DNA of 63,953 nt, the filler included. It is 4 parts of 4 records of this genome, joined end to end, with 100 filler letters (N's around TTAATTAATTAA, not from the genome) between each part and the next. Parts side by side here need not be neighbours in the genome. Positions count along the whole stretch, not along the records: positions 12,967 to 32,159 come from SRR31156797_7287; 3 more parts are not named here. One strand, 5' to 3'. The notes under the pieces were generated by a model that saw nothing but the letters and a program-made list of their open reading frames with translations, did not search any database and was not told the origin of the DNA. The position numbers were made by a program, and so were the translations under genes. Positions 1 through 63,953 of the stretch are shown here, piece by piece (position 1 is the stretch's first letter; the number at the start of each line of letters is the position of its first letter).

Positions 1-1
1 C

Positions 2-769
2 GGTACGCTTTTTCTGGATGAGATTGGTGAAATGCCCCTTGCCATTCAAAAAAAATTCCTGCGCGTTCTCCAGGAGCGCCGATTCAAACCTGTTGGGGGG
101 AGTACTGAATTAAAAAGCAATTTCAGGCTGATTTGTGCCACCAATAGAAATCTTGAAGAAATGGTAAAGTCCGGAGAATTTCGCAGTGATCTTTTGTTTC
201 GGATAAAAACGATCCATATCGATCTGCCGTCCCTGAGCGACTGCCCTGAAGATATCAAACCGCTCGCGCTGCATTATATCCATGCCCTGTGCGAGCATCA
301 CGGTCTGGAAACAAAAGGATTTGGGGCTGAATTTCTGATGTGCCTGGAATCATACGACTGGCCCGGCAACATCAGAGAATTGATCAGCTGTCTGGAAAAG
401 GCTATATTGGCTAACCCGGAGTCGGATATGCTGTATGCTAATTTTTTGCCGCAAAATATCCGTCTTTCCAGCATTAACGCATCCATTAAAAAACACACCC
501 ATGGATCTTTGCCCTCCCAGAAAGGGATTGAAGCTGAAGACTTTTTTTCCATAGATCTGCCAAATGATTTGTTGGAACCGTTGCAATCTTTGAAACAGGT
601 GAAAACATACACGGCCTCAGCAATAGAAAAAATATACCTTAACCATTTGATGAATCTGAGTAAAGGAGATATGGAACACGCAGCGAAATTGGCCGGCATC
701 AGTAAAAGTCGGTTGTATTCCTTAATAAAAACTTATCAAATTTCAAGCAAAAGCGAAAAAAAATCATAG
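2..769 (+). CDS. Sigma54-dependent transcriptional activator (NtrC/Fis family), 5'-truncated at window edge
   Basis: Frame open from base 2 (GTLFLDEIGEM, Walker B); RLICATNR, FRSDLLFR and WPGNIREL AAA motifs; C-terminal HTH (AAKLAGISKSRLY). Confidence 0.93.
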   Translation, partial: GTLFLDEIGEMPLAIQKKFLRVLQERRFKPVGGSTELKSNFRLICATNRNLEEMVKSGEFRSDLLFRIKTIHIDLPSLSDCPEDIKPLALHYIHALCEHHGLETKGFGAEFLMCLESYDWPGNIRELISCLEKAILANPESDMLYANFLPQNIRLSSINASIKKHTHGSLPSQKGIEAEDFFSIDLPNDLLEPLQSLKQVKTYTASAIEKIYLNHLMNLSKGDMEHAAKLAGISKSRLYSLIKTYQISSKSEKKS

Positions 770-812
770 CATTGTCATTTTGCAATTTTTTGCATCTTAT
801 GCAAACTTCATA

Positions 813-3800
813 TTATTTTGCAAAGACCTTGAACGGAAGGCGGATAATGAACTTGGTGCCCTTCCCCATTCTGGACTCTACCTCCAAGGTTCCGTCATGG
901 TCCTCGGTGATAATGAAATAGGATACGGATAGCCCCAGCCCAGTTCCCGCGCCGACATCCTTAGTGGTAAAGAAAGGTTCGAAAATACGGCTCAGGGTTG
1001 ATGCGTTCATGCCGGGGCCATTATCCTCGATTTCCACCCGGGCCATGGCGCCTTCGGTAGTGATACGCAGAAAGAAGCAGTGTCGGTACGGCATGTCTGC
1101 ATTGACTTCTGCCCTGTCCTGTTCCTTCATTGCCTCGGTGCCGTTTTTCAGGATATTGAAGAATACCTGTTGAATCTTGCTTGCTTCGCAAGAGACCGGC
1201 GGCATTCCCTGTTGGTATTCCCGGACGATTTCAACATGCCGGAAATTGTATTTTTTTCGGATGTCGAAGTCTCCTTTCACAAGGGGCACGGTATTATCGA
1301 GCAGTTCACAAAGATCCGTGGGTGATGCCCCGCCCTCGCCCTTACGGGCGAAGCTTAGAATGTTTTTCACGATTTTTGCGGCACGCATACCCGATTTGTG
1401 AATCATCCTGAGGTGCTTGACAAGATCTCTTTTCTGCATGAAGGCACGAATCACTGCCATATCGGTGCCGCATTGGGCTGCTGCGCGTTTGTTGGCTGGG
1501 GTATTTTCGATGAATCGATTGAGGAGGAGTTCCGCAGTCTGCATCATGCCTGCGAGTGGATTGTTGATTTCATGGGCTATACCGGCGGCCAACCCGCCAA
1601 TAGAGAGCATTTTCTCTGATTGGATCATCATTTTTTCCAGCCGCACACGTTCTGTGGTGTCGTCGAGTCGGATCACCGCTCCCTCAACTTCTTTTTCCAT
1701 GAGTGGAAAAATGGTTAGGTCCTCATATTTTGGGCCGTTTTCTGTGGGTCTGGTGCGCTTGGAATCACGATAAATGCGGCGGTCCCTTATGGCGATTCTG
1801 ATGTGGTCCATCTCGGGCACCAGTCGAGGGAACACATCTTCAAGCCGCCGGCCCGCAGCGGTGTTCACCGTTACACCTGTCTCTTGTTCTGCGCTTCGAT
1901 TCCACTGTGTAACTCGACCTTCTGAATCCACACCCACCAGCACGGAGGGCATGGAGTCGATGATGTTGCTGAGGTAGTTGCGAAGGTTGCGTAGTGCCTC
2001 TTCAGCCCGCTTGCGCTCAGTGATGTCCCGTCCAATGGCCAGTAGGCTGATTTTGTCACCAATATTGAGGCGATTCAAGGACACTTCTACATCAATCGGC
2101 ACACCTTGTTTGCCCAGATGTCTCCAATAGAATGTCTGAGGGTGGCCTTTTTTTGCTGCGTTTATGAATTCACGTGCCTTTTCCCCAGAATCTCTGCCAT
2201 CCGGCTGTATGGAAGGAGAAAATTCGATCGGTGTATGGCCGATGATTTCACTTTTGTCTTTACAGCCGTAAAATTCGACTGCTCGTGAATTGCATTCGAT
2301 GAAGACGTCACCGTCTATTATTTCGATAGCATCATTTGCGGATTCAAAAAGGGTGCGATACCTAACCTCGCTCTCTTCGAGGGCCTCTTCGGCGTGTTTT
2401 CGCGCGGTGATGACGGTGTGCGTTCCGGCCATTCTCATAGTCATTCCTGCCGGGTCACGCTCGAAGGTGCGTCCTCGTGAGCTGATCCATTGCCACGAGC
2501 CATCCTTTGCCTTCATGCGGAATTCCATAGAGTAGGAATTTTTACCTTGCTCAATAAAATCCTGAAGCCCGGCCAGGGTATCGGCTCTGTCATCGGGATG
2601 AAGCAGCGCAGTCCATGTCTCGTATGTTTGGGGAAGTTCGTCCGGTTCGTAGCCAATAATGCTGAACCATTTTGGGTCGTAGTACACTTGCTGTGTCTGC
2701 GGGTAGAAGTCCCATAGGCCTGAGTTCGAACCCTCCATTGCAAGGGCCAACCGTTCCTGGCTGGTTCGGAGATCCCCGAAGAGGAGCGTACTGCTCAGAC
2801 CATCCGCTATTCGGCGGCCAATCTCTTTAAAAAGGCGCTCCTCGTCTTTTGTCCAGATACGTGCGTATGAGCATTGGTGCATTCCGAACGTCCAGGGTTT
2901 CCCCGTCTTTGGATAGATGGCCGTGAACATCATTGCACGCACCCCGAATTGCTGGGAGCTATCCGCGTCAACAGGCCGCGTAGTCCCTTCCGTGTAGCTC
3001 ACAGGATTCTTACTGGCCAGGGCATCGCGGCTATCCTTGGCGTATCCCGGTGTCATTGGCAGTTCCAAGACATCTCCTTGATCAAGGCTATATTCGGGCC
3101 GGGCATGCTGGACAGGAACACTGATGGTCGCCGCGTCCGGGTCACATGGATATAGGAGCCATGCACGGTCGCAGTCAAATAATGTGATCATGGCCTTGAT
3201 AACCCCGTCGATCATTTGCTCCATATCGGTCGTCTGGCGGATGATACTGTCGATGTGTTCTAAGCTTGCCAGAAAATGAAGCTGTTCCCGGGCCGCCTTT
3301 TCGGCGTGCTTATGGGCGGTGATATCGCGCATTTCAGGGAGCAGGAAGACCACATCTCCTTCGTCGTTTCTTATGGGCATTATCGATACATCCACATGGC
3401 GCAGATCTTTGCCGTGCAATGGGTATGTGGATTCAAAATGCGCCTCTTGACCATCCGCAGCTCTGGTGATCGCGGCGTGGAGTCCATCACGCAGTTCACT
3501 GGAATGGTCCCATAACGATGTGTCCCAGAGACGTTTTCCGGCAACATCAGGGCTTTTGAGTCCGGCCATACCAAGAAAGGCGCGGTTGATCTCAAGGATA
3601 GTGCCGTCACGGGCAAGCAGGCCCATGAACTGACAAGAGTCGTTGAATATGGCGCGGTACTTCTCAGTTTCTTGTTTCAGCCTCCGATTTTCCAGCCCGG
3701 ACTGAACAGCCTGGGTGACCATTTCAACAAAGCATCCAAGCGTGTTCGCAATTTGCTCACGGTTCATCATCGGTAGTGCTGACATGGCAGTGGAATACGC

Positions 3801-4202
3801 GTGGGCCGCCGCCCCGTTGTGTGAGTTGTTCGAGCTATGTGGCTGGATCTGTGCGTCTGCTACTAAAACGGTTGCCAGGCGTCTTCGACCAACGGTGATG
3901 GCACTGGTCTCACCATAACGCCCATGGTCACATTGGATGAGGCCTGTCGCCTCTTGGGCCCAACCATGTTCGGAAATGCATTCGGAACGGGAAACGCCTG
4001 CTTGGCAAGGCGTGCCCGGGCATTGTTCGCACACACCGCCCTTACTTGTTGTGAACAGAACGTCGTGACCGGGATAAGAGGCCAGAGCGATGGTGCAGCC
4101 TGTTGAAGCGGAGAGCCGCTCTGCTATTCTACGTATGCCTTGAACATCGACGATATTTTTGAAAGAGCAGTCGGATTTTGATGTAAGTCTACGTTTTATC
4201 AT
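813..4202 (-). CDS. Cytoplasmic multi-sensor histidine kinase (PocR-like, PAS, GAF, several PAS, HisKA, HATPase)
   Basis: H-box AHEINNPL, DNGPG, FEPFFTTK, GTGLGL; PAS-like repeats (HPDD, SMEFR); GAF (DCDRAWLLYPCD); AAGGAG RBS at 4214-4219 favours a start at 4205/4202 over 4235. Confidence 0.9.
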   Translation of the reverse strand: MIKRRLTSKSDCSFKNIVDVQGIRRIAERLSASTGCTIALASYPGHDVLFTTSKGGVCEQCPGTPCQAGVSRSECISEHGWAQEATGLIQCDHGRYGETSAITVGRRRLATVLVADAQIQPHSSNNSHNGAAAHAYSTAMSALPMMNREQIANTLGCFVEMVTQAVQSGLENRRLKQETEKYRAIFNDSCQFMGLLARDGTILEINRAFLGMAGLKSPDVAGKRLWDTSLWDHSSELRDGLHAAITRAADGQEAHFESTYPLHGKDLRHVDVSIMPIRNDEGDVVFLLPEMRDITAHKHAEKAAREQLHFLASLEHIDSIIRQTTDMEQMIDGVIKAMITLFDCDRAWLLYPCDPDAATISVPVQHARPEYSLDQGDVLELPMTPGYAKDSRDALASKNPVSYTEGTTRPVDADSSQQFGVRAMMFTAIYPKTGKPWTFGMHQCSYARIWTKDEERLFKEIGRRIADGLSSTLLFGDLRTSQERLALAMEGSNSGLWDFYPQTQQVYYDPKWFSIIGYEPDELPQTYETWTALLHPDDRADTLAGLQDFIEQGKNSYSMEFRMKAKDGSWQWISSRGRTFERDPAGMTMRMAGTHTVITARKHAEEALEESEVRYRTLFESANDAIEIIDGDVFIECNSRAVEFYGCKDKSEIIGHTPIEFSPSIQPDGRDSGEKAREFINAAKKGHPQTFYWRHLGKQGVPIDVEVSLNRLNIGDKISLLAIGRDITERKRAEEALRNLRNYLSNIIDSMPSVLVGVDSEGRVTQWNRSAEQETGVTVNTAAGRRLEDVFPRLVPEMDHIRIAIRDRRIYRDSKRTRPTENGPKYEDLTIFPLMEKEVEGAVIRLDDTTERVRLEKMMIQSEKMLSIGGLAAGIAHEINNPLAGMMQTAELLLNRFIENTPANKRAAAQCGTDMAVIRAFMQKRDLVKHLRMIHKSGMRAAKIVKNILSFARKGEGGASPTDLCELLDNTVPLVKGDFDIRKKYNFRHVEIVREYQQGMPPVSCEASKIQQVFFNILKNGTEAMKEQDRAEVNADMPYRHCFFLRITTEGAMARVEIEDNGPGMNASTLSRIFEPFFTTKDVGAGTGLGLSVSYFIITEDHDGTLEVESRMGKGTKFIIRLPFKVFAK

Positions 4203-4277
4203 CACTATTTGCGCTCCTTGTTGTAATGTGACCAAAATGTTCTATCGCATTAATAAGATTTTAATGACCATGGTACA

Positions 4278-4297
4278 AGACATAAAAAATTATGTCT
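4278..4297. promoter_or_regulatory. Palindrome AGACATAA-N4-TTATGTCT, candidate enhancer (UAS) or operator
   Basis: Perfect 8-bp inverted repeat in a divergent AT-rich intergenic region, about 130 bp upstream of the sigma54-like promoter. Confidence 0.4.
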
Positions 4298-4381
4298 AAA
4301 TTGTCTCATAAAATTGGAATTTCGTACTAAAAAATAGAAAATTTCAGTTTTCTTTTTTTCTGGCTCTCTTGGGGGTTTTCG

Positions 4382-4394
4382 TAAGTATTTGATT
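4382..4394 (-). promoter_or_regulatory. IHF binding site
   Basis: Minus strand reads AATCAAATACTTA, an exact match to WATCAANNNNTTR, between the palindrome and the -24/-12 element. Confidence 0.55.
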
Positions 4395-4423
4395 CTGTAT
4401 TGTATTTGTTGGTTTGTTCTGCA

Positions 4424-4440
4424 TTGGCACACCTTTTGTA
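4424..4440 (+). promoter_or_regulatory. Putative sigma54 -24/-12 promoter
   Basis: TTGGCAC-ACCTT-TTGTA versus consensus TGGCAC-N5-TTGCW (one mismatch at -12), 30 nt upstream of the ORF at 4471. Confidence 0.55.
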
Positions 4441-4470
4441 TTATTCGAATTTTAGAAATCAATTTTTAAT

Positions 4471-4848
4471 ATGGGAAGACATATGAAAATTATTATTTAC
4501 ACACAAATTAAAAACGAGCAAAAGGAAATCCTGCTGGAACAAATTGTTCAGAGCACGGGGATGTTTCCTGTTATGGTGTTTGATCTTGAAGGCTTGTTTC
4601 AAATGCTGAAAACAAAAATATCAGGAGGGTATACCATTGTTTTCCAGATCGCTTTCCAAAGCGAACTGGATACACTGCGAAATAACGAAATACACCTGTT
4701 TAACACCCGGTTTATCATCATACTGCCGTGCGATGATGAAGAGATGAACCTTCGTGCATTATCCTTGCAGCCCAAATATCTGTGTTGCCCGGACCATGGC
4801 TATGAAGATGTCGGCAGGGTGTTAAACAAAATGAATAAAGTGAAATAA
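4471..4848 (+). CDS. Hypothetical protein, possibly a degenerate receiver-like domain
   Basis: 125-aa ORF with receiver-like size and alternating beta/alpha pattern (MKIIIY...IVF...FIIILP...PKYL) but no clear phospho-acceptor Asp; first gene of the MCP/cheA run; start may be 4483. Confidence 0.55.
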   Translation: MGRHMKIIIYTQIKNEQKEILLEQIVQSTGMFPVMVFDLEGLFQMLKTKISGGYTIVFQIAFQSELDTLRNNEIHLFNTRFIIILPCDDEEMNLRALSLQPKYLCCPDHGYEDVGRVLNKMNKVK

Positions 4849-4872
4849 ACAAAGATTATATTGAAGGAACTA

Positions 4873-6963
4873 ATGAAAAAATTTAAAAATCTGAAAATCG
4901 GTACTAAATTAATCGTGTTTTTTCTTATCGTCGGTATCATCCCCATGTCTCTTCTGGGTATACTTGCAGTGAAAAATTCATCGAAAGCGCTATCGGATGC
5001 CACTTTTGAAAAAATAGAAAGTGTTCAGTCTTTAAAAAAAGAAGCCATTGAATCATATTTTGCCGATTCTTTTCTGAAAATGGAACTTTTCGCCAAAAGC
5101 AGCGATGTCAAAATTCTTTTTGACCTGCTGCGAGCGTATCACATTAAAACAGACGTCTCTCCCACGGGAAACTATGATGTAACAACCCGTGAATATCAGA
5201 AAATATGGAAAGACCATGGGGCACATCTTTATAATTTTTATAAAACAAGTGGGGTGTATGATGTTTTTCTAATTTGTGCACAACACGGCCATGTCATGTA
5301 TACCGCTGCAAAAGAGAGCGATATGGGTGAAAACATGGGCCATGGAAAATATAAAAATACCGGGTTGGCCGAATTATGGCGCAAAGTTGTCAACACGAAA
5401 GAAGCCGCCATTGTCGACATGGCGCCGTATGCACCCAGCAATGATGAACCCGCCATGTTTGCAGGGAATCCAATACATGACGAAAACGGATCATTACTGG
5501 GTGTCATTGCATTCCAGCTTCCTTTAGACCAGATTAATAATGTGATGACCACAAGATATGGTATGGGTGAAACCGGTGAATCATATCTGGTTGGATCGGA
5601 TAAGCTCATGCGATCGGATTCCTTTCTTGACCCTGAAAACCACAAGGTTAAAGCCAGTTTTGCCAATCCGCATAAAGGAAAAGTCGAAACCGAGGCCTCC
5701 CAATCCGCCCTGGCAGGGAAAAAAGGGAGTAAAATCATAATGGATTATAACGGCAATCCGGTTTTATCTTTTTACAACCCGCTTAAAATAAAAGATTTGA
5801 ACTGGGCAATCATTACGGAAATCGACAAAGCCGAGGCATTTGCCGCTGTGAATGCCTTAAAGTTAAGCACAGGTATTATTTTTCTTGGCGCTGTCCTTGC
5901 CATTATCATCATCGCCGTTTTGATAGGAAAAAGCATCTCAAAACCCATTATCAAAGGGGTACGGATGGCGGAGTTGATGGCTACGGGTGATTTAACCCAG
6001 CGTGTGGATCTTGACCAGGAGGATGAAATCGGAGTACTTGTGAAATCCTTGAACAAAATGGCAAACAGTTTGCGCAAAATGTTTATTGAAATCGCTGACG
6101 GCACACAGACGTTGACGGCTTCTTCCACTGAATTATCCGCAATTTCAGAACAGATTGCCGGTAATTCCGACCAGACCGCGCAAAAAACCGTTTCCGTATC
6201 TGCGGCAGCCGAAGAGATGAGTACCAATATGAACAGTGTGGCAGCCGCTACAGAGCAGACCACGGCAAATATTCAGATGATTGTTGCTGCATCCGAGGAA
6301 ATGACCTCGACCATTGCCGAAATCGCCAAAAATACGGCAAAAGGCAGCGAGACAACAACCCAGGCAGTTGAAACAGCCGAGCAGGTGTCACGTAAAGTTG
6401 ACGAACTGGGAACCGCAGCCCAGGAAATAAGTAAAGTGACTGATACCATTTCAGATATTTCGGAACAAACCAATCTTCTGGCGTTGAATGCGACGATAGA
6501 GGCTGCCCGGGCAGGAGAAGCCGGTAAAGGGTTCGCAGTTGTGGCAGGTGAGATAAAAGCCCTGGCACAGCAGACAGCAGACGCTACTGATGAAATCAGC
6601 TCCAAGATAGAAGGCGTCCAGCTTACAACAAAGGAATCGGTAAGTGCCATTCAATCCATTGTTGAGGTCATTAATGAAATCAACGGTATTGTCACGACAA
6701 TTGCCACCGCCATTGAAGAACAGTCGTCTACCACACAGGAAATTGCCAATAATGTCAGCCAGGCAGCAGTGGGCCTGGATGAAGTCAATGAAAATGTGAA
6801 CCAGACCTCCGTTGTTGCAGGTGACGTGACACAGGAAATTTCCGATGTCAGCCGTTCGACCGAAGAGATGAGCGAAGGCTCCAGACAGGTCATGGGCAGT
6901 GCTGGTGAGTTGTCACAACTTGCAGAAAAATTAAGTGAAATGGTGGGTCGCTTTAAAGTCTAA
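4873..6963 (+). CDS. Methyl-accepting chemotaxis protein (dCache-HAMP-MA)
   Basis: Two TM segments, HAMP (DEIGVL), hairpin tip [40 protein letters not shown] before ATG 4873. Confidence 0.95.
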
Positions 6964-7089
6964 TGCGGTGACCCTTTGTGCCTCTCCTCCTTTTTTTTGT
7001 CTTTTTGAAAAAAATGGAGGAGTAAGGCACTATACAGATCCTTTGCTTAGGGATTTGATTACAAATATGTATGCATAAAGGAATACACC

Positions 7090-8928
7090 ATGGCAAATCA
7101 AGTGTTCTCCCCTGTTCAAAAAGAGATGGGTGAAATTGATACCAAAACTTCCCTGCGGGTAGACGTGACGTTACTCGACACCCTGATGAATCTGGCCGGT
7201 GAATTGGTTTTGAGCCGTAATCAATTGTTGCAGGGGCTTGGTGCAAGCAACCCAAAAGCAACTGAATTGTCCGGACAGAGAATCGATATGATTACCTCTG
7301 AACTCCAGGAAGCCATTATGCGCACACGTATGCAGCCCATTGGCAATATCCTGGATAAATTTTCAAGGGTTGTTCGAGATCATTCGCAGCAATTAGGCAA
7401 GTCAATTGAACTGATAATTGAAGGAAAAGAAGTCGAACTGGATAAAACCATTTTAGAGGCCATCACTGATCCACTGACCCATTTGATTCATAACAGTATT
7501 GATCACGGGGTGGAATCACCGGATGAAAGAAAAAAGAAAGGGAAACCTTTGGTTGGGCAAATCAGTATCAAGGCATGTCATGAAGCCGGTCAGGTAAATA
7601 TCCTTATTTCCGATGACGGGCGCGGCCTTGATCCTGAAAAAATTTCAACGGCAGCACTTTCAAAAGGACTGATTAAGCAGGATGTGCTGACACAAATGAC
7701 TCAAAAACAGAAAATGGAACTGATTTTCAAACCCGGCTTTTCCACGGTTGATCAGGTTACGGATGTATCCGGCCGGGGTATGGATGTGGTTACCACAAAC
7801 ATCGAGACCCTTGGCGGTGTTATTGAGCTTGAATCCGAACCGGAAAAGGGAACTGATATTCTGATCAAACTGCCGTTGACGCTGGCGATCATCCCCAGCC
7901 AGATTATGCGGATGGGTGGTGAAAGATATGCTGTGCCCCAGGTGAACCTTAATGAACTGTTGAGAATTCCGGCGGGTGAAATCAAAGAGAGGATCGAAAA
8001 AGTTGGAGACGCATCAGTCGTCCGGCTTCGGGGTGAACTACTCCCTTTGCTGGACCTTGCCCGGATTCTCGGTATCGACAAATCTTATTCTGATCCTCAT
8101 ACCGGGGAGAACCTGCCGGAAAGGCGTCATGAGATTGCAGACCGCAGGTCAATCCGGCACCGAACCGCCGATGCAGGCAGCGTGACCGCATTTGAGGCAC
8201 CAAAAGGCGAATTGAGTCCAAGACAAAAATCAGATCGTCGAACCAGCTGTAAAAGTGCTGTAAATATTGCCGTCGTTTCCGCCGGTGCTTTTAAATACGG
8301 CATGGTTGTTGATGAACTTTTGGATTCACAAGAAATTGTTGTAAAACCGGTGGGCCGTCACTTCAAAAAATACACGGCCTATGCCGGGGCCACCATTATG
8401 GGGGACGGCAAAGTAGCCCTTATTTTAGATATCGCCAACCTGGCGCAGGCAGCTCAACTTTCAACGGTCTCTGAGGCTGTTCAAACCATTAAGTCTGCAG
8501 AACAATCCTATGATGACCAGACAGCTCTTCTGACATTCAAAAACGGCAATCGAGAGCATTTTGCAGTACCTCTTAGTCTTGTGGAAAGAATCGAGAGGGT
8601 GAGGACCTGTGATATCGAAGAAATCGGCGGTAAAAAGGTGATTCAATACAGAGGCGGTGCACTTCCATTGATTGAATTGGCCAATCTGGCCGATTTTGAT
8701 CCGCTCCCAGAACATATTTTCCAGGAAGTGGTTGTATTCCGGGTGAAAAACAGGGAGATCGGGTTGTTGGTATCCCCACCCGTGGATGCCATTGAGATTG
8801 TTTTAAACCTTGATGAATCTACGTTGAAACAAAACATTATTTCCGGTTCAATGGCGATAAATGGTCATACCACACTGCTGATCGATATTTTTGAGATGGT
8901 ACAAACGGCATTCCCAGAAAAGAGGTAA
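7090..8928 (+). CDS. cheA: CheA-like protein lacking P1 (Hpt) and P2, with two CheW-like domains
   Basis: Starts at the P3 dimerisation domain (SLRVDVTLLDTLMNLAGELVLSRNQL); NSIDHG, DDGRGLD, IFKPGFST, KLPLTLAI; AAGGAA RBS. Confidence 0.85.
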   Translation: MANQVFSPVQKEMGEIDTKTSLRVDVTLLDTLMNLAGELVLSRNQLLQGLGASNPKATELSGQRIDMITSELQEAIMRTRMQPIGNILDKFSRVVRDHSQQLGKSIELIIEGKEVELDKTILEAITDPLTHLIHNSIDHGVESPDERKKKGKPLVGQISIKACHEAGQVNILISDDGRGLDPEKISTAALSKGLIKQDVLTQMTQKQKMELIFKPGFSTVDQVTDVSGRGMDVVTTNIETLGGVIELESEPEKGTDILIKLPLTLAIIPSQIMRMGGERYAVPQVNLNELLRIPAGEIKERIEKVGDASVVRLRGELLPLLDLARILGIDKSYSDPHTGENLPERRHEIADRRSIRHRTADAGSVTAFEAPKGELSPRQKSDRRTSCKSAVNIAVVSAGAFKYGMVVDELLDSQEIVVKPVGRHFKKYTAYAGATIMGDGKVALILDIANLAQAAQLSTVSEAVQTIKSAEQSYDDQTALLTFKNGNREHFAVPLSLVERIERVRTCDIEEIGGKKVIQYRGGALPLIELANLADFDPLPEHIFQEVVVFRVKNREIGLLVSPPVDAIEIVLNLDESTLKQNIISGSMAINGHTTLLIDIFEMVQTAFPEKR

Positions 8929-9022
8929 TGATCTTGAAATGCCCAATATGGATAGATCTGAACTGACAAAAATAAAGGCAGATTTATTGGTATCGATGAT
9001 TACCAGATAAAAGGAGCGCAAA

Positions 9023-9913
9023 ATGAATAAAAGACTTATGGCAGCGACAATCATTCTGGTGTTGGTCTGCCCAATAATCAGCCATGCCCAAAAATCACTG
9101 ATTTGTATCAAAACCGATGCGCCACCTGTTGTAGATGGGATAACAGACGCGTTGTGGCAGGCGGCCCCTGAAATCAGTACTGTGGATACAACGGATACAA
9201 CGGATACAACGGAGCCCGTAAATATCCGTTTGAAAAGCGTCCATACAGCCGGCAAAATTTATATACGTGCCGTTTTCCCAGACCCCGATGAATCAAGGTA
9301 TCACAAACCCTGGATATGGGATGCCCAAAAGAAAGAATACCGTATTGGCCCGGAACGCGAAGACCGGTTTGTCATAAAATGGAACATAGGTGATAACCTT
9401 TCCACAGATCTTGGGGTGGACGCAGATAATCCGTATTCGGCTGATATCTGGTATTGGAAAGCCCACAGAACCGATCCTAAAGGATTTGCCGATGATAAAA
9501 TTCAAACCTATTCTTTGATTCCGGGAAAAAAGAAAAAGCAAGTGATAAGTAAAACCGGTAAAAAATGGTTCTTAAACCGTAGAGGAGACCAAGGTTCGGC
9601 AGCCTATAAAACACGGTTGTTTTTTGACTATCAAGGAGATCGGCTCAACCAATATGATTATCGGCAAGCATCGGGCAGCCGGGGTGATATCCGCGCCAAA
9701 GGAAGATGGAAAGATGGCATTTGGACGATTGAATTTGAACGGAATTTGGATACCGGCCATGAAGATGATGTAAAATTCAGTATCGATCAAAAATTTTTAT
9801 TCGGGGTTTCCGTATATGAAATAGCCGGCCGTGCGCCAGACCCCAATATTGATGTTCCATTGTTCGGCTGTGGGAAAATTTCCGAACCGTTGATACTTGA
9901 ATTTCGCCCCTAG
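9023..9913 (+). CDS. Exported ethylbenzene-dehydrogenase-gamma-like (EB_dh/DOMON-type) protein
   Basis: Signal peptide (ends SHA); motifs PVVDG..D..W, EDRFVIKW, ADIWYWKAHRT, GRWKDGIWTIEFER.LDTG..DD recognised from the EB_dh family. Confidence 0.7.
   Translation: MNKRLMAATIILVLVCPIISHAQKSLICIKTDAPPVVDGITDALWQAAPEISTVDTTDTTDTTEPVNIRLKSVHTAGKIYIRAVFPDPDESRYHKPWIWDAQKKEYRIGPEREDRFVIKWNIGDNLSTDLGVDADNPYSADIWYWKAHRTDPKGFADDKIQTYSLIPGKKKKQVISKTGKKWFLNRRGDQGSAAYKTRLFFDYQGDRLNQYDYRQASGSRGDIRAKGRWKDGIWTIEFERNLDTGHEDDVKFSIDQKFLFGVSVYEIAGRAPDPNIDVPLFGCGKISEPLILEFRP
9184..9213 (+). repeat. In-frame 9-bp tandem repeat (GGATACAAC)x3.3
   Basis: ggatacaac-ggatacaac-ggatacaac-gga, encoding DTTDTTDTT. Confidence 0.9.
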
Positions 9914-9923
9914 GAGAGCTTTT

Positions 9924-11825
9924 ATGTATATCAGGTTTAGCCATGCCAAATACTTAATAATAGTCCTATTACTGATAGTTTTGTTTCTTGTCGGTTTGAT
10001 CAGGGTGGGGACGCATAAAAAAATGAAGGTCCATCTGGCCAATTCCAAAACATCAATTGCCGAAGTGAATCTATCCGTCCAAATTATTAACTCTTTGACA
10101 ATGGCCCGTTTATCATTTGACGATATAATGCATGGGCATCTGGAGCAGATATCCGTCTTTGATAAAAATATAGAAGAGAGTCTCAGAATCGGTAATGAAT
10201 TATTTAACCTGATTCAAGATTTGTCGATGAAAAAGCAAGTGAAACATTATACATTAAACCTGACTCGTTTCCATAGGATCTGTCATCTTTATCACGAGGA
10301 AATGGTGTATGACCCTTCATCTGACACCTCAGACCAGCTATCCGTTGAAGCCCTTAAAATAAAACAACAAACTGTTAATGAAATGCTGGATTTTATTCAG
10401 ATAATTAACCAAAAAGCCATACAGGGGATGGTAGATGTTGAAACAATAATGAAATCAAATCAAAAACAACATACTTGGATTTTTTTTATTAGTGTGGCAA
10501 TTGGATGTTTATGCATCTACATTATTTCAGTGGCTATATCACGGCCTTTAAATCGGCTGATTCGAGTAATACGAAAATTTGGGGCCGGAGAAACAGGCAT
10601 TCAGATTGAGCTTCCAGATAAAGATATAATCGGACAGCTGGGCCATGAGTTCAACCAGATGGCGTTCAAGTTAAACGACGCGATCAGCTTGCAACATGGT
10701 ATTATGCATTCTTTACCATTCATGATGGTATGTGTGTCGCAGGATGGAAGGATCATTATGAACAATCAAATCATGTCTGATCAGCTCGGAGTCACAACAA
10801 ATGAGATAACAGGCAAAACATTATGGCAGATGTTGCCCGGGATAGCCAAAGAGAAAGAACGATTTATCGAAATGTTTGACCGCAATGATCAAATATTTTT
10901 GGATAAATATCCCTTGTACATCAACAATGAGCTTTTTCTTTGTGATATAACCATTTATCCCATAAAGTTAAGTCAAAATGACTTATCCGTTATTCTGATT
11001 CAGGATATGACTGCCAGTGTGAAAATGCAGGAAGTGCTTCACCAGGCTGAAAAAATGAAGTTTGTGGGTGGACTTGCTGCAGGTATGGCGCATGAATTAA
11101 ATAATCCTCTGGCAGGCATTGTTCAAAATACCCAATTAATTGAAAACAGACTTTTGAGCTCCCTGGCGGCTAATGACCGGGCCGCTGGCGAAGTCGGTAC
11201 AACATTGGAAGTCATCCGTCAATATTCCGAATCAAGGAAGATTCCAAGTATTATCGATAGAATTCTTGAAGCAGGCGCCAATGCGTCAAAGATCGTAAAC
11301 TCTTTGCTTTTTTTTGCGGGAAATAAACAATCCGGGGACATTGACATCGAGATTGAGCTTTTGATTGATAAAACCATTGAATTCTTAAAACATGATTATG
11401 GCCTTAAGAAATACGATTTTAAGAGTATCCGTATTAAAAAAAGCATTCCACCCAATATTCCACCTGTGAGGTGCAATGAAAGCAAGATGATACAGGCACT
11501 TCATAATATTTGTAAAAATGCGGCAGCAGCCATGCACGAATGGGATGATCCGAAAAAACAGGACCCGCAGATTGAGTTTATGATTTCTGCTGAAAAGACC
11601 TTTGTACAGTTGGAAATCAGGGATAACGGGCCAGGTATGGATAAGAAAATTCAAGAACGAATTTTTGAACCTTTTTTTACCACAAAGGATGTTGATAAGG
11701 GCAAGGGGCTTGGGTTGTCAATCGCCTATTACATTATAGTTGAAGATTTAAAAGGCCGGTTGATGGTTGAATCATCACCAGGAGACGGCGCAGCATTTAT
11801 CATCAGGATTCCATCCCGGGGCTGA
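9924..11825 (+). CDS. Membrane sensor histidine kinase (helical periplasmic domain, HAMP, PAS, HisKA, HATPase)
   Basis: Two TMs; AHELNNPL, DNGPG, FEPFFTTK, GKGLGL; GGAG overlapping the upstream TAG supports ATG 9924. Confidence 0.9.
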   Translation: MYIRFSHAKYLIIVLLLIVLFLVGLIRVGTHKKMKVHLANSKTSIAEVNLSVQIINSLTMARLSFDDIMHGHLEQISVFDKNIEESLRIGNELFNLIQDLSMKKQVKHYTLNLTRFHRICHLYHEEMVYDPSSDTSDQLSVEALKIKQQTVNEMLDFIQIINQKAIQGMVDVETIMKSNQKQHTWIFFISVAIGCLCIYIISVAISRPLNRLIRVIRKFGAGETGIQIELPDKDIIGQLGHEFNQMAFKLNDAISLQHGIMHSLPFMMVCVSQDGRIIMNNQIMSDQLGVTTNEITGKTLWQMLPGIAKEKERFIEMFDRNDQIFLDKYPLYINNELFLCDITIYPIKLSQNDLSVILIQDMTASVKMQEVLHQAEKMKFVGGLAAGMAHELNNPLAGIVQNTQLIENRLLSSLAANDRAAGEVGTTLEVIRQYSESRKIPSIIDRILEAGANASKIVNSLLFFAGNKQSGDIDIEIELLIDKTIEFLKHDYGLKKYDFKSIRIKKSIPPNIPPVRCNESKMIQALHNICKNAAAAMHEWDDPKKQDPQIEFMISAEKTFVQLEIRDNGPGMDKKIQERIFEPFFTTKDVDKGKGLGLSIAYYIIVEDLKGRLMVESSPGDGAAFIIRIPSRG

Positions 11826-11908
11826 TTTTGATTATCGAATAATGAATAAGGACCCCCCAACAGACCAAAATAATGGTCAGTGATGTTCTGATAGCCGTTT
11901 TTTAATTT

Positions 11909-12865
11909 TCAAAGCCCTAGTTTATCCATGTTAGTTTTTTCATACCTGCTGTCTTCTGCAGGATATCGCAGCGTATTTTTAAATTGGCCGGATTGTTTGG
12001 CCAAAGCCCAAATCAGACTTTCACCGGCTGGAATGTTGGCTGGTTCGATCTTATAAATTTCATCTGTGAATGCCTTATCCGCATCTGTTATTTCCCAACC
12101 CTTTTTTTTGAAATGTTGTATTAAGTCATCTAAGAAAAGAGCGGAAGTCAGATTATGATGCAGCAGCAACGTATGGCAAATTTTTCTGCCAGTGATTCTC
12201 AATGCCAAAGAATCATAATACAAAGCCCGGTCATAAAGATGCTTAATATAGAATTCCTTAAATCCGGAAATATCGGATTTCGGCTTTTCCTTTATTCGCT
12301 TGATCAATCTGCTGTTTATATACCAGTCTGACGCATCAACAGTGACATGCCCTGTTTTATAATTGTTTTGTTTAAGAAATTTTCTGAAACCGTCTCTTTT
12401 TTCAACCGTATTTCCCTCTTTCAGAAATGGATAGCGAAATAACTTGTAATAATTTGAATATGTGCTGATAACCGTGTCGTTTTTTTGAAACTCCTGTTTA
12501 AAGCTGTCCAGTGTTGTTTTTTCACTATTAAAACAGGGATGAGTAAACGTGTGGTTGGCTATTTTGTGTCCCGCATTATTCCAGGAAGATAAGACATATC
12601 TGCCCTTATCTCCCTGCAGACGGGAACCCGTCGCAAAAAATACAGCATTTATCTGATGTTTATTCAAGGCGTCAAGTATCCGCTGATTCCAATCTTTTAA
12701 TTTGTGAAGGGGCATATCTTTAGTGCTGCCATCATCAAATGTGAATGATATTATGGATTTGTCTTTTTTATTCTCCGCCGCCCGAGGTGCATCAGTCTGA
12801 CTAAACCCTGACAAAAAAATAAGACCAATCACAATAAAAGGGTGTTGAAATCGATAGTGATAAAT
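11909..12865 (-). CDS. Polysaccharide deacetylase (NodB/CE4), probably exported, likely 5'-truncated
   Basis: TFDDG, HTFTHP, FRYPF, LLLHH motifs; frame stays open to the contig end. Confidence 0.85.
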   Translation of the reverse strand: MYHYRFQHPFIVIGLIFLSGFSQTDAPRAAENKKDKSIISFTFDDGSTKDMPLHKLKDWNQRILDALNKHQINAVFFATGSRLQGDKGRYVLSSWNNAGHKIANHTFTHPCFNSEKTTLDSFKQEFQKNDTVISTYSNYYKLFRYPFLKEGNTVEKRDGFRKFLKQNNYKTGHVTVDASDWYINSRLIKRIKEKPKSDISGFKEFYIKHLYDRALYYDSLALRITGRKICHTLLLHHNLTSALFLDDLIQHFKKKGWEITDADKAFTDEIYKIEPANIPAGESLIWALAKQSGQFKNTLRYPAEDSRYEKTNMDKLGL

Positions 12866-12866
12866 T

Positions 12867-12966
12867 NNNNNNNNNNNNNNNNNNNNNNNNNNNNNNNNNN
12901 NNNNNNNNNNTTAATTAATTAANNNNNNNNNNNNNNNNNNNNNNNNNNNNNNNNNNNNNNNNNNNN
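12867..12966. other. Artificial contig-joining spacer
   Basis: N44-TTAATTAATTAA-N44 (stops in all six frames); gene style changes across it. Confidence 0.97.
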
Positions 12967-13734
12967 ACCCTGGACAATAAAGACAGAATTAAAGAACTGA
13001 TTTCCCAGCTTAACAGATTTTCACTCGAAATGATGGATGATCAGGAGCCTTGGGTAGGATACCGCTATTACATGGATTTTTATAGTGGCTCTGAGGAGAT
13101 TACTAGAATAACTATTCTGGGCAAGGACCTTGTTAATGTCGATGGTGTTTATTATGAGGTTGATAACTCATCCGTAGATATAGAAGCAATTGAGAGAATT
13201 ATTGGATCTTCGTCAAACTCGGAATTAGCTTCCGGTAATGAAGGTTTGAACATAGAAGTTTCAGGGGTATCAGAATCTCTAAGTATTGAAGAATTAAACT
13301 CTCAAGCAGATATCATTGTTACTGGAACTGTCACAGGTGTTTTTCCCTCTAGGTGGAATACACCTGATGGAAAAAGACCGAATAAATCAGATAGTGAACT
13401 GAACATAGGAACCGAAGACATGATTTACACCAGTGTTGTAATTCACGTAAATAGATACATTAAAAATGCACTGGACTGTCAGGACTTACAGATAACTGTT
13501 GAGGGAGGTATTGTGGGTGAAGATTCCATATGGGTTGAAGATAGTCCTTCATTTGAATACGTTGAAAATGTTCTTCTTTTCCTGAACTGGACTCCGGGGA
13601 GGAAGAGAATGACTGTTACTGGTGAATATCAGGGTAAATTCACAATGATAAACGATACAGCAGCAGTAAGGACTGATGGGGAGTCTGCGGTTATTGTTGA
13701 AGAGAATGGTGATTGGGTAGTAACAAGCATGTGA
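12967..13734 (+). CDS. Hypothetical acidic protein, probably extracellular, 5'-truncated
   Basis: Frame of the 13030 ORF is open back to the contig start (TLDNKDRIKELIS...); C-terminal domain LSIEEL..QADIIVTGTV...EGG...VLLFL. Confidence 0.7.
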   Translation, partial: TLDNKDRIKELISQLNRFSLEMMDDQEPWVGYRYYMDFYSGSEEITRITILGKDLVNVDGVYYEVDNSSVDIEAIERIIGSSSNSELASGNEGLNIEVSGVSESLSIEELNSQADIIVTGTVTGVFPSRWNTPDGKRPNKSDSELNIGTEDMIYTSVVIHVNRYIKNALDCQDLQITVEGGIVGEDSIWVEDSPSFEYVENVLLFLNWTPGRKRMTVTGEYQGKFTMINDTAAVRTDGESAVIVEENGDWVVTSM

Positions 13735-14142
13735 GAACTTTAAAAAACTTATTTTTTCTCCTATAATTTGGGCATTTTTCAGGCTCAATATTGAGGTTAA
13801 GTGTGCTTAATTTAGGCTTCTATAATCTTTGTTGAAACAATGTGCAATCTTCTAGTAGTTGTTTGTTGGTAGGGTGCTATCCATTTGTTTCAATTAACTG
13901 CTTCATATGATATGATGTTACTCAAATGAAAGTCCTCACTCTTAAAACAGTTAAGCAAAAGGCCATAATGTTTATATAAGCAACTAATAATTTTACATTC
14001 GCACATATGATATATGAAAGGAGTCCAATCTATTTTATAGAGTAGCCTTGGACTCCTTGATGCCCAGAGGCAATGGTATGTTGGTTTGATTCGGCTTAAA
14101 ACTTGCGTGTCTTTGTTTTTGGAATAATAAAAGAGGTATAAA

Positions 14143-15195
14143 ATGAAAACAAAACTACTTTTTGGATTGCTAGTAATAGCGTTCATGATAGGAATAGCAA
14201 GTGCAGACAATGGGATGGAAATTTCAAAGCTTTCTGATTACAGCCCTGAACAATTTCAAGAGCTTTTAAAATAACCGAATGTGATCGATATTAGAGGCTC
14301 AATGCCAGAGTTGATTTTTGAAAATGATAAGCAAAAATGGTTTGATAATATCAATAAATCTGGATCAGCCGTTTTCTCTTCGGGTGAATTGAAACCATAT
14401 ATGGAACAAAATGGCGGACCGATTATAATGACAGGTTACACATCTGATGGATGTTTGGTAGTTTCATTTAATGAAGAGTTAAAAGGAACATTTGATGAAA
14501 ACAAGTATATCAATGATATTTACAAGATATATGAAGATAAATCAAAAAAACTGGGTGTTAAAGACATTCCTATTGTATTTGAATATGAATCTATCCCAGT
14601 TGTACAGTCACGGACGTCCTATTGGAGGCCCTTAATAGGTGGAATCAAAATTGCTGTTGTGGGTTCATCAACTCTTGGATTTGCTGGAGAAAAGGTTCAC
14701 AATGGTGATAAGGGTTATATAATGACTGGACATTCCGGAGTACCCGGAAATACAGTAAAACAGCCAACAACATCTTCTGTGGGGACAATCATTGATGTAG
14801 AAGGAACTTATGCCGATGCTGCTTGGGTAAAATATAGTAATGTGGATGCAAAAGTATATCATACAAACGTTGATGTGACAAAAAGTGTGAAAGATTATGG
14901 CAATCCATCTGTGGACGATGACATCTTTATGTCTGGAAAAAGATCGGGGCTAGAAGATGGGGAGGCAGTTGCATATGTATACTCAATATCAAACCCCTAT
15001 CATGGGACACTTTATGGCCAGTGGAGGGCTAACTATGATTCGGATAATGGAGATAGTGGTGCTCCTGTGTATGAAACTGTCACCGGAGGTGTAAAGATCG
15101 TTGGTATTCATTGGGGCGCTTCAAACCTTTATGCATATTTCTCACCAGTTGGAGGTATTCAAGCAGATCTCGGTGTTGTGCCTTTAACGGAATAA
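14143..15195 (+). pseudogene. Secreted S1 (chymotrypsin/alpha-lytic-type) serine protease with one in-frame TAA at 14272-14274
   Basis: GAGG RBS and ATG 14143 give signal peptide MKTKLLFGLLVIAFMIGIASA, in frame with ORF 14281; triad His (TGH, 14731), Asp (DAAWV, 14815), Ser (GDSG, 15055). Confidence 0.85.
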
Positions 15196-15260
15196 AATAG
15201 ACAGTCCGTCTATTTTATTTTTTTATATTTTGGACAGGATTCAAAATAATTGCAAGGGAG

Positions 15261-16508
15261 ATGAATAGCATAATGTGTAAATTTAATAATTCCTTTCTAC
15301 TGACTTTAACCATCACATTTCTCGTATTTCTGTCACACGCTAGTGCTGATGGTGCCAATTCTGAAAATGAGACTGTAATCGAATTATTAATAGAAAACCT
15401 GTCTAATCAAAATCTATCGATAAAGTCAAGTTCTGCAAAAAACCTTGCTGAAATAGGGGAACCTACTGTAGTTCCTCTTATTCAGGCATTGGATAGTAAT
15501 AATTCAGAAATTAGGGAAAATTCGGCATATGTTCTTGGCCAAATAGGAGACGAACGAGCAGTAGATCCTCTGATTGAATTGTTGGGAGATGACTCTCAAA
15601 GAGTTCATAAAGCTGCGTCATCAGCACTTGAAAACATAGGTGAAGCCGCATTAGAATCACTCGTAAAAACAGTGAGTGAAGAAAACGAAAGTTCTCCCAG
15701 CCGATTAAATGCTATACGGATTCTTGGAACGATGGGTGAACCTGCAGTTGAGCCGTTGATTCAGGCGCTTGGAGGTATAGATGGTGTAACTGCAGCCTCT
15801 TCTTTGGGCAATATTGGTGAGCCAGCTGTATTACCACTGATTGATACTTTGGATAATGATGATCCATTGGTAAGAGCGTATGCTTCAAAAGCTCTCGGGA
15901 AAATAGGGGATAAAAGAGCTGTAGAACCAATAATCATGTTGCTTGAAGATAAAGATTCAAATGTCAGGGCAAATGCTGCTAAGGCTCTTGGTAATATAGG
16001 AGATGAAAGAGCAATTGAACCTCTTACAAAAACGCTTAGTGATAATGATGAAAGAGTAAGTGTTCTTGCAGAGTCAGCACTTGAAAAGATTGAAGCTAAT
16101 GATAATTCGGGCATAATTGCAACCTACGGAAAAAAAAGAGAATTTCTGATTGAGGATGAGTGGCAAAAATGGATTGATGAACTTGACAATATCGGAAATG
16201 GTGCGAGAAGTGACATGGAATCCTATATTAATCCCAATGGTCCTGTGACATCCTACGGGTATAATCGTGATGGTTATATTTCAGTCACTTTTTTGGAAGG
16301 CTCGGAGATTAATGAGTCTATGATGGATGAAATCTATAGTATATTTGTTGAACATGCTATAGAGGATGGAATTAGTGATGTTCCTGTGATTTTTCAATCT
16401 GAAGGTATGATTTCAGTAGATATCGAAGAAGATGAAGCAAATTTTCAAACTCCAGGTTTTACAGTCGCTGTTCTTATAATGATACTATTGATATATATCA
16501 AATTATGA
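15261..16508 (+). CDS. Surface HEAT (PBS-lyase-type) repeat protein with propeptide-like domain and PGF-CTERM anchor
   Basis: Signal peptide (ends HASA); repeated LG.IGD.RAVEPL/IGEPAV.PLI units; C-terminus TPGF plus hydrophobic helix and KL. Confidence 0.88.
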
Positions 16509-16772
16509 TAACTTTTAGCGTATAAATTGCGGAAAAGATAATGAAATAGTAGTAGGATATCATGAGAATACAAGTGTCAGTACGTGTTGACTCACATGTT
16601 CCTAATTGATAGCCTATTTAAACCTTATTTTTCTGTTTTCCCGTTTTTCAAAATCACCCTGCACCACTCCACATAACTTCAAACATCTTTGAAGTTTAAG
16701 CAAAGTATATACAGTCATACTCCCAAAGTCAGTATTAAGAAACACAATACTCTCAGTCAGGAGTGGTTAAAA

Positions 16773-19700
16773 GTGAACTTAACAGGGAAAAAAACAGGCA
16801 CTTTCATAGTTATTGTATCGTTGTTTGCAGTCATAATATCGGGTTGTATCGGGGATGATGGTGAGCTTTCATCCAATCTCGCCGGTCCTTGCAGTGGCCA
16901 GCTTTCTTCATCAGGAGACGAATTCCTGATACTTGCACCGAAGATGCTCTTTTCAGGCGGGGAGAGCTCAGTGACCATGGCAGCTTTTTCTGATAATGAG
17001 CCGGTGACTCGATGTGTGGAATATACTCTCACAGATGAGAACGACAATGAGATTGATCTTGTGCAGGCATCAACCTCTGAAGAAGGCAATGTTGTAGCTT
17101 CCTTTGAAGTACCAGATGTTGAAGAGGGAACCTATACTCTCACCGCAAAACCATCAGGGTATGAAACAGAATTCGAGGCAACGGTGGAAGTGGTAAAAAA
17201 CAATCCACTGTTTATCGAGACAGACAAGCCCATCTACAAGCCAGGTCAGACAATACACGGAAGAATTCTCTCCCTGAACAACAATCTTATTCCTGTTCAG
17301 GAAAACATCACCGCTGAGATAACAGATGCAAAAGGAATCAAAGTCTTCAAGGAGGAAATAAACTCCAACGAATATGGTGTTGCTTCCTTTGACCTGCCCC
17401 TGGCATCTGAACTGAACATGGGTACATGGAAGGTTGTTGCAACAGCAGGTGATTCAAGCACCAATGTAGATATTCAGGTTGACAAATATGTGCTTCCGAA
17501 GTTTGATGTTTCACTGGAAACACCGCAGGAATGGCTCCTTGTATCCGATGAGATAACAGGTACGGTGTCTGCCAATTACTTCTTTGGCAAGGAAGTTGAA
17601 GGTGATGTGCTTGTTGAAGCCTCACGCTACGTGGGAGAGTGGGAACAGTATGCAACTTTCTCCGGCGCACTTGAGAACGGTTCCATAGAGTTTGAACTCC
17701 CTGAAGTAGAATACGCAGCCGGTACATACGGAGCAGGCGGACAGGCAAGTCTCATGCTTAACGTTACTGTCACAGACACAGGTAACCACACTGAAAGCAC
17801 AAACAAGTTGCTTACTATTGCTGAATCACCAATTGTTCTCCAGCTAATTCCTGAATCAAGTACCATCAAGCCGGGAATGCCTCTACAGGTACTTGTTGTT
17901 ACAAAGGATCCCGGAGGCAATCCTGTTGATGCTGAAGTAACAGTAGACGCAAGGATAAGTGACGATTCTTATGATTCCACAAATGAAGAATTCACCTTGA
18001 ACACAGAGGGGGGTGTTGCCTTGCTTGAGCTGGAAATTCCGGCTAACAGCACAAATCTGTATATGGATGCTTATGTAGAGGGTGACAATGCATGGGCCAG
18101 TGAGTCACTGAATGCTGTATACTCTCCAAGTGCAAGTTTCATTCACATTTCCCAGACAAGCGATGGTGTGCCGGAACTTGGTGACACCATTTCCTTCCAT
18201 GTTTACTCCACAAATCCAGGTACGGTGTATTACGATGTCTTCGCAAACGGCAGGACGGTTTATTCTGCTACCAGTGATGAAAGTGACATAAGCATACCTG
18301 TAACTCCACAAATGAGTCCGCAGGCAAAGGTTGTTGCTTATATAATAAATCCCAACAGTGAAGTATCAGTGGACGTACTTCCATTCGATGTGGAATTCTC
18401 CACCCAGGTGGACCTGTCCAGTTCATTCAGCAGTGAGGGGGCAGAACCCGGGGATGATGTCGCAGTTGATTTTGACGCTGGAAGCCAGTCCATGATAGGT
18501 TTCTCCATCGTGGATGAATCTGTCTATGCACTTAGTGAGGGACGGCTTAATCTTAAGCAGGTATTCGATGAACTGGAGAAACGTTTCATGGAGCCTATGG
18601 CAGAATCCCATCCTTACTGGTATGAAGAAGGTGCATATGATGCACTGGAGAATGCCGGAATGGTAGTGATGGCCTCTCCGGGAATTGAGGTGCCACGTTC
18701 TGAATTGGCTGAATCAGGATTTAATGCTGGCAAATTTGCAGGTTTTGGTATGGAAGTTGATGCAGCTATGGATGACATGGTAGTCCTGGAAGGTGAGGAA
18801 ATGATGGAGATGCCTGCAATGGCCGCAGAACCTACTGATTCGGCAGATGAGGGCATGGGAGAGAGCGGCGAACTTGCAGAAGTGCAGCGTGTGCGTCAGT
18901 TCTTCCCTGAGACATGGGTATGGATGCCTGAGCTTCTCACTGATGAGGCAGGTCTTGTAAGTCTTGACCTGACAGCACCTGACAGTATCACTACATGGAG
19001 ACTGCACGCGGTCTCCTCCGGTCCGGAAGGTATCGGTATATCTGAATCCAGCCTGACGGTGTTTCAGGACTTCTTTGTTGACCCTGACCTGCCATACGCA
19101 GTTACAAGGGGTGAACAGTTCCCTGTACAGGTGCAGGTCTACAACTATCTAGATACAGAGCAGGATGTAAAACTGACACTATCAGGTGCTGAATGGTTTG
19201 ACATAATTGGTGACGATGTGCAGACCGTGACCGTGGATGGGAATGGTGTGGGATATGCTAGTTTCACAATAAGTCCAACCAAGGTTGGAAAGCAGCTTCT
19301 TGAGATAACCGGGCAGACAACTGAGAGGGCAGACGCTGTCAGGAAGGATATCATCGTGGAAGCAGAGGGAGCTACCCGTGAGCTTGTTGACAATGGTGTG
19401 CTCAGTAATGGTTCCGTGGAACTTGATACAAGTCTGCCAGCAGACATTGTTTCTGATTCGGACAAAGTACTTGTGAGCTTCACCCCGAGCATTGTGGCGC
19501 AGAGCATAAGTGGAGTAGACGACCTGCTTGGCATGCCTTATGGGTGTGGTGAACAGAACATGATGCTCTTCTCAACCGATGTTGAGGTATTGCGCTACCT
19601 GAAGGCAACAGGGCAGGATAATCCAGAAGTGCGGGCAAAAGCCGAGATGTATATTATCACAGGTTACCAGCGTGAATTGACCTACCGCCACAGCGATGGT

Positions 19701-21011
19701 TCATTCTCAGCATTCGGAGAGAGTGATGAGAGTGGTAGTCTCTGGCTTACTTCATTCGTGCTGTCCCAGTTCAGTGCTGCAAGGGATGTGACCACAATTG
19801 ATGAGAACATTCTCTCCGAGTCTGCGGATTGGATAGAATCCCATCAGCAGGAGGATGGTTCATGGGAGCAGGTCGGTTTTGTGATCCATCAGGACATGAT
19901 GGGCGGTGTCAGCGGCACCTACGCACTCACAGCATACACAACCCTTGCACTGGATGAATATGGTTCTGCAAGTCCTGTTGTCATGGCAAACGCACAGAAG
20001 TACCTTGAGGATAATCTTGCAGCCCAGGATGACCCATATGCTCTTGCCATCGGTACCCTTGCGCTGCAGAAACTCGACAGTTCCATGGCCGATGAGGCAC
20101 TGAACGACCTGCTTGCAATCTCAAAGCAGGATGATGACGGCACCTACTGGGGATATGGTGACGGTGCAGTTCCATTGCCGTACGAGGATGTTGGATACAG
20201 TTACATGGCACCATCCAGTAAGAACGTGGAGACAACAGCATATGCAACCCTTGCACTTATCGAAGCAAAGAATCCCACAGCCATCTCCTCCTTGAAGTGG
20301 ATATCCGCACAGCGCAATTCCAACGGAGGATTCTCCAGTACCCAGGATACTGTAATGGCATTCAGGGCACTGATGAGCGCGGCAGCATCTGCTGGCAGGG
20401 ATATCGATGCAACGGTACATGTAATCGCTGACGGAACTGAGATCAGGTCGGTGGATGTCAACCAGCAGAACTTCGATGTTGTCCAGATAATCGAGATCCC
20501 TGAAGGGACATCCAATGTCACTCTTGAGATGGATGGGACAGGAGACCTGAACTACCAGCTTGTAAGGCGCTTCAATGTGATCCTGCCGGATGTCATTGAG
20601 TACAATGAGATAGAACTGGATGTGGATTATGATTCCACCGACGTTGCTGTGAATGATATCGTCACTGTGAATGCCACGGTGAAGTACAACGGTATCCGGG
20701 GAATTGACGGCAGTGTCAGTTCCAGTGGAATGATGATAGTCGACCTTGCGGTGCCAACCGGTTTCAGTCCTGTATCCTCAAGTCTCGAGGCTGTGAAGGC
20801 AAACGAGGATAAGATTACCCGCTATGAGATCGCAGGCAGAAAGGTCATATTCTATATTGACGACATGCAGCCTGATGAGGTACTTGAGTTCAGCATGCAG
20901 GTGCAGGCTCTGTTCCCTGTGAAGGCTGTGGTGTCTGAGAGCAAGGCTTACTCGTACTACAACCCCGAGGTTGTGGCTGAGGTGAAGGGAATGGATGTTA
21001 CTGTGGTTTGA
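16773..21011 (+). CDS. Alpha-2-macroglobulin/thioester-containing protein (TEP), predicted lipoprotein
   Basis: GGAG-type RBS before GTG 16773; lipobox-like IISGC; FIETDKPIYKPGQ, YVLPKFDV, FFPETWVW, PDSITTW, PYGCGEQNM (thioester 19542-19556), DGSFSAFG, GGFSSTQDT, YSYYNPE. Confidence 0.95.
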   Translation: MNLTGKKTGTFIVIVSLFAVIISGCIGDDGELSSNLAGPCSGQLSSSGDEFLILAPKMLFSGGESSVTMAAFSDNEPVTRCVEYTLTDENDNEIDLVQASTSEEGNVVASFEVPDVEEGTYTLTAKPSGYETEFEATVEVVKNNPLFIETDKPIYKPGQTIHGRILSLNNNLIPVQENITAEITDAKGIKVFKEEINSNEYGVASFDLPLASELNMGTWKVVATAGDSSTNVDIQVDKYVLPKFDVSLETPQEWLLVSDEITGTVSANYFFGKEVEGDVLVEASRYVGEWEQYATFSGALENGSIEFELPEVEYAAGTYGAGGQASLMLNVTVTDTGNHTESTNKLLTIAESPIVLQLIPESSTIKPGMPLQVLVVTKDPGGNPVDAEVTVDARISDDSYDSTNEEFTLNTEGGVALLELEIPANSTNLYMDAYVEGDNAWASESLNAVYSPSASFIHISQTSDGVPELGDTISFHVYSTNPGTVYYDVFANGRTVYSATSDESDISIPVTPQMSPQAKVVAYIINPNSEVSVDVLPFDVEFSTQVDLSSSFSSEGAEPGDDVAVDFDAGSQSMIGFSIVDESVYALSEGRLNLKQVFDELEKRFMEPMAESHPYWYEEGAYDALENAGMVVMASPGIEVPRSELAESGFNAGKFAGFGMEVDAAMDDMVVLEGEEMMEMPAMAAEPTDSADEGMGESGELAEVQRVRQFFPETWVWMPELLTDEAGLVSLDLTAPDSITTWRLHAVSSGPEGIGISESSLTVFQDFFVDPDLPYAVTRGEQFPVQVQVYNYLDTEQDVKLTLSGAEWFDIIGDDVQTVTVDGNGVGYASFTISPTKVGKQLLEITGQTTERADAVRKDIIVEAEGATRELVDNGVLSNGSVELDTSLPADIVSDSDKVLVSFTPSIVAQSISGVDDLLGMPYGCGEQNMMLFSTDVEVLRYLKATGQDNPEVRAKAEMYIITGYQRELTYRHSDGSFSAFGESDESGSLWLTSFVLSQFSAARDVTTIDENILSESADWIESHQQEDGSWEQVGFVIHQDMMGGVSGTYALTAYTTLALDEYGSASPVVMANAQKYLEDNLAAQDDPYALAIGTLALQKLDSSMADEALNDLLAISKQDDDGTYWGYGDGAVPLPYEDVGYSYMAPSSKNVETTAYATLALIEAKNPTAISSLKWISAQRNSNGGFSSTQDTVMAFRALMSAAASAGRDIDATVHVIADGTEIRSVDVNQQNFDVVQIIEIPEGTSNVTLEMDGTGDLNYQLVRRFNVILPDVIEYNEIELDVDYDSTDVAVNDIVTVNATVKYNGIRGIDGSVSSSGMMIVDLAVPTGFSPVSSSLEAVKANEDKITRYEIAGRKVIFYIDDMQPDEVLEFSMQVQALFPVKAVVSESKAYSYYNPEVVAEVKGMDVTVV

Positions 21012-21111
21012 AGGAATAAAGGAAGGGGTGATTTCTCTTCCTTCTGTCTATTTAAATATAGATTAATTGTATATTCTATAACTATAATTTCATTTTAAAG
21101 GATCAGATCAA

Positions 21112-21708
21112 ATGGACTTCAGACTAATTTTCATTATGGGATTTGCAGGTTTTGTTGTTACAGTTATCCTGCTGGCAATTGTTGCTACAATTCTTAATGA
21201 GAAACGCAGAGCAAAAAACCTTGCAGAACAGGCACGAGAAATAGGATTTAATCCAGCTTCAAAGGATCTTGTCACATCACTTGATTTTAAGCAGACTCGG
21301 CTTGGTAACAAACAAAAAGTGTACAATGTTTTCACAGGTACTTTTGATGGTGTTCAGGTAATCTTTTTTGACCTGACAATAGTTATTGGAAATTTGATAA
21401 CCGGTTCTACAACATCTCACGGAGGTACTTTCAAGTCATCAGTTATCGTCTTCAAAGTACACGCTCCCATTTTTGAATCACAGCCTCGCTCTCCTCTTAC
21501 TAAAAATGCTTATAACGAATACTTCTCCCTGAAAGGAGATGCTTCTTTTATGACTGAATCACTGGCCGAGAAAATTGAACGAAAATATGCAATTGAGTCC
21601 AATGGGACTCATGTATTGTTTGTCCCTTCCGGGAAACGTGTTGGAAACATCAGTGATAAAGTAAAGGCTGCTTACGGGATATTGCAGGAAATAGTTCAGA
21701 AACATTAA
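21112..21708 (+). CDS. Hypothetical protein with N-terminal membrane anchor
   Basis: 198-aa ORF with hydrophobic N-terminal helix and AAGGA upstream. Confidence 0.7.
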   Translation: MDFRLIFIMGFAGFVVTVILLAIVATILNEKRRAKNLAEQAREIGFNPASKDLVTSLDFKQTRLGNKQKVYNVFTGTFDGVQVIFFDLTIVIGNLITGSTTSHGGTFKSSVIVFKVHAPIFESQPRSPLTKNAYNEYFSLKGDASFMTESLAEKIERKYAIESNGTHVLFVPSGKRVGNISDKVKAAYGILQEIVQKH

Positions 21709-21758
21709 GTACTTATTTCAGTCAAATCCAGATAGTATCAATTAAAAGGGGATTTCAA

Positions 21759-22142
21759 ATGAACAAATATCTGAAAATGTTCTTTTACGGACTTGTTCTG
21801 TGGCTGGTGCCTTTTGTAGTCAGCTTTGCCTTTGTGGACAGTCAGGGCAATTTCATCATAGCTGAGACATTCTTCAAATCCATCATGGTTGTTACCGGTG
21901 CTCTTATTGGTGTTATCCTTGCAGTGAGGTATTTCAGGGATGTAGAAACGGACTATGTCAATGAAGGCATACTTCTTGGACTTATCTGGCTTGTCATGAA
22001 CCTTGCGCTGGACCTGGTAATGGTATCAGGTGGATTCTTCCAGATGTCGGTTGTGCAGTACTTCACAGACATCGGAATGCGCTATCTTGCAATGCCGATC
22101 TATACTGTAGGTATGGGCTATGTATTGATGCAGAAGGGATAA
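21759..22142 (+). CDS. Small integral membrane protein (about 4 TM)
   Basis: 127-aa hydrophobic ORF with AGGGG RBS. Confidence 0.75.
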   Translation: MNKYLKMFFYGLVLWLVPFVVSFAFVDSQGNFIIAETFFKSIMVVTGALIGVILAVRYFRDVETDYVNEGILLGLIWLVMNLALDLVMVSGGFFQMSVVQYFTDIGMRYLAMPIYTVGMGYVLMQKG

Positions 22143-22214
22143 TCATCTATCCTGTCTACATTACAAGAACTGAAATAAATTATCTTTATCTTTTTTAGGA
22201 GCAATGGAGCAACT

Positions 22215-22895
22215 ATGGCAGTGCAGTACCAGAACGTAGTCCCCTGGGGGCGTTCATTTCAGGAATATGTTGGCATGTTCGATCTGAGTGAAATCGACCT
22301 TGATAGTTCCATCCTCGGATGTGGTGATGGTCCTGCAAGTTTTAACTGTGAGATGACTCGACAGGGCAAGTCTGTCGTATCTGTTGACCCAATCTATTCT
22401 CTTAGCAGAGCTGCCATTGGGAAACGGGTCGATGAGACCTATCTTGAGGTGCTTGAGCAGACCCGGGAGAATCAGGATAAGTTCGTCTGGGAGAACATTT
22501 CCTCGGTGGAGGAACTGGGGCAAATTCGCATGGATTCCATGAAACTATTCCTTGAGGATTTTGAGAATGGCAAAGAGGAAGGTCGCTATGTTGCAGGTGG
22601 ACTACCGGAACTGCCATTTGAGGACAATTCCTTTTATCTTGTTCTGGTATCACATCTTCTGTTCCTGTATTCAGAGCAGCTTTCCTTCGACTTCCATATT
22701 CAGGCTGCTGATGAACTGCTCAGGATAGCGGATGAGGTGAGAATATTTCCGTTGGTCGACCTTAATTCAAGAAAGTCGATACATCTTGATGAGGTCATTG
22801 ATTATTTGATGGCGCGTGGGTTCGATGTTTCCGAGAAGAAAGTGGACTATGAGTTCCAGAAGGGTGGGAATACAATGCTGGTGATAAGGGGATAG
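22215..22895 (+). CDS. Class I SAM-dependent methyltransferase-like protein
   Basis: ILGCGDGPASF motif I variant, VSVDP, LPFEDNSF.LVLVSHLLF; GGAG RBS. Confidence 0.8.
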   Translation: MAVQYQNVVPWGRSFQEYVGMFDLSEIDLDSSILGCGDGPASFNCEMTRQGKSVVSVDPIYSLSRAAIGKRVDETYLEVLEQTRENQDKFVWENISSVEELGQIRMDSMKLFLEDFENGKEEGRYVAGGLPELPFEDNSFYLVLVSHLLFLYSEQLSFDFHIQAADELLRIADEVRIFPLVDLNSRKSIHLDEVIDYLMARGFDVSEKKVDYEFQKGGNTMLVIRG

Positions 22896-22940
22896 TTTTG
22901 TTTTTGATATTCTGGCAAAAACCAAAATAGATGGTCCGGG

Positions 22941-23429
22941 TTAACCGTTATCCGCTTCCACTCTTGTTAATACACTCAGTGTTACAGCATTCTCTTCTGC
23001 TATCGCACCTTCGATGCGATCTACCAGAAGTCGGAATGCACCGTCCTTATCAAGTTTGGAATAATCTCCAATTCTATGAACAAAAAGTTGCTTTTGGGTT
23101 TCCAGGTATTGTTCTGTTGAACGGTAGTTCTTCCACTGTTCTCTATAATGGTATATCCCTTCCAAGGCAATAGCTAGGGCCACTGCAACACCGATGAAAG
23201 TAACTGAGGACCTTGCAAGGTCCATTTCCCAGTCTCCGATCGGTACAATTACAGAAACATTGTTGATCACAGGAATCAGCACTGCACCTACTGCAGCTAT
23301 TACCTGTGCTTGCTGATATCTCTTTTTCATTTTAACAGATTTGCTGTCGTACCATGATCTGTATTGTTCAAGCCTGTTTTTGATGTATTGTTCCTCAGTA
23401 TTTTGAACCTCGGTTATTTCATCAGCCAT
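22941..23429 (-). CDS. DUF4231 / SLATT-type two-TM protein
   Basis: YI..RL.QY.SWYD.KS...KK.Y, two TM helices, W.NYRST.Q.L..QK.LF...G.Y; true start MADEITE at 23429 because the longer ORF overlaps mutS. Confidence 0.8.
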   Translation of the reverse strand: MADEITEVQNTEEQYIKNRLEQYRSWYDSKSVKMKKRYQQAQVIAAVGAVLIPVINNVSVIVPIGDWEMDLARSSVTFIGVAVALAIALEGIYHYREQWKNYRSTEQYLETQKQLFVHRIGDYSKLDKDGAFRLLVDRIEGAIAEENAVTLSVLTRVEADNG

Positions 23430-23542
23430 CAATAGAATTTTGGATTGGAAGTACTTAAATAATACGTTAGACGAATCGATGATTTTGTCACATTGGGAAA
23501 TGATATTTATCTCTGATATTTTTCTTGATAGTTTCCTTCCCG

Positions 23543-23577
23543 ATGCAAACACAAAAATACTAACAAGCCGATAATTT
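23543..23577 (+). repeat. Direct repeat copy 1, upstream of mutS
   Basis: ATGCAAACACAAAAATACTAACAAGC (26 bp) identical to 27554-27579; 33/35 identity when extended. Confidence 0.9.
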
Positions 23578-23603
23578 GCAGCATCAATTCTGTGTGATCC
23601 ATC

Positions 23604-26252
23604 ATGAGTAAAGTAACCCCTGCCATGCAACAGTTTTATGCTGCCAAGGAAGAGCATAAGGATGCCCTCATATTCTTCAGGATGGGGGATTTCTATGAGT
23701 CCTTTGGAGAAGATGCAAAGACCATAGCAAAAGAACTTGAGATCACCCTGACGACCCGCGGCAAAGGAAAGGATGGAGAGAAGATGCCGCTTGCAGGTAT
23801 CCCGTATCATGCTATCGATAACTATCTCCCGCGTCTCATCAAGAAGGGCTACAAGGTTGCCATATGTGAGCAGCTCGAGGACCCAAAGAAGGCAAAAGGT
23901 GTCGTGAAGCGTGGTGTTGTAAGGGTTGTGACTCCGGGTACTGCAATGGATTCATCCATGTTCTCAGACTCATCTAATAATTACCTCATGGCATTGTATG
24001 GTGAGAAGGATGAATATGGCCTGTCGTTTTTGGATATCTCTACCGGTGAGTTCCTGACAACACAGTTTAAGGATACTACTCCCTATGACCGTATCGCCAG
24101 TGAGGTTGCACGTATGGGTCCTTCCGAATGCATTCTGCCTCCTTCTTTGTTCAATGACCTGCGCCTTACTGAGCGTCTGAAGGAACTCAGGCTAATCATT
24201 CACGAGTTCGATGAAGATGCTTTTGATCTGGAACTGGCTGAGAAAATCCTTCTGGAGCACTTTAATGTATCTACCCTTGAAGGTATGGGTTGCAGTGAAC
24301 TAATGGTTGCTGTCTCATCTGCAGGTGCAGCATTGCGTTATGCAACAGAGACTCAGATGAGGGAACTCTCTCAGGTACAGAACCTGAAGACATACTTCGA
24401 TTCCGAGTTCATGGTGCTGGATGCTATCACCCTGAGAAACCTTGAGATCGTCAGAAATGTGAGGGGTGAAGGAAACGATTCTTCTCTTATCGGTGTGCTT
24501 GATGAGACAAAGACGCCCATGGGGAGGAGACAATTACAGAAATGGCTCCTGAAACCTCTGGTATCCGTTGATGCCATCAATGCTCGTCTCGATTCAGTTG
24601 CATGGCTTCATGATAACACTCTCATACGTTTTGATATCCGTGCTCATCTTTCATATGTAAAAGATATGGAGAGGCTTGTTGGAAGGGTAATGTATGGAAA
24701 TTCTAATGCAAGGGATCTTGTATCGTTGAAGAAATCACTTGAATCAGTTCCACTCTTGCTCGGATCTCTTCGGGAATGTGGGAATGTTGATCTGCTGGAG
24801 GGCCTCGTATCAAAATTATCCTCTTTCGGGGAACTCGATGAGCTTTCAAAGCTTATCGACAGTGCCATAGTGGAAGAACCTCCTCTTAGTGTCCGGGATG
24901 GAGGAATGATCAAAACTGGATATAATGCGCAACTGGATGAATTCTTTGATCTGTCAAAAAATGGAAAACAATGGATCGCCAAGTTCCAGCAAAAAGAGCG
25001 TGACAGGACCGGGATAAAGTCTTTGAAGGTCGGTTATAACAAGGTTTTTGGTTATTATCTTGAGGTCACAAAGGCAAACATATCACAGGTTCCTGATGAC
25101 TATATCAGGAAGCAGACCATGACAAATGCCGAAAGGTTCTATACTCCTGAACTTAAAGAACGTGAGAGTGCTATCCTTTCCGCAGATGAGAAAATGGTGG
25201 CTCTTGAACATGAGCTGCTCAGTGAGCTAAATTCGATTGTAGCCTCCCATTCCAGACAGCTTCAGGAAACTGCCGTTCTTATTGGAACACTGGATGTTCT
25301 GACAAACCTTGCAGAGGTAGCTGCCAATAACAATTATGTACGACCGGCAGTAACTCCTGATTGCAGACTTCTCCTCAGAGATGGACGACACCCCGTAGTT
25401 GAGGATGCTGTCCCCGGTGGCTTTGTGCCCAATGATACGGAGATGGATTGTAGTGAGAATCAATTCCAGCTTATAACCGGGCCCAACATGGCTGGTAAAT
25501 CCACATACATGAGGCAGATTGCTATGATAGTTATAATGGCGCAGGCAGGTTCCTTTGTACCTGCATCCCATGCATCTATTGGTATTGTGGACCGGGTGTT
25601 CACAAGGGTCGGCGCATTTGATGATCTTGCAAGCGGCCAGAGTACTTTCATGGTGGAAATGGTGGAGCTTGCCAATATCCTGAACAATGCCACACCAAAG
25701 AGTCTGGTGTTGCTGGATGAGATTGGCAGGGGTACCAGTACCTATGATGGTTACAGTATTGCGAAAGCTGTGGTTGAATACATCCACAACAAGAGGCGTG
25801 TGGGCGTCAGGTCTCTTTTCGCCACGCACTATCATCAACTCACCGATATCGCAGCCAATCTCAAGCGTGTGAGGAACTATCATATCGCTGTTAAGGAGGA
25901 TGGGGATGACCTTGTATTCCTGCGTAAGATCGTTCCCGGTGCAACGGACAGGAGCTATGGTATCCATGTTGCCAGAATCGCGGGTGTCCCGCACACGGTC
26001 ACTTCAAGGGCAAAGGAGATCCTTGAGGATATCGAGAGCGAGTGCATGATAAGTGGGGAAGACCGCAAGGGGAGTAAGAAACAGCGCAGCAGCGCCAATT
26101 ATACTCAGGTCATATTGTTCGACCAGGATGCAACTTATAGTGAGGTAGTTCCTGACCCTGTGATAGAAGAACTGAAAGAACTGGATATCAATTCAATGAC
26201 CCCTATCGAGGCGCTGAACAAGCTGAATGATATCAAAAGTAAACTCAAATAG
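23604..26252 (+). CDS. mutS: DNA mismatch repair protein MutS (MutS1)
   Basis: TPAMQQF, FRMGDFYE, GPNMAGKS, STFMVEM, DEIGRGT, FATHYH, SYGIHVA. Confidence 0.98.
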   Translation: MSKVTPAMQQFYAAKEEHKDALIFFRMGDFYESFGEDAKTIAKELEITLTTRGKGKDGEKMPLAGIPYHAIDNYLPRLIKKGYKVAICEQLEDPKKAKGVVKRGVVRVVTPGTAMDSSMFSDSSNNYLMALYGEKDEYGLSFLDISTGEFLTTQFKDTTPYDRIASEVARMGPSECILPPSLFNDLRLTERLKELRLIIHEFDEDAFDLELAEKILLEHFNVSTLEGMGCSELMVAVSSAGAALRYATETQMRELSQVQNLKTYFDSEFMVLDAITLRNLEIVRNVRGEGNDSSLIGVLDETKTPMGRRQLQKWLLKPLVSVDAINARLDSVAWLHDNTLIRFDIRAHLSYVKDMERLVGRVMYGNSNARDLVSLKKSLESVPLLLGSLRECGNVDLLEGLVSKLSSFGELDELSKLIDSAIVEEPPLSVRDGGMIKTGYNAQLDEFFDLSKNGKQWIAKFQQKERDRTGIKSLKVGYNKVFGYYLEVTKANISQVPDDYIRKQTMTNAERFYTPELKERESAILSADEKMVALEHELLSELNSIVASHSRQLQETAVLIGTLDVLTNLAEVAANNNYVRPAVTPDCRLLLRDGRHPVVEDAVPGGFVPNDTEMDCSENQFQLITGPNMAGKSTYMRQIAMIVIMAQAGSFVPASHASIGIVDRVFTRVGAFDDLASGQSTFMVEMVELANILNNATPKSLVLLDEIGRGTSTYDGYSIAKAVVEYIHNKRRVGVRSLFATHYHQLTDIAANLKRVRNYHIAVKEDGDDLVFLRKIVPGATDRSYGIHVARIAGVPHTVTSRAKEILEDIESECMISGEDRKGSKKQRSSANYTQVILFDQDATYSEVVPDPVIEELKELDINSMTPIEALNKLNDIKSKLK

Positions 26253-26287
26253 GTGCTTCTGGATCATTTATTTTCTGTGAAGGTAAT

Positions 26288-27478
26288 TCATTGCAGGTCC
26301 CCGGAACCAATGCCTTTTCTCTGTAATATTGTCCATGCGGTCAGCACAAGAGCACCGCAGACAAATGTGATGGTTCCCAGTATCTGCATACGTTCCATCC
26401 ATTCAAGTGATACCAGCCACATTCCAACAGCCCCAAGGGTGAAATATGTGAATATCAGCAGGGATGACGCGGCACCTGCATCCTTATGCACCTGTTCGAG
26501 TACGAGGTGATTGCTGGGAGGTCTGCTGATGCCTATGGAAAACGTTACAATTGCCATTGGTATTGCAAAGCTCCAGGGTCCGTTCTGGCCTATCAAAAGA
26601 ATGGCTGCTGCTCCAAGTGTTATTCCTGCAAAACCGGCGGTCATCAGATGGTTGGAGTTCATCCTGTCCGTCAGTTTCAGGCATGACATGGACCCTGCCA
26701 TAAGTGCAAGGGCGTTGAAGGCGAAGAAGTAGCTGAAACCCTGTTCTGTCATTCCGAATCCGTTGATGTAAAGTGCCGAGGAACTGGCAATGAAGCTGTA
26801 CAGGGGTAGCAGGCTTACGGACATCACAAGAACCATTATCACATAGTTCTTGTTAAGTAGAAGCTCAGCATAGGAATTCATGACCTTTGACATTGGGACG
26901 TCCGATTTTTCCTTTAGTGTCTCAGGTGTCCTGACCACTCCCAGAAGTCCTATAAGTCCCATCGCTCCCTGCGCAATGAAGATCCAGGGCCATGTTATAT
27001 ATGCCAGTATCCATCCGCCGACAATAGGTGCGAACATAGGTGCAAGTGCCATGATCACGGCTATATATGCAAGGATTCTCTGTCTTTCTTTCCCGGCGAA
27101 TATATCCTTTGTCATGGTCATGGAAAGGGATGCGCTGGCAGCAGCCCCGGCAGCCTGTATTATTCGGAATACTATAAGTGCGGTCACATTGCTGGCGGTT
27201 GCACAGAGTATGCTGGCAAGTATGTAGAGTATGATGCCTGCGATCAACGGTTTTTTGCGTCCGTATCTGTCCGATACCGGTCCGTAAAAAAGTAATGAGA
27301 ATCCATATGTGACGAAGAAACTGATCAGTATAAGGTTGACAACTGCCAGTGGCCTGTCCCATAGAATAGCAAGGGATGGTATGGCAGGCAGTATCATGTC
27401 CGTGGAAAATGCAGGGAATGCTGTTAAAAGGGCTAACAAGGGTACGATATTCTTTATTTTTCCAGAACCTGACATCAT
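26288..27478 (-). CDS. MFS multidrug transporter (Bcr/CflA family)
   Basis: TDMILPAIP, GPVSDRYGRK motif A, APIVGG; about 12 hydrophobic segments. Confidence 0.9.
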   Translation of the reverse strand: MMSGSGKIKNIVPLLALLTAFPAFSTDMILPAIPSLAILWDRPLAVVNLILISFFVTYGFSLLFYGPVSDRYGRKKPLIAGIILYILASILCATASNVTALIVFRIIQAAGAAASASLSMTMTKDIFAGKERQRILAYIAVIMALAPMFAPIVGGWILAYITWPWIFIAQGAMGLIGLLGVVRTPETLKEKSDVPMSKVMNSYAELLLNKNYVIMVLVMSVSLLPLYSFIASSSALYINGFGMTEQGFSYFFAFNALALMAGSMSCLKLTDRMNSNHLMTAGFAGITLGAAAILLIGQNGPWSFAIPMAIVTFSIGISRPPSNHLVLEQVHKDAGAASSLLIFTYFTLGAVGMWLVSLEWMERMQILGTITFVCGALVLTAWTILQRKGIGSGDLQ

Positions 27479-27553
27479 GAACCTTCTAATTTTATGTTGC
27501 CTCTAACGGTACGACCGGATATAATTATTTTGGAAATCTGATGTTCCTTTGGA

Positions 27554-27588
27554 ATGCAAACACAAAAATACTAACAAGCAGATATTTT
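27554..27588 (+). repeat. Direct repeat copy 2, upstream of mutL
   Basis: Same 26-bp string as 23543-23568. Confidence 0.9.
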
Positions 27589-27642
27589 CGTCTTAAAGGG
27601 TTAGAGTTCATAAATATACTTATCGTGGACAGGAAGTGAAAT

Positions 27643-29664
27643 ATGACTGATAAAGCATGTGATATCAAAGGTTCCAGAATAAGATTGCTGGATGAGTCCA
27701 CTATCAACAAAATAGCAGCAGGAGAGGTTATTGAACGCCCTGCTTCTGTGGTCAAGGAATTGATTGAGAATTCAATTGATGCCCATGCCACTGATGTTCG
27801 AGTGGAAATAGGGGGGTATGGCACGAAAAGCATGCTAATTGCTGACAATGGTGTTGGAATGAGTCATACTGATGCTTCCCTTGCATTCAAGAAGCATGCC
27901 ACCAGCAAGATAAGCACCATAGAGGACCTTGACAGCATACTTACAATGGGATTCAGGGGTGAGGCTCTGGCATCCATAGCCTCTGTGGCGAAAGTTGAAC
28001 TTGTCACCAGGCAGGAGGGCGAGTTGGAAGGTACGAAGGTAGTAGTTGACAGCAGTGGTATAAGGAATATCACTTCTGCAGGAACTGCCGTGGGAACCAG
28101 CATACTTGTTCAGGACCTGTTCTACACCACGCCTGCCAGAAAGAAGTATCTCAAGAGCGCAAGGACGGAGATTGCTCACATAGTCGATGTGGTTACCAGG
28201 AACTGCCTGGCCCATCCTGATGTCTCGTTCACTCTTATCATAGATGGAAAAGTAACATTGAGGTCACCTGCCTCTGTTAAGATGCTTGACAGCATCGTCC
28301 ATCTTTATGGCGCTGACGTTGCACGTTCCCTTGTTCCGCTGGAATATGAGTCAGAGCTCATCACGATTTCAGGCTATATCTCAAAACCCGAACTGACAAG
28401 GAGCGGAAAGGACCTGCAGGTATTCCTGATAAATGGAAGGCCGATCTTCTCAAAACAGCTAAGTAATGCTGTTAGGCTTGGTTATTATACTCTTCTTCCA
28501 AAAGGACGTTATCCGGCAGCCTTCCTGAATTTCGCTATCAATCCTATGAATGTTGATGTGAATGTTCATCCTGCTAAAAGGGAAGTTAGACTGAGTCACG
28601 AGAAAGAGATCAGTGTCATGATTGTATCAGCTGTAGAGAAAGCCCTTGCTGGAGATTCACTTGTCCCTGAAGTGCAGTTGGCGAAAAAAGATACTCCTGT
28701 CCAGTCGCAGTTGTATGTTCGTGAACCTGAAAGGTCCTCTTCAGATCAACCGAAATCTTACAAAGCAGCGGGGTCAGTAGACCTGCCAGAGCCAACAGAA
28801 GTTCCAGAGTCTGTAGGATCAGGTAGTGACGAGTCATCTGCGTCACATGAACCTATTTCCTCAACTTCATCTTCCTATGGTGACACGGATGTTATTAATT
28901 CTGAATCGCCTGCTCCCATCATAATTCCTGATAGGCCACCGAATGCGATATCAAGGAAGAATGTGATCAAAGAGGAAAAAGAACCTTATCATTATCCTGC
29001 AAAAGACACCCAACGTCGTCTGAAGAAAAGTGAACGACTTCAGATGAGTGTGACTTCAGATAATGTGGAGGAACTTGATGCAACTTTTAGTCCCTCGGAT
29101 GTGAATGTATATGGACAATACGGCGATCTTTATATAATATGCGAGATGGATGGCAAGCTTATACTGATCGACCAGCATGCTGCCCACGAGCGCATAATGT
29201 ATGAGCAGGTGCTCAGGATGAAAGACCTGGGGTGGCAGGAACTCATCACTCCTGTGACGCTGGACCTGAGCCAGAAAGAGATGGCTATCATTGAAGAGTT
29301 CATCCCGCAACTGGAGGAGATGGGATTTTCTGTTTCCGAGTTCGGTCCAAAAAGCTATGTTGTCACCACGGTTCCGAGCATCTTCGGAAAGCTTGAGGAT
29401 ACTGATGTTATCCATGATATCATCTCTGACCTGCTGTCCGTTGGAAGGGTGAAGGAAGATACTGAAAGGTATGATCTGCTTTGCAGTACCATGGCATGCA
29501 GGGCTGCTATAAAGGCAGGAGCGGTGTGTAATACTTCACAGATGCAGGAACTCATACGTCAGTTGATGGAATGCAAGAATCCGTACACCTGTCCACACGG
29601 TCGTCCCACTATGATTTCTTTCACAATGGATGAGCTGGCAAAGCTCTTTAAGAGGACCGGATAG
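27643..29664 (+). CDS. mutL: DNA mismatch repair endonuclease MutL
   Basis: IAAGEVIERPASVVKELIENSIDA, GFRGEALASI, DVNVHPAKREV, DQHAAHERIMYE, ACR, CPHGRP. Confidence 0.98.
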   Translation: MTDKACDIKGSRIRLLDESTINKIAAGEVIERPASVVKELIENSIDAHATDVRVEIGGYGTKSMLIADNGVGMSHTDASLAFKKHATSKISTIEDLDSILTMGFRGEALASIASVAKVELVTRQEGELEGTKVVVDSSGIRNITSAGTAVGTSILVQDLFYTTPARKKYLKSARTEIAHIVDVVTRNCLAHPDVSFTLIIDGKVTLRSPASVKMLDSIVHLYGADVARSLVPLEYESELITISGYISKPELTRSGKDLQVFLINGRPIFSKQLSNAVRLGYYTLLPKGRYPAAFLNFAINPMNVDVNVHPAKREVRLSHEKEISVMIVSAVEKALAGDSLVPEVQLAKKDTPVQSQLYVREPERSSSDQPKSYKAAGSVDLPEPTEVPESVGSGSDESSASHEPISSTSSSYGDTDVINSESPAPIIIPDRPPNAISRKNVIKEEKEPYHYPAKDTQRRLKKSERLQMSVTSDNVEELDATFSPSDVNVYGQYGDLYIICEMDGKLILIDQHAAHERIMYEQVLRMKDLGWQELITPVTLDLSQKEMAIIEEFIPQLEEMGFSVSEFGPKSYVVTTVPSIFGKLEDTDVIHDIISDLLSVGRVKEDTERYDLLCSTMACRAAIKAGAVCNTSQMQELIRQLMECKNPYTCPHGRPTMISFTMDELAKLFKRTG

Positions 29665-29705
29665 AGTCGGTAGATTTTAAAAGTATTAATTACAATTGAC
29701 CTGAG

Positions 29706-30716
29706 ATGATCGACCCGGTAAATAAATCCAAGATCCCAGAAGAATGGCTGGATCGCTCTAAAATGCCACGTGAAGAGCTTATGGAAGGTATAAAGAACGG
29801 AACTCTTGTAGTTCTGAGTGACGGTTCTGTACTAAAGAGAGGATACACTACCGGGACCACTGCGGCACTGGCTGCAAAGGCAGCGGTTCTTTCCATTGCA
29901 GACGAGGTGACGCATGTATCTGTGCCAACTCCTGTAGGGCTTCGTGCCGAATCGGATGTGAAAGGCAGTAAAGGACATGCTGTTGCAGTGAAGGTCAATA
30001 ACGATCACGAATCTGATATTACAAGAGGTCTCGAGTTTGTTGCAGATGCCAAGGAGACTGAAGGTATCACTATCTATGCAGGTGAGGGAATAGGTATCGT
30101 AACCCGCAGCGGCCTGGAGTCCAAGAAAGGCCACCCTGCTATCAATCCTGGACCAATGGGTCAGATCGAAGCATCCATTCAGGAAGCTGTGGATGAGCTT
30201 GGCCTGAGAGGTGCCGAGGTAACGATCTATCTTCCAAAGGGAAAAGAGATTGCAAAACAGACCCTGAACAGCCGTATCGGTATCATAGATGGTATTTCCA
30301 TTCTTGGCAGTACCGGATTTGTGGAGCCATGGAACGACCATCTGGGTGAGATGAAAGGCGATCTTATAAGACATTCCGACAAGGTGGTACTCACCACCGG
30401 CAGGGTAGGTATTCGTTATTCAACCATGCTTTTCCCTGATCATACTGTTGTTCTTGCAGGAAGTCGTATCTCCGAGGCTCTGGATTCAGCACATGGTGAT
30501 GTTGTAATCTGTGGACTTCCTGGTCTTGTACTAAAATGGGGTAATCCTGATATGTTGAAGGACAGCGGTTATGCAACTGTTGTTGAGATGCTGGATCTTG
30601 ACCCTGAGAACGACCGCCTGAAACAGGCATTCAACATGGCTGTGAAAAAGGGCAATGGTGCCCGTATCGTTGTTGTTGACAGGGACGGTACTGTCCTGAT
30701 GGATAGTGGGGAATAA
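29706..30716 (+). CDS. cbiD: Cobalt-precorrin-5B C1-methyltransferase
   Basis: [43 protein letters not shown]. Confidence 0.92.
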
Positions 30717-30718
30717 CT

Positions 30719-31300
30719 GTGATCGTGGTGGGTGTTGGTGTAGGGCCTATGATGCTGACCCAGGAAGCTATAGAGGTCATAAGCAATGCTCCGGTTGTTT
30801 ATGGTTCAAAACGCTCCATTGAAATTGCTGAAGAGTTCATCAAATGTGAGGCTCACTTAATTAAGGATTACAAGAATCTCCATCTTTTACCAGAGGATGC
30901 GGTTATACTTTCAACGGGTGATCCTATGTTCTCCGGTCTTGGCAAGTTTGCCACGGAAAACGATAGGGTTGTTACGGGTGTTTCCTCAATACAGGCTGCT
31001 TGTGCACGTTTCCATGTGGATATGTCCACCCTGGCCATGATCACAGCTCATGGAAGGGATCCTGTGCCTGCAAAGGAAGCTTTCATCAGGGAAATTGGTC
31101 TGGGTAAAAATATCTTCCTTCTGCCGGCAGATAGTTTTGGTCCTAAGGAAGTTGCGGCAGTTCTCAGGGATATGAACGTTGATGCCCGTATCTGTATTTA
31201 TGAGGACATTGGTTATCCTCATGAGCGTGCGGTATGTGGAACAGTGGCGCAACCGCCCGAAAATCATTCCGGCATGTATTGCATCGTGATTGTGCTCTAA
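30719..31300 (+). CDS. cbiE: Cobalt-precorrin-7 C5-methyltransferase
   Basis: VVGVGVGP, STGDPMFSGLG, GVSSIQAA, TAHGR; follows cbiD. Confidence 0.82.
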   Translation: MIVVGVGVGPMMLTQEAIEVISNAPVVYGSKRSIEIAEEFIKCEAHLIKDYKNLHLLPEDAVILSTGDPMFSGLGKFATENDRVVTGVSSIQAACARFHVDMSTLAMITAHGRDPVPAKEAFIREIGLGKNIFLLPADSFGPKEVAAVLRDMNVDARICIYEDIGYPHERAVCGTVAQPPENHSGMYCIVIVL

Positions 31301-31597
31301 ATATAATTCAATTTAACTTTACTTTTTTATAATAGGGCAATTTATTTTGTTTATTCTGTGGGAGTAATTCTATTGAGGTATTAAAATCGTAATCAGTGAC
31401 ATTACTGTTGTCCTTTGCATATGGTTCTATGCTCAATAAAACATTGGCGTTATCTTTTTGAATAACGGTAGTAATCTATATGGTGAATCGTTATGTTTAT
31501 GTACCATAACATATTACATCCAATATCCAAAACAACTTAAGTTGATTATGGATGGTACTCTAATTTATTATCATTATAAAAATGGAAGGTGACAATA

Positions 31598-32159
31598 ATG
31601 CACGTATTCGAAGGTTTTCTCCCTTCACCCTGGTGGCAGGCATGGTTTGTAATATCCATTCCTGTAATATTGTATGGTATGTATAAACTGAACAAACTTG
31701 TTAGCGAAAGGCGCGAGGTTGTTCCTTTACTGGCAGTTGCCGGTGCTTTCATATTCGTTCTTTCATCATTGAAGCTTCCTTCTGTGACTGGAAGTTCTTC
31801 ACATCCAACAGGTACCGGAATGGCAGCAATTCTCTTCGGACCGGCAATTACAGCAGTTCTTGGTGTGATAGTACTTATCTATCAGGCAATTTTCCTGGCA
31901 CACGGAGGTATAACAACACTTGGTGCAAATGCAGCATCTATGGCAGTGATTGGTCCTCTTGTGGCTTATCTTTTCTATAAGGCAGCATCCAAAGCAGGAA
32001 TGAACTTCTATCTTAATGTCTTCCTTGCAACAGCACTTGCAGATTGGGTGACTTATGTAGTAACTTCCCTGCAACTAGCTCTGGCTTTCCCTTCGGCGAG
32101 CGGTGGTGTGCTGGCATCGTTCACAGCATTTGCAGGTATATTTGCAGCAACTCAGGTTC
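31598..32159 (+). CDS. cbiM: Cobalt ECF transporter S component CbiM, 3'-truncated
   Basis: N-terminus [47 protein letters not shown]. Confidence 0.93.
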
Positions 32160-32259
32160 NNNNNNNNNNNNNNNNNNNNNNNNNNNNNNNNNNNNNNNNN
32201 NNNTTAATTAATTAANNNNNNNNNNNNNNNNNNNNNNNNNNNNNNNNNNNNNNNNNNNN
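32160..32259. other. Artificial contig-joining spacer
   Basis: N44-TTAATTAATTAA-N44. Confidence 0.97.
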
Positions 32260-32394
32260 GTTGATGCAGCTCTGAATCCTGCATCTTGAAGTCACTTGGG
32301 TATAAATCCGGAGGCAAATATTGCCTCCAAGCAAACATAAACACACGGAAGTAAATAGGGTCGACAGACCACTGAGATAGCTAAGGAGTTTGCT

Positions 32395-33363
32395 ATGTCG
32401 AGCAATGTAATTTCACTGATACCGAGCCGAACACAGGTCGTTAGCCGCAGCAAAATGATGCTATGGCCATTACTGGGAATCTGCTTTTTCCTTTTGTTTT
32501 GGCATGTTGCGGCCAAACAAGTTGAAACGTCACTCGGTACTTTACCAGGACCGGTGCAAACTTTTACTCAATTCTCAAATCTTATTGATGAACACGTAAA
32601 TGAACGAGAAAAAGAAGACGCGTTTGTAGCAAGGCAAGAAAAACGTAATGCCGCGAAATTAGCGAAAAATCCAGACGCGGAAGTCAAAATTCGCCCATAT
32701 ACCGGTAAGCCAACGTTCTTTGACCAAATCGGTACCAGCCTAATTACCGTTGCAGCCGGTTTTATTCTGGCTTCAGTTATCGCTATACCACTGGGTATTG
32801 TGTTAGGCCTCAATCAAGGCATGTATCAGGCGTTTAACCCAATTATTCAACTTCTTAAGCCTGTATCTCCCCTCGCATGGCTACCGATTGTCACCATGGT
32901 CGTCAGTGCAACCTATGTCAGTGATGACCCTATGTTCGCCAAATCGTTTGTGAACTCTCTATTTACCGTTGCTCTTTGTAGTTTGTGGCCAACTCTGATT
33001 AACACTGCGGTAGGTGTAACTAGCGTGGACAAAGACTTATTGAACGTAAGTAAAGTGTTGCGCCTGTCATGGTGGTCACATATTCGCACTATCGTTTTAC
33101 CTTCTGCCATTCCTATGATTTTTACCGGTTTGCGTTTGTCTCTGGGGATCGCCTGGATGGTTCTGATTGCCGCTGAAATGTTGGCGCAAAATCCGGGACT
33201 GGGAAAATTTGTCTGGGATGAATTCCAAAATGGTAGTTCTGCTTCGTTAGGCAGAATTATGGTCGCGGTGTTTGCTATCGGCTTTATCGGACTGTTGCTT
33301 GACCGAGGTATGCTCAAGCTACAAAAACGCCTTTCATGGAACAAACAACAAGAGCTTCGCTAA
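32395..33363 (+). CDS. Nitrate/nitrite-type ABC transporter permease (NrtB/NasE-like)
   Basis: PVSPLAWLPI, WPTLINTA.G, GLRLSLGIAWMVLIAAEML; AAGGAG RBS. Confidence 0.9.
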   Translation: MSSNVISLIPSRTQVVSRSKMMLWPLLGICFFLLFWHVAAKQVETSLGTLPGPVQTFTQFSNLIDEHVNEREKEDAFVARQEKRNAAKLAKNPDAEVKIRPYTGKPTFFDQIGTSLITVAAGFILASVIAIPLGIVLGLNQGMYQAFNPIIQLLKPVSPLAWLPIVTMVVSATYVSDDPMFAKSFVNSLFTVALCSLWPTLINTAVGVTSVDKDLLNVSKVLRLSWWSHIRTIVLPSAIPMIFTGLRLSLGIAWMVLIAAEMLAQNPGLGKFVWDEFQNGSSASLGRIMVAVFAIGFIGLLLDRGMLKLQKRLSWNKQQELR

Positions 33364-33375
33364 GGGAGAAAACTC

Positions 33376-34203
33376 ATGTCAAAAGCATTTTTAGATCTAT
33401 CTCAACTCGGCATGCGTTTCCCAACGCCACAAGGTGAATTCGTGGCGTTGAAAAACGTGAATCTTCAGATTCAGAAAGGCGAGTTTATTTCACTGATTGG
33501 GCATTCTGGCTGTGGTAAATCGACGGTATTAAATCTAGTCGCAGGGCTTCACAACCCAACCGATGGTGGTGTGATTGTTGACGGACGTGAAGTAGACGGC
33601 CCTGGCCCAGAACGCGCGGTTGTGTTTCAAAACCACTCTTTGCTCCCTTGGTTAACCGTGTATCAAAACGTTGAACTAGCGGTAAAACAAATTGCGAAAG
33701 GAAAATCGAAAAGCTGGGTGAAAGAACAAGTAGACCACTATCTGAATTTGATTCAAATGGATCATGCAGCGGACAAAAAGCCGGATGAAATTTCAGGCGG
33801 TATGAAGCAGCGTGTCGGTATTGCCAGAGCGCTGGCTTTACAGCCCAAAGTTTTGTTGATGGATGAACCCTTTGGTGCGTTAGATGCATTAACTCGGGCT
33901 CGCTTACAGGACGCGTTGATGGAAATTCAGGCAGAGCTTAATAACACCGTCATTATGATCACACACGACGTGGATGAGGCGGTGCTGCTATCAGACAAAA
34001 TAGTGATGATGACCAACGGACCCGCTGCCACTGTCGGTGAAGTTTTGGAGATTGACTTACCGCGTCCACGCGACCGTGTCGTACTGGCAGATAATCCGAA
34101 GTATCAGAAATACCGTCAATCGGTATTGCGATTTTTGTATGAAAAACAAACGAAAACTGAGGCGGCGAAACCTGTTGCTGCTCCTATAGCAAAAACGGCT
34201 TAA
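33376..34203 (+). CDS. Nitrate/nitrite-type ABC transporter ATPase (NrtC/D, NasD-like)
   Basis: GHSGCGKST, ISGGMKQR, LLMDEPFGALD, ITHDVDEA. Confidence 0.92.
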   Translation: MSKAFLDLSQLGMRFPTPQGEFVALKNVNLQIQKGEFISLIGHSGCGKSTVLNLVAGLHNPTDGGVIVDGREVDGPGPERAVVFQNHSLLPWLTVYQNVELAVKQIAKGKSKSWVKEQVDHYLNLIQMDHAADKKPDEISGGMKQRVGIARALALQPKVLLMDEPFGALDALTRARLQDALMEIQAELNNTVIMITHDVDEAVLLSDKIVMMTNGPAATVGEVLEIDLPRPRDRVVLADNPKYQKYRQSVLRFLYEKQTKTEAAKPVAAPIAKTA

Positions 34204-34214
34204 GGAAGAATCTC

Positions 34215-36698
34215 ATGATGGAACATATCGTTATTGTCGGCAATGGAATGGTTGGACATCATTTAGTTGCTAAATTGGTTGAGCAGCAAGCTCATTTAGA
34301 AAAACGCATTACGGTTATCGGTGAAGAGCGCTTTATCGCCTATGACCGAGTACAGCTTTCCTCTCTATTCTCAGGCAAATCTCACGAAGACCTAATGCTC
34401 AGCAGTGAGGAGTGGTATCAGTTGCACGGCATTAATCTGATTTTGGGTAGTGAAGTGACCGCGCTTAACCGTAACCAGAAGAGCATCATTTTAGATGGTG
34501 AAGATGTTTTAGGTTATGACACGTTGGTATTGGCAACAGGATCGTACCCATTTGTACCGCCAGTGCCAGGACATGAACGAGATAATATTTTTGTCTACCG
34601 CACTTTGGATGATCTTTCATCTATCCGCACTGCCTGTGATAAGGCAAAAACTGGTGCTGTTATTGGTGGTGGCTTATTGGGTCTCGAAGCTGCGAATGCA
34701 TTGCGTCTATTAGGAGTGCAAACTCATGTTATTGAGTTTGCACCACGTCTAATGCCCGTGCAGTTGGATGATGGTGCTGGTGGTGTTTTAAAAGACAAAA
34801 TTGAACAACTGGGTCTAACGGTGCATACCTCAACGGCAACCGAAAAAATCATTGATGGTGAAACCGCTAAACACCGTATGGTGTTCAAAGATGCAGATCC
34901 TCTTGAAGTCGATGTCATTGTATTTTCTGCCGGTATTCGCCCACAAGACGCTTTGGCGCGCCAATCAGGATTAGAGATTGGTGAACGTGGCGGTATTGTG
35001 GTTAGCGATAGCTGTCAGACCAGTGACCCGAATATATACGCCATTGGTGAGTGTGCACTCTGGCAACAGCGTATTTTCGGTTTGGTTGCTCCGGGGTATG
35101 CAATGGCTCGTGCAGTCGCCGGGCAGATAATGGGCCAGAGTGGTGATTTCACAGGCGCTGACATGAGCACCAAATTAAAACTATTAGGTGTTGATGTGGC
35201 ATCGATTGGTGATGCTCAAATGCAAACGGAAGGCGCACAGGAATTGGTTCTTCAGGATACTTGCAGTGGAAGTTACAAAAAGCTGGTTGTGGACCAAAGC
35301 GGCACCCAGCTTTTAGGCGCTATCTTAGTCGGTGACAACTCAGACTATGATGCTCTACTGCAAGCGTATTTAAACAAAACGGTTCTGCCTGAACATCCAG
35401 CTTATCTTCTGTTTGATACGTCATCACTCAGTGGCGAAGTGTCTGACGATACTATGATCTGTTCTTGTCACAATGTCACTAAAGGTGCGTTGGTTGAAGC
35501 GATCCACGCCGGTGCTGTTGAATTGAATGAACTCAAGGCCGTTACTAAAGCCGGAACTGGCTGTGGCGGCTGTTCAACTATGGTGAAATCGGTTCTTGAT
35601 GCAGAGTTAGTGGCGATGGGAATGGAAGTGAACAATCATGTTTGTGAGCACTTTGAGCATTCTCGTCAGGAGCTTTTCCATGTTTGTCAGGTCGAGCAAA
35701 TTAAAGATTTTGATACCTTATTGGAAAAACACGGTCACGGTTTAGGTTGTGATTTGTGTAAGCCTACGGCTGCATCTATTTTCGCTTCATTGTGGAATGA
35801 ACACATTATGGAACCTCAGTTAAGCCGTCTGCAGGACACCAATGATGCTTTCATGGCAAACATGCAGAAAGATGGCTCTTACTCGATTGTTCCTCGCGTT
35901 CCGGGTGGTGAAATTACACCAGACAAGCTGATTGTGCTTGGCGAAGTGGCTAAGAAATACGATTTGTATACCAAGATTACCGGCGGTCAACGTGTCGATC
36001 TGTTTGGTGCTCAAATGGAGCAACTTCCTGAAATTTGGCGTGAACTGATTAATGCTGGTTTTGAAACTGGGCATGCTTACGGTAAATCACTTCGTACAGT
36101 CAAATCTTGCGTTGGTTCAACCTGGTGCCGATATGGTGTGGACGATTCGGTAGGTTTAGCGATTGAGCTAGAGAATCGTTACAAAGGGCTGCGTTCACCA
36201 CACAAACTTAAATTCGCAGTATCCGGTTGTACTCGTGAATGTGCCGAAGCACAAAGCAAAGATATCGGAGTCATCGCGACGGAAAACGGTTGGAACCTTT
36301 ACGTTTGTGGTAATGGTGGTATGCGTCCTCGTCATGCTGACCTTCTCGCCTCTGACCTTTCAAAAGAACAGTTAGTGGCTTTGATTGACCGTGTTCTTAT
36401 GTTCTACGTTCGCACTGCTGACAAGCTACAACGTACCTCGGTATGGCTTGAAAGCTTAGAGGGTGGATTGGATTACTTAAAACAGGTAGTGATTGAAGAC
36501 TCTTTGGAACTGTGTGACCAGCTTGAGCAGCAGATGTCTCACGTGGTCGACTCTTATCAGTGCGAATGGAAGAGCACTGTGGAATCCGAAGATAAACTTC
36601 GTAAATTCCGCCCATTTATCAACCATGAGCAGGGAAGTATGGCGCTCCCTTATAAACGTGTGCGCGAACAGCGTATCCCAGTCGTTCAGGAGCTTTAA
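34215..36698 (+). CDS. nirB: NAD(P)H nitrite reductase large subunit
   Basis: GNGMVG, GGGLLGLEAA, CSCHNV..GCGGC, VKSCVGSTWCRYG, SGCTRECAE. Confidence 0.96.
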   Translation: MMEHIVIVGNGMVGHHLVAKLVEQQAHLEKRITVIGEERFIAYDRVQLSSLFSGKSHEDLMLSSEEWYQLHGINLILGSEVTALNRNQKSIILDGEDVLGYDTLVLATGSYPFVPPVPGHERDNIFVYRTLDDLSSIRTACDKAKTGAVIGGGLLGLEAANALRLLGVQTHVIEFAPRLMPVQLDDGAGGVLKDKIEQLGLTVHTSTATEKIIDGETAKHRMVFKDADPLEVDVIVFSAGIRPQDALARQSGLEIGERGGIVVSDSCQTSDPNIYAIGECALWQQRIFGLVAPGYAMARAVAGQIMGQSGDFTGADMSTKLKLLGVDVASIGDAQMQTEGAQELVLQDTCSGSYKKLVVDQSGTQLLGAILVGDNSDYDALLQAYLNKTVLPEHPAYLLFDTSSLSGEVSDDTMICSCHNVTKGALVEAIHAGAVELNELKAVTKAGTGCGGCSTMVKSVLDAELVAMGMEVNNHVCEHFEHSRQELFHVCQVEQIKDFDTLLEKHGHGLGCDLCKPTAASIFASLWNEHIMEPQLSRLQDTNDAFMANMQKDGSYSIVPRVPGGEITPDKLIVLGEVAKKYDLYTKITGGQRVDLFGAQMEQLPEIWRELINAGFETGHAYGKSLRTVKSCVGSTWCRYGVDDSVGLAIELENRYKGLRSPHKLKFAVSGCTRECAEAQSKDIGVIATENGWNLYVCGNGGMRPRHADLLASDLSKEQLVALIDRVLMFYVRTADKLQRTSVWLESLEGGLDYLKQVVIEDSLELCDQLEQQMSHVVDSYQCEWKSTVESEDKLRKFRPFINHEQGSMALPYKRVREQRIPVVQEL

Positions 36699-36700
36699 TC

Positions 36701-37039
36701 ATGATGGAACGTATTTGTAAATTTGAACAATTGACGCCGTTGCAAGGTTGCGGAGCATTAATCGGAGACGAGCAAGTTGCACTGTTTCTGGTTCCTCATA
36801 CCGAACAGAAAGTGTTTGCGGTGCAAAACTGGGACCCAATTGGTCAGGCAAATGTCATTAGTCGCGGGATTGTGGGTGATGTGAAAGGGGAAATATGTGT
36901 CGCTTCCCCTCTCTATAAGCAGCACTTCAATCTTGAGACAGGACAGTGCGTCGAGAGGCCTGAAGTTCGGCTTAAAACCTGGGCTGTAGTGATTAAAGAT
37001 GGAGAAGTGTCGTTATTGACGTCAAGTGTTGCTGCTTGA
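36701..37039 (+). CDS. nirD: Nitrite reductase small subunit
   Basis: EQVALF, NWDP, SRGIVGD, VASPLYKQHF.L.TGQC. Confidence 0.95.
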   Translation: MMERICKFEQLTPLQGCGALIGDEQVALFLVPHTEQKVFAVQNWDPIGQANVISRGIVGDVKGEICVASPLYKQHFNLETGQCVERPEVRLKTWAVVIKDGEVSLLTSSVAA

Positions 37040-37061
37040 GTTAGGGTGTTCCAGAAAGTGT

Positions 37062-37094
37062 AAAGTGCGCACTACAAACGATAGTGCGCACTTT
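37062..37094. terminator. Bidirectional intrinsic terminator between convergent nirD and RND genes
   Basis: AAAGTGCGCACTA-N7-TAGTGCGCACTTT with A/T tails. Confidence 0.8.
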
Positions 37095-37103
37095 TATTTG
37101 TTG

Positions 37104-40100
37104 TTACTGATCGCTGTCGATAGCGACCGGACTTTTCTTAAACTTCTCGCGCAAGGTTTGCATCATCACGAAAAATACCGGAGTCAGTAACGTTCCAATA
37201 AACGTGGATAAGATCATGCCGCCAAACACGGCAAAGCCGAGTGAATGACGAGAAGCTGCACCGGCACCTGAAGCAATTACCAGAGGGAAAACTCCCCAAA
37301 TGAATGCAAAAGCGGTCATTTGTACCGCTCTAAAACGGATTCGCGCCGCTTCTTTCGCCGCATCAAGTATCGACAGACCTTTGTTTTCTCGCAACACCTT
37401 GGCAAACTCGACGATTAAAATCGCGACTTTCGCCGACATGCCTATCAGAATGACGATGCCGATTTGCACATACAGGTCGAACGCTTGACCTGCCATAATC
37501 AAAGCGGCCACCGCTCCTAATACCGCGATGGGGACGGCCATCATAACTGCAACAGGAATCGTCCAACTTTCGTATTGAGCGACTAAGAACAGATAGGTGA
37601 ATATCAAGGATAAAGCGAAAGCGATAGGGGCTAGGTTACCGGCTTTCATCTCTTGGTATGTCATGCCTGACCATTCATAGGAGTAGCCACTCGGTAGCTT
37701 TTCAGCCGCGAGCTTTTCGATGGCTTTAACCACATCGCCAGAACTGTAGCCAGCGGCAGGAGCGCCATTGACCGTCGCTGCACTGAACATGTTGTAATTG
37801 GATAGTGTATCGGGACCGAAAGTCGGTTTGATTTTTATCAGCGTTCCCAATTGAACCATGTTGCCAGACGTACTCCGAACGTATAGACGATTGATGTCGT
37901 CGATGTTGTCGCGATTCTGCTGCTCTGCCTGCACTTTCACTTGGTAAGAACGACCGAACTTATTGAAGTCGGAGATATAGGCTCCACCGAGTTGCGATTG
38001 TAAGGTAGAGAAAACTTCACTAAGCGGTACGCCCAATGAAATGGCTTTATCGCGGTCGATATCGATAAAACGCTGTGGAATGTTAGCGCGGAAGATAGAA
38101 AATGCTCGCGCGACTTCGGGTAATTGATTTATCTGTGCGACAAAATCAGCTGTGGTTGTTGCCAGCTCTTGCGGCGAACGCCCTAAATTGTCTTGTAACA
38201 CTAAATTAAAGCCGTCAACGGCGCCCATCCCTTTGATCGCAGGGGTTGCAAACACAAATGAAGCAGCGTCCGGTGTACTATTAAGTAGTTGGCCAACTTT
38301 GTTCATCAATGCTCGCTGATGTAGAGCAGGATCTTTACGTTTACTCCAGTTATCTAATTTGATAATTAGCATTCCAGAGTTGGGTATCGATGCCATATTG
38401 ATCACCGAGAAACCCGCAACTGAAACGACATTCTCAACGCCTTCGATTTCTCTTAATTGGTTTACGTACTTTTCCATCAGTGGTGCTGTGCGTTGCAGAG
38501 CGGCGGCGTCTGGTAAACGCATCTCCACCATAAATACGCCTTTGTCTTCGTTAGGAACGAATGCCGAAGGAATAAGCATAAAGCTGTAGGCTAATGTCCC
38601 AAGCAGTGCACCATATATCGCAATGCTTAACAAAGTACGTTGACCAAGGAAGCCGACCAGTCCTTTGTATTTGGTCGTAATGGCATTAAAACCACGGTTA
38701 AAAGCACGTAATGGAGCAATCGGTGTTGAATGCTCTGATTTCAACATCAACGCGCACAGCGCTGGTGTTAATGTTAAGGCGTTAACTGCGGAGATTAATA
38801 CAGAAACACAGATGGTGACGGCAAACTGATTAAACATTTTACCCGATATACCAGGCAGCAACGCCACGGGAACAAATACGGCAAGCAGAATTAGCGTGGT
38901 TGCTAATACCGGCCCCGTCACTTCTTTCATCGCTTGGATTGTGGCGGGTATTGGCGCGAGGTGCTCTTCATGTATCACCCGTTCAACGTTCTCTACCACT
39001 ATGATTGCGTCATCGACCACGATCCCTATTGCCAGAATCAGGCCAAACAGTGAAATGGTGTTAATGGTCATGCCAATTACGTTCATTACCGCGAAAGTCG
39101 CGATAATTGATACTGGGATAGCTAGTGTTGGAATGATGGTCGCGCGCCAGTTCTGCAGGAACACATAAACGACCAATGTGACCAGTAGTACCGCGATAAC
39201 CAGAGTTTCATAAACTTCATCAATAGAGGTTTCAACATACTCGGTAGAGTCATAAGCAATGTCGTAAACCAGATCGTCAGGAAACGTCAGTTCATACTGT
39301 GTCATGGCTTTTTTTACCCGTTCCATGACAGCTAAAGCATTGGCCGTTGGCAACTGGTACAGAGCAAGAACCGCGGCAGGTTCATTATTCATTCGTCCGT
39401 CTGCTTCATAGCCCTGAGCACCAATTTCAACCCTCGCCACGTCTTTTAAGCGAATAAGAGAGCCGTTGGAGGCAGCTTTGATGATAATGTTTTCAAACTC
39501 TGCCGCCGTTTGTAGACGTCCTTTCACTTGCAACACATATTGATATTGTTGCTGATCCGGAGCAGGCATTCCCCCTATCTTACCTGCTGCAACTTGCACG
39601 TTCTGTGTTTTTACTGCACTGATCACATCTGATGCTGAAAGCTTGAGGGCCGCGAGTTTGTTTGGGCGTAACCAAATACGCATTGAATAGTCTTTCTTAC
39701 CCAGTAAGGTAATATCACTCATCCCTTCAATACGTTTTAGGCGCTCGACAACGTTTAAATCCGCGTAGTTGGACAGATAAATACTGTCATGAGTCTGCTT
39801 TGGTGAGCGTAAGGTAATGACTCCCAGCATGTCGGACGATTTCTTACGAACGGTAACCCCAATTTGATTCACTTCTTGAGGTAATGATGAGGAAGCTTGC
39901 GAGACGAGGTTATTGACTCGAACTTGCGCCATATCGCCGTCGGCACCGACTCTAAAATAAACTTTTAAAGTATAAGAGCCGTCGTTACCAATAACAGAAG
40001 ACATGTAAATCATATCTTCGACACCATTGACTTTGGCTTCTAGCGGTTGAGCGACGGTTTTCTTAACTACGTCAGCGCTGGCGCCTGGGTACATGGTGCT

Positions 40101-40238
40101 TACGGTAATCACGGTAGGTGAAATTTGTGGGTACTCTGAAACGGGCAGTACTTTTAGTGCAATCAGACCCATTAGAGTCATCGCCAGTGAAATCACCAGC
40201 GCAAACTTAGGTCGATAAATAAAAAATTTACTTAGCAT
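37104..40238 (-). CDS. RND efflux inner-membrane transporter (AcrB/HAE1 family)
   Basis: 1044 aa; [35 protein letters not shown]. Confidence 0.95.
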
Positions 40239-40255
40239 AATACTTGGGAACTCGG

Positions 40256-41395
40256 TTAGTTGGCAGAACTAGAGATTTCTCTCGCGACGACTTTTGAGCC
40301 AACGCGAACCTTTTGCAGGCCTTTGACGATGACCCTTTCATTTTCTGTCAAACCACTCATCACGGCTTTATTGGTTCCGTAGGTTTGTCCTAGTTCAACC
40401 ACACGGCGATCAACCGCACTCTGCTCGTCTACCACCATCACATAATTGCCAGATTGGTCTTGCTGAACAGCAGCAGATGGCACCAGTAAGCCTTCGATGG
40501 TTCTGCCTTTTAACTTGATGGTTAAGTTCCCATATTCACCGGGCATGAGTGAATAATTTGGGTTGGCAAAGGTCGCTTCTGCTTGGATAGAACCGGTATC
40601 GAGATCGATTTTGTTACCCATTGCATACATGTCGCCATTAATTGGATAGGTGCTGCCGTCTGATAGAGTCAGAGCCAAATCAACATCAAGGTTGCCATCT
40701 TCTGCTCTCACGGCATCGACAACGTTGCGTATACGTCGATAAAGTTGCTCATCAATATTGAATCGAAAGTGGATTGGGTCGATTTGCGTTAGTGAGATTA
40801 AAGGCTTTAGCTGTAGCGTTGTAATACGGTCACCGACATGATAATTGCTATATCCAACGCGACCTGAAAAAGGAGCGCGAATAGTAGAAAACTCAAGGTC
40901 AAGCTTTGCGGCAAGTAACGAAGCTTCAGCTTCTTTAACCGATGCATTCGCCGTGGCTTGCTTAGCAATCGCATCATCATATTGCTGCTCGCTTATGCTT
41001 TTGTCTTTAATGAGCTTTTTCGCTCTTTCGGCTTCACGGTTCGCCAATGACTGTTCGACGCGCGTCTTTTGTAATGAAGCTTTTGCGTACTCTAATGACG
41101 CCTTATATGGGCGAGGGTCGATTTGAAAAAGGACTTGGCCTTTTTCAACTAGATCGCCGTCTTTGAAGTGTACTTCGGTCAGCTCGCCGTTCACTCTTGG
41201 CATAATATCAATGTCGTTTTCTGCAACGGTTCTTCCGATAAAAGTATGGTAAGGAGTGATATCAGAAGTGTGCATGATGACGGTTTCAACCACAGGGGGT
41301 GCTGGCTGCTGCTGTTGCACTGGATCTTTGCATCCCAAAAGGAACAAGGGAGTGACTGCTATTAGAGCCAGTATGTGTTTGTTGTCTAATCTCAT
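40256..41395 (-). CDS. RND periplasmic adaptor (MFP) lipoprotein
   Basis: Lipobox LLGC; G..V.KGQ.LFQIDP, IRAPFSG, VPSAAV. Confidence 0.93.
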
Positions 41396-41561
41396 GGTAA
41401 TAACCTTTATAAAGTAGGGTTAATTTTTTAGCGCAGATTGGTACTGTCATTTAGGTGCTCATTCGGTGAATAGACAACGCAGTTAACCTTCAGGACCTCG
41501 GTGGAAGTTTCATTCCAAAGTAACCTGATGATTGATATTTTTAGTTTATTTTTTAGATAGT

Positions 41562-41598
41562 TAATTTCAGATGTAACAAAGTATTACATCTGAAATTA
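41562..41598. promoter_or_regulatory. Perfect 15-bp inverted repeat, candidate operator
   Basis: TAATTTCAGATGTAA-N7-TTACATCTGAAATTA upstream of the efflux operon. Confidence 0.55.
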
Positions 41599-41702
41599 GG
41601 CGAGATAATATAGGAAAATTCTTAAGAGAAATGTCTGTTAAGTGCTAATTTACTCAATTACTCAGGAAAGTCGTTCTTGCCTATTTGGCAACTTGGTTAC
41701 CT

Positions 41703-42983
41703 CTAATTGATAAAACAGTCATCATTCAACAGTGCTGCTTGGATTGCTGCGAAAAGGGCTTTCAGATGTTCTGGCTGGCTAATGTAAGGGGGCATAATGT
41801 AAATCAAACGGCCAAAAGGTCGAATCCATACACCATATTCAACAAACAGGGCTTGGATAACTTCCATATTCACGGGCTTGTGAGTTTCTATGACGCCAAT
41901 TGCGCCCAGATAGCGCACTTGTTTGACATTGGAATAAGTTTCAAACTGTACTAACTCATTCGCTAACAACGCTTCAATCTGAGCCACTTGTTGCTGCCAT
42001 TCGCCAGTCGCGATGAGATCCAAACTTGCGGCTGCAACAGCACAAGCTAATGGGTTACCCATAAAGGTTGGGCCATGCATAAAGCAACCCGCATCACCTC
42101 CACACACGGTATCGGCGACGTTTTGGCTTGTTAAGGTCGCTGATAATGTCATATAGCCACCCGTTAATGCCTTGCCGACACATAGAATATCAGGCTGAAT
42201 GCCGGCGTGTTCACAGGCGAACAGTTTGCCCGTTCGACCAAACCCTGTTGCAATTTCGTCCAGAATGAGTAACAGGTTGTACTCATCACAAAGCTGCCTC
42301 ACCTGGCGTAAGAATTCTGGGTGATAGATACGCATCCCACCCGCTCCCTGGACAATAGGCTCCAAAATGACCGCTGCGATTTGCTGATGGTTTTGAGTGA
42401 GCTTATTGCGAAAATCTTCGATGTCAGAATCATTCCATGGTTGCCAAAAGTTTCCTTGCGGAGACTCAGCAAAAATGTGCTCGGGCAGGAAGCCTTTGTA
42501 AAGGCTATGCATTGAGTTATCAGGGTCAGTTACCGACATCGCGGCGAAGGTATCGCCATGATAGCCGTGTCGTAACGTTAGGAACTTTGAGCGGCTTTCT
42601 CCTTTCGCGTGCCAATACTGCAACGCCATTTTAAGGCTCACTTCCACGGCTACTGAGCCAGAATCGGCTAAAAACACTTGTTCTAAGTTACTCGGAGTCA
42701 GCGAACGCAGCTTTTTGCATACATCGATGGCTGGCTGATGAGTTATCCCGCCGAACATTACATGCGACATCTTATCAATTTGACCGTGAGCTGCGGCATT
42801 CAGAACAGGGTGGTTGTAGCCGTGAATCGCTGACCACCATGACGACATGCCATCAACAAGCCGCTGCCCTTGTTCTAAGTAAAGATGAACGCCTTCTGCA
42901 TGAGTGATGGGATAGCAGGTCAGAGGTGTCAGAGTTGAAGTGTAAGGATGCCAGATGTGCTGGCGGTCAAAGGCCAAATCCAT
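41703..42983 (-). CDS. bioA: Adenosylmethionine-8-amino-7-oxononanoate aminotransferase
   Basis: HIWHPYT, DGMSSWW, SGSVAVEVSLK, YHGDT, DEIATGFGRTG, GKALTGGY. Confidence 0.97.
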   Translation of the reverse strand: MDLAFDRQHIWHPYTSTLTPLTCYPITHAEGVHLYLEQGQRLVDGMSSWWSAIHGYNHPVLNAAAHGQIDKMSHVMFGGITHQPAIDVCKKLRSLTPSNLEQVFLADSGSVAVEVSLKMALQYWHAKGESRSKFLTLRHGYHGDTFAAMSVTDPDNSMHSLYKGFLPEHIFAESPQGNFWQPWNDSDIEDFRNKLTQNHQQIAAVILEPIVQGAGGMRIYHPEFLRQVRQLCDEYNLLLILDEIATGFGRTGKLFACEHAGIQPDILCVGKALTGGYMTLSATLTSQNVADTVCGGDAGCFMHGPTFMGNPLACAVAAASLDLIATGEWQQQVAQIEALLANELVQFETYSNVKQVRYLGAIGVIETHKPVNMEVIQALFVEYGVWIRPFGRLIYIMPPYISQPEHLKALFAAIQAALLNDDCFIN

Positions 42984-43023
42984 AAAAATTCTTATATCTC
43001 GATGTGATTAAAAAACAACCAAA

Positions 43024-43054
43024 TGTAAATCTTAGTAATTTGTTAGTGTTGACA
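43024..43054. promoter_or_regulatory. BirA operator (bioO) overlapping the bioB promoter
   Basis: TGTAAATC-N15-TGTTGACA between divergent bioA and bioB; TTGACA(43049)-N16-TAGACT(43071) sigma70-like promoter. Confidence 0.75.
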
Positions 43055-43179
43055 GTCTAACCTTTGTGGTTAGACTAACCAAGCTTAAATAGTGACAATT
43101 GCTCGGTTTTTATACAGAAGATGAGTTGGAAGAGCCGGCAATATAGGTTGAAGAACATAATTAAAATTAAGGATTACAC

Positions 43180-44232
43180 GTGGAAGTTCGTCATAATTGG
43201 ACAGTGGCTGAAGTAAAAGCACTGCTTGAAAAACCGTTTATGGATCTGTTGTTTGAAGCTCAGTTAGTTCACCGTCAGTATCAACCTCACAACCATGTTC
43301 AAGTGAGCACTTTGCTTTCGATAAAAACCGGAGCATGTCCAGAAGATTGCAAGTATTGCCCTCAAAGTGCTCACTATCGTACGGATGTTGATAAAGAGCG
43401 ATTGATGGAAGTTGAGCGTGTGTTGGACGCGGCACGTAAAGCAAAGAACTCTGGCTCGACGCGTTTCTGTATGGGCGCTGCGTGGAAGAATCCTAAAAGC
43501 CGTGATATGCCTTATCTCAAAGAGATGATCTCTGGGGTTAAAGGCATGGGACTGGAAACCTGTATGACATTGGGAATGCTCAATGCAGATCAGGCAAGCG
43601 AGCTGGCTGATGCTGGACTTGATTACTACAACCATAATCTTGATACCTCGCCGGAGTTCTACGGCAACATTATTACCACTCGAACCTATCAGGACCGACT
43701 TGATACGCTTTCTCATGTTCGTGATGCCGGTATGAAAATTTGTTCAGGTGGAATCATCGGAATGGGCGAAAGTACTAATGACCGAGCGGGCCTATTGGTT
43801 GAGCTAGCCAACTTATCGGTTCAACCAGAAAGCGTGCCAATTAACATGTTGGTGAAAGTTAAAGGGACACCTTTAGAGGAAGTGGAAGACGTAGAGCCGT
43901 TCGACTTTGTTCGTCTAATCGCTGTTGCGCGAATCATGATGCCAAAATCCGCAGTGCGTTTGTCTGCGGGCCGTGAAAAAATGAATGAGCAAATGCAGGC
44001 ACTGTGCTTTATGGCCGGCGCGAACTCTATTTTCTATGGCTGTAAGCTACTTACCACACCCAATCCAGCAGAAGACAGCGATATGTTGCTGTTTAAAAAG
44101 CTCGGTATTAACAGCCAGCAAGTGGCGCAAAAACCGGATGAGATTACAGAAAATGAACTGCTAGACCGCGTTGTTGAGCGAGTAGCATCTCGACCAAGTT
44201 CTGATGACTTATTCTATGACGCAACAGTTTAA
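43180..44232 (+). CDS. bioB: Biotin synthase
   Basis: [27 protein letters not shown]. Confidence 0.98.
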
Positions 44233-45370
44233 GCGACGAATTCAAACTGCATTGTCGGAGCGAGAAAGCCGAGGACTGACTCGCTCAATTCAAGTGGTGA
44301 GTGGGGGGAATCAAACCCAAGCAGAGTGTCGCAACTCTCGGTTTATCAATTTTTCAAGTAATGACTATTTAGGCTTGGCTAACGACAGTGAACTGATTGG
44401 CGCTTGGCAACAAGGGTTAGACCTTTATGGCGCAGGCAGTGGTGCTTCGCCGTTAGTGACAGGCTTTTCGCCTGCACATGCCAGTTTAGAAAGCGCTTTG
44501 TGTGAATGGTTAGGCTATGAGCGAGCGATCCTGTTTGGTTCAGGATTCAGCGCCAATCAGGCGGTGTTGTTTACTCTGTTAGGCAAGGGTGATCTGCTTA
44601 TTCAAGATAAGCTCAACCATGCCTCACTGATGGAAGCCGGAATGTTAACTGAAGCGACCATGAAGCGTTTCAAACACAATGATGTTGCCCATTTAGAGAA
44701 ACTGCTTTATTCACAGAACGATGCTTTGGTGGTTACTGAAGGGGTTTTCAGTATGGATGGCGACTTAGCTCCCTTAACTGACATTCACCGTTCAACGCGG
44801 GATAAAGCATGGTTAATGGTTGATGATGCTCATGGTATTGGTGTTTTGGGTGAGCGAGGTGCGGGAAGTTGTAGTCAATCAGCAGTAAAACCGGAACTGT
44901 TGGTCGTGACATTCGGTAAGGCATTTGGCCTATCGGGTGCAGCAGTATTATGCAGTGAAGACGTCGGCAACTATTTCACGCAGTTTGCTCGTCACCATGT
45001 GTATTCAACGGCCATGCCTCCCTCTCAAGCTCACGCGATTACCCATGCTATTCATATGATTCAAACCCAAGAGTGGCGTCGTGAAAAGCTGCAAGAGCTG
45101 TCCACTACTTATGATGAAAAATTCAGTGGGATGAAAGGCTATGTTGCAACCGAAACTCCGATCAAACCGTTTGTTTTAGGGCACTCTCAATCTGCGGTTG
45201 ATGTTGCGAGAGAGCTGAAGCAGGCGGGCTATTGGATGACTGCGATTCGTCCACCCACTGTGGCTGAAGGTTCTGCAAGACTGCGAATCACGCTGACTGC
45301 GAATCACAGTGTTCATCAAGTTGCCCAGTTATCAGAGGCTTTAGAGCGAAGTATGGAGTCAAGTCTATGA
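44216..45370 (+). CDS. bioF: 8-amino-7-oxononanoate synthase
   Basis: [36 protein letters not shown]. Confidence 0.96.
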
Positions 45371-46170
45371 GCGAACTCGCAATGCGTACCTTTGAGGAAA
45401 GCAAAGATAAAATTGCGATTGCAAATGCATTTAGTAGAGCCGCGGCCACCTATGATAAGCATGCAGCATTTCAAAGAGATGTGGGGCATCGGCTAATTGA
45501 TCTGTTACCTAATGATTTATCGGGCTTGCGAGTTTTAGATTTAGGTTGTGGTACCGGCTATTTCTCCAATCAGTTAAAGCAACTCGGAGCCACCGTGGTT
45601 TGTGCGGATTTGTCTGCTGCGATGTTAGACCAAGCTCGTGAGCGCTGTGGTGACGAAGGAATGACTTATGTACTGGCCGATGCTGAACTGTTGCCTTTTG
45701 ATGATGGTGAATTTGATCTTGTGTTTTCAAGTCTGGCGCTTCAGTGGTGCGATGATTTATCGATACCCATTAGAGAGATGCGCCGAGTACTGAATCAACA
45801 AGGTTCGGGTTACTTTTCCACACTTGTGGATGGCTCGCTGACTGAGCTGAAGCAGGCGTGGAGAAAAATTGACTCTCATCAACATGTGAATGACTTCATA
45901 AGCTTCAATCAGGTAAAAATTGCGTTAGCGCAAGCTCAAAGCCGTGAGCATCACTTAAACTTGGCCAAAGTGACGGTTTGGTATGATTCTGCATTCGATT
46001 TAATGCGTGATTTAAAGGGCATTGGCGCGAATCATATCAGTACACGTACTCATGGGTTGACGGGAAGAAAGGCTCTGATTCAAGTGGAACAGGCCTATGA
46101 GCAGTTTCGAAGTCAGCAAGGTTCTTTACCTGCAACATATCAGGTTTGTTTAGGGGTTATTTATCGATGA
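45367..46170 (+). CDS. bioC: Malonyl-ACP O-methyltransferase
   Basis: [29 protein letters not shown]; operon position. Confidence 0.95.
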
Positions 46171-46862
46171 TTAGTTCATTGTTTATTGCGGGTACGGATA
46201 CCGATGTTGGTAAAACAGTTGCTTCGAAAGCGATACTTCAAGCTATCGCAAGTAAGGGATATACAACAATTGGGTTTAAACCTGTGGCCGCAGGTTGTGA
46301 CAGAACAGAACATGGGTTGCGAAATTCAGATGCACTTCATTTAATGAAAGCGGCAACGCAAGAATTACCTTATGAAGATGTGAATCCATATGCTTTAGAG
46401 CTACCTGCTTCACCGCATATTGCGGCAAAACATCATAAATTAGAGATCGACTACCAAGTGTTAAGCGAGAAGCTTAAGTACCTGCAGTCGAAAGCCGATA
46501 CCGTTCTGGTCGAAGGTGCTGGTGGATGGCGTGTTCCAGTGTCAGATACTGATTGTCTCTCTTCATGGGTACAGCAAGAAAAATTGCCTGTGGTACTTGT
46601 TGTTGGTGTCAAACTTGGGTGTTTGAGCCACGCACTACTGACGGCAGAAAGTATTGAAGCTGATGGATTGAACATTGTTGGCTGGGTGGCAAACCGAATC
46701 AACCCAGGTACCGAGCATTATGCAGAGATCATTGAAGTTTTAGAGAAGCGTTTAAATGCGCCTAAGCTGGGTGAAATTCCATATGTACCAAGTGCTAAGC
46801 GTAGTGAACTTGGTAAATACATCAACTTAGAACCGTTGATGGAAGCAGAAACGGTCGCTTAA
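46167..46862 (+). CDS. bioD: Dethiobiotin synthetase
   Basis: [30 protein letters not shown] overlap with bioC. Confidence 0.96.
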
Positions 46863-46886
46863 TCAATCAAGTGATTGTTAAAAATA

Positions 46887-46912
46887 GAAAGGGCTGCATT
46901 CGCAGCCCTTTC
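46887..46912. terminator. Bidirectional intrinsic terminator after bioD
   Basis: GAAAGGGCTGC-ATTC-GCAGCCCTTTC. Confidence 0.8.
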
Positions 46913-46926
46913 GTGATTCTATGGTG

Positions 46927-47100
46927 CTAAATTTCTTTACCCATACCAAGCATTGCGAATGCCTGCTGAGTTTCTGAAATGTGCTGTTGAACCGTTTGTT
47001 CTTGGCCAATACCTAATTGCACTTTAGCTTCTTCTTCTGTTAGTCCTAGATGGCAGCGTAGCAAATCAATTGCCATTTTATAACTTTGAGCTTCAGCCAT
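46927..47100 (-). CDS. Small hypothetical protein (about 57 aa)
   Basis: AAGGAA RBS before ATG 47100 (MAEAQSYKMAIDLLRCHLG); ends at the shared terminator. Confidence 0.65.
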   Translation of the reverse strand: MAEAQSYKMAIDLLRCHLGLTEEEAKVQLGIGQEQTVQQHISETQQAFAMLGMGKEI

Positions 47101-47354
47101 GATCATTTCCTTGGTTATGATATCTCTATTGCACTGAGCGAAATTTAGTCTCTTTTCCAATTTGTCTCAATAAGACAAAAGTCTAATGTGTGGCACATCG
47201 GATCTGTTAAATTTAATTGACATTAAATGTTTCAATTTAACACTTAACCTTGTTTTTTAAATAGCAGACACTATCTATTAGAAAAATGCTGATGCTTTTA
47301 GGTGAAGGTCCCAAGCAATCAGTGCATAGTCAGTTTTCCTTATGGAGATAATTA

Positions 47355-48221
47355 ATGAAACGAATATTGTTATTCTTGGCAACGAACCTTGCGGTTGTAA
47401 TGGTTTTGAGTGTTGTTTTGAATATTGTTTATGCCACGACAGGGATGCAACCGGGTAGTCTATCGGGCTTACTGGTGATGGCAGCCGTATTTGGTTTTGG
47501 CGGTTCGTTTATTTCACTTCTTTTGTCGAAGAAGATGGCATTACGCTCAGTGGGCGGTGTTGCGATTGAAAGTCCGCGTAATGAGATGGAACACTGGCTA
47601 CTAGAAACAGTGAAGCGTCAATCACAGCAAGCAGGTATTGGAATGCCGACGGTTGCTATCTACGATTCACCTGATATGAACGCTTTTGCTACGGGTGCTA
47701 AACGCAATGATTCTCTAGTGGCTGTCTCTACGGGACTGTTACACAACATGACTCGCGATGAAGCTGAAGCGGTGTTAGCGCATGAAGTGAGCCATATTGC
47801 TAACGGTGATATGGTGACAATGACACTAATGCAAGGTGTCGTGAATACATTCGTCATCTTCCTATCTCGCTTTATTGCTAATATTGTGGCTTCACGCGAC
47901 AGCGATGAAGAAGGCCAGGGAAGCAGCATGATGGTTTACTTTGCCGTGTCTATGGTCTTGGAGCTTGTACTCGGGTTTTTGGCGAGCTTCATTACAATGT
48001 GGTACAGCCGTCATCGTGAGTTTCATGCTGATGCAGGGGCTGCGGAGCTAGTCGGTAAACATAAAATGATTGCAGCGCTTGAGCGTTTAAAAATGAGTTA
48101 CGAGCCGCAGCTCGAAGGTTCTATGATGGCATTCGGTATTAACGGTAAGCGTACCATGACTGAATTACTCATGAGTCATCCTCCATTAGATAAGCGTATT
48201 GAAGCATTACGTAACTCTTAA
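47355..48221 (+). CDS. htpX: Membrane zinc protease HtpX
   Basis: [38 protein letters not shown]. Confidence 0.97.
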
Positions 48222-48233
48222 GTTCATTAGTAA

Positions 48234-48262
48234 CTAGGGTCTGTTGACCTTTTGAGGTTAAA
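48234..48262. mobile_element. Probable terminus of an IS/MITE-like repeat at the contig end
   Basis: CTAG followed by GGTCTGTTGACCTTTTGAGGTTAAA, resembling repeat ends I recall from Vibrio/Shewanella; contig breaks here; only 29 nt visible. Confidence 0.4.
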
Positions 48263-48362
48263 NNNNNNNNNNNNNNNNNNNNNNNNNNNNNNNNNNNNNN
48301 NNNNNNTTAATTAATTAANNNNNNNNNNNNNNNNNNNNNNNNNNNNNNNNNNNNNNNNNNNN
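48263..48362. other. Artificial contig-joining spacer
   Basis: N44-TTAATTAATTAA-N44. Confidence 0.97.
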
Positions 48363-49196
48363 AATGCCATCGGCACTTTCGATGGGCGGTGCGGACCGGT
48401 CCTGTTGGCATCGGGCAACGGCCTCTACATCGATCTGTTCGGCGAAAGTTTCATCCGTGGCGTTCCGGACGGAACCGCCCTGTCGGGGATTCATCTTCAT
48501 GTCGTGAACCCAACGGCTGAGTCGGAAGGTCTGCTTGCGACGCTTGCAGCCAGCTCCACCGTACCGCTGAGCTGGACTACCGAGAAATGCGAAGCCGGCT
48601 TAGCATATCTCGCTTGTGCGCGTTTCATCATTGCGGGTCGGGTGATGCGCCGTGTGAAACGCGATCTGATAATTGCCGATCTCGATGGAACCTTCATCAC
48701 GCCGGAAGCTTTGGATTGCCGGTTTATGCTTGGCGAGGCCGATGCCGGGCTATTCGAGAACGCGGAAGCAACCGAACTTCAGCAGATATGCCATTGTTCC
48801 ATATCCTATTGGCGGCATTCGGAACGCACGGAAAAGTTCTTGGATTTGCTGGCGCATTACAATCTTGATCGGTTGTCCGCCACGGATTGCTTTTGGATGC
48901 TCGATCAGTTGTCGCTGTTCGTCCTGTCCCGCCGGGCGCATCGCGGCGAGTTTGACGATATCCTGGGTTCACGAGGTTTCGTTTGGGCCGATCTTTCAGA
49001 AAAGCACGGTGACCGCGGAAATTTTCAGCGTGACACCGAAATGCCACGCGATAAGAAATATTCCGTCCGCCGGCGCCATCAGGACAATTTCTTTGCCATA
49101 AAGGAATGTTCGATCGCCATGTTGAACGGACGCCTGAATCCGAATTGTCCATCACCGGGTAAATTCAAGCACCATGGATGCCCCTATCGGGATTGA
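48363..49196 (+). CDS. Hypothetical protein, possibly nucleotide-diphospho-sugar transferase-like, 5'-truncated
   Basis: Frame open from the contig start; Y.ACARF, IIADLD (DxD) and W.LDQ.SL pattern. Confidence 0.5.
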   Translation, partial: NAIGTFDGRCGPVLLASGNGLYIDLFGESFIRGVPDGTALSGIHLHVVNPTAESEGLLATLAASSTVPLSWTTEKCEAGLAYLACARFIIAGRVMRRVKRDLIIADLDGTFITPEALDCRFMLGEADAGLFENAEATELQQICHCSISYWRHSERTEKFLDLLAHYNLDRLSATDCFWMLDQLSLFVLSRRAHRGEFDDILGSRGFVWADLSEKHGDRGNFQRDTEMPRDKKYSVRRRHQDNFFAIKECSIAMLNGRLNPNCPSPGKFKHHGCPYRD

Positions 49197-49430
49197 GAGA
49201 GCTCCCCGATTCAGCGGTTGATCCGCGTTTGCGTTTTTTAGGTATTGCAGGCGCAAAAGTTCGATGTCGGTCGCCTTTACCTGCATTCGGAGCAGGATGA
49301 GCCCGTCCAAAACTGACGTCGACCGGCATGAAATTGCCCGTGCCTTCTTGGCGATTGTGACTCTATAAATATTGCGATCTGCTGTGTACGATTGGGGTCG
49401 TTCGTCGCGGCGCCAAGGAAAGGCTATGGA

Positions 49431-51386
49431 ATGAAGTTTCTGCTGGTTGTGCCGCGATTCGTCCGCAGTGCGGGCGATCCCTACATGTTTCCACTCGGTT
49501 TGGCCTATATCGCGGCGGCCCTGAAACAGCAAGCGCACGACGTTTACTGCCTGAACCTCAACCACGACTATCGTCCGATCAGCGATATAATTGCTGAAGC
49601 CGTGGATGATTTCGACCCGGATGCCTGCGGCACCGGTACGCTTTCGACACTGTTTCGGCACGCCGAAGAAGTCTTTGATGCCGTGCGCGCAAGCAAGCCG
49701 GATATCATCAACATTGCCGGTGGCGGCATGATCAGTTCGTCCCCCTCGATCGCCGGGCAGGTCCTGGACTTCGATTATGGCGTTATCGGCGAGGGGGAAG
49801 ACAGCATTGTGGAACTGGCCGATGCATTGTCGTGCGGCTCCGACCCGAGCCGCGTAACCGGCCTTGCCATTCGCGAAGGTGACGGCGACATCAGGCTGAC
49901 CATGCCGCGCGACCCGATCCGCGATCTGGACGCCCTGCCCTGGCCAGACTACGACGCTTTCGGGATCGATCAATGGTTTGCGCTCGAACGCGAACAAAAA
50001 ATGACAATGATTTCGAGCCGTTCCTGCCCGTTTTCCTGTTCATTCTGCTTCCATCCATCGGGTCGAACCTATCGTTCACGCAGTCTTGACGGTTTTTTCG
50101 CCGAGTTTGACCAACTTTACCGAAAACATGACATTAAAACCCTGCAGCTTAACGACGAGTTGTTCTCCGTTCGCAAGGATCGCATTCTCGAATTCTGCGA
50201 CAGAATCCGCCCCTACGGCGTAGAGTGGCTGGTCTCGCTACACGTCAAATCCGTTGACGCGGAAACCCTTGCCGCCATGAAGACATCCGGATGCATCGAA
50301 ATCGGCTATGGGGTTGAAAGCGCAAATGAAGACGTGCTCCGGAGCATGCGCAAGAAGGCGACACGTGCCGAAATCGACCGCGCCCTCCGGATGACCTACG
50401 AAAACCGCATCGGTATCCAGGCAAACCTCATCTTCGGCGATCCGGTCGAAACAATTGAAACGGCAAACGATTCTTTGGATTGGTGGGCGCAAAACCGGGA
50501 ACTTCAGATCAATCTGATTCTGCTCAAGGTTTATCCGGGATCGCGTATTTTCGATGAAGCGGTTGCCGAGGGCCGCATAACCGATGGTGCGGCACAACTA
50601 CTCAATCCAGGGCGTAATTTCTCGAAAATCGACGACGTAACCCATAATGCCTTGGCCACTCGTCTGATGGCGTTCAACGAAACCCTATTGATGCCGGCCA
50701 AAGTCCTGGGCTTCGAGCGCGGCCCCACGGCCCATCCATTGCACGGAGCCATGTACGACTTCGACTGGATATGCCCGCGATGCAATACGGTCAATGAAGT
50801 CCGGCAGTTCCCGATCAATGATCCGTGGTTATTCCAGAATATCCGCATACCATGTATTGAATGCAAAAGCCGGTTCGACATCCAGAACCTTGCCCGCCCC
50901 CCCTGGATTGAGCCGGAGGCCGAGGCCCAATACGAAAAGGCCGTTGCGCTTCGCGATGCCGGACAAATCGCCGACGCCGTCGATATCTATAAGGAAGTCC
51001 TTGGCACGCCCGGCACAAGCATCAACTACAATCGGCCGGATGCCGTCGCGAAGGCCGCCTACGACTTGGGTGTTTTGATCCTGGATCATGGCGGCAACCC
51101 GAAGGCTGCGGTATCGCCTCTGACCGGTGCGGTACTATTGCGCGCCTACGATCCCATGCGCCATTTCGCGCTCGGACGCGCCTTGTTGGCCGAAGGATCG
51201 CCCGGTGCGGCGAAGTTGCATTTCCAGCAAGTCCTGAGACTGCTGTCCATCGCCGATGTGGCCGACGTAGCGACGATCGCGGCCGTCGAACAACTCATCG
51301 CGTCAATCCCCGAAATCGATCCGCTTTCGGGCTATTTCAATCGTTTATCGGTCGAAGCACCACTCGTCCAGGTCGCCAATGCCTAG
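49431..51386 (+). CDS. Cobalamin-binding radical SAM protein with C-terminal CxxC/CxxC and TPR-like region
   Basis: PLGLAYIAA, GEGE, SRSCPFSCSFC, GVES, CPRC...CIEC, helical TPR-like tail. Confidence 0.9.
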   Translation: MKFLLVVPRFVRSAGDPYMFPLGLAYIAAALKQQAHDVYCLNLNHDYRPISDIIAEAVDDFDPDACGTGTLSTLFRHAEEVFDAVRASKPDIINIAGGGMISSSPSIAGQVLDFDYGVIGEGEDSIVELADALSCGSDPSRVTGLAIREGDGDIRLTMPRDPIRDLDALPWPDYDAFGIDQWFALEREQKMTMISSRSCPFSCSFCFHPSGRTYRSRSLDGFFAEFDQLYRKHDIKTLQLNDELFSVRKDRILEFCDRIRPYGVEWLVSLHVKSVDAETLAAMKTSGCIEIGYGVESANEDVLRSMRKKATRAEIDRALRMTYENRIGIQANLIFGDPVETIETANDSLDWWAQNRELQINLILLKVYPGSRIFDEAVAEGRITDGAAQLLNPGRNFSKIDDVTHNALATRLMAFNETLLMPAKVLGFERGPTAHPLHGAMYDFDWICPRCNTVNEVRQFPINDPWLFQNIRIPCIECKSRFDIQNLARPPWIEPEAEAQYEKAVALRDAGQIADAVDIYKEVLGTPGTSINYNRPDAVAKAAYDLGVLILDHGGNPKAAVSPLTGAVLLRAYDPMRHFALGRALLAEGSPGAAKLHFQQVLRLLSIADVADVATIAAVEQLIASIPEIDPLSGYFNRLSVEAPLVQVANA

Positions 51387-51486
51387 GCATATCGAACCAG
51401 CGTTTTCCGGATGGCCAATTTTGTTATGGTCGCAACGGCCCCAAAGGCTACTCGGGAAGTGTGGCTTCGGATAAAGGAGATATTCC

Positions 51487-52227
51487 GTGTTCCTGTGCTC
51501 ATGCACCCGAATGCAATTGCTGTCAGTGCTACCCAAAAACGGAATTGTCGCCGAGATCGGCACAGCCGAGGGTGAATTCGCGCGTGCAATTGACGAATCG
51601 ACGACGCCCAGCATGCTGCATTTGATAGATCCATGGGAGCATCAGACCGAGGGCGACTACGTCCCCGATCTCAACAATGTCGATGCTGAGACACAGGAGC
51701 GCCGGTACCGCGGAGTTCTGGCCGAGTTCACCACTGGGATTGCGGCCGGGCGGGTCGTCGTTCATCGGCAGTATTCGGTCGATGCCGTCTCGGGCTTCGC
51801 TGACGGCCTGTTCGATTTCGTCTATATCGACGGCGATCATTCCTTTAACGGAGCATACGGTGATCTGACCGCCTTCGCCCCAAAAATCAAACCGGACGGC
51901 TTTCTGGTCGGTCACGACTACACCAACAATTCCTTGGCGCGCAGACAGGGCGTCGACACCATTACCGCCGTCAACAAGTTCGTCTCGGAAACCGATTTCG
52001 ATCTCATTTTGATCACCTTGGAGAAATTCCCCAGCTATGTTCTGGCGCGGCCCTGCCCTCAAACATCACAGTTGGTTGCGGGGTTGCTTTATTGCGGCGT
52101 AGTTGTTGCGGAGTTCGACGGTTTTCCGGCGACCGGTTCTTTTGTCCACAAGGAATACGCCGTCGGTGATCGAACCGGGTTTGTTCCAACCTTCCGGACA
52201 ACGCCCACGGCTGAATCAGACACTTAG
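51487..52227 (+). CDS. Class I SAM methyltransferase (Methyltransf_24-like)
   Basis: AEIGT..G, LIDPW, DFVYIDGDH, GHDY; AAGGAG RBS. Confidence 0.88.
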   Translation: MFLCSCTRMQLLSVLPKNGIVAEIGTAEGEFARAIDESTTPSMLHLIDPWEHQTEGDYVPDLNNVDAETQERRYRGVLAEFTTGIAAGRVVVHRQYSVDAVSGFADGLFDFVYIDGDHSFNGAYGDLTAFAPKIKPDGFLVGHDYTNNSLARRQGVDTITAVNKFVSETDFDLILITLEKFPSYVLARPCPQTSQLVAGLLYCGVVVAEFDGFPATGSFVHKEYAVGDRTGFVPTFRTTPTAESDT

Positions 52228-52554
52228 ATATGATCGGTGAGTGAATGCTGCTTCTCGTCATTTGTTCGTATTGATGAGGAAAACGGCTTCCCGGTGCACA
52301 TCTTCGTCCGAGCCGACTCACCGAAATCGCGGGCCAACAAAGACTCGAAACCATCGTCGGCCTCGCCCAGCCGCAGCCTGCGGAATGTCCAGTGAGGGCA
52401 GAATTTTTGCCGCCTGTTCGGCCGGTACGCCCATGCGTTGCGCCCAAAATCCACGCGACAGCAATAGAACCCGAATTGACGCCTGGAAATTTGGCGATCG
52501 GGCCGGCGAAAACAAACGGGATTTGGTTGCCGGCAAACGGCGAGGACGCTTCGC

Positions 52555-53388
52555 TTATTTCAGGCCGCCGGAAAAACCCCGGGTCAGGGCCTTCTGCACC
52601 GTCCCGACCAGGGCCAGGATCGGCAGGGAAGCCAAAAAGCCGATGGCGGCGAGACGGCCCCAGAAGGTTTCGTCCTCGGTGATCAGGGTGGCGATGTAGG
52701 TGGGAAGCGTGAACTTCGACGGCGTCTGCACGAACAACAGCGCATAGACGAATTCGTTCCAGCTGAGGATCATCAGGAAGACACCGGTGGCGACCAGGCC
52801 GGGCCGCATGACCGGCACGACGACCAGCCGCAACCGCTGATACAGCGTCGCGCCGTCGATCAGGGCGGCTTCCTCGAAGCTGATCGGCACGTCACGGACA
52901 AAACCGAGCAGCATCCAGATGGCGAACGGCAGGGTGTAGACCTGATAGACCAGGATCAGGCCGGGCAGCGTATCGAGCAGGCCGAAGGCACGCAGTACCT
53001 GATAAAGCGGAATGGCGAGCACGATCGGCGGCGCCAACTTGATGACGAGGACGAAAAGCAGGAATCCGGTATCCATGCGTTTCGGCAGCTTCAGGCGGAC
53101 CAGGGCGTAGGCCGCCGGGAATCCGGCCAGCAATGCAACCGCGGTGGCGCCCGAGGCGACGATCAGGCTGTTCAGCACCTTGCCGAAGATGTCGTCCTCG
53201 ATCAGTTGGCGGTAATGGGCCAGGGTCACCGCGTTGGGCAGCAGGTCGACGGTTTTCGAGACGTATTCGATCGGCGGTTTGACCGAGGTGCCGACCATCC
53301 AGACGATCGGCAGCAGCATGATCGCCGTGACGCCGTAGATCAGCGCCCGATTGGATGCGTTGCGCAACGTCAGCCAGTCACGCCACAT
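52555..53388 (-). CDS. Carbohydrate ABC transporter permease (MalG-like)
   Basis: EEAALIDGA EAA loop, SWNEF, TLP. Confidence 0.92.
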   Translation of the reverse strand: MWRDWLTLRNASNRALIYGVTAIMLLPIVWMVGTSVKPPIEYVSKTVDLLPNAVTLAHYRQLIEDDIFGKVLNSLIVASGATAVALLAGFPAAYALVRLKLPKRMDTGFLLFVLVIKLAPPIVLAIPLYQVLRAFGLLDTLPGLILVYQVYTLPFAIWMLLGFVRDVPISFEEAALIDGATLYQRLRLVVVPVMRPGLVATGVFLMILSWNEFVYALLFVQTPSKFTLPTYIATLITEDETFWGRLAAIGFLASLPILALVGTVQKALTRGFSGGLK

Positions 53389-54250
53389 CGGAATGCCCCT
53401 TCATGATGTTGCGGGCATAGACGTAGGCCAGCAGCCCGGCGACGACGATCATGACGACGGCGGAAGCCGAGGCCATGCCGACGTCAAAGAACTGGAAGCC
53501 CAGGCGGTAGACGTACATGGACAGGGTCTCGGTCGCCTGCCCGGGGCCGCCGCCGGTCAGCGCATAGACCTTGTCGAAGATCTTGAAGCTGTCGATGCTG
53601 CGCAGCAGCGCGGCGAGCAGGATGTGGGGTTTCAACAGCGGCAGGGTGACGTAGAGCAGCATCTGGCGCGGCGTCGCGCCGTCAAGGCGGGCCGCCTCGT
53701 AGACCTCCGGCTGGATCGCCTGCAGGCCGGCCAGCAGGATCAGAAAAGTCAGCGGCGCGGTCTGCCAGAGATCGACCAGGACCAGCGACAGCATCGCCAG
53801 GTCGGGATCGAACAGCCATTCGACCGGCGGCAGCGCGAGCGCCCGAAGCACGTTGTTGAGGAAACCGAAATCGTAGTGGAACCAGGCGCTCCAGACGGCG
53901 GTAACGACCATGGTCGACAGCACGAAGGGCGCGATCAGGCTGGGAATGACGATCCAGCGACCCGGGAAGTTGCGATTGACCATGAGGGCCAGCAGCAGGC
54001 CGAGGCCGACCTCGCTGATCGTCGCCATCAGGGTGAAAAAGATGGTGTTCCAGGTGGCCCGGCGAAAAAACGAATCGCCGAACAGATCGGAAAAGTTCTC
54101 GAGGCCGACGAAGACGGCGCCCTCGAACCCGTAGTCGGTGATGAAAAAGGACAGGATCAGCCCGCGACCCAACGGATACAGGGTGAGCAGCGCGAACAGG
54201 GCCGCCGCCGGCGCCAGAAGCAGGAGGGAGGTGAAGCGCGAACCCTGCAT
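53378..54250 (-). CDS. Carbohydrate ABC transporter permease (MalF-like)
   Basis: FVGLENF, YEAARLDGA, LTGGGPG..TE. Confidence 0.92.
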   Translation of the reverse strand: MQGSRFTSLLLLAPAAALFALLTLYPLGRGLILSFFITDYGFEGAVFVGLENFSDLFGDSFFRRATWNTIFFTLMATISEVGLGLLLALMVNRNFPGRWIVIPSLIAPFVLSTMVVTAVWSAWFHYDFGFLNNVLRALALPPVEWLFDPDLAMLSLVLVDLWQTAPLTFLILLAGLQAIQPEVYEAARLDGATPRQMLLYVTLPLLKPHILLAALLRSIDSFKIFDKVYALTGGGPGQATETLSMYVYRLGFQFFDVGMASASAVVMIVVAGLLAYVYARNIMKGHSDVA

Positions 54251-54281
54251 GATCTTTTGATCCTAACCGAAGATACGGCAA

Positions 54282-54318
54282 AGGGGATACGGAAGGCATA
54301 CGCCCTTCCGTACCCCCT
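54282..54318. promoter_or_regulatory. Stem-loop between SBP and permease genes (mRNA stabiliser or attenuator)
   Basis: AGGGGATACGGAAGG...CCTTCCGTACCCCCT imperfect inverted repeat. Confidence 0.6.
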
Positions 54319-54333
54319 GCGCGTTTTACGCCC

Positions 54334-55569
54334 CTAGCGTTTCAGCGCGCGTTCGATCTTGCCGTTGGCTTCCATCAGGGCCGCTTTCGGCTCCATCTGA
54401 CCGGTCAGGGCCAGTTGCAGATAGTCGCCGAGGATGGCTTCGACCTTGCTCCACTGGGTGATCCGGGGACGCGGCTGGGCGTTCTGCAGGGCCGCAACCT
54501 GGGCCGGATACCAGCGGTATTTGGCAATCACCTCGGCATCCTTGTAGACACTGGCGCGGGTCGGCGGGATGCCGATTTCCAGGGCCAGCTTCTTCTGGAC
54601 CTCGGCCGAGGTCAGGAAGTCGATGAAATCGCGGCCGCCGGCGGCGTTTTTGGCATCGGCCGGAACGGCGAGAAGCCAGGACCCCAGCATCGGCGCCGGA
54701 CCCTGCACCTGGCCGGGCGCGGCCATGATTTCGATCAGGCCGGGCACCTTCGATTTCGCCGGGTCGTCCAGGGACGGCGCCCAGGACGGCCACAGTTCGA
54801 TGGTCATCGCCGTGGTGCCCTGCATCAGGGCGTCGCGGACTTCGGTCGAGTTGTAGGTCTCGATGCCCTTCGGCGTATATTTTTTCAGCTCGAGATAAAG
54901 GTTGAGGGCATCCAGCGCCGCATCGGTGTGCAGGTACGGCTTGCCGTCGGTGCCGACGACGCGGGCGCCGTGGGCCCACAGGATGGGCAGGAAGCCGGTG
55001 ACGATGGGATTGGCTTTTTTGCCCCGGAATACGGCGCCGGAAACGCCCGGTTCCTTGGTGCTGATGGTCTTCGCCGCTTCCAGCACCTCGGTCCAGCTGG
55101 CCGGACGGCCGAGGCCGTACTTGTCGAACAGATCCTTGCGATAGGCAAACAGTTCGACATTGCCGACAAAGGGCACGGCATAGAACGGACCGGTACCGAC
55201 CGGATAGCGCGACACGTCGCGGGCCGGTTTGACGAAGTCCTCGTCGACGCCGCCGCCGAGTTTGTCGAGATCGGCCAGCCAGCCGTTGGCCATGAATTCG
55301 ACGGCCCAGGGGTCGTCGAGCATGATGACGTCATAGGCGCCGGCTTTTTCGCGCATGGCAATGGTGACTTTTTCGAACAGGCCGCCGCCGGTCAGTTCCA
55401 GGCGCTCGACCTCGAGGCCGGGGGTCTTCGCCTTATACATCTCAACGGCCAGTTTAAGGGCCTTGCCGTAACCGCCGTCACGACCGGCGATCACCAGTTT
55501 GTCAGCCTTCGCCGACGCGGCCGCGACAAGTACGGCTCCCGTCAGCAGCGCAGCAACAAATTTCTTCAT
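54334..55569 (-). CDS. Carbohydrate-type ABC solute-binding protein
   Basis: Signal peptide (ends AKA); YDVI..D.PW, AYRKDLF..YGL..P.SW.E. Confidence 0.92.
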   Translation of the reverse strand: MKKFVAALLTGAVLVAAASAKADKLVIAGRDGGYGKALKLAVEMYKAKTPGLEVERLELTGGGLFEKVTIAMREKAGAYDVIMLDDPWAVEFMANGWLADLDKLGGGVDEDFVKPARDVSRYPVGTGPFYAVPFVGNVELFAYRKDLFDKYGLGRPASWTEVLEAAKTISTKEPGVSGAVFRGKKANPIVTGFLPILWAHGARVVGTDGKPYLHTDAALDALNLYLELKKYTPKGIETYNSTEVRDALMQGTTAMTIELWPSWAPSLDDPAKSKVPGLIEIMAAPGQVQGPAPMLGSWLLAVPADAKNAAGGRDFIDFLTSAEVQKKLALEIGIPPTRASVYKDAEVIAKYRWYPAQVAALQNAQPRPRITQWSKVEAILGDYLQLALTGQMEPKAALMEANGKIERALKR

Positions 55570-55691
55570 AGCGGGATCTCCCCTTCTCCAAATTGACTTC
55601 GTAAGGACGCCGATGGGCGTCGGAAACCAACTATGTTCGATACGACTGTATGCTCTCCCTAGGAACCGCGCCGCGGTTCGATCGATGTCGT

Positions 55692-55705
55692 TGCAAACGT
55701 TTGCA
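55692..55705. promoter_or_regulatory. LacI-family operator 1
   Basis: Perfect palindrome TGCAAACGTTTGCA with central CG. Confidence 0.85.
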
Positions 55706-55782
55706 TTCTGATTGTCGAATGCCGCCGTTACAAATGACTCTTTTTTTAAATAAAGTGTTTATGACATTTAAATGACTGTCAA

Positions 55783-55796
55783 CGAAAACGTTTGCA
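55783..55796. promoter_or_regulatory. LacI-family operator 2
   Basis: CGAAAACGTTTGCA, 12/14 identical to operator 1. Confidence 0.75.
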
Positions 55797-55825
55797 AAAT
55801 TTTCCACCTCTTCGATAATGCGGTC

Positions 55826-56842
55826 ATGCGCCGGATCACCATCAAGGACGTTGCCAGGGAAGCGGGGGTGTCGCCGTCCGCCGTCTCGCGCGTGTTTACG
55901 GAAGGCGGCAGCGCAAGCGCCAAGACCCGCGAAAAGGTGTTGGCCGCCGCCGACGAAATGGGCTACCGGCCGTCGTTGCTGGCGCGCGGACTGGTCGGCA
56001 ACCGGACCAACCTGATTACCCTGGTGACCGGACACACGGCGGATCCGTTCGATGCCCTGTTTCTCGACCGGTTCGCCCAGGCCCTGGCGGCGCGCGGCAT
56101 CCGATTGCTGCTGACGTCCGCCGTCTCGAACCGGCCCGGCGACAGCGGCCTTCTGCAGGCGCTGGATTATCAATCGGACGCCGTTGTGATTGCCGCCGGC
56201 ACCATGTCGCTGGAACATTCTGCACTGTGCGTCAGGACCGGCATGCCGGTCATCCTGGCCGGCCGCGTGCTCGATGCGCCCGGCGTCGACAATGTTTTGG
56301 CCGACAATGTCGGTGGCGGAACCCAGGCGGCCGAGCTTCTGATCCGCACCGGGTGTCGACGACTGGCCTATCTGGGGCGTGGCGGTTCGACCTTTTCCGA
56401 CCGCGAACGGTTCGAAGGATTCGCCGTTGCCGCCCACCGGGCCGGGCTTGAGGTGACCGAGCAGGTGTCCGAACGGGAGGATGCCGCCGCTTTCCGGGCG
56501 GCCACCGACCTGATGTCAGGACCGGCGCGCCCGGACGGGATTTTTTGCAGCGCCGACGGCCTCGCCGTTCATACGATCGAGGCGGCCCGCGGGCTCGGAC
56601 TGTCGGTCCCCGAGGACGTTTCGATCATCGGCTTCAACAACATCCCGACGGCGGCCTGGCGCAGTTACCGCCTGACGACGTTCGACTATCCGGTCGAAAG
56701 CGTCGTCTCCGGAATTTTCGATCTGCTCGACAGCCGTTTGAAGAACCCCGGGCGGGCCAATGAAACCCGGCGCATCCCGACCAACCTGGTTCTGCGCGCA
56801 ACGACACGGGAAAAGCCGCCACAGGGCCCGGTCTCGCCATGA
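55826..56842 (+). CDS. LacI-family transcriptional regulator
   Basis: TIKDVAREAGVS.SAVSRV HTH, YRPS.LARGL, VPEDVSIIGF; start at ATG 55826. Confidence 0.95.
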   Translation: MRRITIKDVAREAGVSPSAVSRVFTEGGSASAKTREKVLAAADEMGYRPSLLARGLVGNRTNLITLVTGHTADPFDALFLDRFAQALAARGIRLLLTSAVSNRPGDSGLLQALDYQSDAVVIAAGTMSLEHSALCVRTGMPVILAGRVLDAPGVDNVLADNVGGGTQAAELLIRTGCRRLAYLGRGGSTFSDRERFEGFAVAAHRAGLEVTEQVSEREDAAAFRAATDLMSGPARPDGIFCSADGLAVHTIEAARGLGLSVPEDVSIIGFNNIPTAAWRSYRLTTFDYPVESVVSGIFDLLDSRLKNPGRANETRRIPTNLVLRATTREKPPQGPVSP

Positions 56843-57621
56843 AGCTGGTTCTTTTCAGCGATCTGCATTTGACGGTCGATGCCGAGGTCTACGGCCGCTC
56901 GCCATTGAGGTGCCTGCAACAGGCCATCGACCATGTCCGCGTCCATCATGCCGATGCCGATTTGTGCCTGCTGATGGGCGATCTGGCCAATCAGGGCCGC
57001 GAGGACGAATACCGGGCACTCGAGACCCATCTGCGGTCCCTGCCGATGCGGCACTCATTTATGATGGGCAATCACGACGACCGGGCGAATTTCCGCGCCA
57101 CCTTCGGGACCGGCGGCACCGACGCGACCAATTTCGTTCAACAGACGATCGATATCGGCAATTTCCGCTGCGTCCTGCTCGATACCCTCGAACCCGGCTC
57201 GTCCGAAGGAAGCCTCGGTGAAGGCCGCCTGCAATGGCTGTCGTCGGTGCTGGCGGCGGCCGATCGTGAATGCCTGGTCTTCCTGCACCACCCGCCGGTA
57301 AAGACCCACCTGCCCGCCTTCGACACCATCGGGCTTCGAGAGCGGACCGCCCTCGCCGCCGTTCTCAAGGAACACAAAGACACCGTCGCCGGGATGTTTT
57401 TCGGCCATTGCCACATGTCGATTTCGGGCACCATCGCCGGGATTCCGGCCTTCGGCATGCGCTCGCTGGTCTCCCAGATGCTGCCGAATATGGCCGACGA
57501 CCGCTTTCTCGGCGCGCCGGAACTGCCGCCCGCCTATGGCTTGGTGATGGCCGAGAACGGCGAATTGACCGTTCACGTCATCGAGTTCGGCTTCGACGAG
57601 CCGGAGGCCGCCACCCAGTAG
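56839..57621 (+). CDS. Calcineurin-like metallophosphodiesterase (CpdA/GpdQ-like)
   Basis: SDLH, GDLA, GNHD, HHPP, GHCH motifs; ATGA overlap with lacI. Confidence 0.9.
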   Translation: MKLVLFSDLHLTVDAEVYGRSPLRCLQQAIDHVRVHHADADLCLLMGDLANQGREDEYRALETHLRSLPMRHSFMMGNHDDRANFRATFGTGGTDATNFVQQTIDIGNFRCVLLDTLEPGSSEGSLGEGRLQWLSSVLAAADRECLVFLHHPPVKTHLPAFDTIGLRERTALAAVLKEHKDTVAGMFFGHCHMSISGTIAGIPAFGMRSLVSQMLPNMADDRFLGAPELPPAYGLVMAENGELTVHVIEFGFDEPEAATQ

Positions 57622-57641
57622 ATCCCGGCCTTTGACGCCAA

Positions 57642-58940
57642 TCACATGGCACCGGGTAGCCACAGGGCTAATTGCGGGAACATTAGCATCAAAACGATCA
57701 GCAACGCCAATGCCGCGATGAAGGGCAGACAGCCCATGATGACGTCGTCGATACGGATGTCGCGTGGCGCCAGCCCCTGTATGACGTAAAGGTTCAGCCC
57801 GACCGGCGGCGTCAGCACCGCGATCTCCATGGTGATCGTATAGATGACGCCGAACCAGATCAGGTCGTAACCCGCCCCGTCGATCAACGGGAACAGGGTC
57901 GGCAAGGTGATGAAGGTCATCGATACCGGTTCCAGGAACATGCCCAGAATAATGTAAAAGGCGATGACCATGGCAAGAACCAGATAGGGGGAAAGTTCCA
58001 GCGCCAGGAACATCTCGGTGAACTGCTGGGGAACCCGGTGAAAGGTCAGAACAAACCCGAAAAGAACCCCGGCCGACAACAGAAGGCCGAGATAGCCCAT
58101 GGTCCGCATGGTTGCCTTCATGGCGTCGAAAAAGCCGGAGAGGCTGAGGTTGCCGACGGTGAAGGCCAGAAAGATGGTCAGGAGCGCCGAGATCGCGGCG
58201 GCTTCGGTCGGCGTGGCGATGCCCGTGTAGATGGCCGCGGTAATGACGAAGCCGATCAAGACGACCGGAAGAACCGCCGAAAGAACCAGGCCGAGCGGCA
58301 GCTTTTCCGAATCTTCGGATGACGGGATATCTTCGGGATGCAGGCGCGACCAGGTAATGACGACGATGACGAATAAGGTTACCAGGATGAGCCCAGGCAC
58401 AGCGCCGGCAATGAAAAGCTCGCCGATCGATTTGTCGGTTACGATGCCGTAGAAAAGCAAAATCAGGCTTGGCGGGATGAGGACGCTGAGCGTTCCGCCG
58501 GCGGCCAAAACGCCGGCCGACAGGCGCTTTCCGTAGCCGAGCTTCAGCATTTCAGGCAGTGCGACGCCGCCGATGGTCAGGGCGCCAACCATGCTTGATC
58601 CGCAGACCGCGCCAAAACCGGCGCAGGCGCCGATGCTGCCATAAGCGGCCGAACCACGGATGCGGACACCGCGATGCATGAATAGATAGAGGTTCGGTCC
58701 GATGTTGGATCGCGCGATCAGTTCGCCGAGGAGCACGAATAGCGGCACGGCGAGCAGGATGTAGTCGACCCAGACGCCCCATAGTTTCAGTTCGGAACTG
58801 ACCAGCGAGGTATGGAAATCCTGAATCGTCCAGAGAAAAGGCAGCGCTGCGGCGGCGAGGGCAAACGGGATCGGCAGACCGATGGAGATAAAAACCATGA
58901 GAAGACAGAACAACCCGATGCCGACGGTATACCACTCCAT
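57642..58940 (-). CDS. dctM: TRAP transporter large permease
   Basis: AVPLF.L.GE, GTL.VLIPPS, TPTEAA, TPPVGLNL. Confidence 0.93.
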   Translation of the reverse strand: MEWYTVGIGLFCLLMVFISIGLPIPFALAAAALPFLWTIQDFHTSLVSSELKLWGVWVDYILLAVPLFVLLGELIARSNIGPNLYLFMHRGVRIRGSAAYGSIGACAGFGAVCGSSMVGALTIGGVALPEMLKLGYGKRLSAGVLAAGGTLSVLIPPSLILLFYGIVTDKSIGELFIAGAVPGLILVTLFVIVVITWSRLHPEDIPSSEDSEKLPLGLVLSAVLPVVLIGFVITAAIYTGIATPTEAAAISALLTIFLAFTVGNLSLSGFFDAMKATMRTMGYLGLLLSAGVLFGFVLTFHRVPQQFTEMFLALELSPYLVLAMVIAFYIILGMFLEPVSMTFITLPTLFPLIDGAGYDLIWFGVIYTITMEIAVLTPPVGLNLYVIQGLAPRDIRIDDVIMGCLPFIAALALLIVLMLMFPQLALWLPGAM

Positions 58941-58943
58941 GGT

Positions 58944-59486
58944 TCATTTCCCCCCGGCCGTAAGGTCCCGAAGGACGATCGCGCGAACCAGTCTCAGGAA
59001 CGTGTAAAGCGAAAAGGAGATCAGGGAGATCGCCACTGGCCCCCAGAAGTAAAAACGCGGCCAGAGCAGGATTTCCGAAGCCGCGCCGGATTCATAGGCC
59101 CGGAAAAAAGCAGCGGTGGCGGCGGTGGAAAAGAACAACCCGATCCCCAGCATGATCGTCATGTTGATGACCGCGAGAACGTATTGAATTTGCGGCGAGA
59201 AGCGTTCGGTAATAAGCGTTACCTTCGGATAGGCGTCCTCGCGCAAGGCGAAGCCGAGACCGGCAAAGGCCACTGGAACCAACAATAGGGCGGTCGCTTC
59301 GGTGACCATGCGATCGGGCTGATTGACGACGTAGCGCATAAAGACGCCGTAGGAAATCCACAGAACCTGCACCAATACGACCGTCGCGGCAATTGCCGTC
59401 AAAGCCATAATGAGCTTGGTGACACCGCGGTAGGTTTTGTCCAAGACATCGATCATGTTTTCATACCGGCAAAGGTTGGACTTCAC
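58944..59486 (-). CDS. dctQ: TRAP transporter small permease
   Basis: 4 TM, V.MRY..N, position between dctP and dctM; start may be about 30 nt downstream. Confidence 0.85.
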   Translation of the reverse strand: MKSNLCRYENMIDVLDKTYRGVTKLIMALTAIAATVVLVQVLWISYGVFMRYVVNQPDRMVTEATALLLVPVAFAGLGFALREDAYPKVTLITERFSPQIQYVLAVINMTIMLGIGLFFSTAATAAFFRAYESGAASEILLWPRFYFWGPVAISLISFSLYTFLRLVRAIVLRDLTAGGK

Positions 59487-59521
59487 GTCTAACAGGCATG
59501 GGAAGCTTTCTCCACAGGAAA

Positions 59522-59554
59522 CGGCCTGCCGGAATCCATTCTTCCGGCAGGCCG
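59522..59554. promoter_or_regulatory. Stem-loop between dctP and dctQ
   Basis: CGGCCTGCCGGAA-N7-TTCCGGCAGGCCG. Confidence 0.65.
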
Positions 59555-59606
59555 GGCCTTAGTGGCGTGATATGCCCCATTGTTCACGCCTGGCTATCAG
59601 GATGAC

Positions 59607-60596
59607 CTACGGGGCATAGCTCGCGAAAAGGTCACGGATCTTGCCGGCGAGTTCGTCACCGCAAGCCTTGTTGACCTCGGTTTCGTCCCACTTTTTCTGG
59701 ACGCTGTTGATCAAGCTCATGCGCTCGTCCTGGGAAATCGATACGGCGGCTCCGCCACCCTTCATCACGGCATTGCCGACGCGTTCGTCGATCCAGGCTT
59801 CGTAGCGGGGCTTGAGCCAGATTTCGGAATCGCTGCCCGCTTTTAGAACGGCCTTCTGGTCGGCAGCGCTTAACTTGTCGAACTTGGTCTTGTTCATCAT
59901 GTACTGGATGTTGCCGTAGAAGAGATTAGCGTTGACCATGTATGGCATGACCCCCCAAAGCTTCCAGGAACTGTAGGTGGCAACACCCATATTGATGCCG
60001 TCGACGACGCCCCGTTCGGCCGATTGGAAAACTTCCTTCGGCGCGATAAACACCGGGCTGCCGCCCCAGGTCTCGATCATCAAGCTGACCAGCGGGCCGA
60101 TACTCCGCACGAGGCGGCCATCAAGCTTTCCGAGCCCTTCGACCGGCCCCTTGAACCACCATTCCTGATCGTAGGAATAGTTCGAATTGATGACGTTGAT
60201 CAATTTGACCGACGCCGCTTCGGCGGCCAGAAGTTCGGTGAATTTGGCATCGAGTTCGATCTGCTTTTCGAGATCGATGGCGACGGGATAAAGCGAAGTC
60301 ACCCGATAGCAGGGCAGGCGTTTGTCGGCAGGGATCCAACTGATGTCGGAGACGCCGCCCTGGATGGCGTCGACGCCCTCGCTCCAACCGTGAAGCGTTG
60401 CCGATGGGAAGATTTCGACCTTGACCCGCCCTTCGGTGTTTTTCGCGACCTCGTCGGCGAAAAATTTAAACCCCTGATAGCGGATGTCGATCTCGTTGAC
60501 ATAGGTCGACAGACGAATGGTTTCGACGGCGGCGGCGGATGTTGCCACGGAGGCAACCGCGATCGCACCGGCGGCAAGAGACAAGATTTTTTTCAT
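59607..60596 (-). CDS. dctP: TRAP solute-binding protein
   Basis: Signal peptide; T.GRVKVEIFP, G.LVRS, ERGVVDG, F.KLS..DQ. Confidence 0.9.
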   Translation of the reverse strand: MKKILSLAAGAIAVASVATSAAAVETIRLSTYVNEIDIRYQGFKFFADEVAKNTEGRVKVEIFPSATLHGWSEGVDAIQGGVSDISWIPADKRLPCYRVTSLYPVAIDLEKQIELDAKFTELLAAEAASVKLINVINSNYSYDQEWWFKGPVEGLGKLDGRLVRSIGPLVSLMIETWGGSPVFIAPKEVFQSAERGVVDGINMGVATYSSWKLWGVMPYMVNANLFYGNIQYMMNKTKFDKLSAADQKAVLKAGSDSEIWLKPRYEAWIDERVGNAVMKGGGAAVSISQDERMSLINSVQKKWDETEVNKACGDELAGKIRDLFASYAP

Positions 60597-60802
60597 TTAT
60601 CTGCTCCAATAGGCAAAAGTGCGTAATTCCTGGACATCCCCCTGGTCATCACCTTCCGGTAAAATCCAGGACGGAATTGACTGAATCGTGACGAATCGCA
60701 TCAAAAAAACGGTACCGAAAAGGCGTTTTCACATCCAATTCAATCGCGGCACAAAACTATTCCGACTTGTCATAGTTTGGATCGGATGGCTCCGAGTCTC
60801 CC

Positions 60803-61714
60803 CTAGCCCGTTGATTTCCCAGCCAACAGCGTTTCCCAAACCTCGGCCGCCTTCGGCCTGTCCGGGGAAAAAGACCGATACACGCGAACCGCCATGTCGA
60901 TGTCCCAAACCGGATCACCGCTTCGGATCAGTCGTTTCGTTTCCAATTCCGTGAGAATCGTGCTTTCCGGCAACCAGGCCAACCCGAGGCCTTCGATCGC
61001 CGCCATTTTCAAGGCCTCGGCCAGGGAGTTCTCGTAATATGTGGTGAGAATGCAGGGCGTCGATGCGCTTTGAAGCAGGTTTCCGACCAATTTGCCGAGA
61101 AAGGCGTCGGAGGCGTATACGAGATGCGGGATCGGCGAAACCTGCCGCCCGGGTAGATAGTATTTCGGCTTCCCGCGGTCGTCGGCGGCAGACACCGGAA
61201 TGAGGCGGTCGGTGCCGATTTCGATGAACTCAAAATGTTCCGGTTCAAGCTGAACCGGTTCGTCGGGATGCCAGTAGCAGAACAGGAAATCACGGTCGCC
61301 GCGAACCAGGGCGTCGACGCAATCGTGCATGTTGTCGGCGAATAGTCGGGTCGAAATCGGACCGACCATGCGCTCGAGGTTTTTAATCCATTTCGGGAAG
61401 AAGGTCAGCGCCAGGGTATGCACGGCGCTGACATTGAGGATGTATTGTTCCTGCCTTTTGCGGTTCTGGAAATCCTCGCGTAACTGGTAGAGGGAGTGAA
61501 TGGTCTCCCACGCTGTTTCGAAGAAAAAATCGCCATCCCGGGTCAGCTTGGTGGGATAGGTGCTGCGGTCAACCAGTTGCGTGCCCAACCAGTCTTCGAG
61601 GGCCTTGATGCGACGGCTGAATCCCGATTGGGTGATATGCCGCTCCTGGGCCGATTTGGAAAAGCTCTTGGTCCTGGCCAAACTCAAGAAATCTTCGATC
61701 AGCTTGAAGTCCAT
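60803..61714 (-). CDS. LysR-family transcriptional regulator
   Basis: SFSKSA..RHITQSGFSRRIKALE..LG..LVDR HTH; GLGLAWLP. Confidence 0.95.
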   Translation of the reverse strand: MDFKLIEDFLSLARTKSFSKSAQERHITQSGFSRRIKALEDWLGTQLVDRSTYPTKLTRDGDFFFETAWETIHSLYQLREDFQNRKRQEQYILNVSAVHTLALTFFPKWIKNLERMVGPISTRLFADNMHDCVDALVRGDRDFLFCYWHPDEPVQLEPEHFEFIEIGTDRLIPVSAADDRGKPKYYLPGRQVSPIPHLVYASDAFLGKLVGNLLQSASTPCILTTYYENSLAEALKMAAIEGLGLAWLPESTILTELETKRLIRSGDPVWDIDMAVRVYRSFSPDRPKAAEVWETLLAGKSTG

Positions 61715-61740
61715 TTTTCAGACCTCCTGAATTCCCCGTT

Positions 61741-63153
61741 TCAAACCGGCGCCATCGACGTGCACCCAGTTTCCCGTTCGTAGGCGCGGGCAATTCGGAA
61801 CAGGCTGGTTTCGTCGAAAGCCCGTCCAACCAGTTGAAATCCGCAGGGAAGCCCGTTTTTCGTAAATCCTCCCGGGACCGACAGGGCCGGCAAGCCGAGG
61901 TAATTGAACGGCCGCGTGCAATGGGTCAGGTTCATAACGAATTCCGAAAATCCCGGATTGGCTTCGAGATCGGACTCGGCGATGGTTGGGATCGGATAAG
62001 GCCAGACCGGCGCGTGCAACATATCGGCCTTTGAAAAAACAGCGTCACTGAACCGAGCCAAGAACTCCTGGCGGTACGATAGCGCCTCGACATAGCGGAC
62101 GGCCGGATAGAACAACCCCGCCTGGACCCGTCCCAGCGTCTGAGAGCCATAATCGTCGGGACGCTCGCGAATCCATCGATCATGATACGCTGCGGCCTCG
62201 ACTGCGATGATGAGGGTTACAAGCGGATTCGCTCGCTCGATTTCCGGTAACTCCACCGGGACGATTTCAGCACCCAGTTTTTCGAAAACCTGGATGGATT
62301 CCTCCATCACCTCGATGACATCTTCATGCAGGGGATCATAGAAATAGTTCGTGGGCACGGCGATCCGACACCCTTTCACACCGCTTTCCATGTCGATGCG
62401 GTAATCGGAAACGGGGTTGCGGCTGCTGGTCGGGTCGCGCGGATCGTATCCGGAAATGATCTGTAGCATGAGCGCACAATCCTCAACCGTGCGGGTCAGG
62501 GGTCCAACGTGATCAAGACTGAAGGAAAGCGGCATGGCGCCATACCGGCTGACCCGGCCATAGGTCGGTTTGATGCCGGTCAGCCCGCAGGCCGCAGCCG
62601 GCAGGCGAATGGACCCGCCCGTATCCGATCCCAAGGCGGCAAATACCATGCGACCGGAAACGGCCGCAGCCGGACCGCTGGAGGAGCCGCCGGTCAGGAA
62701 ATCCGGGTTCCAGGGATTCGACGGCGTTCCGGTAATTTCGTTGTGCCCCGACGGCCCAACCGCAAATTCGACCATGTTGAGGCGAGCGATATCGAGAGCG
62801 CCCGCGGCGTCGAGGCGCGCAAGGGCGGTGGACGTCGTATCGGCAACGAAATCGGCACGAATGCGAGAACCGCAAGCCGAAATCCGGCCGGCCCGGTAAT
62901 ACATATCCTTGTGCGCGAGAGGGACACCGTGCAGCGGTCCACGGATTCGACCGGCGGCGAGGTCACCGTCGGCTGCGCGCGCCGCGGCGCGCGCCTGATC
63001 CGGGTCCAACCCGGCAACGGCATTGAGGGCGCGCCCCCGCGTTTCCAAGGCCCGGATCGCCGCTTCGGTAATCTCCAACGATGAAATCTCGCGGTCTTTT
63101 ATGGCTTCAGCGATCTCCACCAGGCTCAGATCGAGGGGATTTTCAATTTTCAT
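61741..63153 (-). CDS. Amidase-signature enzyme (GatA/AtzE-like)
   Basis: GPLHGVP.AHKD, GGSSSG, GSDTGGSIR.PA (Lys-cisSer-Ser triad); start could be 63153, 63162 or 63171. Confidence 0.93.
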   Translation of the reverse strand: MKIENPLDLSLVEIAEAIKDREISSLEITEAAIRALETRGRALNAVAGLDPDQARAAARAADGDLAAGRIRGPLHGVPLAHKDMYYRAGRISACGSRIRADFVADTTSTALARLDAAGALDIARLNMVEFAVGPSGHNEITGTPSNPWNPDFLTGGSSSGPAAAVSGRMVFAALGSDTGGSIRLPAAACGLTGIKPTYGRVSRYGAMPLSFSLDHVGPLTRTVEDCALMLQIISGYDPRDPTSSRNPVSDYRIDMESGVKGCRIAVPTNYFYDPLHEDVIEVMEESIQVFEKLGAEIVPVELPEIERANPLVTLIIAVEAAAYHDRWIRERPDDYGSQTLGRVQAGLFYPAVRYVEALSYRQEFLARFSDAVFSKADMLHAPVWPYPIPTIAESDLEANPGFSEFVMNLTHCTRPFNYLGLPALSVPGGFTKNGLPCGFQLVGRAFDETSLFRIARAYERETGCTSMAPV

Positions 63154-63364
63154 CTCTCTCATCCCCGCCATCGGTTTTGTCCAACTCGGTCAAGAACCCT
63201 GCAGGCTCGGATCCGAACGCCAATTTATCGACGATATATTCCGACAGGCCGCTGACACGGGCAGATGACGCACCGATATCGGCCAGGGCGCGGTCTTTTT
63301 TAAGTTCGATGTTCTGGAATTGCCGTATCCAAACCAAAACACCGTCCAGTTGTTCTTCTTTCAC
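63143..63364 (-). CDS. Small protein overlapping the amidase start, possible AtzG/GatC-like accessory subunit
   Basis: 73 aa; AGGGG RBS before GTG; C-terminal L.FGSEPAGF; overlaps the amidase start. Confidence 0.6.
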   Translation of the reverse strand: MKEEQLDGVLVWIRQFQNIELKKDRALADIGASSARVSGLSEYIVDKLAFGSEPAGFLTELDKTDGGDERDEN

Positions 63365-63591
63365 CGGATATCCCCTGAAATGTTACAAGTTCAAACACGA
63401 TCATAGGGGGGGGATGATTGGCCCGTCGACCACAATCCACCGTACAGGGCGATTGAAGACAGTCCTTATCATGCCCCAATCCCAGACGTAGGAAGCGGAG
63501 CCCCGGATGATCGGACCGACCATGACCCGACGGTCAAGCACAAATCCGAATTCCGGACAAAAGGTCAGGTGGCGGCGCGCCCCGACGCCCG

Positions 63592-63951
63592 TCAGTTCGA
63601 TAGACGCGAGATTGCGTTTTCGGTGCTTTTGCCGTCCCCCAAGCCACGTTTGCGCTGTTTCCAGGCGAACCAGGCAGCGCCGCCGATCAGGACGACGTTG
63701 ATCGCCAGCAGGGCCGCGGAAACCGGCCTTTCCAGGAAAATCCAGTAGCCGTCCTGGGAAATCAGCAGCGAGCGGCGCAGGTTGTTTTCCAGCAACGGCC
63801 CGAGGATGACGCCGATGACGATCGGCGACAGAGGGTAATCGGCAGCGCGAAAGAGAATGCCGATGAGGCCGAATCCAAGCATCACCCAGAGATCGAAGAC
63901 GGACGCCTGGAGGGCGAAGGTGCCGATGGCGCACAACAGCAGAACGGTCGG
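63592..63951 (-). CDS. tctA: Tripartite tricarboxylate transporter permease TctA, C-terminal fragment
   Basis: FG.IG.....DYP.SP.VIG.ILGP.LE.NLRRSL..S...W.F..RP; frame open to the window edge. Confidence 0.85.
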   Translation of the reverse strand, partial: PTVLLLCAIGTFALQASVFDLWVMLGFGLIGILFRAADYPLSPIVIGVILGPLLENNLRRSLLISQDGYWIFLERPVSAALLAINVVLIGGAAWFAWKQRKRGLGDGKSTENAISRLSN

Positions 63952-63953
63952 GA

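Follow-up and report, generated by a model that had tools for sequence, protein, structure and literature searches.

A divergent archaeal S1E protease paired with a putatively anchored propeptide paralogue, next to an A2M/TEP lipoprotein gene

Introduction

A2M proteins are triggered by proteases, and an A2M/TEP gene in the immediate vicinity of a serine protease gene raises the question whether the two act together. Such an arrangement is present in the stretch of methanogen DNA analysed here, referred to as the window (63,953 nucleotides, four contigs joined by N spacers), in which one contig piece (12967-32159) holds genes for a serine protease, a HEAT-repeat protein and an A2M/TEP lipoprotein. 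The initial annotation interpreted the three genes as one surface antiprotease or proto-complement-like module, or as self-protection of the cell against its own secreted protease. Do these genes form one system, or are they separate units that came to lie side by side?

Results and discussion

Arrangement of the three genes

All three genes are located on the plus strand, in the order protease (14143-15195), HEAT protein (15261-16508) and A2M open reading frame (16689-21011). Order and orientation are as first described, and so is the gene content, with an interrupted protease, a HEAT protein carrying a propeptide paralogue and a lipobox A2M/TEP with an intact GCGEQ. A second sample, run X2, is 92-98% identical and has protease, HEAT and A2M genes in the same order, which indicates that the juxtaposition persisted in at least a shallow clade. 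Runs X1 and X2 were available as contigs only, and the depth of X2 is 2, such that its single-base differences may be errors.

The protease belongs to S1E and its gene is broken

The protease is an S1E enzyme of the alpha-lytic/streptogrisin type and represents a divergent branch. Its gene (14143-15195, plus strand) encodes a signal peptide (~14143-14205), a propeptide (~14275-14610) and a catalytic domain (~14620-15192). When searching Pfam (E-values up to 1) and NCBIfam (E-values up to 0.01), no curated family was found, Trypsin and Trypsin_2 included, and a phmmer search of the PDB matched alpha-lytic protease with an E-value of 0.008. The AF2 model (pLDDT 88.3, pTM 0.83) has the predicted double beta-barrel chymotrypsin fold, and its top Foldseek matches were all S1E proteases, namely S. 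fradiae SFase, alpha-lytic protease and SGPA/B (E 5e-11 to 1e-8, TM(target) 0.77-0.81). The triad H153, D181 and S261 (numbering of the 306-aa fragment) is invariant across 31 sequences. In its order of His, Asp and Ser it aligns with the TAGHC, D-x-AWV and GDSG motifs of alpha-lytic protease, and the GDSGxP motif is present.

The interruption of the protease gene, which had already been noticed, was traced to a single in-frame TAA at codon 44 (14272-14274, plus strand). This codon breaks the gene and separates the signal peptide from the remainder of the protein. In nine intact homologues (332-378 aa) the position is occupied by Lys, Glu, Asn or Asp. The contig of run X1 (depth 44), the likely source of the window, reads T at 14272, and the relative in the shallow run X2 has an A instead, resulting in AAA (Lys). 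Pyrrolysine or another recoding of the in-frame stop was rejected, as the codon is TAA and not TAG. At the other end of the gene, a perfect 12-nt inverted repeat (I12) with a 5-nt loop (15191-15219, plus strand) lies over the protease stop codon and is followed by a T-rich run; judged by its sequence, it looks like a terminator.

The HEAT protein carries a paralogue of the protease propeptide

The second gene (15261-16508, plus strand) encodes a 415-aa protein with a signal peptide, HEAT/PBS-lyase-type repeats at residues ~33-288 (Pfam HEAT_2, 2e-40), a propeptide-like domain (16128-16451, plus strand) and a putative PGF-type C-terminal anchor (16452-16505, plus strand). The protease propeptide and the C-terminal ~100 aa of the HEAT protein are 26% identical over 156 aa (E 8e-14). 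This paralogue is closest to the protease-linked copies of loci L007 and L010 (48-50% identity). The protein had been described as a PGF-CTERM-anchored HEAT protein with a prodomain paralogue. Paralogy was borne out by our searches. Signal peptide and anchor were recognized by eye, the latter as ...QTPGF followed by 15 hydrophobic residues and a K-L tail, and no NCBIfam model of any kind, PGF-CTERM included, matched the HEAT protein or its last 45 aa. Homologues have clear, canonical tails of the form (T/S)PGF...RK, and free copies of the domain have signal peptides and tails consisting of (T/S)PGF, a hydrophobic stretch and basic residues. In addition, archaeosortase A (ArtA, TIGR04125) scored above cut-off in all five related genomes searched.

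The propeptide-like domain matched no Pfam family, including the alpha-lytic pro region PF02983, and none in NCBIfam. Likewise, Pfam, NCBIfam and PADLOC returned no families for the protease, the propeptide-like domain, orf13030, orf21112 and orf21759, and PADLOC matches were limited to generic HEAT ones. Structure comparisons of the isolated domain found nothing discriminating: the best Foldseek E-value was 0.029, with 4pro_C at E 0.069 and TM 0.31, and VIA gave Z-scores of at most 6.6, with 4hlb ('alpha-lytic protease prodomain-like') among ties at Z 5.4. These searches returned only common alpha/beta sandwiches, compatible with the pro-region family or with others. Look-alikes in the ESM Atlas reached only 0.76, which is under the usable range.

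The A2M lipoprotein is conserved and has its own upstream region

Within the A2M reading frame, the true start is most likely GTG 16773, and M. profundi has an ATG at the equivalent position. From this start the gene (16773-21011, plus strand) encodes a lipoprotein of 1412 aa with the lipobox Cys25 at 16845-16847 and a C-terminal receptor-binding-type domain, and the 264-bp gap reported in front of the TEP gene holds. The region directly upstream (16628-16772, plus strand) is T-rich, with a TATA-like box and, immediately ahead of the GTG, a GGAG (promoter elements assigned by eye), and is part of a block (16628-17284) that is 79% identical to M. profundi.

Both a lipobox and an intact thioester had been claimed for this protein, and both are present. 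The lipobox reads ...AVIISGC in the window, and ...SLFSGC and ...SLLSGC in two orthologues (a pattern found by eye), and the thioester GCGEQ is located at residues 924-928 (19542-19556, plus strand). All Pfam matches were above cut-offs (bits: TED 262, A2M 98.5, BRD 84, MG2 82, RBD 58.5, MG3 53, MG4 26.4), TED_complement was matched with an E-value of 8e-78, and A2M_recep also matched. Among 54 orthologues the conserved thioester block has the highest identity (0.95) and the stretch of residues ~631-690 (18663-18842, plus strand) the lowest (0.29-0.48, gapped). This least conserved stretch is acidic and Met-rich and is assigned as the variable bait region. By these features the A2M looks functional.

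The best match among solved relatives was human A2M (1.9e-126), followed by CD109, A2ML1, C4, TEP1 and C3, and no bacterial chains were present among the best 60 of 71 solved matches. CD109 is lipid-anchored, and ECAM is membrane-tethered via a lipobox. The window protein shares the MG, bait-region, CGEQ-containing TED and RBD-type domains of ECAM/YfhM (E. coli, with PBP1c) and of metazoan A2M, CD109 and TEP, and resembles bacterial and metazoan A2Ms in its hypervariable bait stretch and ECAM in its lipobox membrane tether. Unlike ECAM/YfhM, it is closest to metazoan chains among the best 60 of 71 matches, and a PBP1c-type neighbour was not found in 58 A2M neighbourhoods, where the conserved neighbours are mutS and small membrane-protein genes. 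In 38 of these 58 genomes mutS is located downstream of the A2M gene. Upstream, the gene content is variable, with the orf13030 family in 11/58 and other genes elsewhere. The A2M of Methanolobus has already been published as an A2M homologue of likely bacterial origin (PMC8416519).

Protease and HEAT gene are located on a window-specific segment

A comparison with M. profundi, the nearest complete genome (A2M 89% identical), revealed that the protease and HEAT genes together with their own upstream region form a 2.9-kb segment (13726-16627, no strand assigned). In a blastn alignment homology stops at 13725 and restarts at 16628, and in M. profundi orf13030 is followed directly by A2M. Similar 13-nt direct repeats (family D13) are found near both edges of the segment (13744-13756 and 16620-16632). 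This repeat, which may be due to chance, was the only mobile-element signature seen for the segment.

The base composition of the segment also differs from its surroundings. With GC3 values of 0.279 and 0.245, the protease and HEAT genes are low outliers, whereas A2M (GC 0.484, GC3 0.475) is similar to mutS (GC 0.465, GC3 0.478). The GC rise noted in front of the TEP gene is therefore a real step that had been misread: it is a return to the baseline after a low-GC cassette. Horizontal transfer of A2M as the source of the step was rejected, since its GC and GC3 match those of mutS and its locus is conserved. The protease and HEAT cassette was probably acquired recently.

A2M and protease genes are not linked in other genomes

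The initial annotation named missing linkage in other genomes, together with a lack of biochemical interaction, as refuting the module and proposed a synteny survey as a check; linkage did not survive it. No A2M gene was found within 10 kb on either side of the protease in 80 genome protease loci, nor in five metagenome loci (0/85 in total), and neither the protease nor HEAT repeats were found in the 58 A2M neighbourhoods (+-7.5 kb). Both genes are present in 17 of the 151 sampled Methanosarcinaceae genomes, and in all 17 the two are either separated by a distance of ~95 kb or more or located on different contigs.

According to the one-system model, the protease would activate or feed the TEP, the paralogue would regulate this step and the TEP would attach covalently to its targets. 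The genes are indeed adjacent, co-oriented and, as far as their sequences tell, all exported; their order is the same in X2, and triggering by proteases is established for A2M proteins. The window also combines an S1-fold protease with a thioester protein, as in complement cascades (C3/C4 with S1 convertases). However, the lack of linkage elsewhere, including 17/17 genomes with the genes apart, largely refutes the model on synteny, and the protease/HEAT pair is an indel of foreign composition, while A2M has its own conserved upstream region after the 264-bp gap with T-runs. Moreover, the protease is broken in this genome, and 41/58 A2M genomes have no detectable S1E catalytic domain. In contrast to complement cascades, cascade components were not found, and the protease falls into the bacterial S1E branch and is not of the chymotrypsin/MASP type. 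We consider a common system very improbable, and the idea of an archaeal proto-complement fails for this locus.

The best explanation as a whole, which we favour on balance and with modest confidence, is that an acquired cassette of protease and anchored paralogue lies beside a vertically inherited A2M, as two independent units and not as one complement-like system. The first unit (13726-16627) would be a cassette of two genes, counterparts of which are found throughout the Methanosarcinales, in ANME and in certain other archaea, and would consist of a secreted pre-pro S1E protease and a secreted, PGF-CTERM/archaeosortase-anchored propeptide paralogue, which is fused to HEAT repeats in this genome. 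The second unit would be the gene of the A2M/TEP lipoprotein, located in front of mutS as is usual for it and provided with an upstream region of its own; its product presumably acts as a membrane-tethered bait-and-thioester protease trap. Self-protection against the cell's own secreted protease survives in a changed form, with the anchored propeptide paralogue and not the TEP as the candidate protector. On the surface of the producing cell, the paralogue would retain or inhibit the enzyme as an immunity-like shield, and it might in addition serve as a trans-foldase or tether. The nonsense codon has deprived the protease of its export signal in this genome, while the anchored paralogue is intact.

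Propeptide-like genes can occur upstream of A2M

In three of the 58 A2M genomes (G146, G106 and G119), a propeptide-like gene with a signal peptide and a C-terminal anchor is located directly upstream of A2M, co-oriented and at a distance of 170-220 bp; G119 has two tandem copies. An S1E catalytic domain was not detectable in these three genomes. The chance expectation for such adjacency is ~0.04, a rough estimate from ~222 domain copies in ~150 Mb. With the 3/58 loci and the window as a further case, A2M is therefore not fully independent of the propeptide-like domain family. L105 and L107 have upstream genes in common, so that the three cases probably go back to one ancestral event.

These loci suggest an anti-protease island, in which both kinds of protein would be surface protease inhibitors, A2M as the broad trap and the anchored propeptide-like proteins as specific binders of S1E enzymes, their adjacency being selected independently of a resident protease. 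The window would then represent a second, differently built juxtaposition, as the nearest relatives of its HEAT paralogue are those linked to proteases in L007 and L010. Against this, only 3/58 loci are concerned and they probably trace back to a single event, the genes upstream of A2M are variable, surface-protein genes may cluster for unrelated reasons, and the inhibitor activity of the domain is putative. We regard the island as rather unlikely, and retain two independent units as the preferred reading.

The protease is conserved together with a free propeptide paralogue

The initial annotation also linked the protease to the propeptide-paralogue gene, and this pair is conserved. The conserved unit is a protease followed by a propeptide paralogue with a signal peptide and PGF anchor. 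In 29 loci the protease has this propeptide, and in 22 of them it is followed, less than 3 kb downstream and on the same strand, by a free propeptide-like gene. All five metagenome protease loci show this arrangement, and HEAT fusions orthologous to that of the window follow proteases in L007, L010 and L165. The seven loci without a downstream paralogue belong to Methanoregula/Methanomicrobiales and Methanimicrococcus, one of them being a 1-kb contig. Downstream position and strand of the paralogue are kept across several orders at just 25-50% identity.

Many copies of the domain are orphans, because it is present in 98 of 151 Methanosarcinaceae genomes (~530 copies in the 151 genomes) and the protease catalytic domain in just 45; in 53/151 the domain occurs and the protease is absent. 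Searching 1.84 billion proteins, the family comprised 465 clusters (50% identity) and was archaeal in nearly every named instance. Among the best 150 of these 465 clusters, 129 are without a protease domain, of which 73 end in a PGF-type tail, as judged by a crude pattern, and 46 have two or three tandem domains, while none of the 21 protease-bearing clusters has a PGF tail. We infer that these copies are surface-anchored protease binders or inhibitors.

What this locus points to is a compact, mostly archaeal family of surface-anchored protease-propeptide copies, usually encoded immediately after a divergent S1E protease, one that escapes the standard HMM libraries. Among the papers listed in our literature searches, none dealt with the pairing of an S1E protease and an anchored propeptide paralogue in archaea, and the supplementary tables of archaeal A2M neighbourhoods in PMC8416519 may include this locus type. 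If the copies bind or inhibit the protease, this would be a hint that the surface of archaeal cells is a site of protease-based conflict or of self-protection. For instance, S1E proteases could be weapons against the protein surface layers of competing archaea and the paralogues the corresponding immunity, with orphan copies (53/151) directed against the proteases of neighbours and, in some Methanolobus, forming an island beside A2M; in the window the weapon would be lost through the TAA and the shield kept. This scenario is tentative and we regard it as rather unlikely.

Complex prediction places the tail of the paralogue in the protease active site

A complex prediction of the mature protease with the C-terminal domain of the HEAT protein scored 0.68, compared with 0.00 for the best of three controls. 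In the calibration this mark was reached by 51/78 solved complexes versus 2/108 mismatched pairs. The tool did not take in our own alignments. Runs agreed in at least 94% of contacts, with a partner pLDDT of at least 78. On the protease side, the predicted interface comprises residues 153-154, 181 and 256-261 (including His153, Asp181 and Ser261) and the hairpin 230-242, and on the side of the paralogue, the strand 41-47 and the tail 92-102. In this prediction the paralogue docks such that its tail occupies the active site. The score may reflect mere likeness, because the partner is a paralogue of the cis-propeptide, and close cousins of a true partner passed in 10/12 calibration cases. A similar complex, alpha-lytic protease with its pro region (4PRO), has also been solved already. 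In the proposed mechanism, the anchored paralogue would bind the mature protease like the cis-propeptide does, its beta-strand pairing with the protease hairpin and its C-terminal tail entering the active site.

Two other readings of the free copies have to be weighed here. Pro regions of alpha-lytic protease fold their enzyme in trans, in agreement with the title of entry 1boq, and the anchored paralogue could be a trans-foldase or docking site that matures and retains active protease on the surface, with the HEAT repeats as a scaffold, and not an inhibitor. The propeptide-like mode of predicted docking would fit this role, as would the proteases being themselves unanchored (no PGF tail in the 21 protease-bearing clusters mentioned above). 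Yet the proteases keep their cis-propeptide in the 29 loci, so that a second foldase seems redundant, and both the 53 genomes with the domain but no protease and the tandem domains in 46/129 free-copy clusters argue against it; we find this role doubtful. Alternatively, the free copies could be general surface modules for adhesion or S-layer association that share only ancestry with the propeptide, their pairing with proteases being a relic that a tandem duplication left behind and not a sign of interaction. Free copies do far outnumber proteases, and searches gave the domain no known fold or function. A relic is, however, difficult to reconcile with a position and strand kept in 22/29 loci from several orders at such low identity, or with a predicted interface that uses conserved elements and the active site, and we judge it decidedly improbable. 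Binding of the protease by the anchored paralogue is retained as the preferred reading.

Free-standing propeptide-like inhibitors belong to MEROPS I9 for subtilisins and I29 for papain-type enzymes. The paralogues are similar to these in being stand-alone and encoded apart from the enzyme, with copies also in genomes that lack a cognate protease. They differ in that the protease clan is S1E, the copies are exported, PGF-anchored and usually directly downstream, and inhibition is putative. Should the paralogues bind or inhibit the protease, they would represent an equivalent of the subtilisin- and papain-type propeptide-like inhibitors that is anchored in the membrane and specific to S1E.

With alpha-lytic protease and the streptogrisins (MEROPS S1E; Lysobacter, Streptomyces) the window protease shares the catalytic fold (TM 0.77-0.81), the His-Asp-Ser triad and the succession of signal peptide, propeptide and protease. 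In contrast to these enzymes, it is archaeal and unrecognized by Pfam or NCBIfam models, its propeptide of ~100 aa does not match the alpha-lytic pro region significantly in either sequence or fold, and a second, free and membrane-anchored propeptide copy follows downstream, in many cases arranged in tandem or as part of a HEAT-repeat fusion. In the 4PRO complex the tail of the pro region lies in the active site and a strand lies against the protease hairpin, and the same placement is predicted for the propeptide-type domain of the window.

Gene organisation and synteny

Three neighbouring genes, all on the + strand, lie on a single assembled piece of the window (12967-32159), and gene order, orientation and domain searches confirmed how the initial annotation had described them. 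Gene 1 (14143..15195) encodes an S1E protease with signal peptide, propeptide and catalytic domain, and carries an in-frame TAA. Gene 2 (15261..16508) encodes a protein with signal peptide, HEAT repeats, a propeptide paralog and a putative PGF-type tail, and gene 3 encodes an A2M/TEP with a lipobox, the full domain set and GCGEQ. The start of gene 3 is most likely GTG 16773, since M. profundi has an ATG at the homologous place; this start yields the lipobox (...IISGC) and the 264-bp gap to gene 2 noted previously. The spacers (12867-12966, 32160-32259 and 48263-48362) each consist of 44 N, a 12-nt all-frame stop linker and 44 N. As they join four contigs, the histidine kinase and polysaccharide deacetylase genes left of 12867 are not shown to be adjacent to the locus.

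The three genes had been proposed to form one protease/antiprotease system, which a synteny survey did not support, as the genes were unlinked elsewhere, the outcome on synteny that the annotation itself had named as refuting it. A2M was found at none of 80 genome loci encoding protease relatives (±10 kb) and at none of five metagenome protease loci, three of them short. Among 151 sampled Methanosarcinaceae genomes, 58 encode A2M and 45 an S1E catalytic domain (catalytic-domain profile A5; 32 with a single-sequence query). Both occur in 17 genomes and are apart in all of them: on different contigs in 10, on one contig in six (~95 kb if the contig is circular, 128, 265, 358, ~420 and ~677 kb), and separated by 1.55 Mb in the remaining one. 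Within 7.5 kb on either side of A2M, neither protease nor HEAT repeats were found in any of the 58 genomes, and mutS lies downstream of A2M in 38.

In M. profundi, whose A2M is 89% identical, the order orf13030, A2M, orf21112, orf21759, orf22215, mutS equals that of the window minus genes 1 and 2. DNA homology between the two ends at 13725 and restarts at 16628, so the 145 bp ahead of the A2M start belong to A2M in both genomes. The GC rise that had seemed to set A2M apart in fact marks where a low-GC insert stops: the GC3 outliers are the protease (0.279) and HEAT (0.245) genes, while A2M (GC 0.484, GC3 0.475) equals mutS (0.465, 0.478). The real unit is a cassette of protease and putatively anchored propeptide paralog, inserted beside a known A2M gene. 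The protease and HEAT segment, 2.9 kb long and specific to the window, has a copy of a 13-nt direct repeat near each edge (12/13 identical; 13744-13756 and 16620-16632); the repeat may be a trace of recombination or insertion, or simply T-rich terminator-like sequence.

The protease and the HEAT protein

Gene 1 starts with a typical signal peptide, followed by the TAA at 14272-14274, which bears out the earlier remark that the protease is interrupted. When read through with X, the product aligned end to end with nine intact homologs (332-378 aa), in which X falls in a variable K/E/N/D column. In X1, the probable source run, contigs at depth 44 have the T of the TAA, whereas an independent run, X2, from a relative 92-98% identical, has A at that base and thus AAA (Lys), although at depth 2, which is weak alone. 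The interruption is therefore a recent nonsense change, which cuts the export signal off from a proenzyme that is intact in other respects.

Pfam and NCBIfam gave no matches to the gene 1 protein, even at lenient thresholds. A PDB sequence search weakly matched alpha-lytic protease and streptogrisins (best E 0.008), and the alignment brings the TAGHC, DxAWV and GDSG motifs into register. The AF2 model (31 input sequences; numbering of the 306-aa fragment) reached a pLDDT of 88.3 and a pTM of 0.83. In this model residues 1-105 form the propeptide (beta-alpha-beta-beta-alpha-beta), which a linker of low confidence (114-124) connects to a double beta-barrel. Its top Foldseek matches were S. fradiae SFase, alpha-lytic protease, Lysobacter L1/L5, SGPA/B, TFPA and NAPase (E 5e-11 to 1e-8; TM 0.77-0.81 on target), and the catalytic His, Asp and Ser are invariant in the 31 sequences. 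Motifs, fold matches and triad together indicate that the product is a divergent S1E enzyme. We detected 41 relatives of similar length, those named being from Methanosarcina, Methanolobus, Methanococcoides and Methanophagales.

The gene 2 protein combines its signal peptide with strong HEAT/PBS-lyase-type repeats (HEAT_2, 2e-40). Judging by sequence, its C-terminal domain and the protease propeptide are paralogs (26% identity across 156 aa, pairwise E 8e-14). In isolation this domain has a confident predicted fold (pLDDT 84.4), for which fold searches matched only common alpha/beta sandwiches. The protein ends in ...QTPGF and a run of hydrophobic residues; neither its full length nor its final 45 residues matched any NCBIfam model, PGF-CTERM included. 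In homologous free copies the tail is canonical, with (T/S)PGF, a hydrophobic segment and R/K, and archaeosortase A scored above cut-off in all five related genomes searched.

Conservation of the protease-paralog pair

What appears new is the family of putatively anchored propeptide paralogs. At least one free propeptide-like gene follows within 3 kb on the same strand at 22 of the 29 loci whose protease bears this propeptide (propeptide profile A2, built from 38 sequences), as well as at two extra loci with 5'-truncated proteases. The seven unpaired loci comprise Methanoregula/Methanomicrobiales, one Methanimicrococcus and a 1-kb contig. Free copies have signal peptides and PGF-type anchors, and HEAT-propeptide fusions of the window's kind lie behind the protease in a Methanohalophilus MAG (two in tandem), Methanococcoides seepicolus and metagenome locus L165 (a 76%-identical ortholog).

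The domain family is small and compact, with 465 clusters retrieved from 1.84 billion representatives at E up to 1e-3. Of the best 150 of these, 21 carry the catalytic domain, none with a PGF tail, and 129 lack it; a rough pattern finds a PGF-type tail in 73 of the 129, and 46 of the 129 carry the domain two or three times in tandem. Tandem domains in anchored paralogs suggest bivalent binding; downstream genes at L005, L006, L017, L018 and L168 encode two in a single anchored protein. The domain occurs in 98 of the 151 genomes and the protease in 45, leaving 53 with 'orphan' copies at the thresholds used. A 14.7-kb Dehalococcoidia MAG contig (L026) holds five tandem proteases with the 'archaeal' propeptide and one free propeptide-like gene, either by transfer to bacteria or by binning error.

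Predicted docking of protease and paralog

The mature protease (residues 116-306) and the HEAT protein's C-terminal domain gave a complex score of 0.68 (runs 0.66, 0.69 and 0.68; best of three controls 0.00), a mark reached in calibration by 51 of 78 solved complexes and 2 of 108 mismatched pairs. At least 94% of contacts agree between runs, with a partner pLDDT of at least 78. The predicted interface includes His153, Asp181 and residues 256-261 with Ser261; protease hairpin 230-242 faces partner strand 41-47, and the partner tail (92-102) occupies the active-site region. We take this to be the arrangement of alpha-lytic protease with its pro region. Since a like complex has been solved, near relatives of a true partner pass as well and supplied alignments are unused by the tool, the pass shows docking likeness to a cis-propeptide and not binding; the paralog looks able to dock in that way.

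In our reading the anchored paralog would be tethered to the surface and would bind or inhibit the secreted protease. That it is specifically an inhibitor is a tentative reading, held at somewhat less than even confidence, and the main alternative is a trans-foldase or tether for the protease. The excess of orphan copies and the order, enzyme first and binder directly behind, resemble toxin-immunity layouts. They lead to a bolder conflict model, in which secreted S1E proteases would be weapons against other archaea and anchored paralogs the immunity proteins.

The A2M gene and its neighbours

Gene 3 has the complete Pfam set MG2-MG3-MG4-BRD-A2M-TED-RBD. Across 54 orthologs conservation is lowest in the bait stretch (residues 631-690; identity 0.29-0.48, with gaps) and reaches 95% in the thioester block. 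The top-scoring sequence relatives of solved structure are human A2M (1.9e-126), CD109, A2ML1, C4, TEP1 and C3, and the nearest database protein is from Methanolobus sp. WCC4 (90% identity). The window A2M gene is vertically inherited and encodes a predicted lipoprotein. Methanolobus A2M is already known in print: PMC8416519 counts the M. psychrophilus protein among the homologs of bacterial A2Ms, with transfer as its probable origin, and places some archaeal A2M genes amid surface proteins and endoproteases.

A propeptide-like gene lies directly upstream of A2M, co-oriented, in 3 of the 58 genomes (G146, G106 and G119, the last with two in tandem), against ~0.04 such placements expected by chance (~222 domain copies, ~150 Mb; relatedness ignored). 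These genes, 170-220 bp from A2M, encode a signal peptide, the domain, an S/T/N-rich linker and a C-terminal hydrophobic anchor; profile A5 detected no S1E catalytic domain in the three genomes. Together with the identical protease-HEAT-A2M order in the window and run X2, they leave room for a minor rival reading held at low confidence, an 'anti-protease island' of A2M and anchored propeptide-like genes, but not for an activator-effector system. The three cases probably share one ancestral arrangement, because two of the loci (L105 and L107) agree in their upstream genes, and the window juxtaposition would be a second, architecturally distinct event.

The commonest gene upstream of A2M (11 of 58 genomes, often as 2-3 tandem paralogs) belongs to the 234-aa family of orf13030 (13030-13734), which matches no Pfam or NCBIfam model and has further members at L109, L114, L117 and L121. 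The family of orf21759 (21759-22142; 127 aa, four hydrophobic segments by eye, without family match) adjoins A2M on either side in 18 of 58 genomes, Methanococcoides included, and may be a real A2M partner. A distant A2M homolog, P0160 (1498 aa, 50% identity), has dockerin-type PF00404 and PF18884 in its precomputed Pfam list and is possibly mounted on a cohesin-dockerin scaffold.

The high-GC piece of the window

The DctM protein encoded in 48363-63953 was not found in five close Methanolobus genomes. This piece has a GC content of 0.56-0.65, compared with about 0.45 elsewhere. It is probably foreign, a contig placed with the archaeon by binning; the alternative is an island. Its genes are of bacterial type: LacI and LysR regulators, TRAP DctM/DctP, an ABC sugar-binding protein, an amidase and a B12-radical SAM enzyme.

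Follow-up and report, generated by a model that had tools for sequence, protein, structure and literature searches.

A Methanolobus thioester protein of the alpha-2-macroglobulin family belongs to a CD109-like archaeal and bacterial class with a catalytic-type histidine

Methanolobus encodes a thioester protein of the alpha-2-macroglobulin (A2M)/TEP family that belongs to a large archaeal and bacterial class with a catalytic His, much more CD109-like than ECAM-like. The gene lies at positions 16,773–21,011 (plus strand, as are all features below unless stated) of the window, the whole 63,953-nucleotide stretch of DNA analyzed here, and specifies 1412 residues (~152.5 kDa, calculated pI 4.05). 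Judged by homology, the product is reasonably likely to be an extracellular, probably lipid-anchored, monomeric alpha-macroglobulin-type protease trap of this prokaryote-wide GCGEQNM-plus-His class. Recent reviews present prokaryotic A2Ms as ECAM-like and Gram-negative, and date A2M to 600–700 million years (PMC12939704, PMC13069473). The window gene itself is a typical representative of the archaeal and bacterial A2M-family class, of a kind already annotated.

ORF calling and translation gave a frame open from a GTG at 16,773 to a stop at 21,011, with a Shine–Dalgarno-like GGAGTGG ~8 nt upstream of the start; orthologues begin at the same position. The protein is 90% identical to the ‘alpha-2-macroglobulin family protein [Methanolobus sp. 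WCC4]’, and a PDB sequence search matched it full-length to human A2M (E 1.8e-126). Ten Pfam families were listed at E ≤ 0.01, and seven that define the architecture all exceeded their family cut-offs. MG2 (3.4e-23), MG3 (3.3e-14), MG4 (7.4e-06), and the bait-region domain A2M_BRD (1.5e-23) occupy residues 146–587 (17,208–18,533). The A2M (MG7) domain (residues 714–803; 18,912–19,181; PF00207, 2e-28) lies directly 3′ of FPETW, followed by the thioester domain (TED; residues 907–1201; 19,491–20,375; TED_complement, PF07678, 8.2e-78) and a C-terminal MG8/receptor-binding-type domain (residues 1317–1401; 20,721–20,975; A2M_recep, 1e-15). This is the A2M/TEP superfamily architecture of an MG ring with an inserted BRD, MG7, a CUB with an inserted TED, and MG8/RBD, and it bears out the sequence-only reading of the gene as an A2M/CD109/TEP-type thioester protein. 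Translation also located TDKPIYKPGQ (17,220–17,249), VLPKF (17,490–17,504), FPETW (18,903–18,917), and GGFSSTQDT (20,325–20,351) where that reading had placed them. Given the E-values for TED_complement and human A2M, this set of motifs and domains is no chance resemblance. The chain ends in ...EVKGMDVTVV right after A2M_recep, without a hydrophobic tail, and contains 4 Cys versus 8–18 in the animal and eukaryote-like rows (42 in a 2264-aa Danionella row).

The thioester motif GCGEQNM (residues 924–930, including Cys925 and Gln928) is found at 19,542–19,562, with CGEQ intact and all seven residues invariant in a 12-row TED alignment. His1039 (19,887–19,889), within VIHQDMMGG (19,881–19,907), stands 114 residues past Cys925 and is invariant in the same alignment (column H133); the coordinates and spacing first noted for both were confirmed by translation. 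In phmmer alignments, His1039 falls on the His of C4-B (VIHRSMQGG), CD109 (VIHSELQGG), A2ML1 (LLHTAMKGG), and TEP1, and the C4-B residue at this column is one that we take to be the catalytic isotypic residue. The protein is of the His type seen in C3, C4-B, and A2ML1, in having a His at the C4-B column ~100–115 residues past the Cys. The proposal of a C3-like catalytic His holds at residue level for C4-B, CD109, A2ML1, and TEP1; for human C3, which ranked below the five residue-level alignments, the correspondence is given by the aligned range 1109–1153 together with C4-B. A 20-aa query around His1039 returned no match.

Structural comparison points to the same relatives. An AF2 model of the TED (pLDDT 78.6, pTM 0.82) was matched best by CD109 in Foldseek (TMq 0.83–0.86, 36–37% identity), and then by A2ML1, human A2M, TEP1, C4, and C3. 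In a whole-chain fold search with a 1200-residue model, the best match was native human CD109 (8s3o; E 2.2e-74, TMq 0.58, ~24% identity) and the second was A2ML1, with A2M, TEP1, and C5 among further matches; ECAM ranked 45 and 49 and Salmonella A2M 46 and 48, at 13–14% identity. By BLASTP, Trichoplax CD109 matched the window protein over its full length (E 5e-147), whereas ECAM gave only local matches (best E 1e-9, 22% identity), in keeping with the contrast first drawn with the CLEQ motif of E. coli-type A2M.

ECAM/YfhM and Salmonella A2M are prokaryotic like the archaeal protein, and the N-terminal lipoprotein anchor of ECAM (...LALAGC) resembles the archaeal I-S-G-C, a likeness by pattern match only. 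The ECAM type is described as a bait-and-thioester snap-trap protease inhibitor with two extra N-terminal domains, MG0/NIE (PMC9156758, PMC12939704). In ECAM (1653 aa), the motif reads GCLEQTA and the His column is gapped; its gene adjoins pbpC. In contrast, the 1412-aa archaeal protein lacks the CLEQ motif and the two extra domains, its alignment to animal proteins begins near the N-terminus, and no pbpC or PBP gene was found near the window gene or in the loci compared.

CD109 (8s3o native, 9fx3 active) shares with the archaeal protein the domain order, the lack of extra N-terminal domains, and a GCGEQ-type thioester with His at the same column. CD109 is described as a lipid-anchored monomeric cell-surface inhibitor in which bait cleavage leads to thioester conjugation (PMC12927315). 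Its anchor is a C-terminal GPI on MG8, shed after cleavage, whereas in the archaeal protein a lipobox lies at the N-terminus and, unlike in the CD109-like rows of Trichoplax and Ptychodera, no C-terminal GPI-anchor signal is present. A2ML1 (7q1y, 7q5z) also has the His at the aligned column; it works by acyl-imidazole chemistry, accepts amines and hydroxyls, and requires covalent conjugation for inhibition (PMC9156758). A2ML1 is monomeric, secreted, glycosylated, disulphide-rich, and without a membrane anchor, which sets it apart from the archaeal protein, which is cysteine-poor and has a predicted lipid anchor. The complement and TEP proteins C3, C4-B, and TEP1 share the TED fold (30–34% TED identity) and a GCGEQNM-type thioester with the aligned His, C3 by range as above. 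However, C3 and C4-B have a convertase site where the archaeal protein has a putative bait region, and the features of C3, C4, and C5, namely ANATO replacing the bait and C345C/NTR at the C-terminus, are missing: neither family was among the ten listed for the window protein, and no downstream complement-like partners accompany it.

At the N-terminus, a putative signal peptide ends in a lipobox-like I-S-G-C (residues 22–25, Cys25; 16,773–16,847), a pattern match that predicts an N-terminal lipid anchor and fits the lipobox pattern quoted in PMC12462473. Lipobox-like motifs occur within the first 60 aa of 78 of 111 full-length rows of Methanosarcinales orthologues, and the window protein is probably surface-anchored in this way. 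Between BRD and MG7 lies the putative bait region (residues ~640–700; 18,690–18,872), which is acidic and Met-rich (16 D+E and 8 Met in 61 aa). Across 53 orthologues, 30-aa windows spanning residues 641–700 show 27–38% identity and indels, against a mean of 77%, and the corresponding AF2 fragment (model residues 434–486, protein 646–698) has pLDDT < 50. No other part of the protein is so poorly conserved or so disordered, as would be expected of an exposed, flexible, and fast-evolving alpha-macroglobulin bait.

A surface-anchored covalent protease trap is favored because the conserved lipobox and the hypervariable, disordered bait coincide with native CD109 as the best fold match. In such a mechanism, a foreign or stray protease would cut the exposed bait, whereupon the MG ring, CUB, TED, and MG8 would rearrange and unmask the Cys925–Gln928 thioester. 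[quoted passage not shown] The protease would thereby be fixed to the cell surface by a covalent bond and hindered sterically, so that S-layer and membrane proteins would be protected. This mode would be conjugation-dependent, as in the monomeric inhibitors A2ML1, CD109, and ECAM, with the His broadening the range of acceptors rather than redirecting the protein to an opsonin role.

The gene neighborhood, singled out as noteworthy in the sequence-only reading, proved uninformative about function. Only the downstream genes mutS (23,604–26,252) and mutL (27,643–29,664), both identified by Pfam and separated by a minus-strand MFS transporter gene (26,288–27,478), are conserved. Of 21 Methanolobus loci, 16 have mutS beside the A2M gene, as do 8 of the 18 loci from other archaea, and the synteny with mutS and mutL is kept across Methanolobus and Methanococcoides; these genes show that the A2M gene keeps a stable place in the chromosome and are not its functional partners. 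The upstream side varies between loci. No conserved partner gene, cognate protease, convertase-like, LRR-partner, or receptor gene was found beside the A2M gene, and the lack of a conserved adjacent cognate protease weighs against a trap. An upstream S1-like protease ORF was considered as the cognate target and rejected, this ORF not being conserved. The ORFs at 13,030–13,734, 14,281–15,195, 21,112–21,708, and 21,759–22,142 had no Pfam match even at E ≤ 1, and neither mobile-element flanks nor near-identical copies from bacteria or animals were seen within ±8 kb in 56 loci.

An alternative role is complement- or TEP-like tagging, in which the activated thioester deposits the protein on targets rich in hydroxyls, for example glycans, the surfaces of foreign cells or viruses, or partner cells, thereby marking or immobilizing them instead of inhibiting a protease. 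The position of His1039 in the catalytic-His column would suit it, and the His had been taken as a hint of an opsonin, but it is no such pointer because the protease inhibitors A2ML1 and CD109, both conjugation-dependent, carry the same His (PMC9156758, PMC12927315). To our knowledge, Archaea possess no phagocytic or lytic downstream machinery into which a tag could feed. The best structural matches are inhibitors, the ANATO and NTR/C345C families and the convertase-like, LRR-partner, or receptor neighbors are missing as described, and the predicted lipid anchor would hold the molecule on its own cell. We therefore regard tagging as unlikely, even if insect TEP1, which matches the archaeal protein in architecture and His, is considered an opsonin (PMC5489563, PMC9156758) and Makarova et al. 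raise, as speculation, immune or conflict roles of the A2M homologues in archaea (PMC8416519). Insect TEPs as a group are regarded in PMC9156758 as complement-like and not inhibitory, so that architecture alone cannot separate a trap from a tagging role. The product might instead attach itself, and with it its cell, covalently to that cell's S-layer glycans, extracellular matrix, or syntrophic partners, with bait cleavage serving as an environmental trigger. Such adhesion would fit a predicted surface-anchored thioester protein with homologues in consortium-forming ANME-2 archaea; however, the gene also occurs in free-living methylotrophic methanogens, hypervariability of the bait is what typifies a decoy that senses proteases, and adhesion has neither supporting context nor precedent within the A2M family, which makes it decidedly improbable.

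The gene could also be a recent import from an animal or bacterium, a horizontally acquired passenger without a settled function. It is patchily distributed, being present in 58 of the 151 genomes sampled from the host's family (reached via related loci, with protein P0001 as the query), mostly in single copy and at 66–90% identity, and Makarova et al. state that the M. psychrophilus homologue came ‘most likely’ from bacteria by HGT (PMC8416519). Nevertheless, the GC content (48.4%) and GC3 (47.5%) of the gene match those of neighboring mutS and of the window, the mutS/mutL synteny is retained, and the frame is intact apart from one internal TAA among the matches listed in those genomes. The archaeal orthologues form a supported clade (98/98), which holds the window protein and lies beside bacterial clades, and a clade uniting archaeal and animal sequences was rejected (p-AU 0.00013). 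A recent import is accordingly very improbable; any transfer dates far back, and the archaea have kept the gene ever since.

The GCGEQNM/His class extends well beyond Methanolobus. Of the relatives examined, all 11 from archaea and all 10 named ones from bacteria carry the His, and all six motifs occur in 10/10 named archaeal and 9–10/10 named bacterial rows (Planctomycetota, Nitrospirota, Hydrogenedentota, Chloroflexota, Actinomycetota, and Acidobacteriota), which makes the earlier label ‘animal-type’ a misnomer. The bacterial GCGEQNM/His homologues share 41–49% identity with the archaeal protein over nearly its full length, together with the same motifs. They differ at the termini: nine readable loci from Planctomycetota, Nitrospirota, and Hydrogenedentota have no lipobox-like motif, seven of these, with a clear N-terminus, have an ordinary signal-peptide-like start, and some homologues carry C-terminal extensions (up to ~1900 aa in total). 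PF07678 was discarded as a class marker, as it also exceeded its cut-off in the E. coli, B. subtilis, Caulobacter vibrioides, and Thermotoga maritima controls. As the sequence-only reading had anticipated, archaeal annotations already existed: many Methanosarcinales genomes carry orthologues under the label of A2M family protein, and a close one is discussed in PMC8416519, whose supplementary TED alignment and archaeal homologue tables may already show the His.

Trees were built from alignments of C-terminal regions of 670–1550 residues rather than full-length rows and without C3, C4, or C5 sequences; the very long ECAM outgroup branch (4.33) was left out of later trees. The window protein and bacterial GCGEQNM/His homologues share a 46-row clade (support 100/100), and in a 62-row tree the ten rows from eukaryotes, of which 8 are named animals and 2 are unnamed, group within the GCGEQNM/His class (100/100), the window clade being separate from the animal clade. 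A sister position of the eukaryotic rows was not rejected by the AU test (p 0.058–0.108). The phylogeny thus addresses the suggestion that the gene bears on TEP origins, in that the AU rejection of an archaeal and animal clade leaves the window clade without specific kinship to animals.

A tentative reading, to which we give less than even weight, is that the His-assisted, hydroxyl-reactive thioester machinery of TEPs, CD109, A2M, and complement is of prokaryotic origin and reached animals by bacterial transfer. If so, the archaeal protein would be one member of a CD109-like class found across prokaryotes and characterized by GCGEQNM plus His, eight MG domains, and the lack of MG0/NIE, and the animal family would lie inside this class or as its sister, with the nearest prokaryotic rows of Actinomycetota/Chloroflexota type. 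Budd et al. 2004 reportedly proposed transfer from animal to bacterium; that direction would then be reversed, and animals would have received a ready-made His-type TEP. In the literature searched, no paper was found that describes a His-type A2M class from prokaryotes or an A2M class from Planctomycetes. For the window gene itself, the significance is small, its orthologues being annotated in many Methanosarcinales and one being in print. However, an archaeal or bacterial member of this class would provide a cysteine-poor, glycan-free model for His-type thioester chemistry, and it would help settle whether the family passed from prokaryotes to animals or the other way.

Translation of 16773-21011 on the plus strand gives an open frame of 1412 residues, whose GTG start at 16773 is preceded by the Shine-Dalgarno-like GGAGTGG and occupies the same position as in the orthologues. 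Every motif listed in the sequence-only reading was recovered on this strand: the thioester motif GCGEQNM at 19542-19562 (Cys925), VIHQDMMGG at 19881-19907, whose His1039 (19887-19889) lies 114 residues beyond Cys925, TDKPIYKPGQ at 17220-17249, VLPKF at 17490-17504, FPETW at 18903-18917, and GGFSSTQDT at 20325-20351. Pfam assigned MG2, MG3, MG4, A2M_BRD, A2M, TED_complement (E 8.2e-78), and A2M_recep to the product, while the anaphylatoxin and NTR/C345C families were not among the 10 Pfam families found at E <= 0.01. The observation is real, and chance is ruled out.

The gene adds one more member to a kind that is known and carries annotations already, as the same reading had suspected. A protein search yielded 2356 matches among 7997 scored candidates, and the relatives were ranked from the best 120. 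Among these, the closest are entries named "alpha-2-macroglobulin family protein" from Methanolobus species (73-90% identity), followed by proteins of Methanomethylovorans, Methanococcoides, ANME-2, Candidatus Methanogaster, Altiarchaeota, and Micrarchaeota. Moreover, a scan of genome contigs retrieved 56 loci, the closest being that of Methanolobus profundi (90%). According to a preprint, archaea contain A2M family proteins, and Makarova et al. 2021 (PMC8416519) name the M. psychrophilus homologue, placing it close to bacterial A2M homologues and considering acquisition from bacteria probable.

The same scan revealed named bacterial relatives with 41-49% identity across nearly the full length, distributed among Planctomycetota, Nitrospirota, Hydrogenedentota, Chloroflexota, and Actinomycetota, which carry both GCGEQNM and xxHx[DE][ML]xGG. 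The motifs had been described as animal-type; this label does not hold, as each of the six is found in every named archaeal row (10/10) and in 9-10 of the 10 named bacterial rows. One contig, CALNZC010000051.1, labeled as an uncultured Saprospiraceae bacterium, bears an A2M gene at 58-74% identity, split over several frames, with mutS and mutL behind it in the order of Methanosarcinaceae (47-80% identity). The contig appears to be archaeal and to have ended up in a bacterial MAG through binning, and it was therefore excluded from the bacterial relatives.

For phylogenetic analysis, 63 rows were selected out of approximately 290 proteins and loci, omitting most fragments and near-duplicates. 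They comprised the window protein, 10 archaeal (9 named), 10 named bacterial, and 8 named animal rows, 17 unnamed representatives, 6 rows of the GCGEQS class, 10 of the 97 of the GCFEQT class, and E. coli YfhM (ECAM), with no C3, C4, or C5. The region from MG7 to the C-terminus was used, keeping 700-702 columns. The main tree was inferred with IQ-TREE (LG+C20+F+G4 PMSF) without ECAM and with an assumed root on the GCFEQT class; support is given as UFBoot/SH-aLRT. The window protein groups with Methanolobus psychrophilus, Methanococcoides, and Methanomethylovorans (4 rows, 100/100), and with ANME-2, Methanogaster, and Altiarchaeota in an archaeal clade of 10 rows (98/98). The whole GCGEQNM clade contains 46 rows (100/100). 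Within it, the eight named animal rows and two unnamed ones, which are Cys-rich with hydrophobic C-termini, form a eukaryotic group of 10 (100/100), itself part of a 19-row clade with Actinomycetota and Chloroflexota (100/100). At its base, the GCGEQNM clade shows no resolved order among this 19-row clade, the archaeal clade of the window protein, Planctomycetota/Nitrospirota/Hydrogenedentota, Acidobacteriota, Micrarchaeota, and Undinarchaeales. Two quick trees gave the same picture.

This phylogeny with animal, bacterial, and archaeal homologues had been proposed as a check, and it rejects a grouping of the archaeal proteins with those of animals: constraining the 10 archaeal and 10 eukaryotic rows to a single group cost 127 lnL (p-AU 0.00013, LG+G4). 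Forcing the 36 prokaryotic GCGEQNM rows together without the eukaryotes was not rejected (AU p 0.108 with LG+G4; 0.058 with PMSF), the groups in both tests having been defined after sight of a tree. The window protein is firmly placed within a prokaryotic class, of which it is an ordinary representative with no special closeness to animals, and the animal rows are either nested inside the prokaryotic GCGEQNM class or sister to it.

The claim of a C3-like catalytic histidine fared differently in its two parts. The structural part stands, because a 50-residue query around His1039 places it, residue by residue, on the His of complement C4-B (VIHRSMQGG), CD109 (VIHSELQGG), A2ML1 (LLHTAMKGG), and TEP1 (VWHKDMQGG); the correspondence with C3 is by aligned range only (query 6-46 against C3 residues 1109-1153). 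The C4-B residue is the isotypic catalytic one. However, this His is no speciality of C3 but the state that prevails across the family. The 63-row L-INS-i alignment has it in all 11 archaeal rows including the window protein, all 10 named bacterial rows, 16/17 unnamed rows of the same clade, 5 of the 8 named animal rows, and 5/10 GCFEQT-class rows. It occurs in 0/6 GCGEQS-class rows, the GCGEQS[ML/T] class having Tyr or Trp at this column, and ECAM has a gap there.

The model of the thioester domain (pLDDT 78.6, pTM 0.82) has CD109 as its closest match (TMq 0.83-0.86, 36-37% identity), followed by A2ML1, human A2M, TEP1, C4, and C3. A 1200-residue model (pLDDT 78.8, pTM 0.56) retrieved native CD109 first (E 2.2e-74) and A2ML1 second, with ECAM and Salmonella A2M at ranks 45-49. 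In BLASTP, the window protein aligns with Trichoplax CD109 over the whole length (E 5e-147, 29% identity), whereas ECAM gives local matches only (best E 1e-9, 22% identity) and does not appear among the top 60 of the 74 PDB sequence matches. On these sequence comparisons, the description "closely related to bacterial A2M (Garcia-Ferrer 2015)" is wrong for ECAM itself but correct insofar as the nearest non-archaeal relatives are bacterial.

The N-terminus carries a putative signal peptide ending in I-S-G-C, which matches the lipobox pattern quoted in the abstract of PMC12462473. A similar motif is present in 78/111 full-length rows and is lacking in the nine readable Planctomycetota, Nitrospirota, and Hydrogenedentota loci. 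Residues ~640-700 form an acidic segment rich in Met (16 D+E and 8 Met among 61 residues) that behaves like a bait region, since it is the least conserved stretch among 53 orthologues (27-38% identity vs a 77% mean), bears indels, and is modeled as disordered (residues 646-698, pLDDT under 50). Residues ~381-450 (17913-18122, MG4 region) also fall to 44-49% identity in 30-residue windows against the 77% mean, but, in contrast to the bait, with good model confidence.

The most economical reading is that the protein is probably a surface-tethered, bait-triggered covalent protease trap, each functional step being proposed for the archaeal members by inference. Cleavage of the bait would trigger covalent trapping of the protease at the cell surface, and His1039 may widen the range of acceptor groups for the thioester. 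According to the accessible text of PMC9156758, A2ML1 carries the same His, forms an acyl-imidazole reactive toward amines and hydroxyls, and inhibits solely via covalent conjugation; CD109 is described in that of PMC12927315 as a lipid-anchored monomeric inhibitor with a working mode like that of A2ML1. The opsonin-like tagging first envisaged for this protein is retained as an unlikely reading by analogy with TEP1, whose same architecture is able to tag; the locus offers no context in its favor.

Regarding its genomic residence, the A2M gene (GC 48.4%, GC3 47.5%) resembles mutS (46.5% and 47.8%) and the window as a whole (GC 47.9%). The mutS and mutL genes lie 3' of it in 16/21 Methanolobus loci and 8/18 other archaeal loci, and of 151 genomes sampled from the family to which M. 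profundi belongs, 58 contain a match at E <= 1e-20 (66-90% identity, mostly one copy, with an internal TAA in one match). Given this composition, synteny, and distribution, any inter-domain transfer must be old, with the gene retained ever afterward. No partner gene, pbpC-like or otherwise, is conserved near it in the 56 loci.

The upstream stretch at ~10-17 kb has a lower GC (34-41% per kb vs 45-51% in the A2M gene), and the upstream ORFs (7090-16508) accompany the A2M gene in only 0-7/56 loci; on these grounds, ~10000-16700 has the appearance of an island that is variable or acquired. A HEAT-repeat ORF in the low-GC stretch (15261-16508) has a GC3 of 24.5%. Located 1.6 kb 5' of the A2M gene, a 304-residue ORF (14281-15195, plus strand) with an NGDSGAPVY motif has weak PDB sequence matches to alpha-lytic protease (3m7u_A, E 0.0083, query 118-262) and streptogrisins, no Pfam match even at E <= 1, and no counterpart within ±8 kb of the gene in any of the 56 related loci. 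This ORF may encode a divergent serine protease of S1E-like type, extended at its N-terminus by ~115 residues. Directly 3' of the A2M gene, two small predicted membrane proteins (21112-21708 and 21759-22142, plus strand) have no Pfam family and recur in 7/56 and 11/56 loci, respectively, mostly of Methanolobus. On the minus strand, a predicted ORF (22941-23810) overlapping the start of mutS contains DUF4231 (1.3e-20) and SLATT_1 (6.5e-07), SLATT being named as a SMODS/SLOG-associated 2TM effector domain.

An exhaustive representative search returned 12952 clusters at E <= 1e-3. By first motif-pattern match, 97 of 149 newly listed representatives have GCFEQTS/GCFEQTT and 33 have GCGEQNM. The GCFEQT[ST] class (representatives P0149-P0270) is a large prokaryotic A2M class of 1400-2080 residues, and the GCGEQS class is smaller; members of both derive from metagenome contigs, and some of them bear the name "YfaS (alpha-2-macroglobulin family)". 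In the literature searched, no description was found of the GCFEQT[ST] class, the GCGEQS[ML/T] class, or a prokaryotic class that resembles CD109 and bears the catalytic His; of bacterial homologues, the available text of two 2026 reviews mentions only the ECAM type (PMC13069473, PMC12939704). Not specific to the window and, with its placement, short of significance on these data, the more interesting by-product of this analysis is a CD109-like prokaryotic class, endowed with the catalytic His, that would stand next to or around the animal family.
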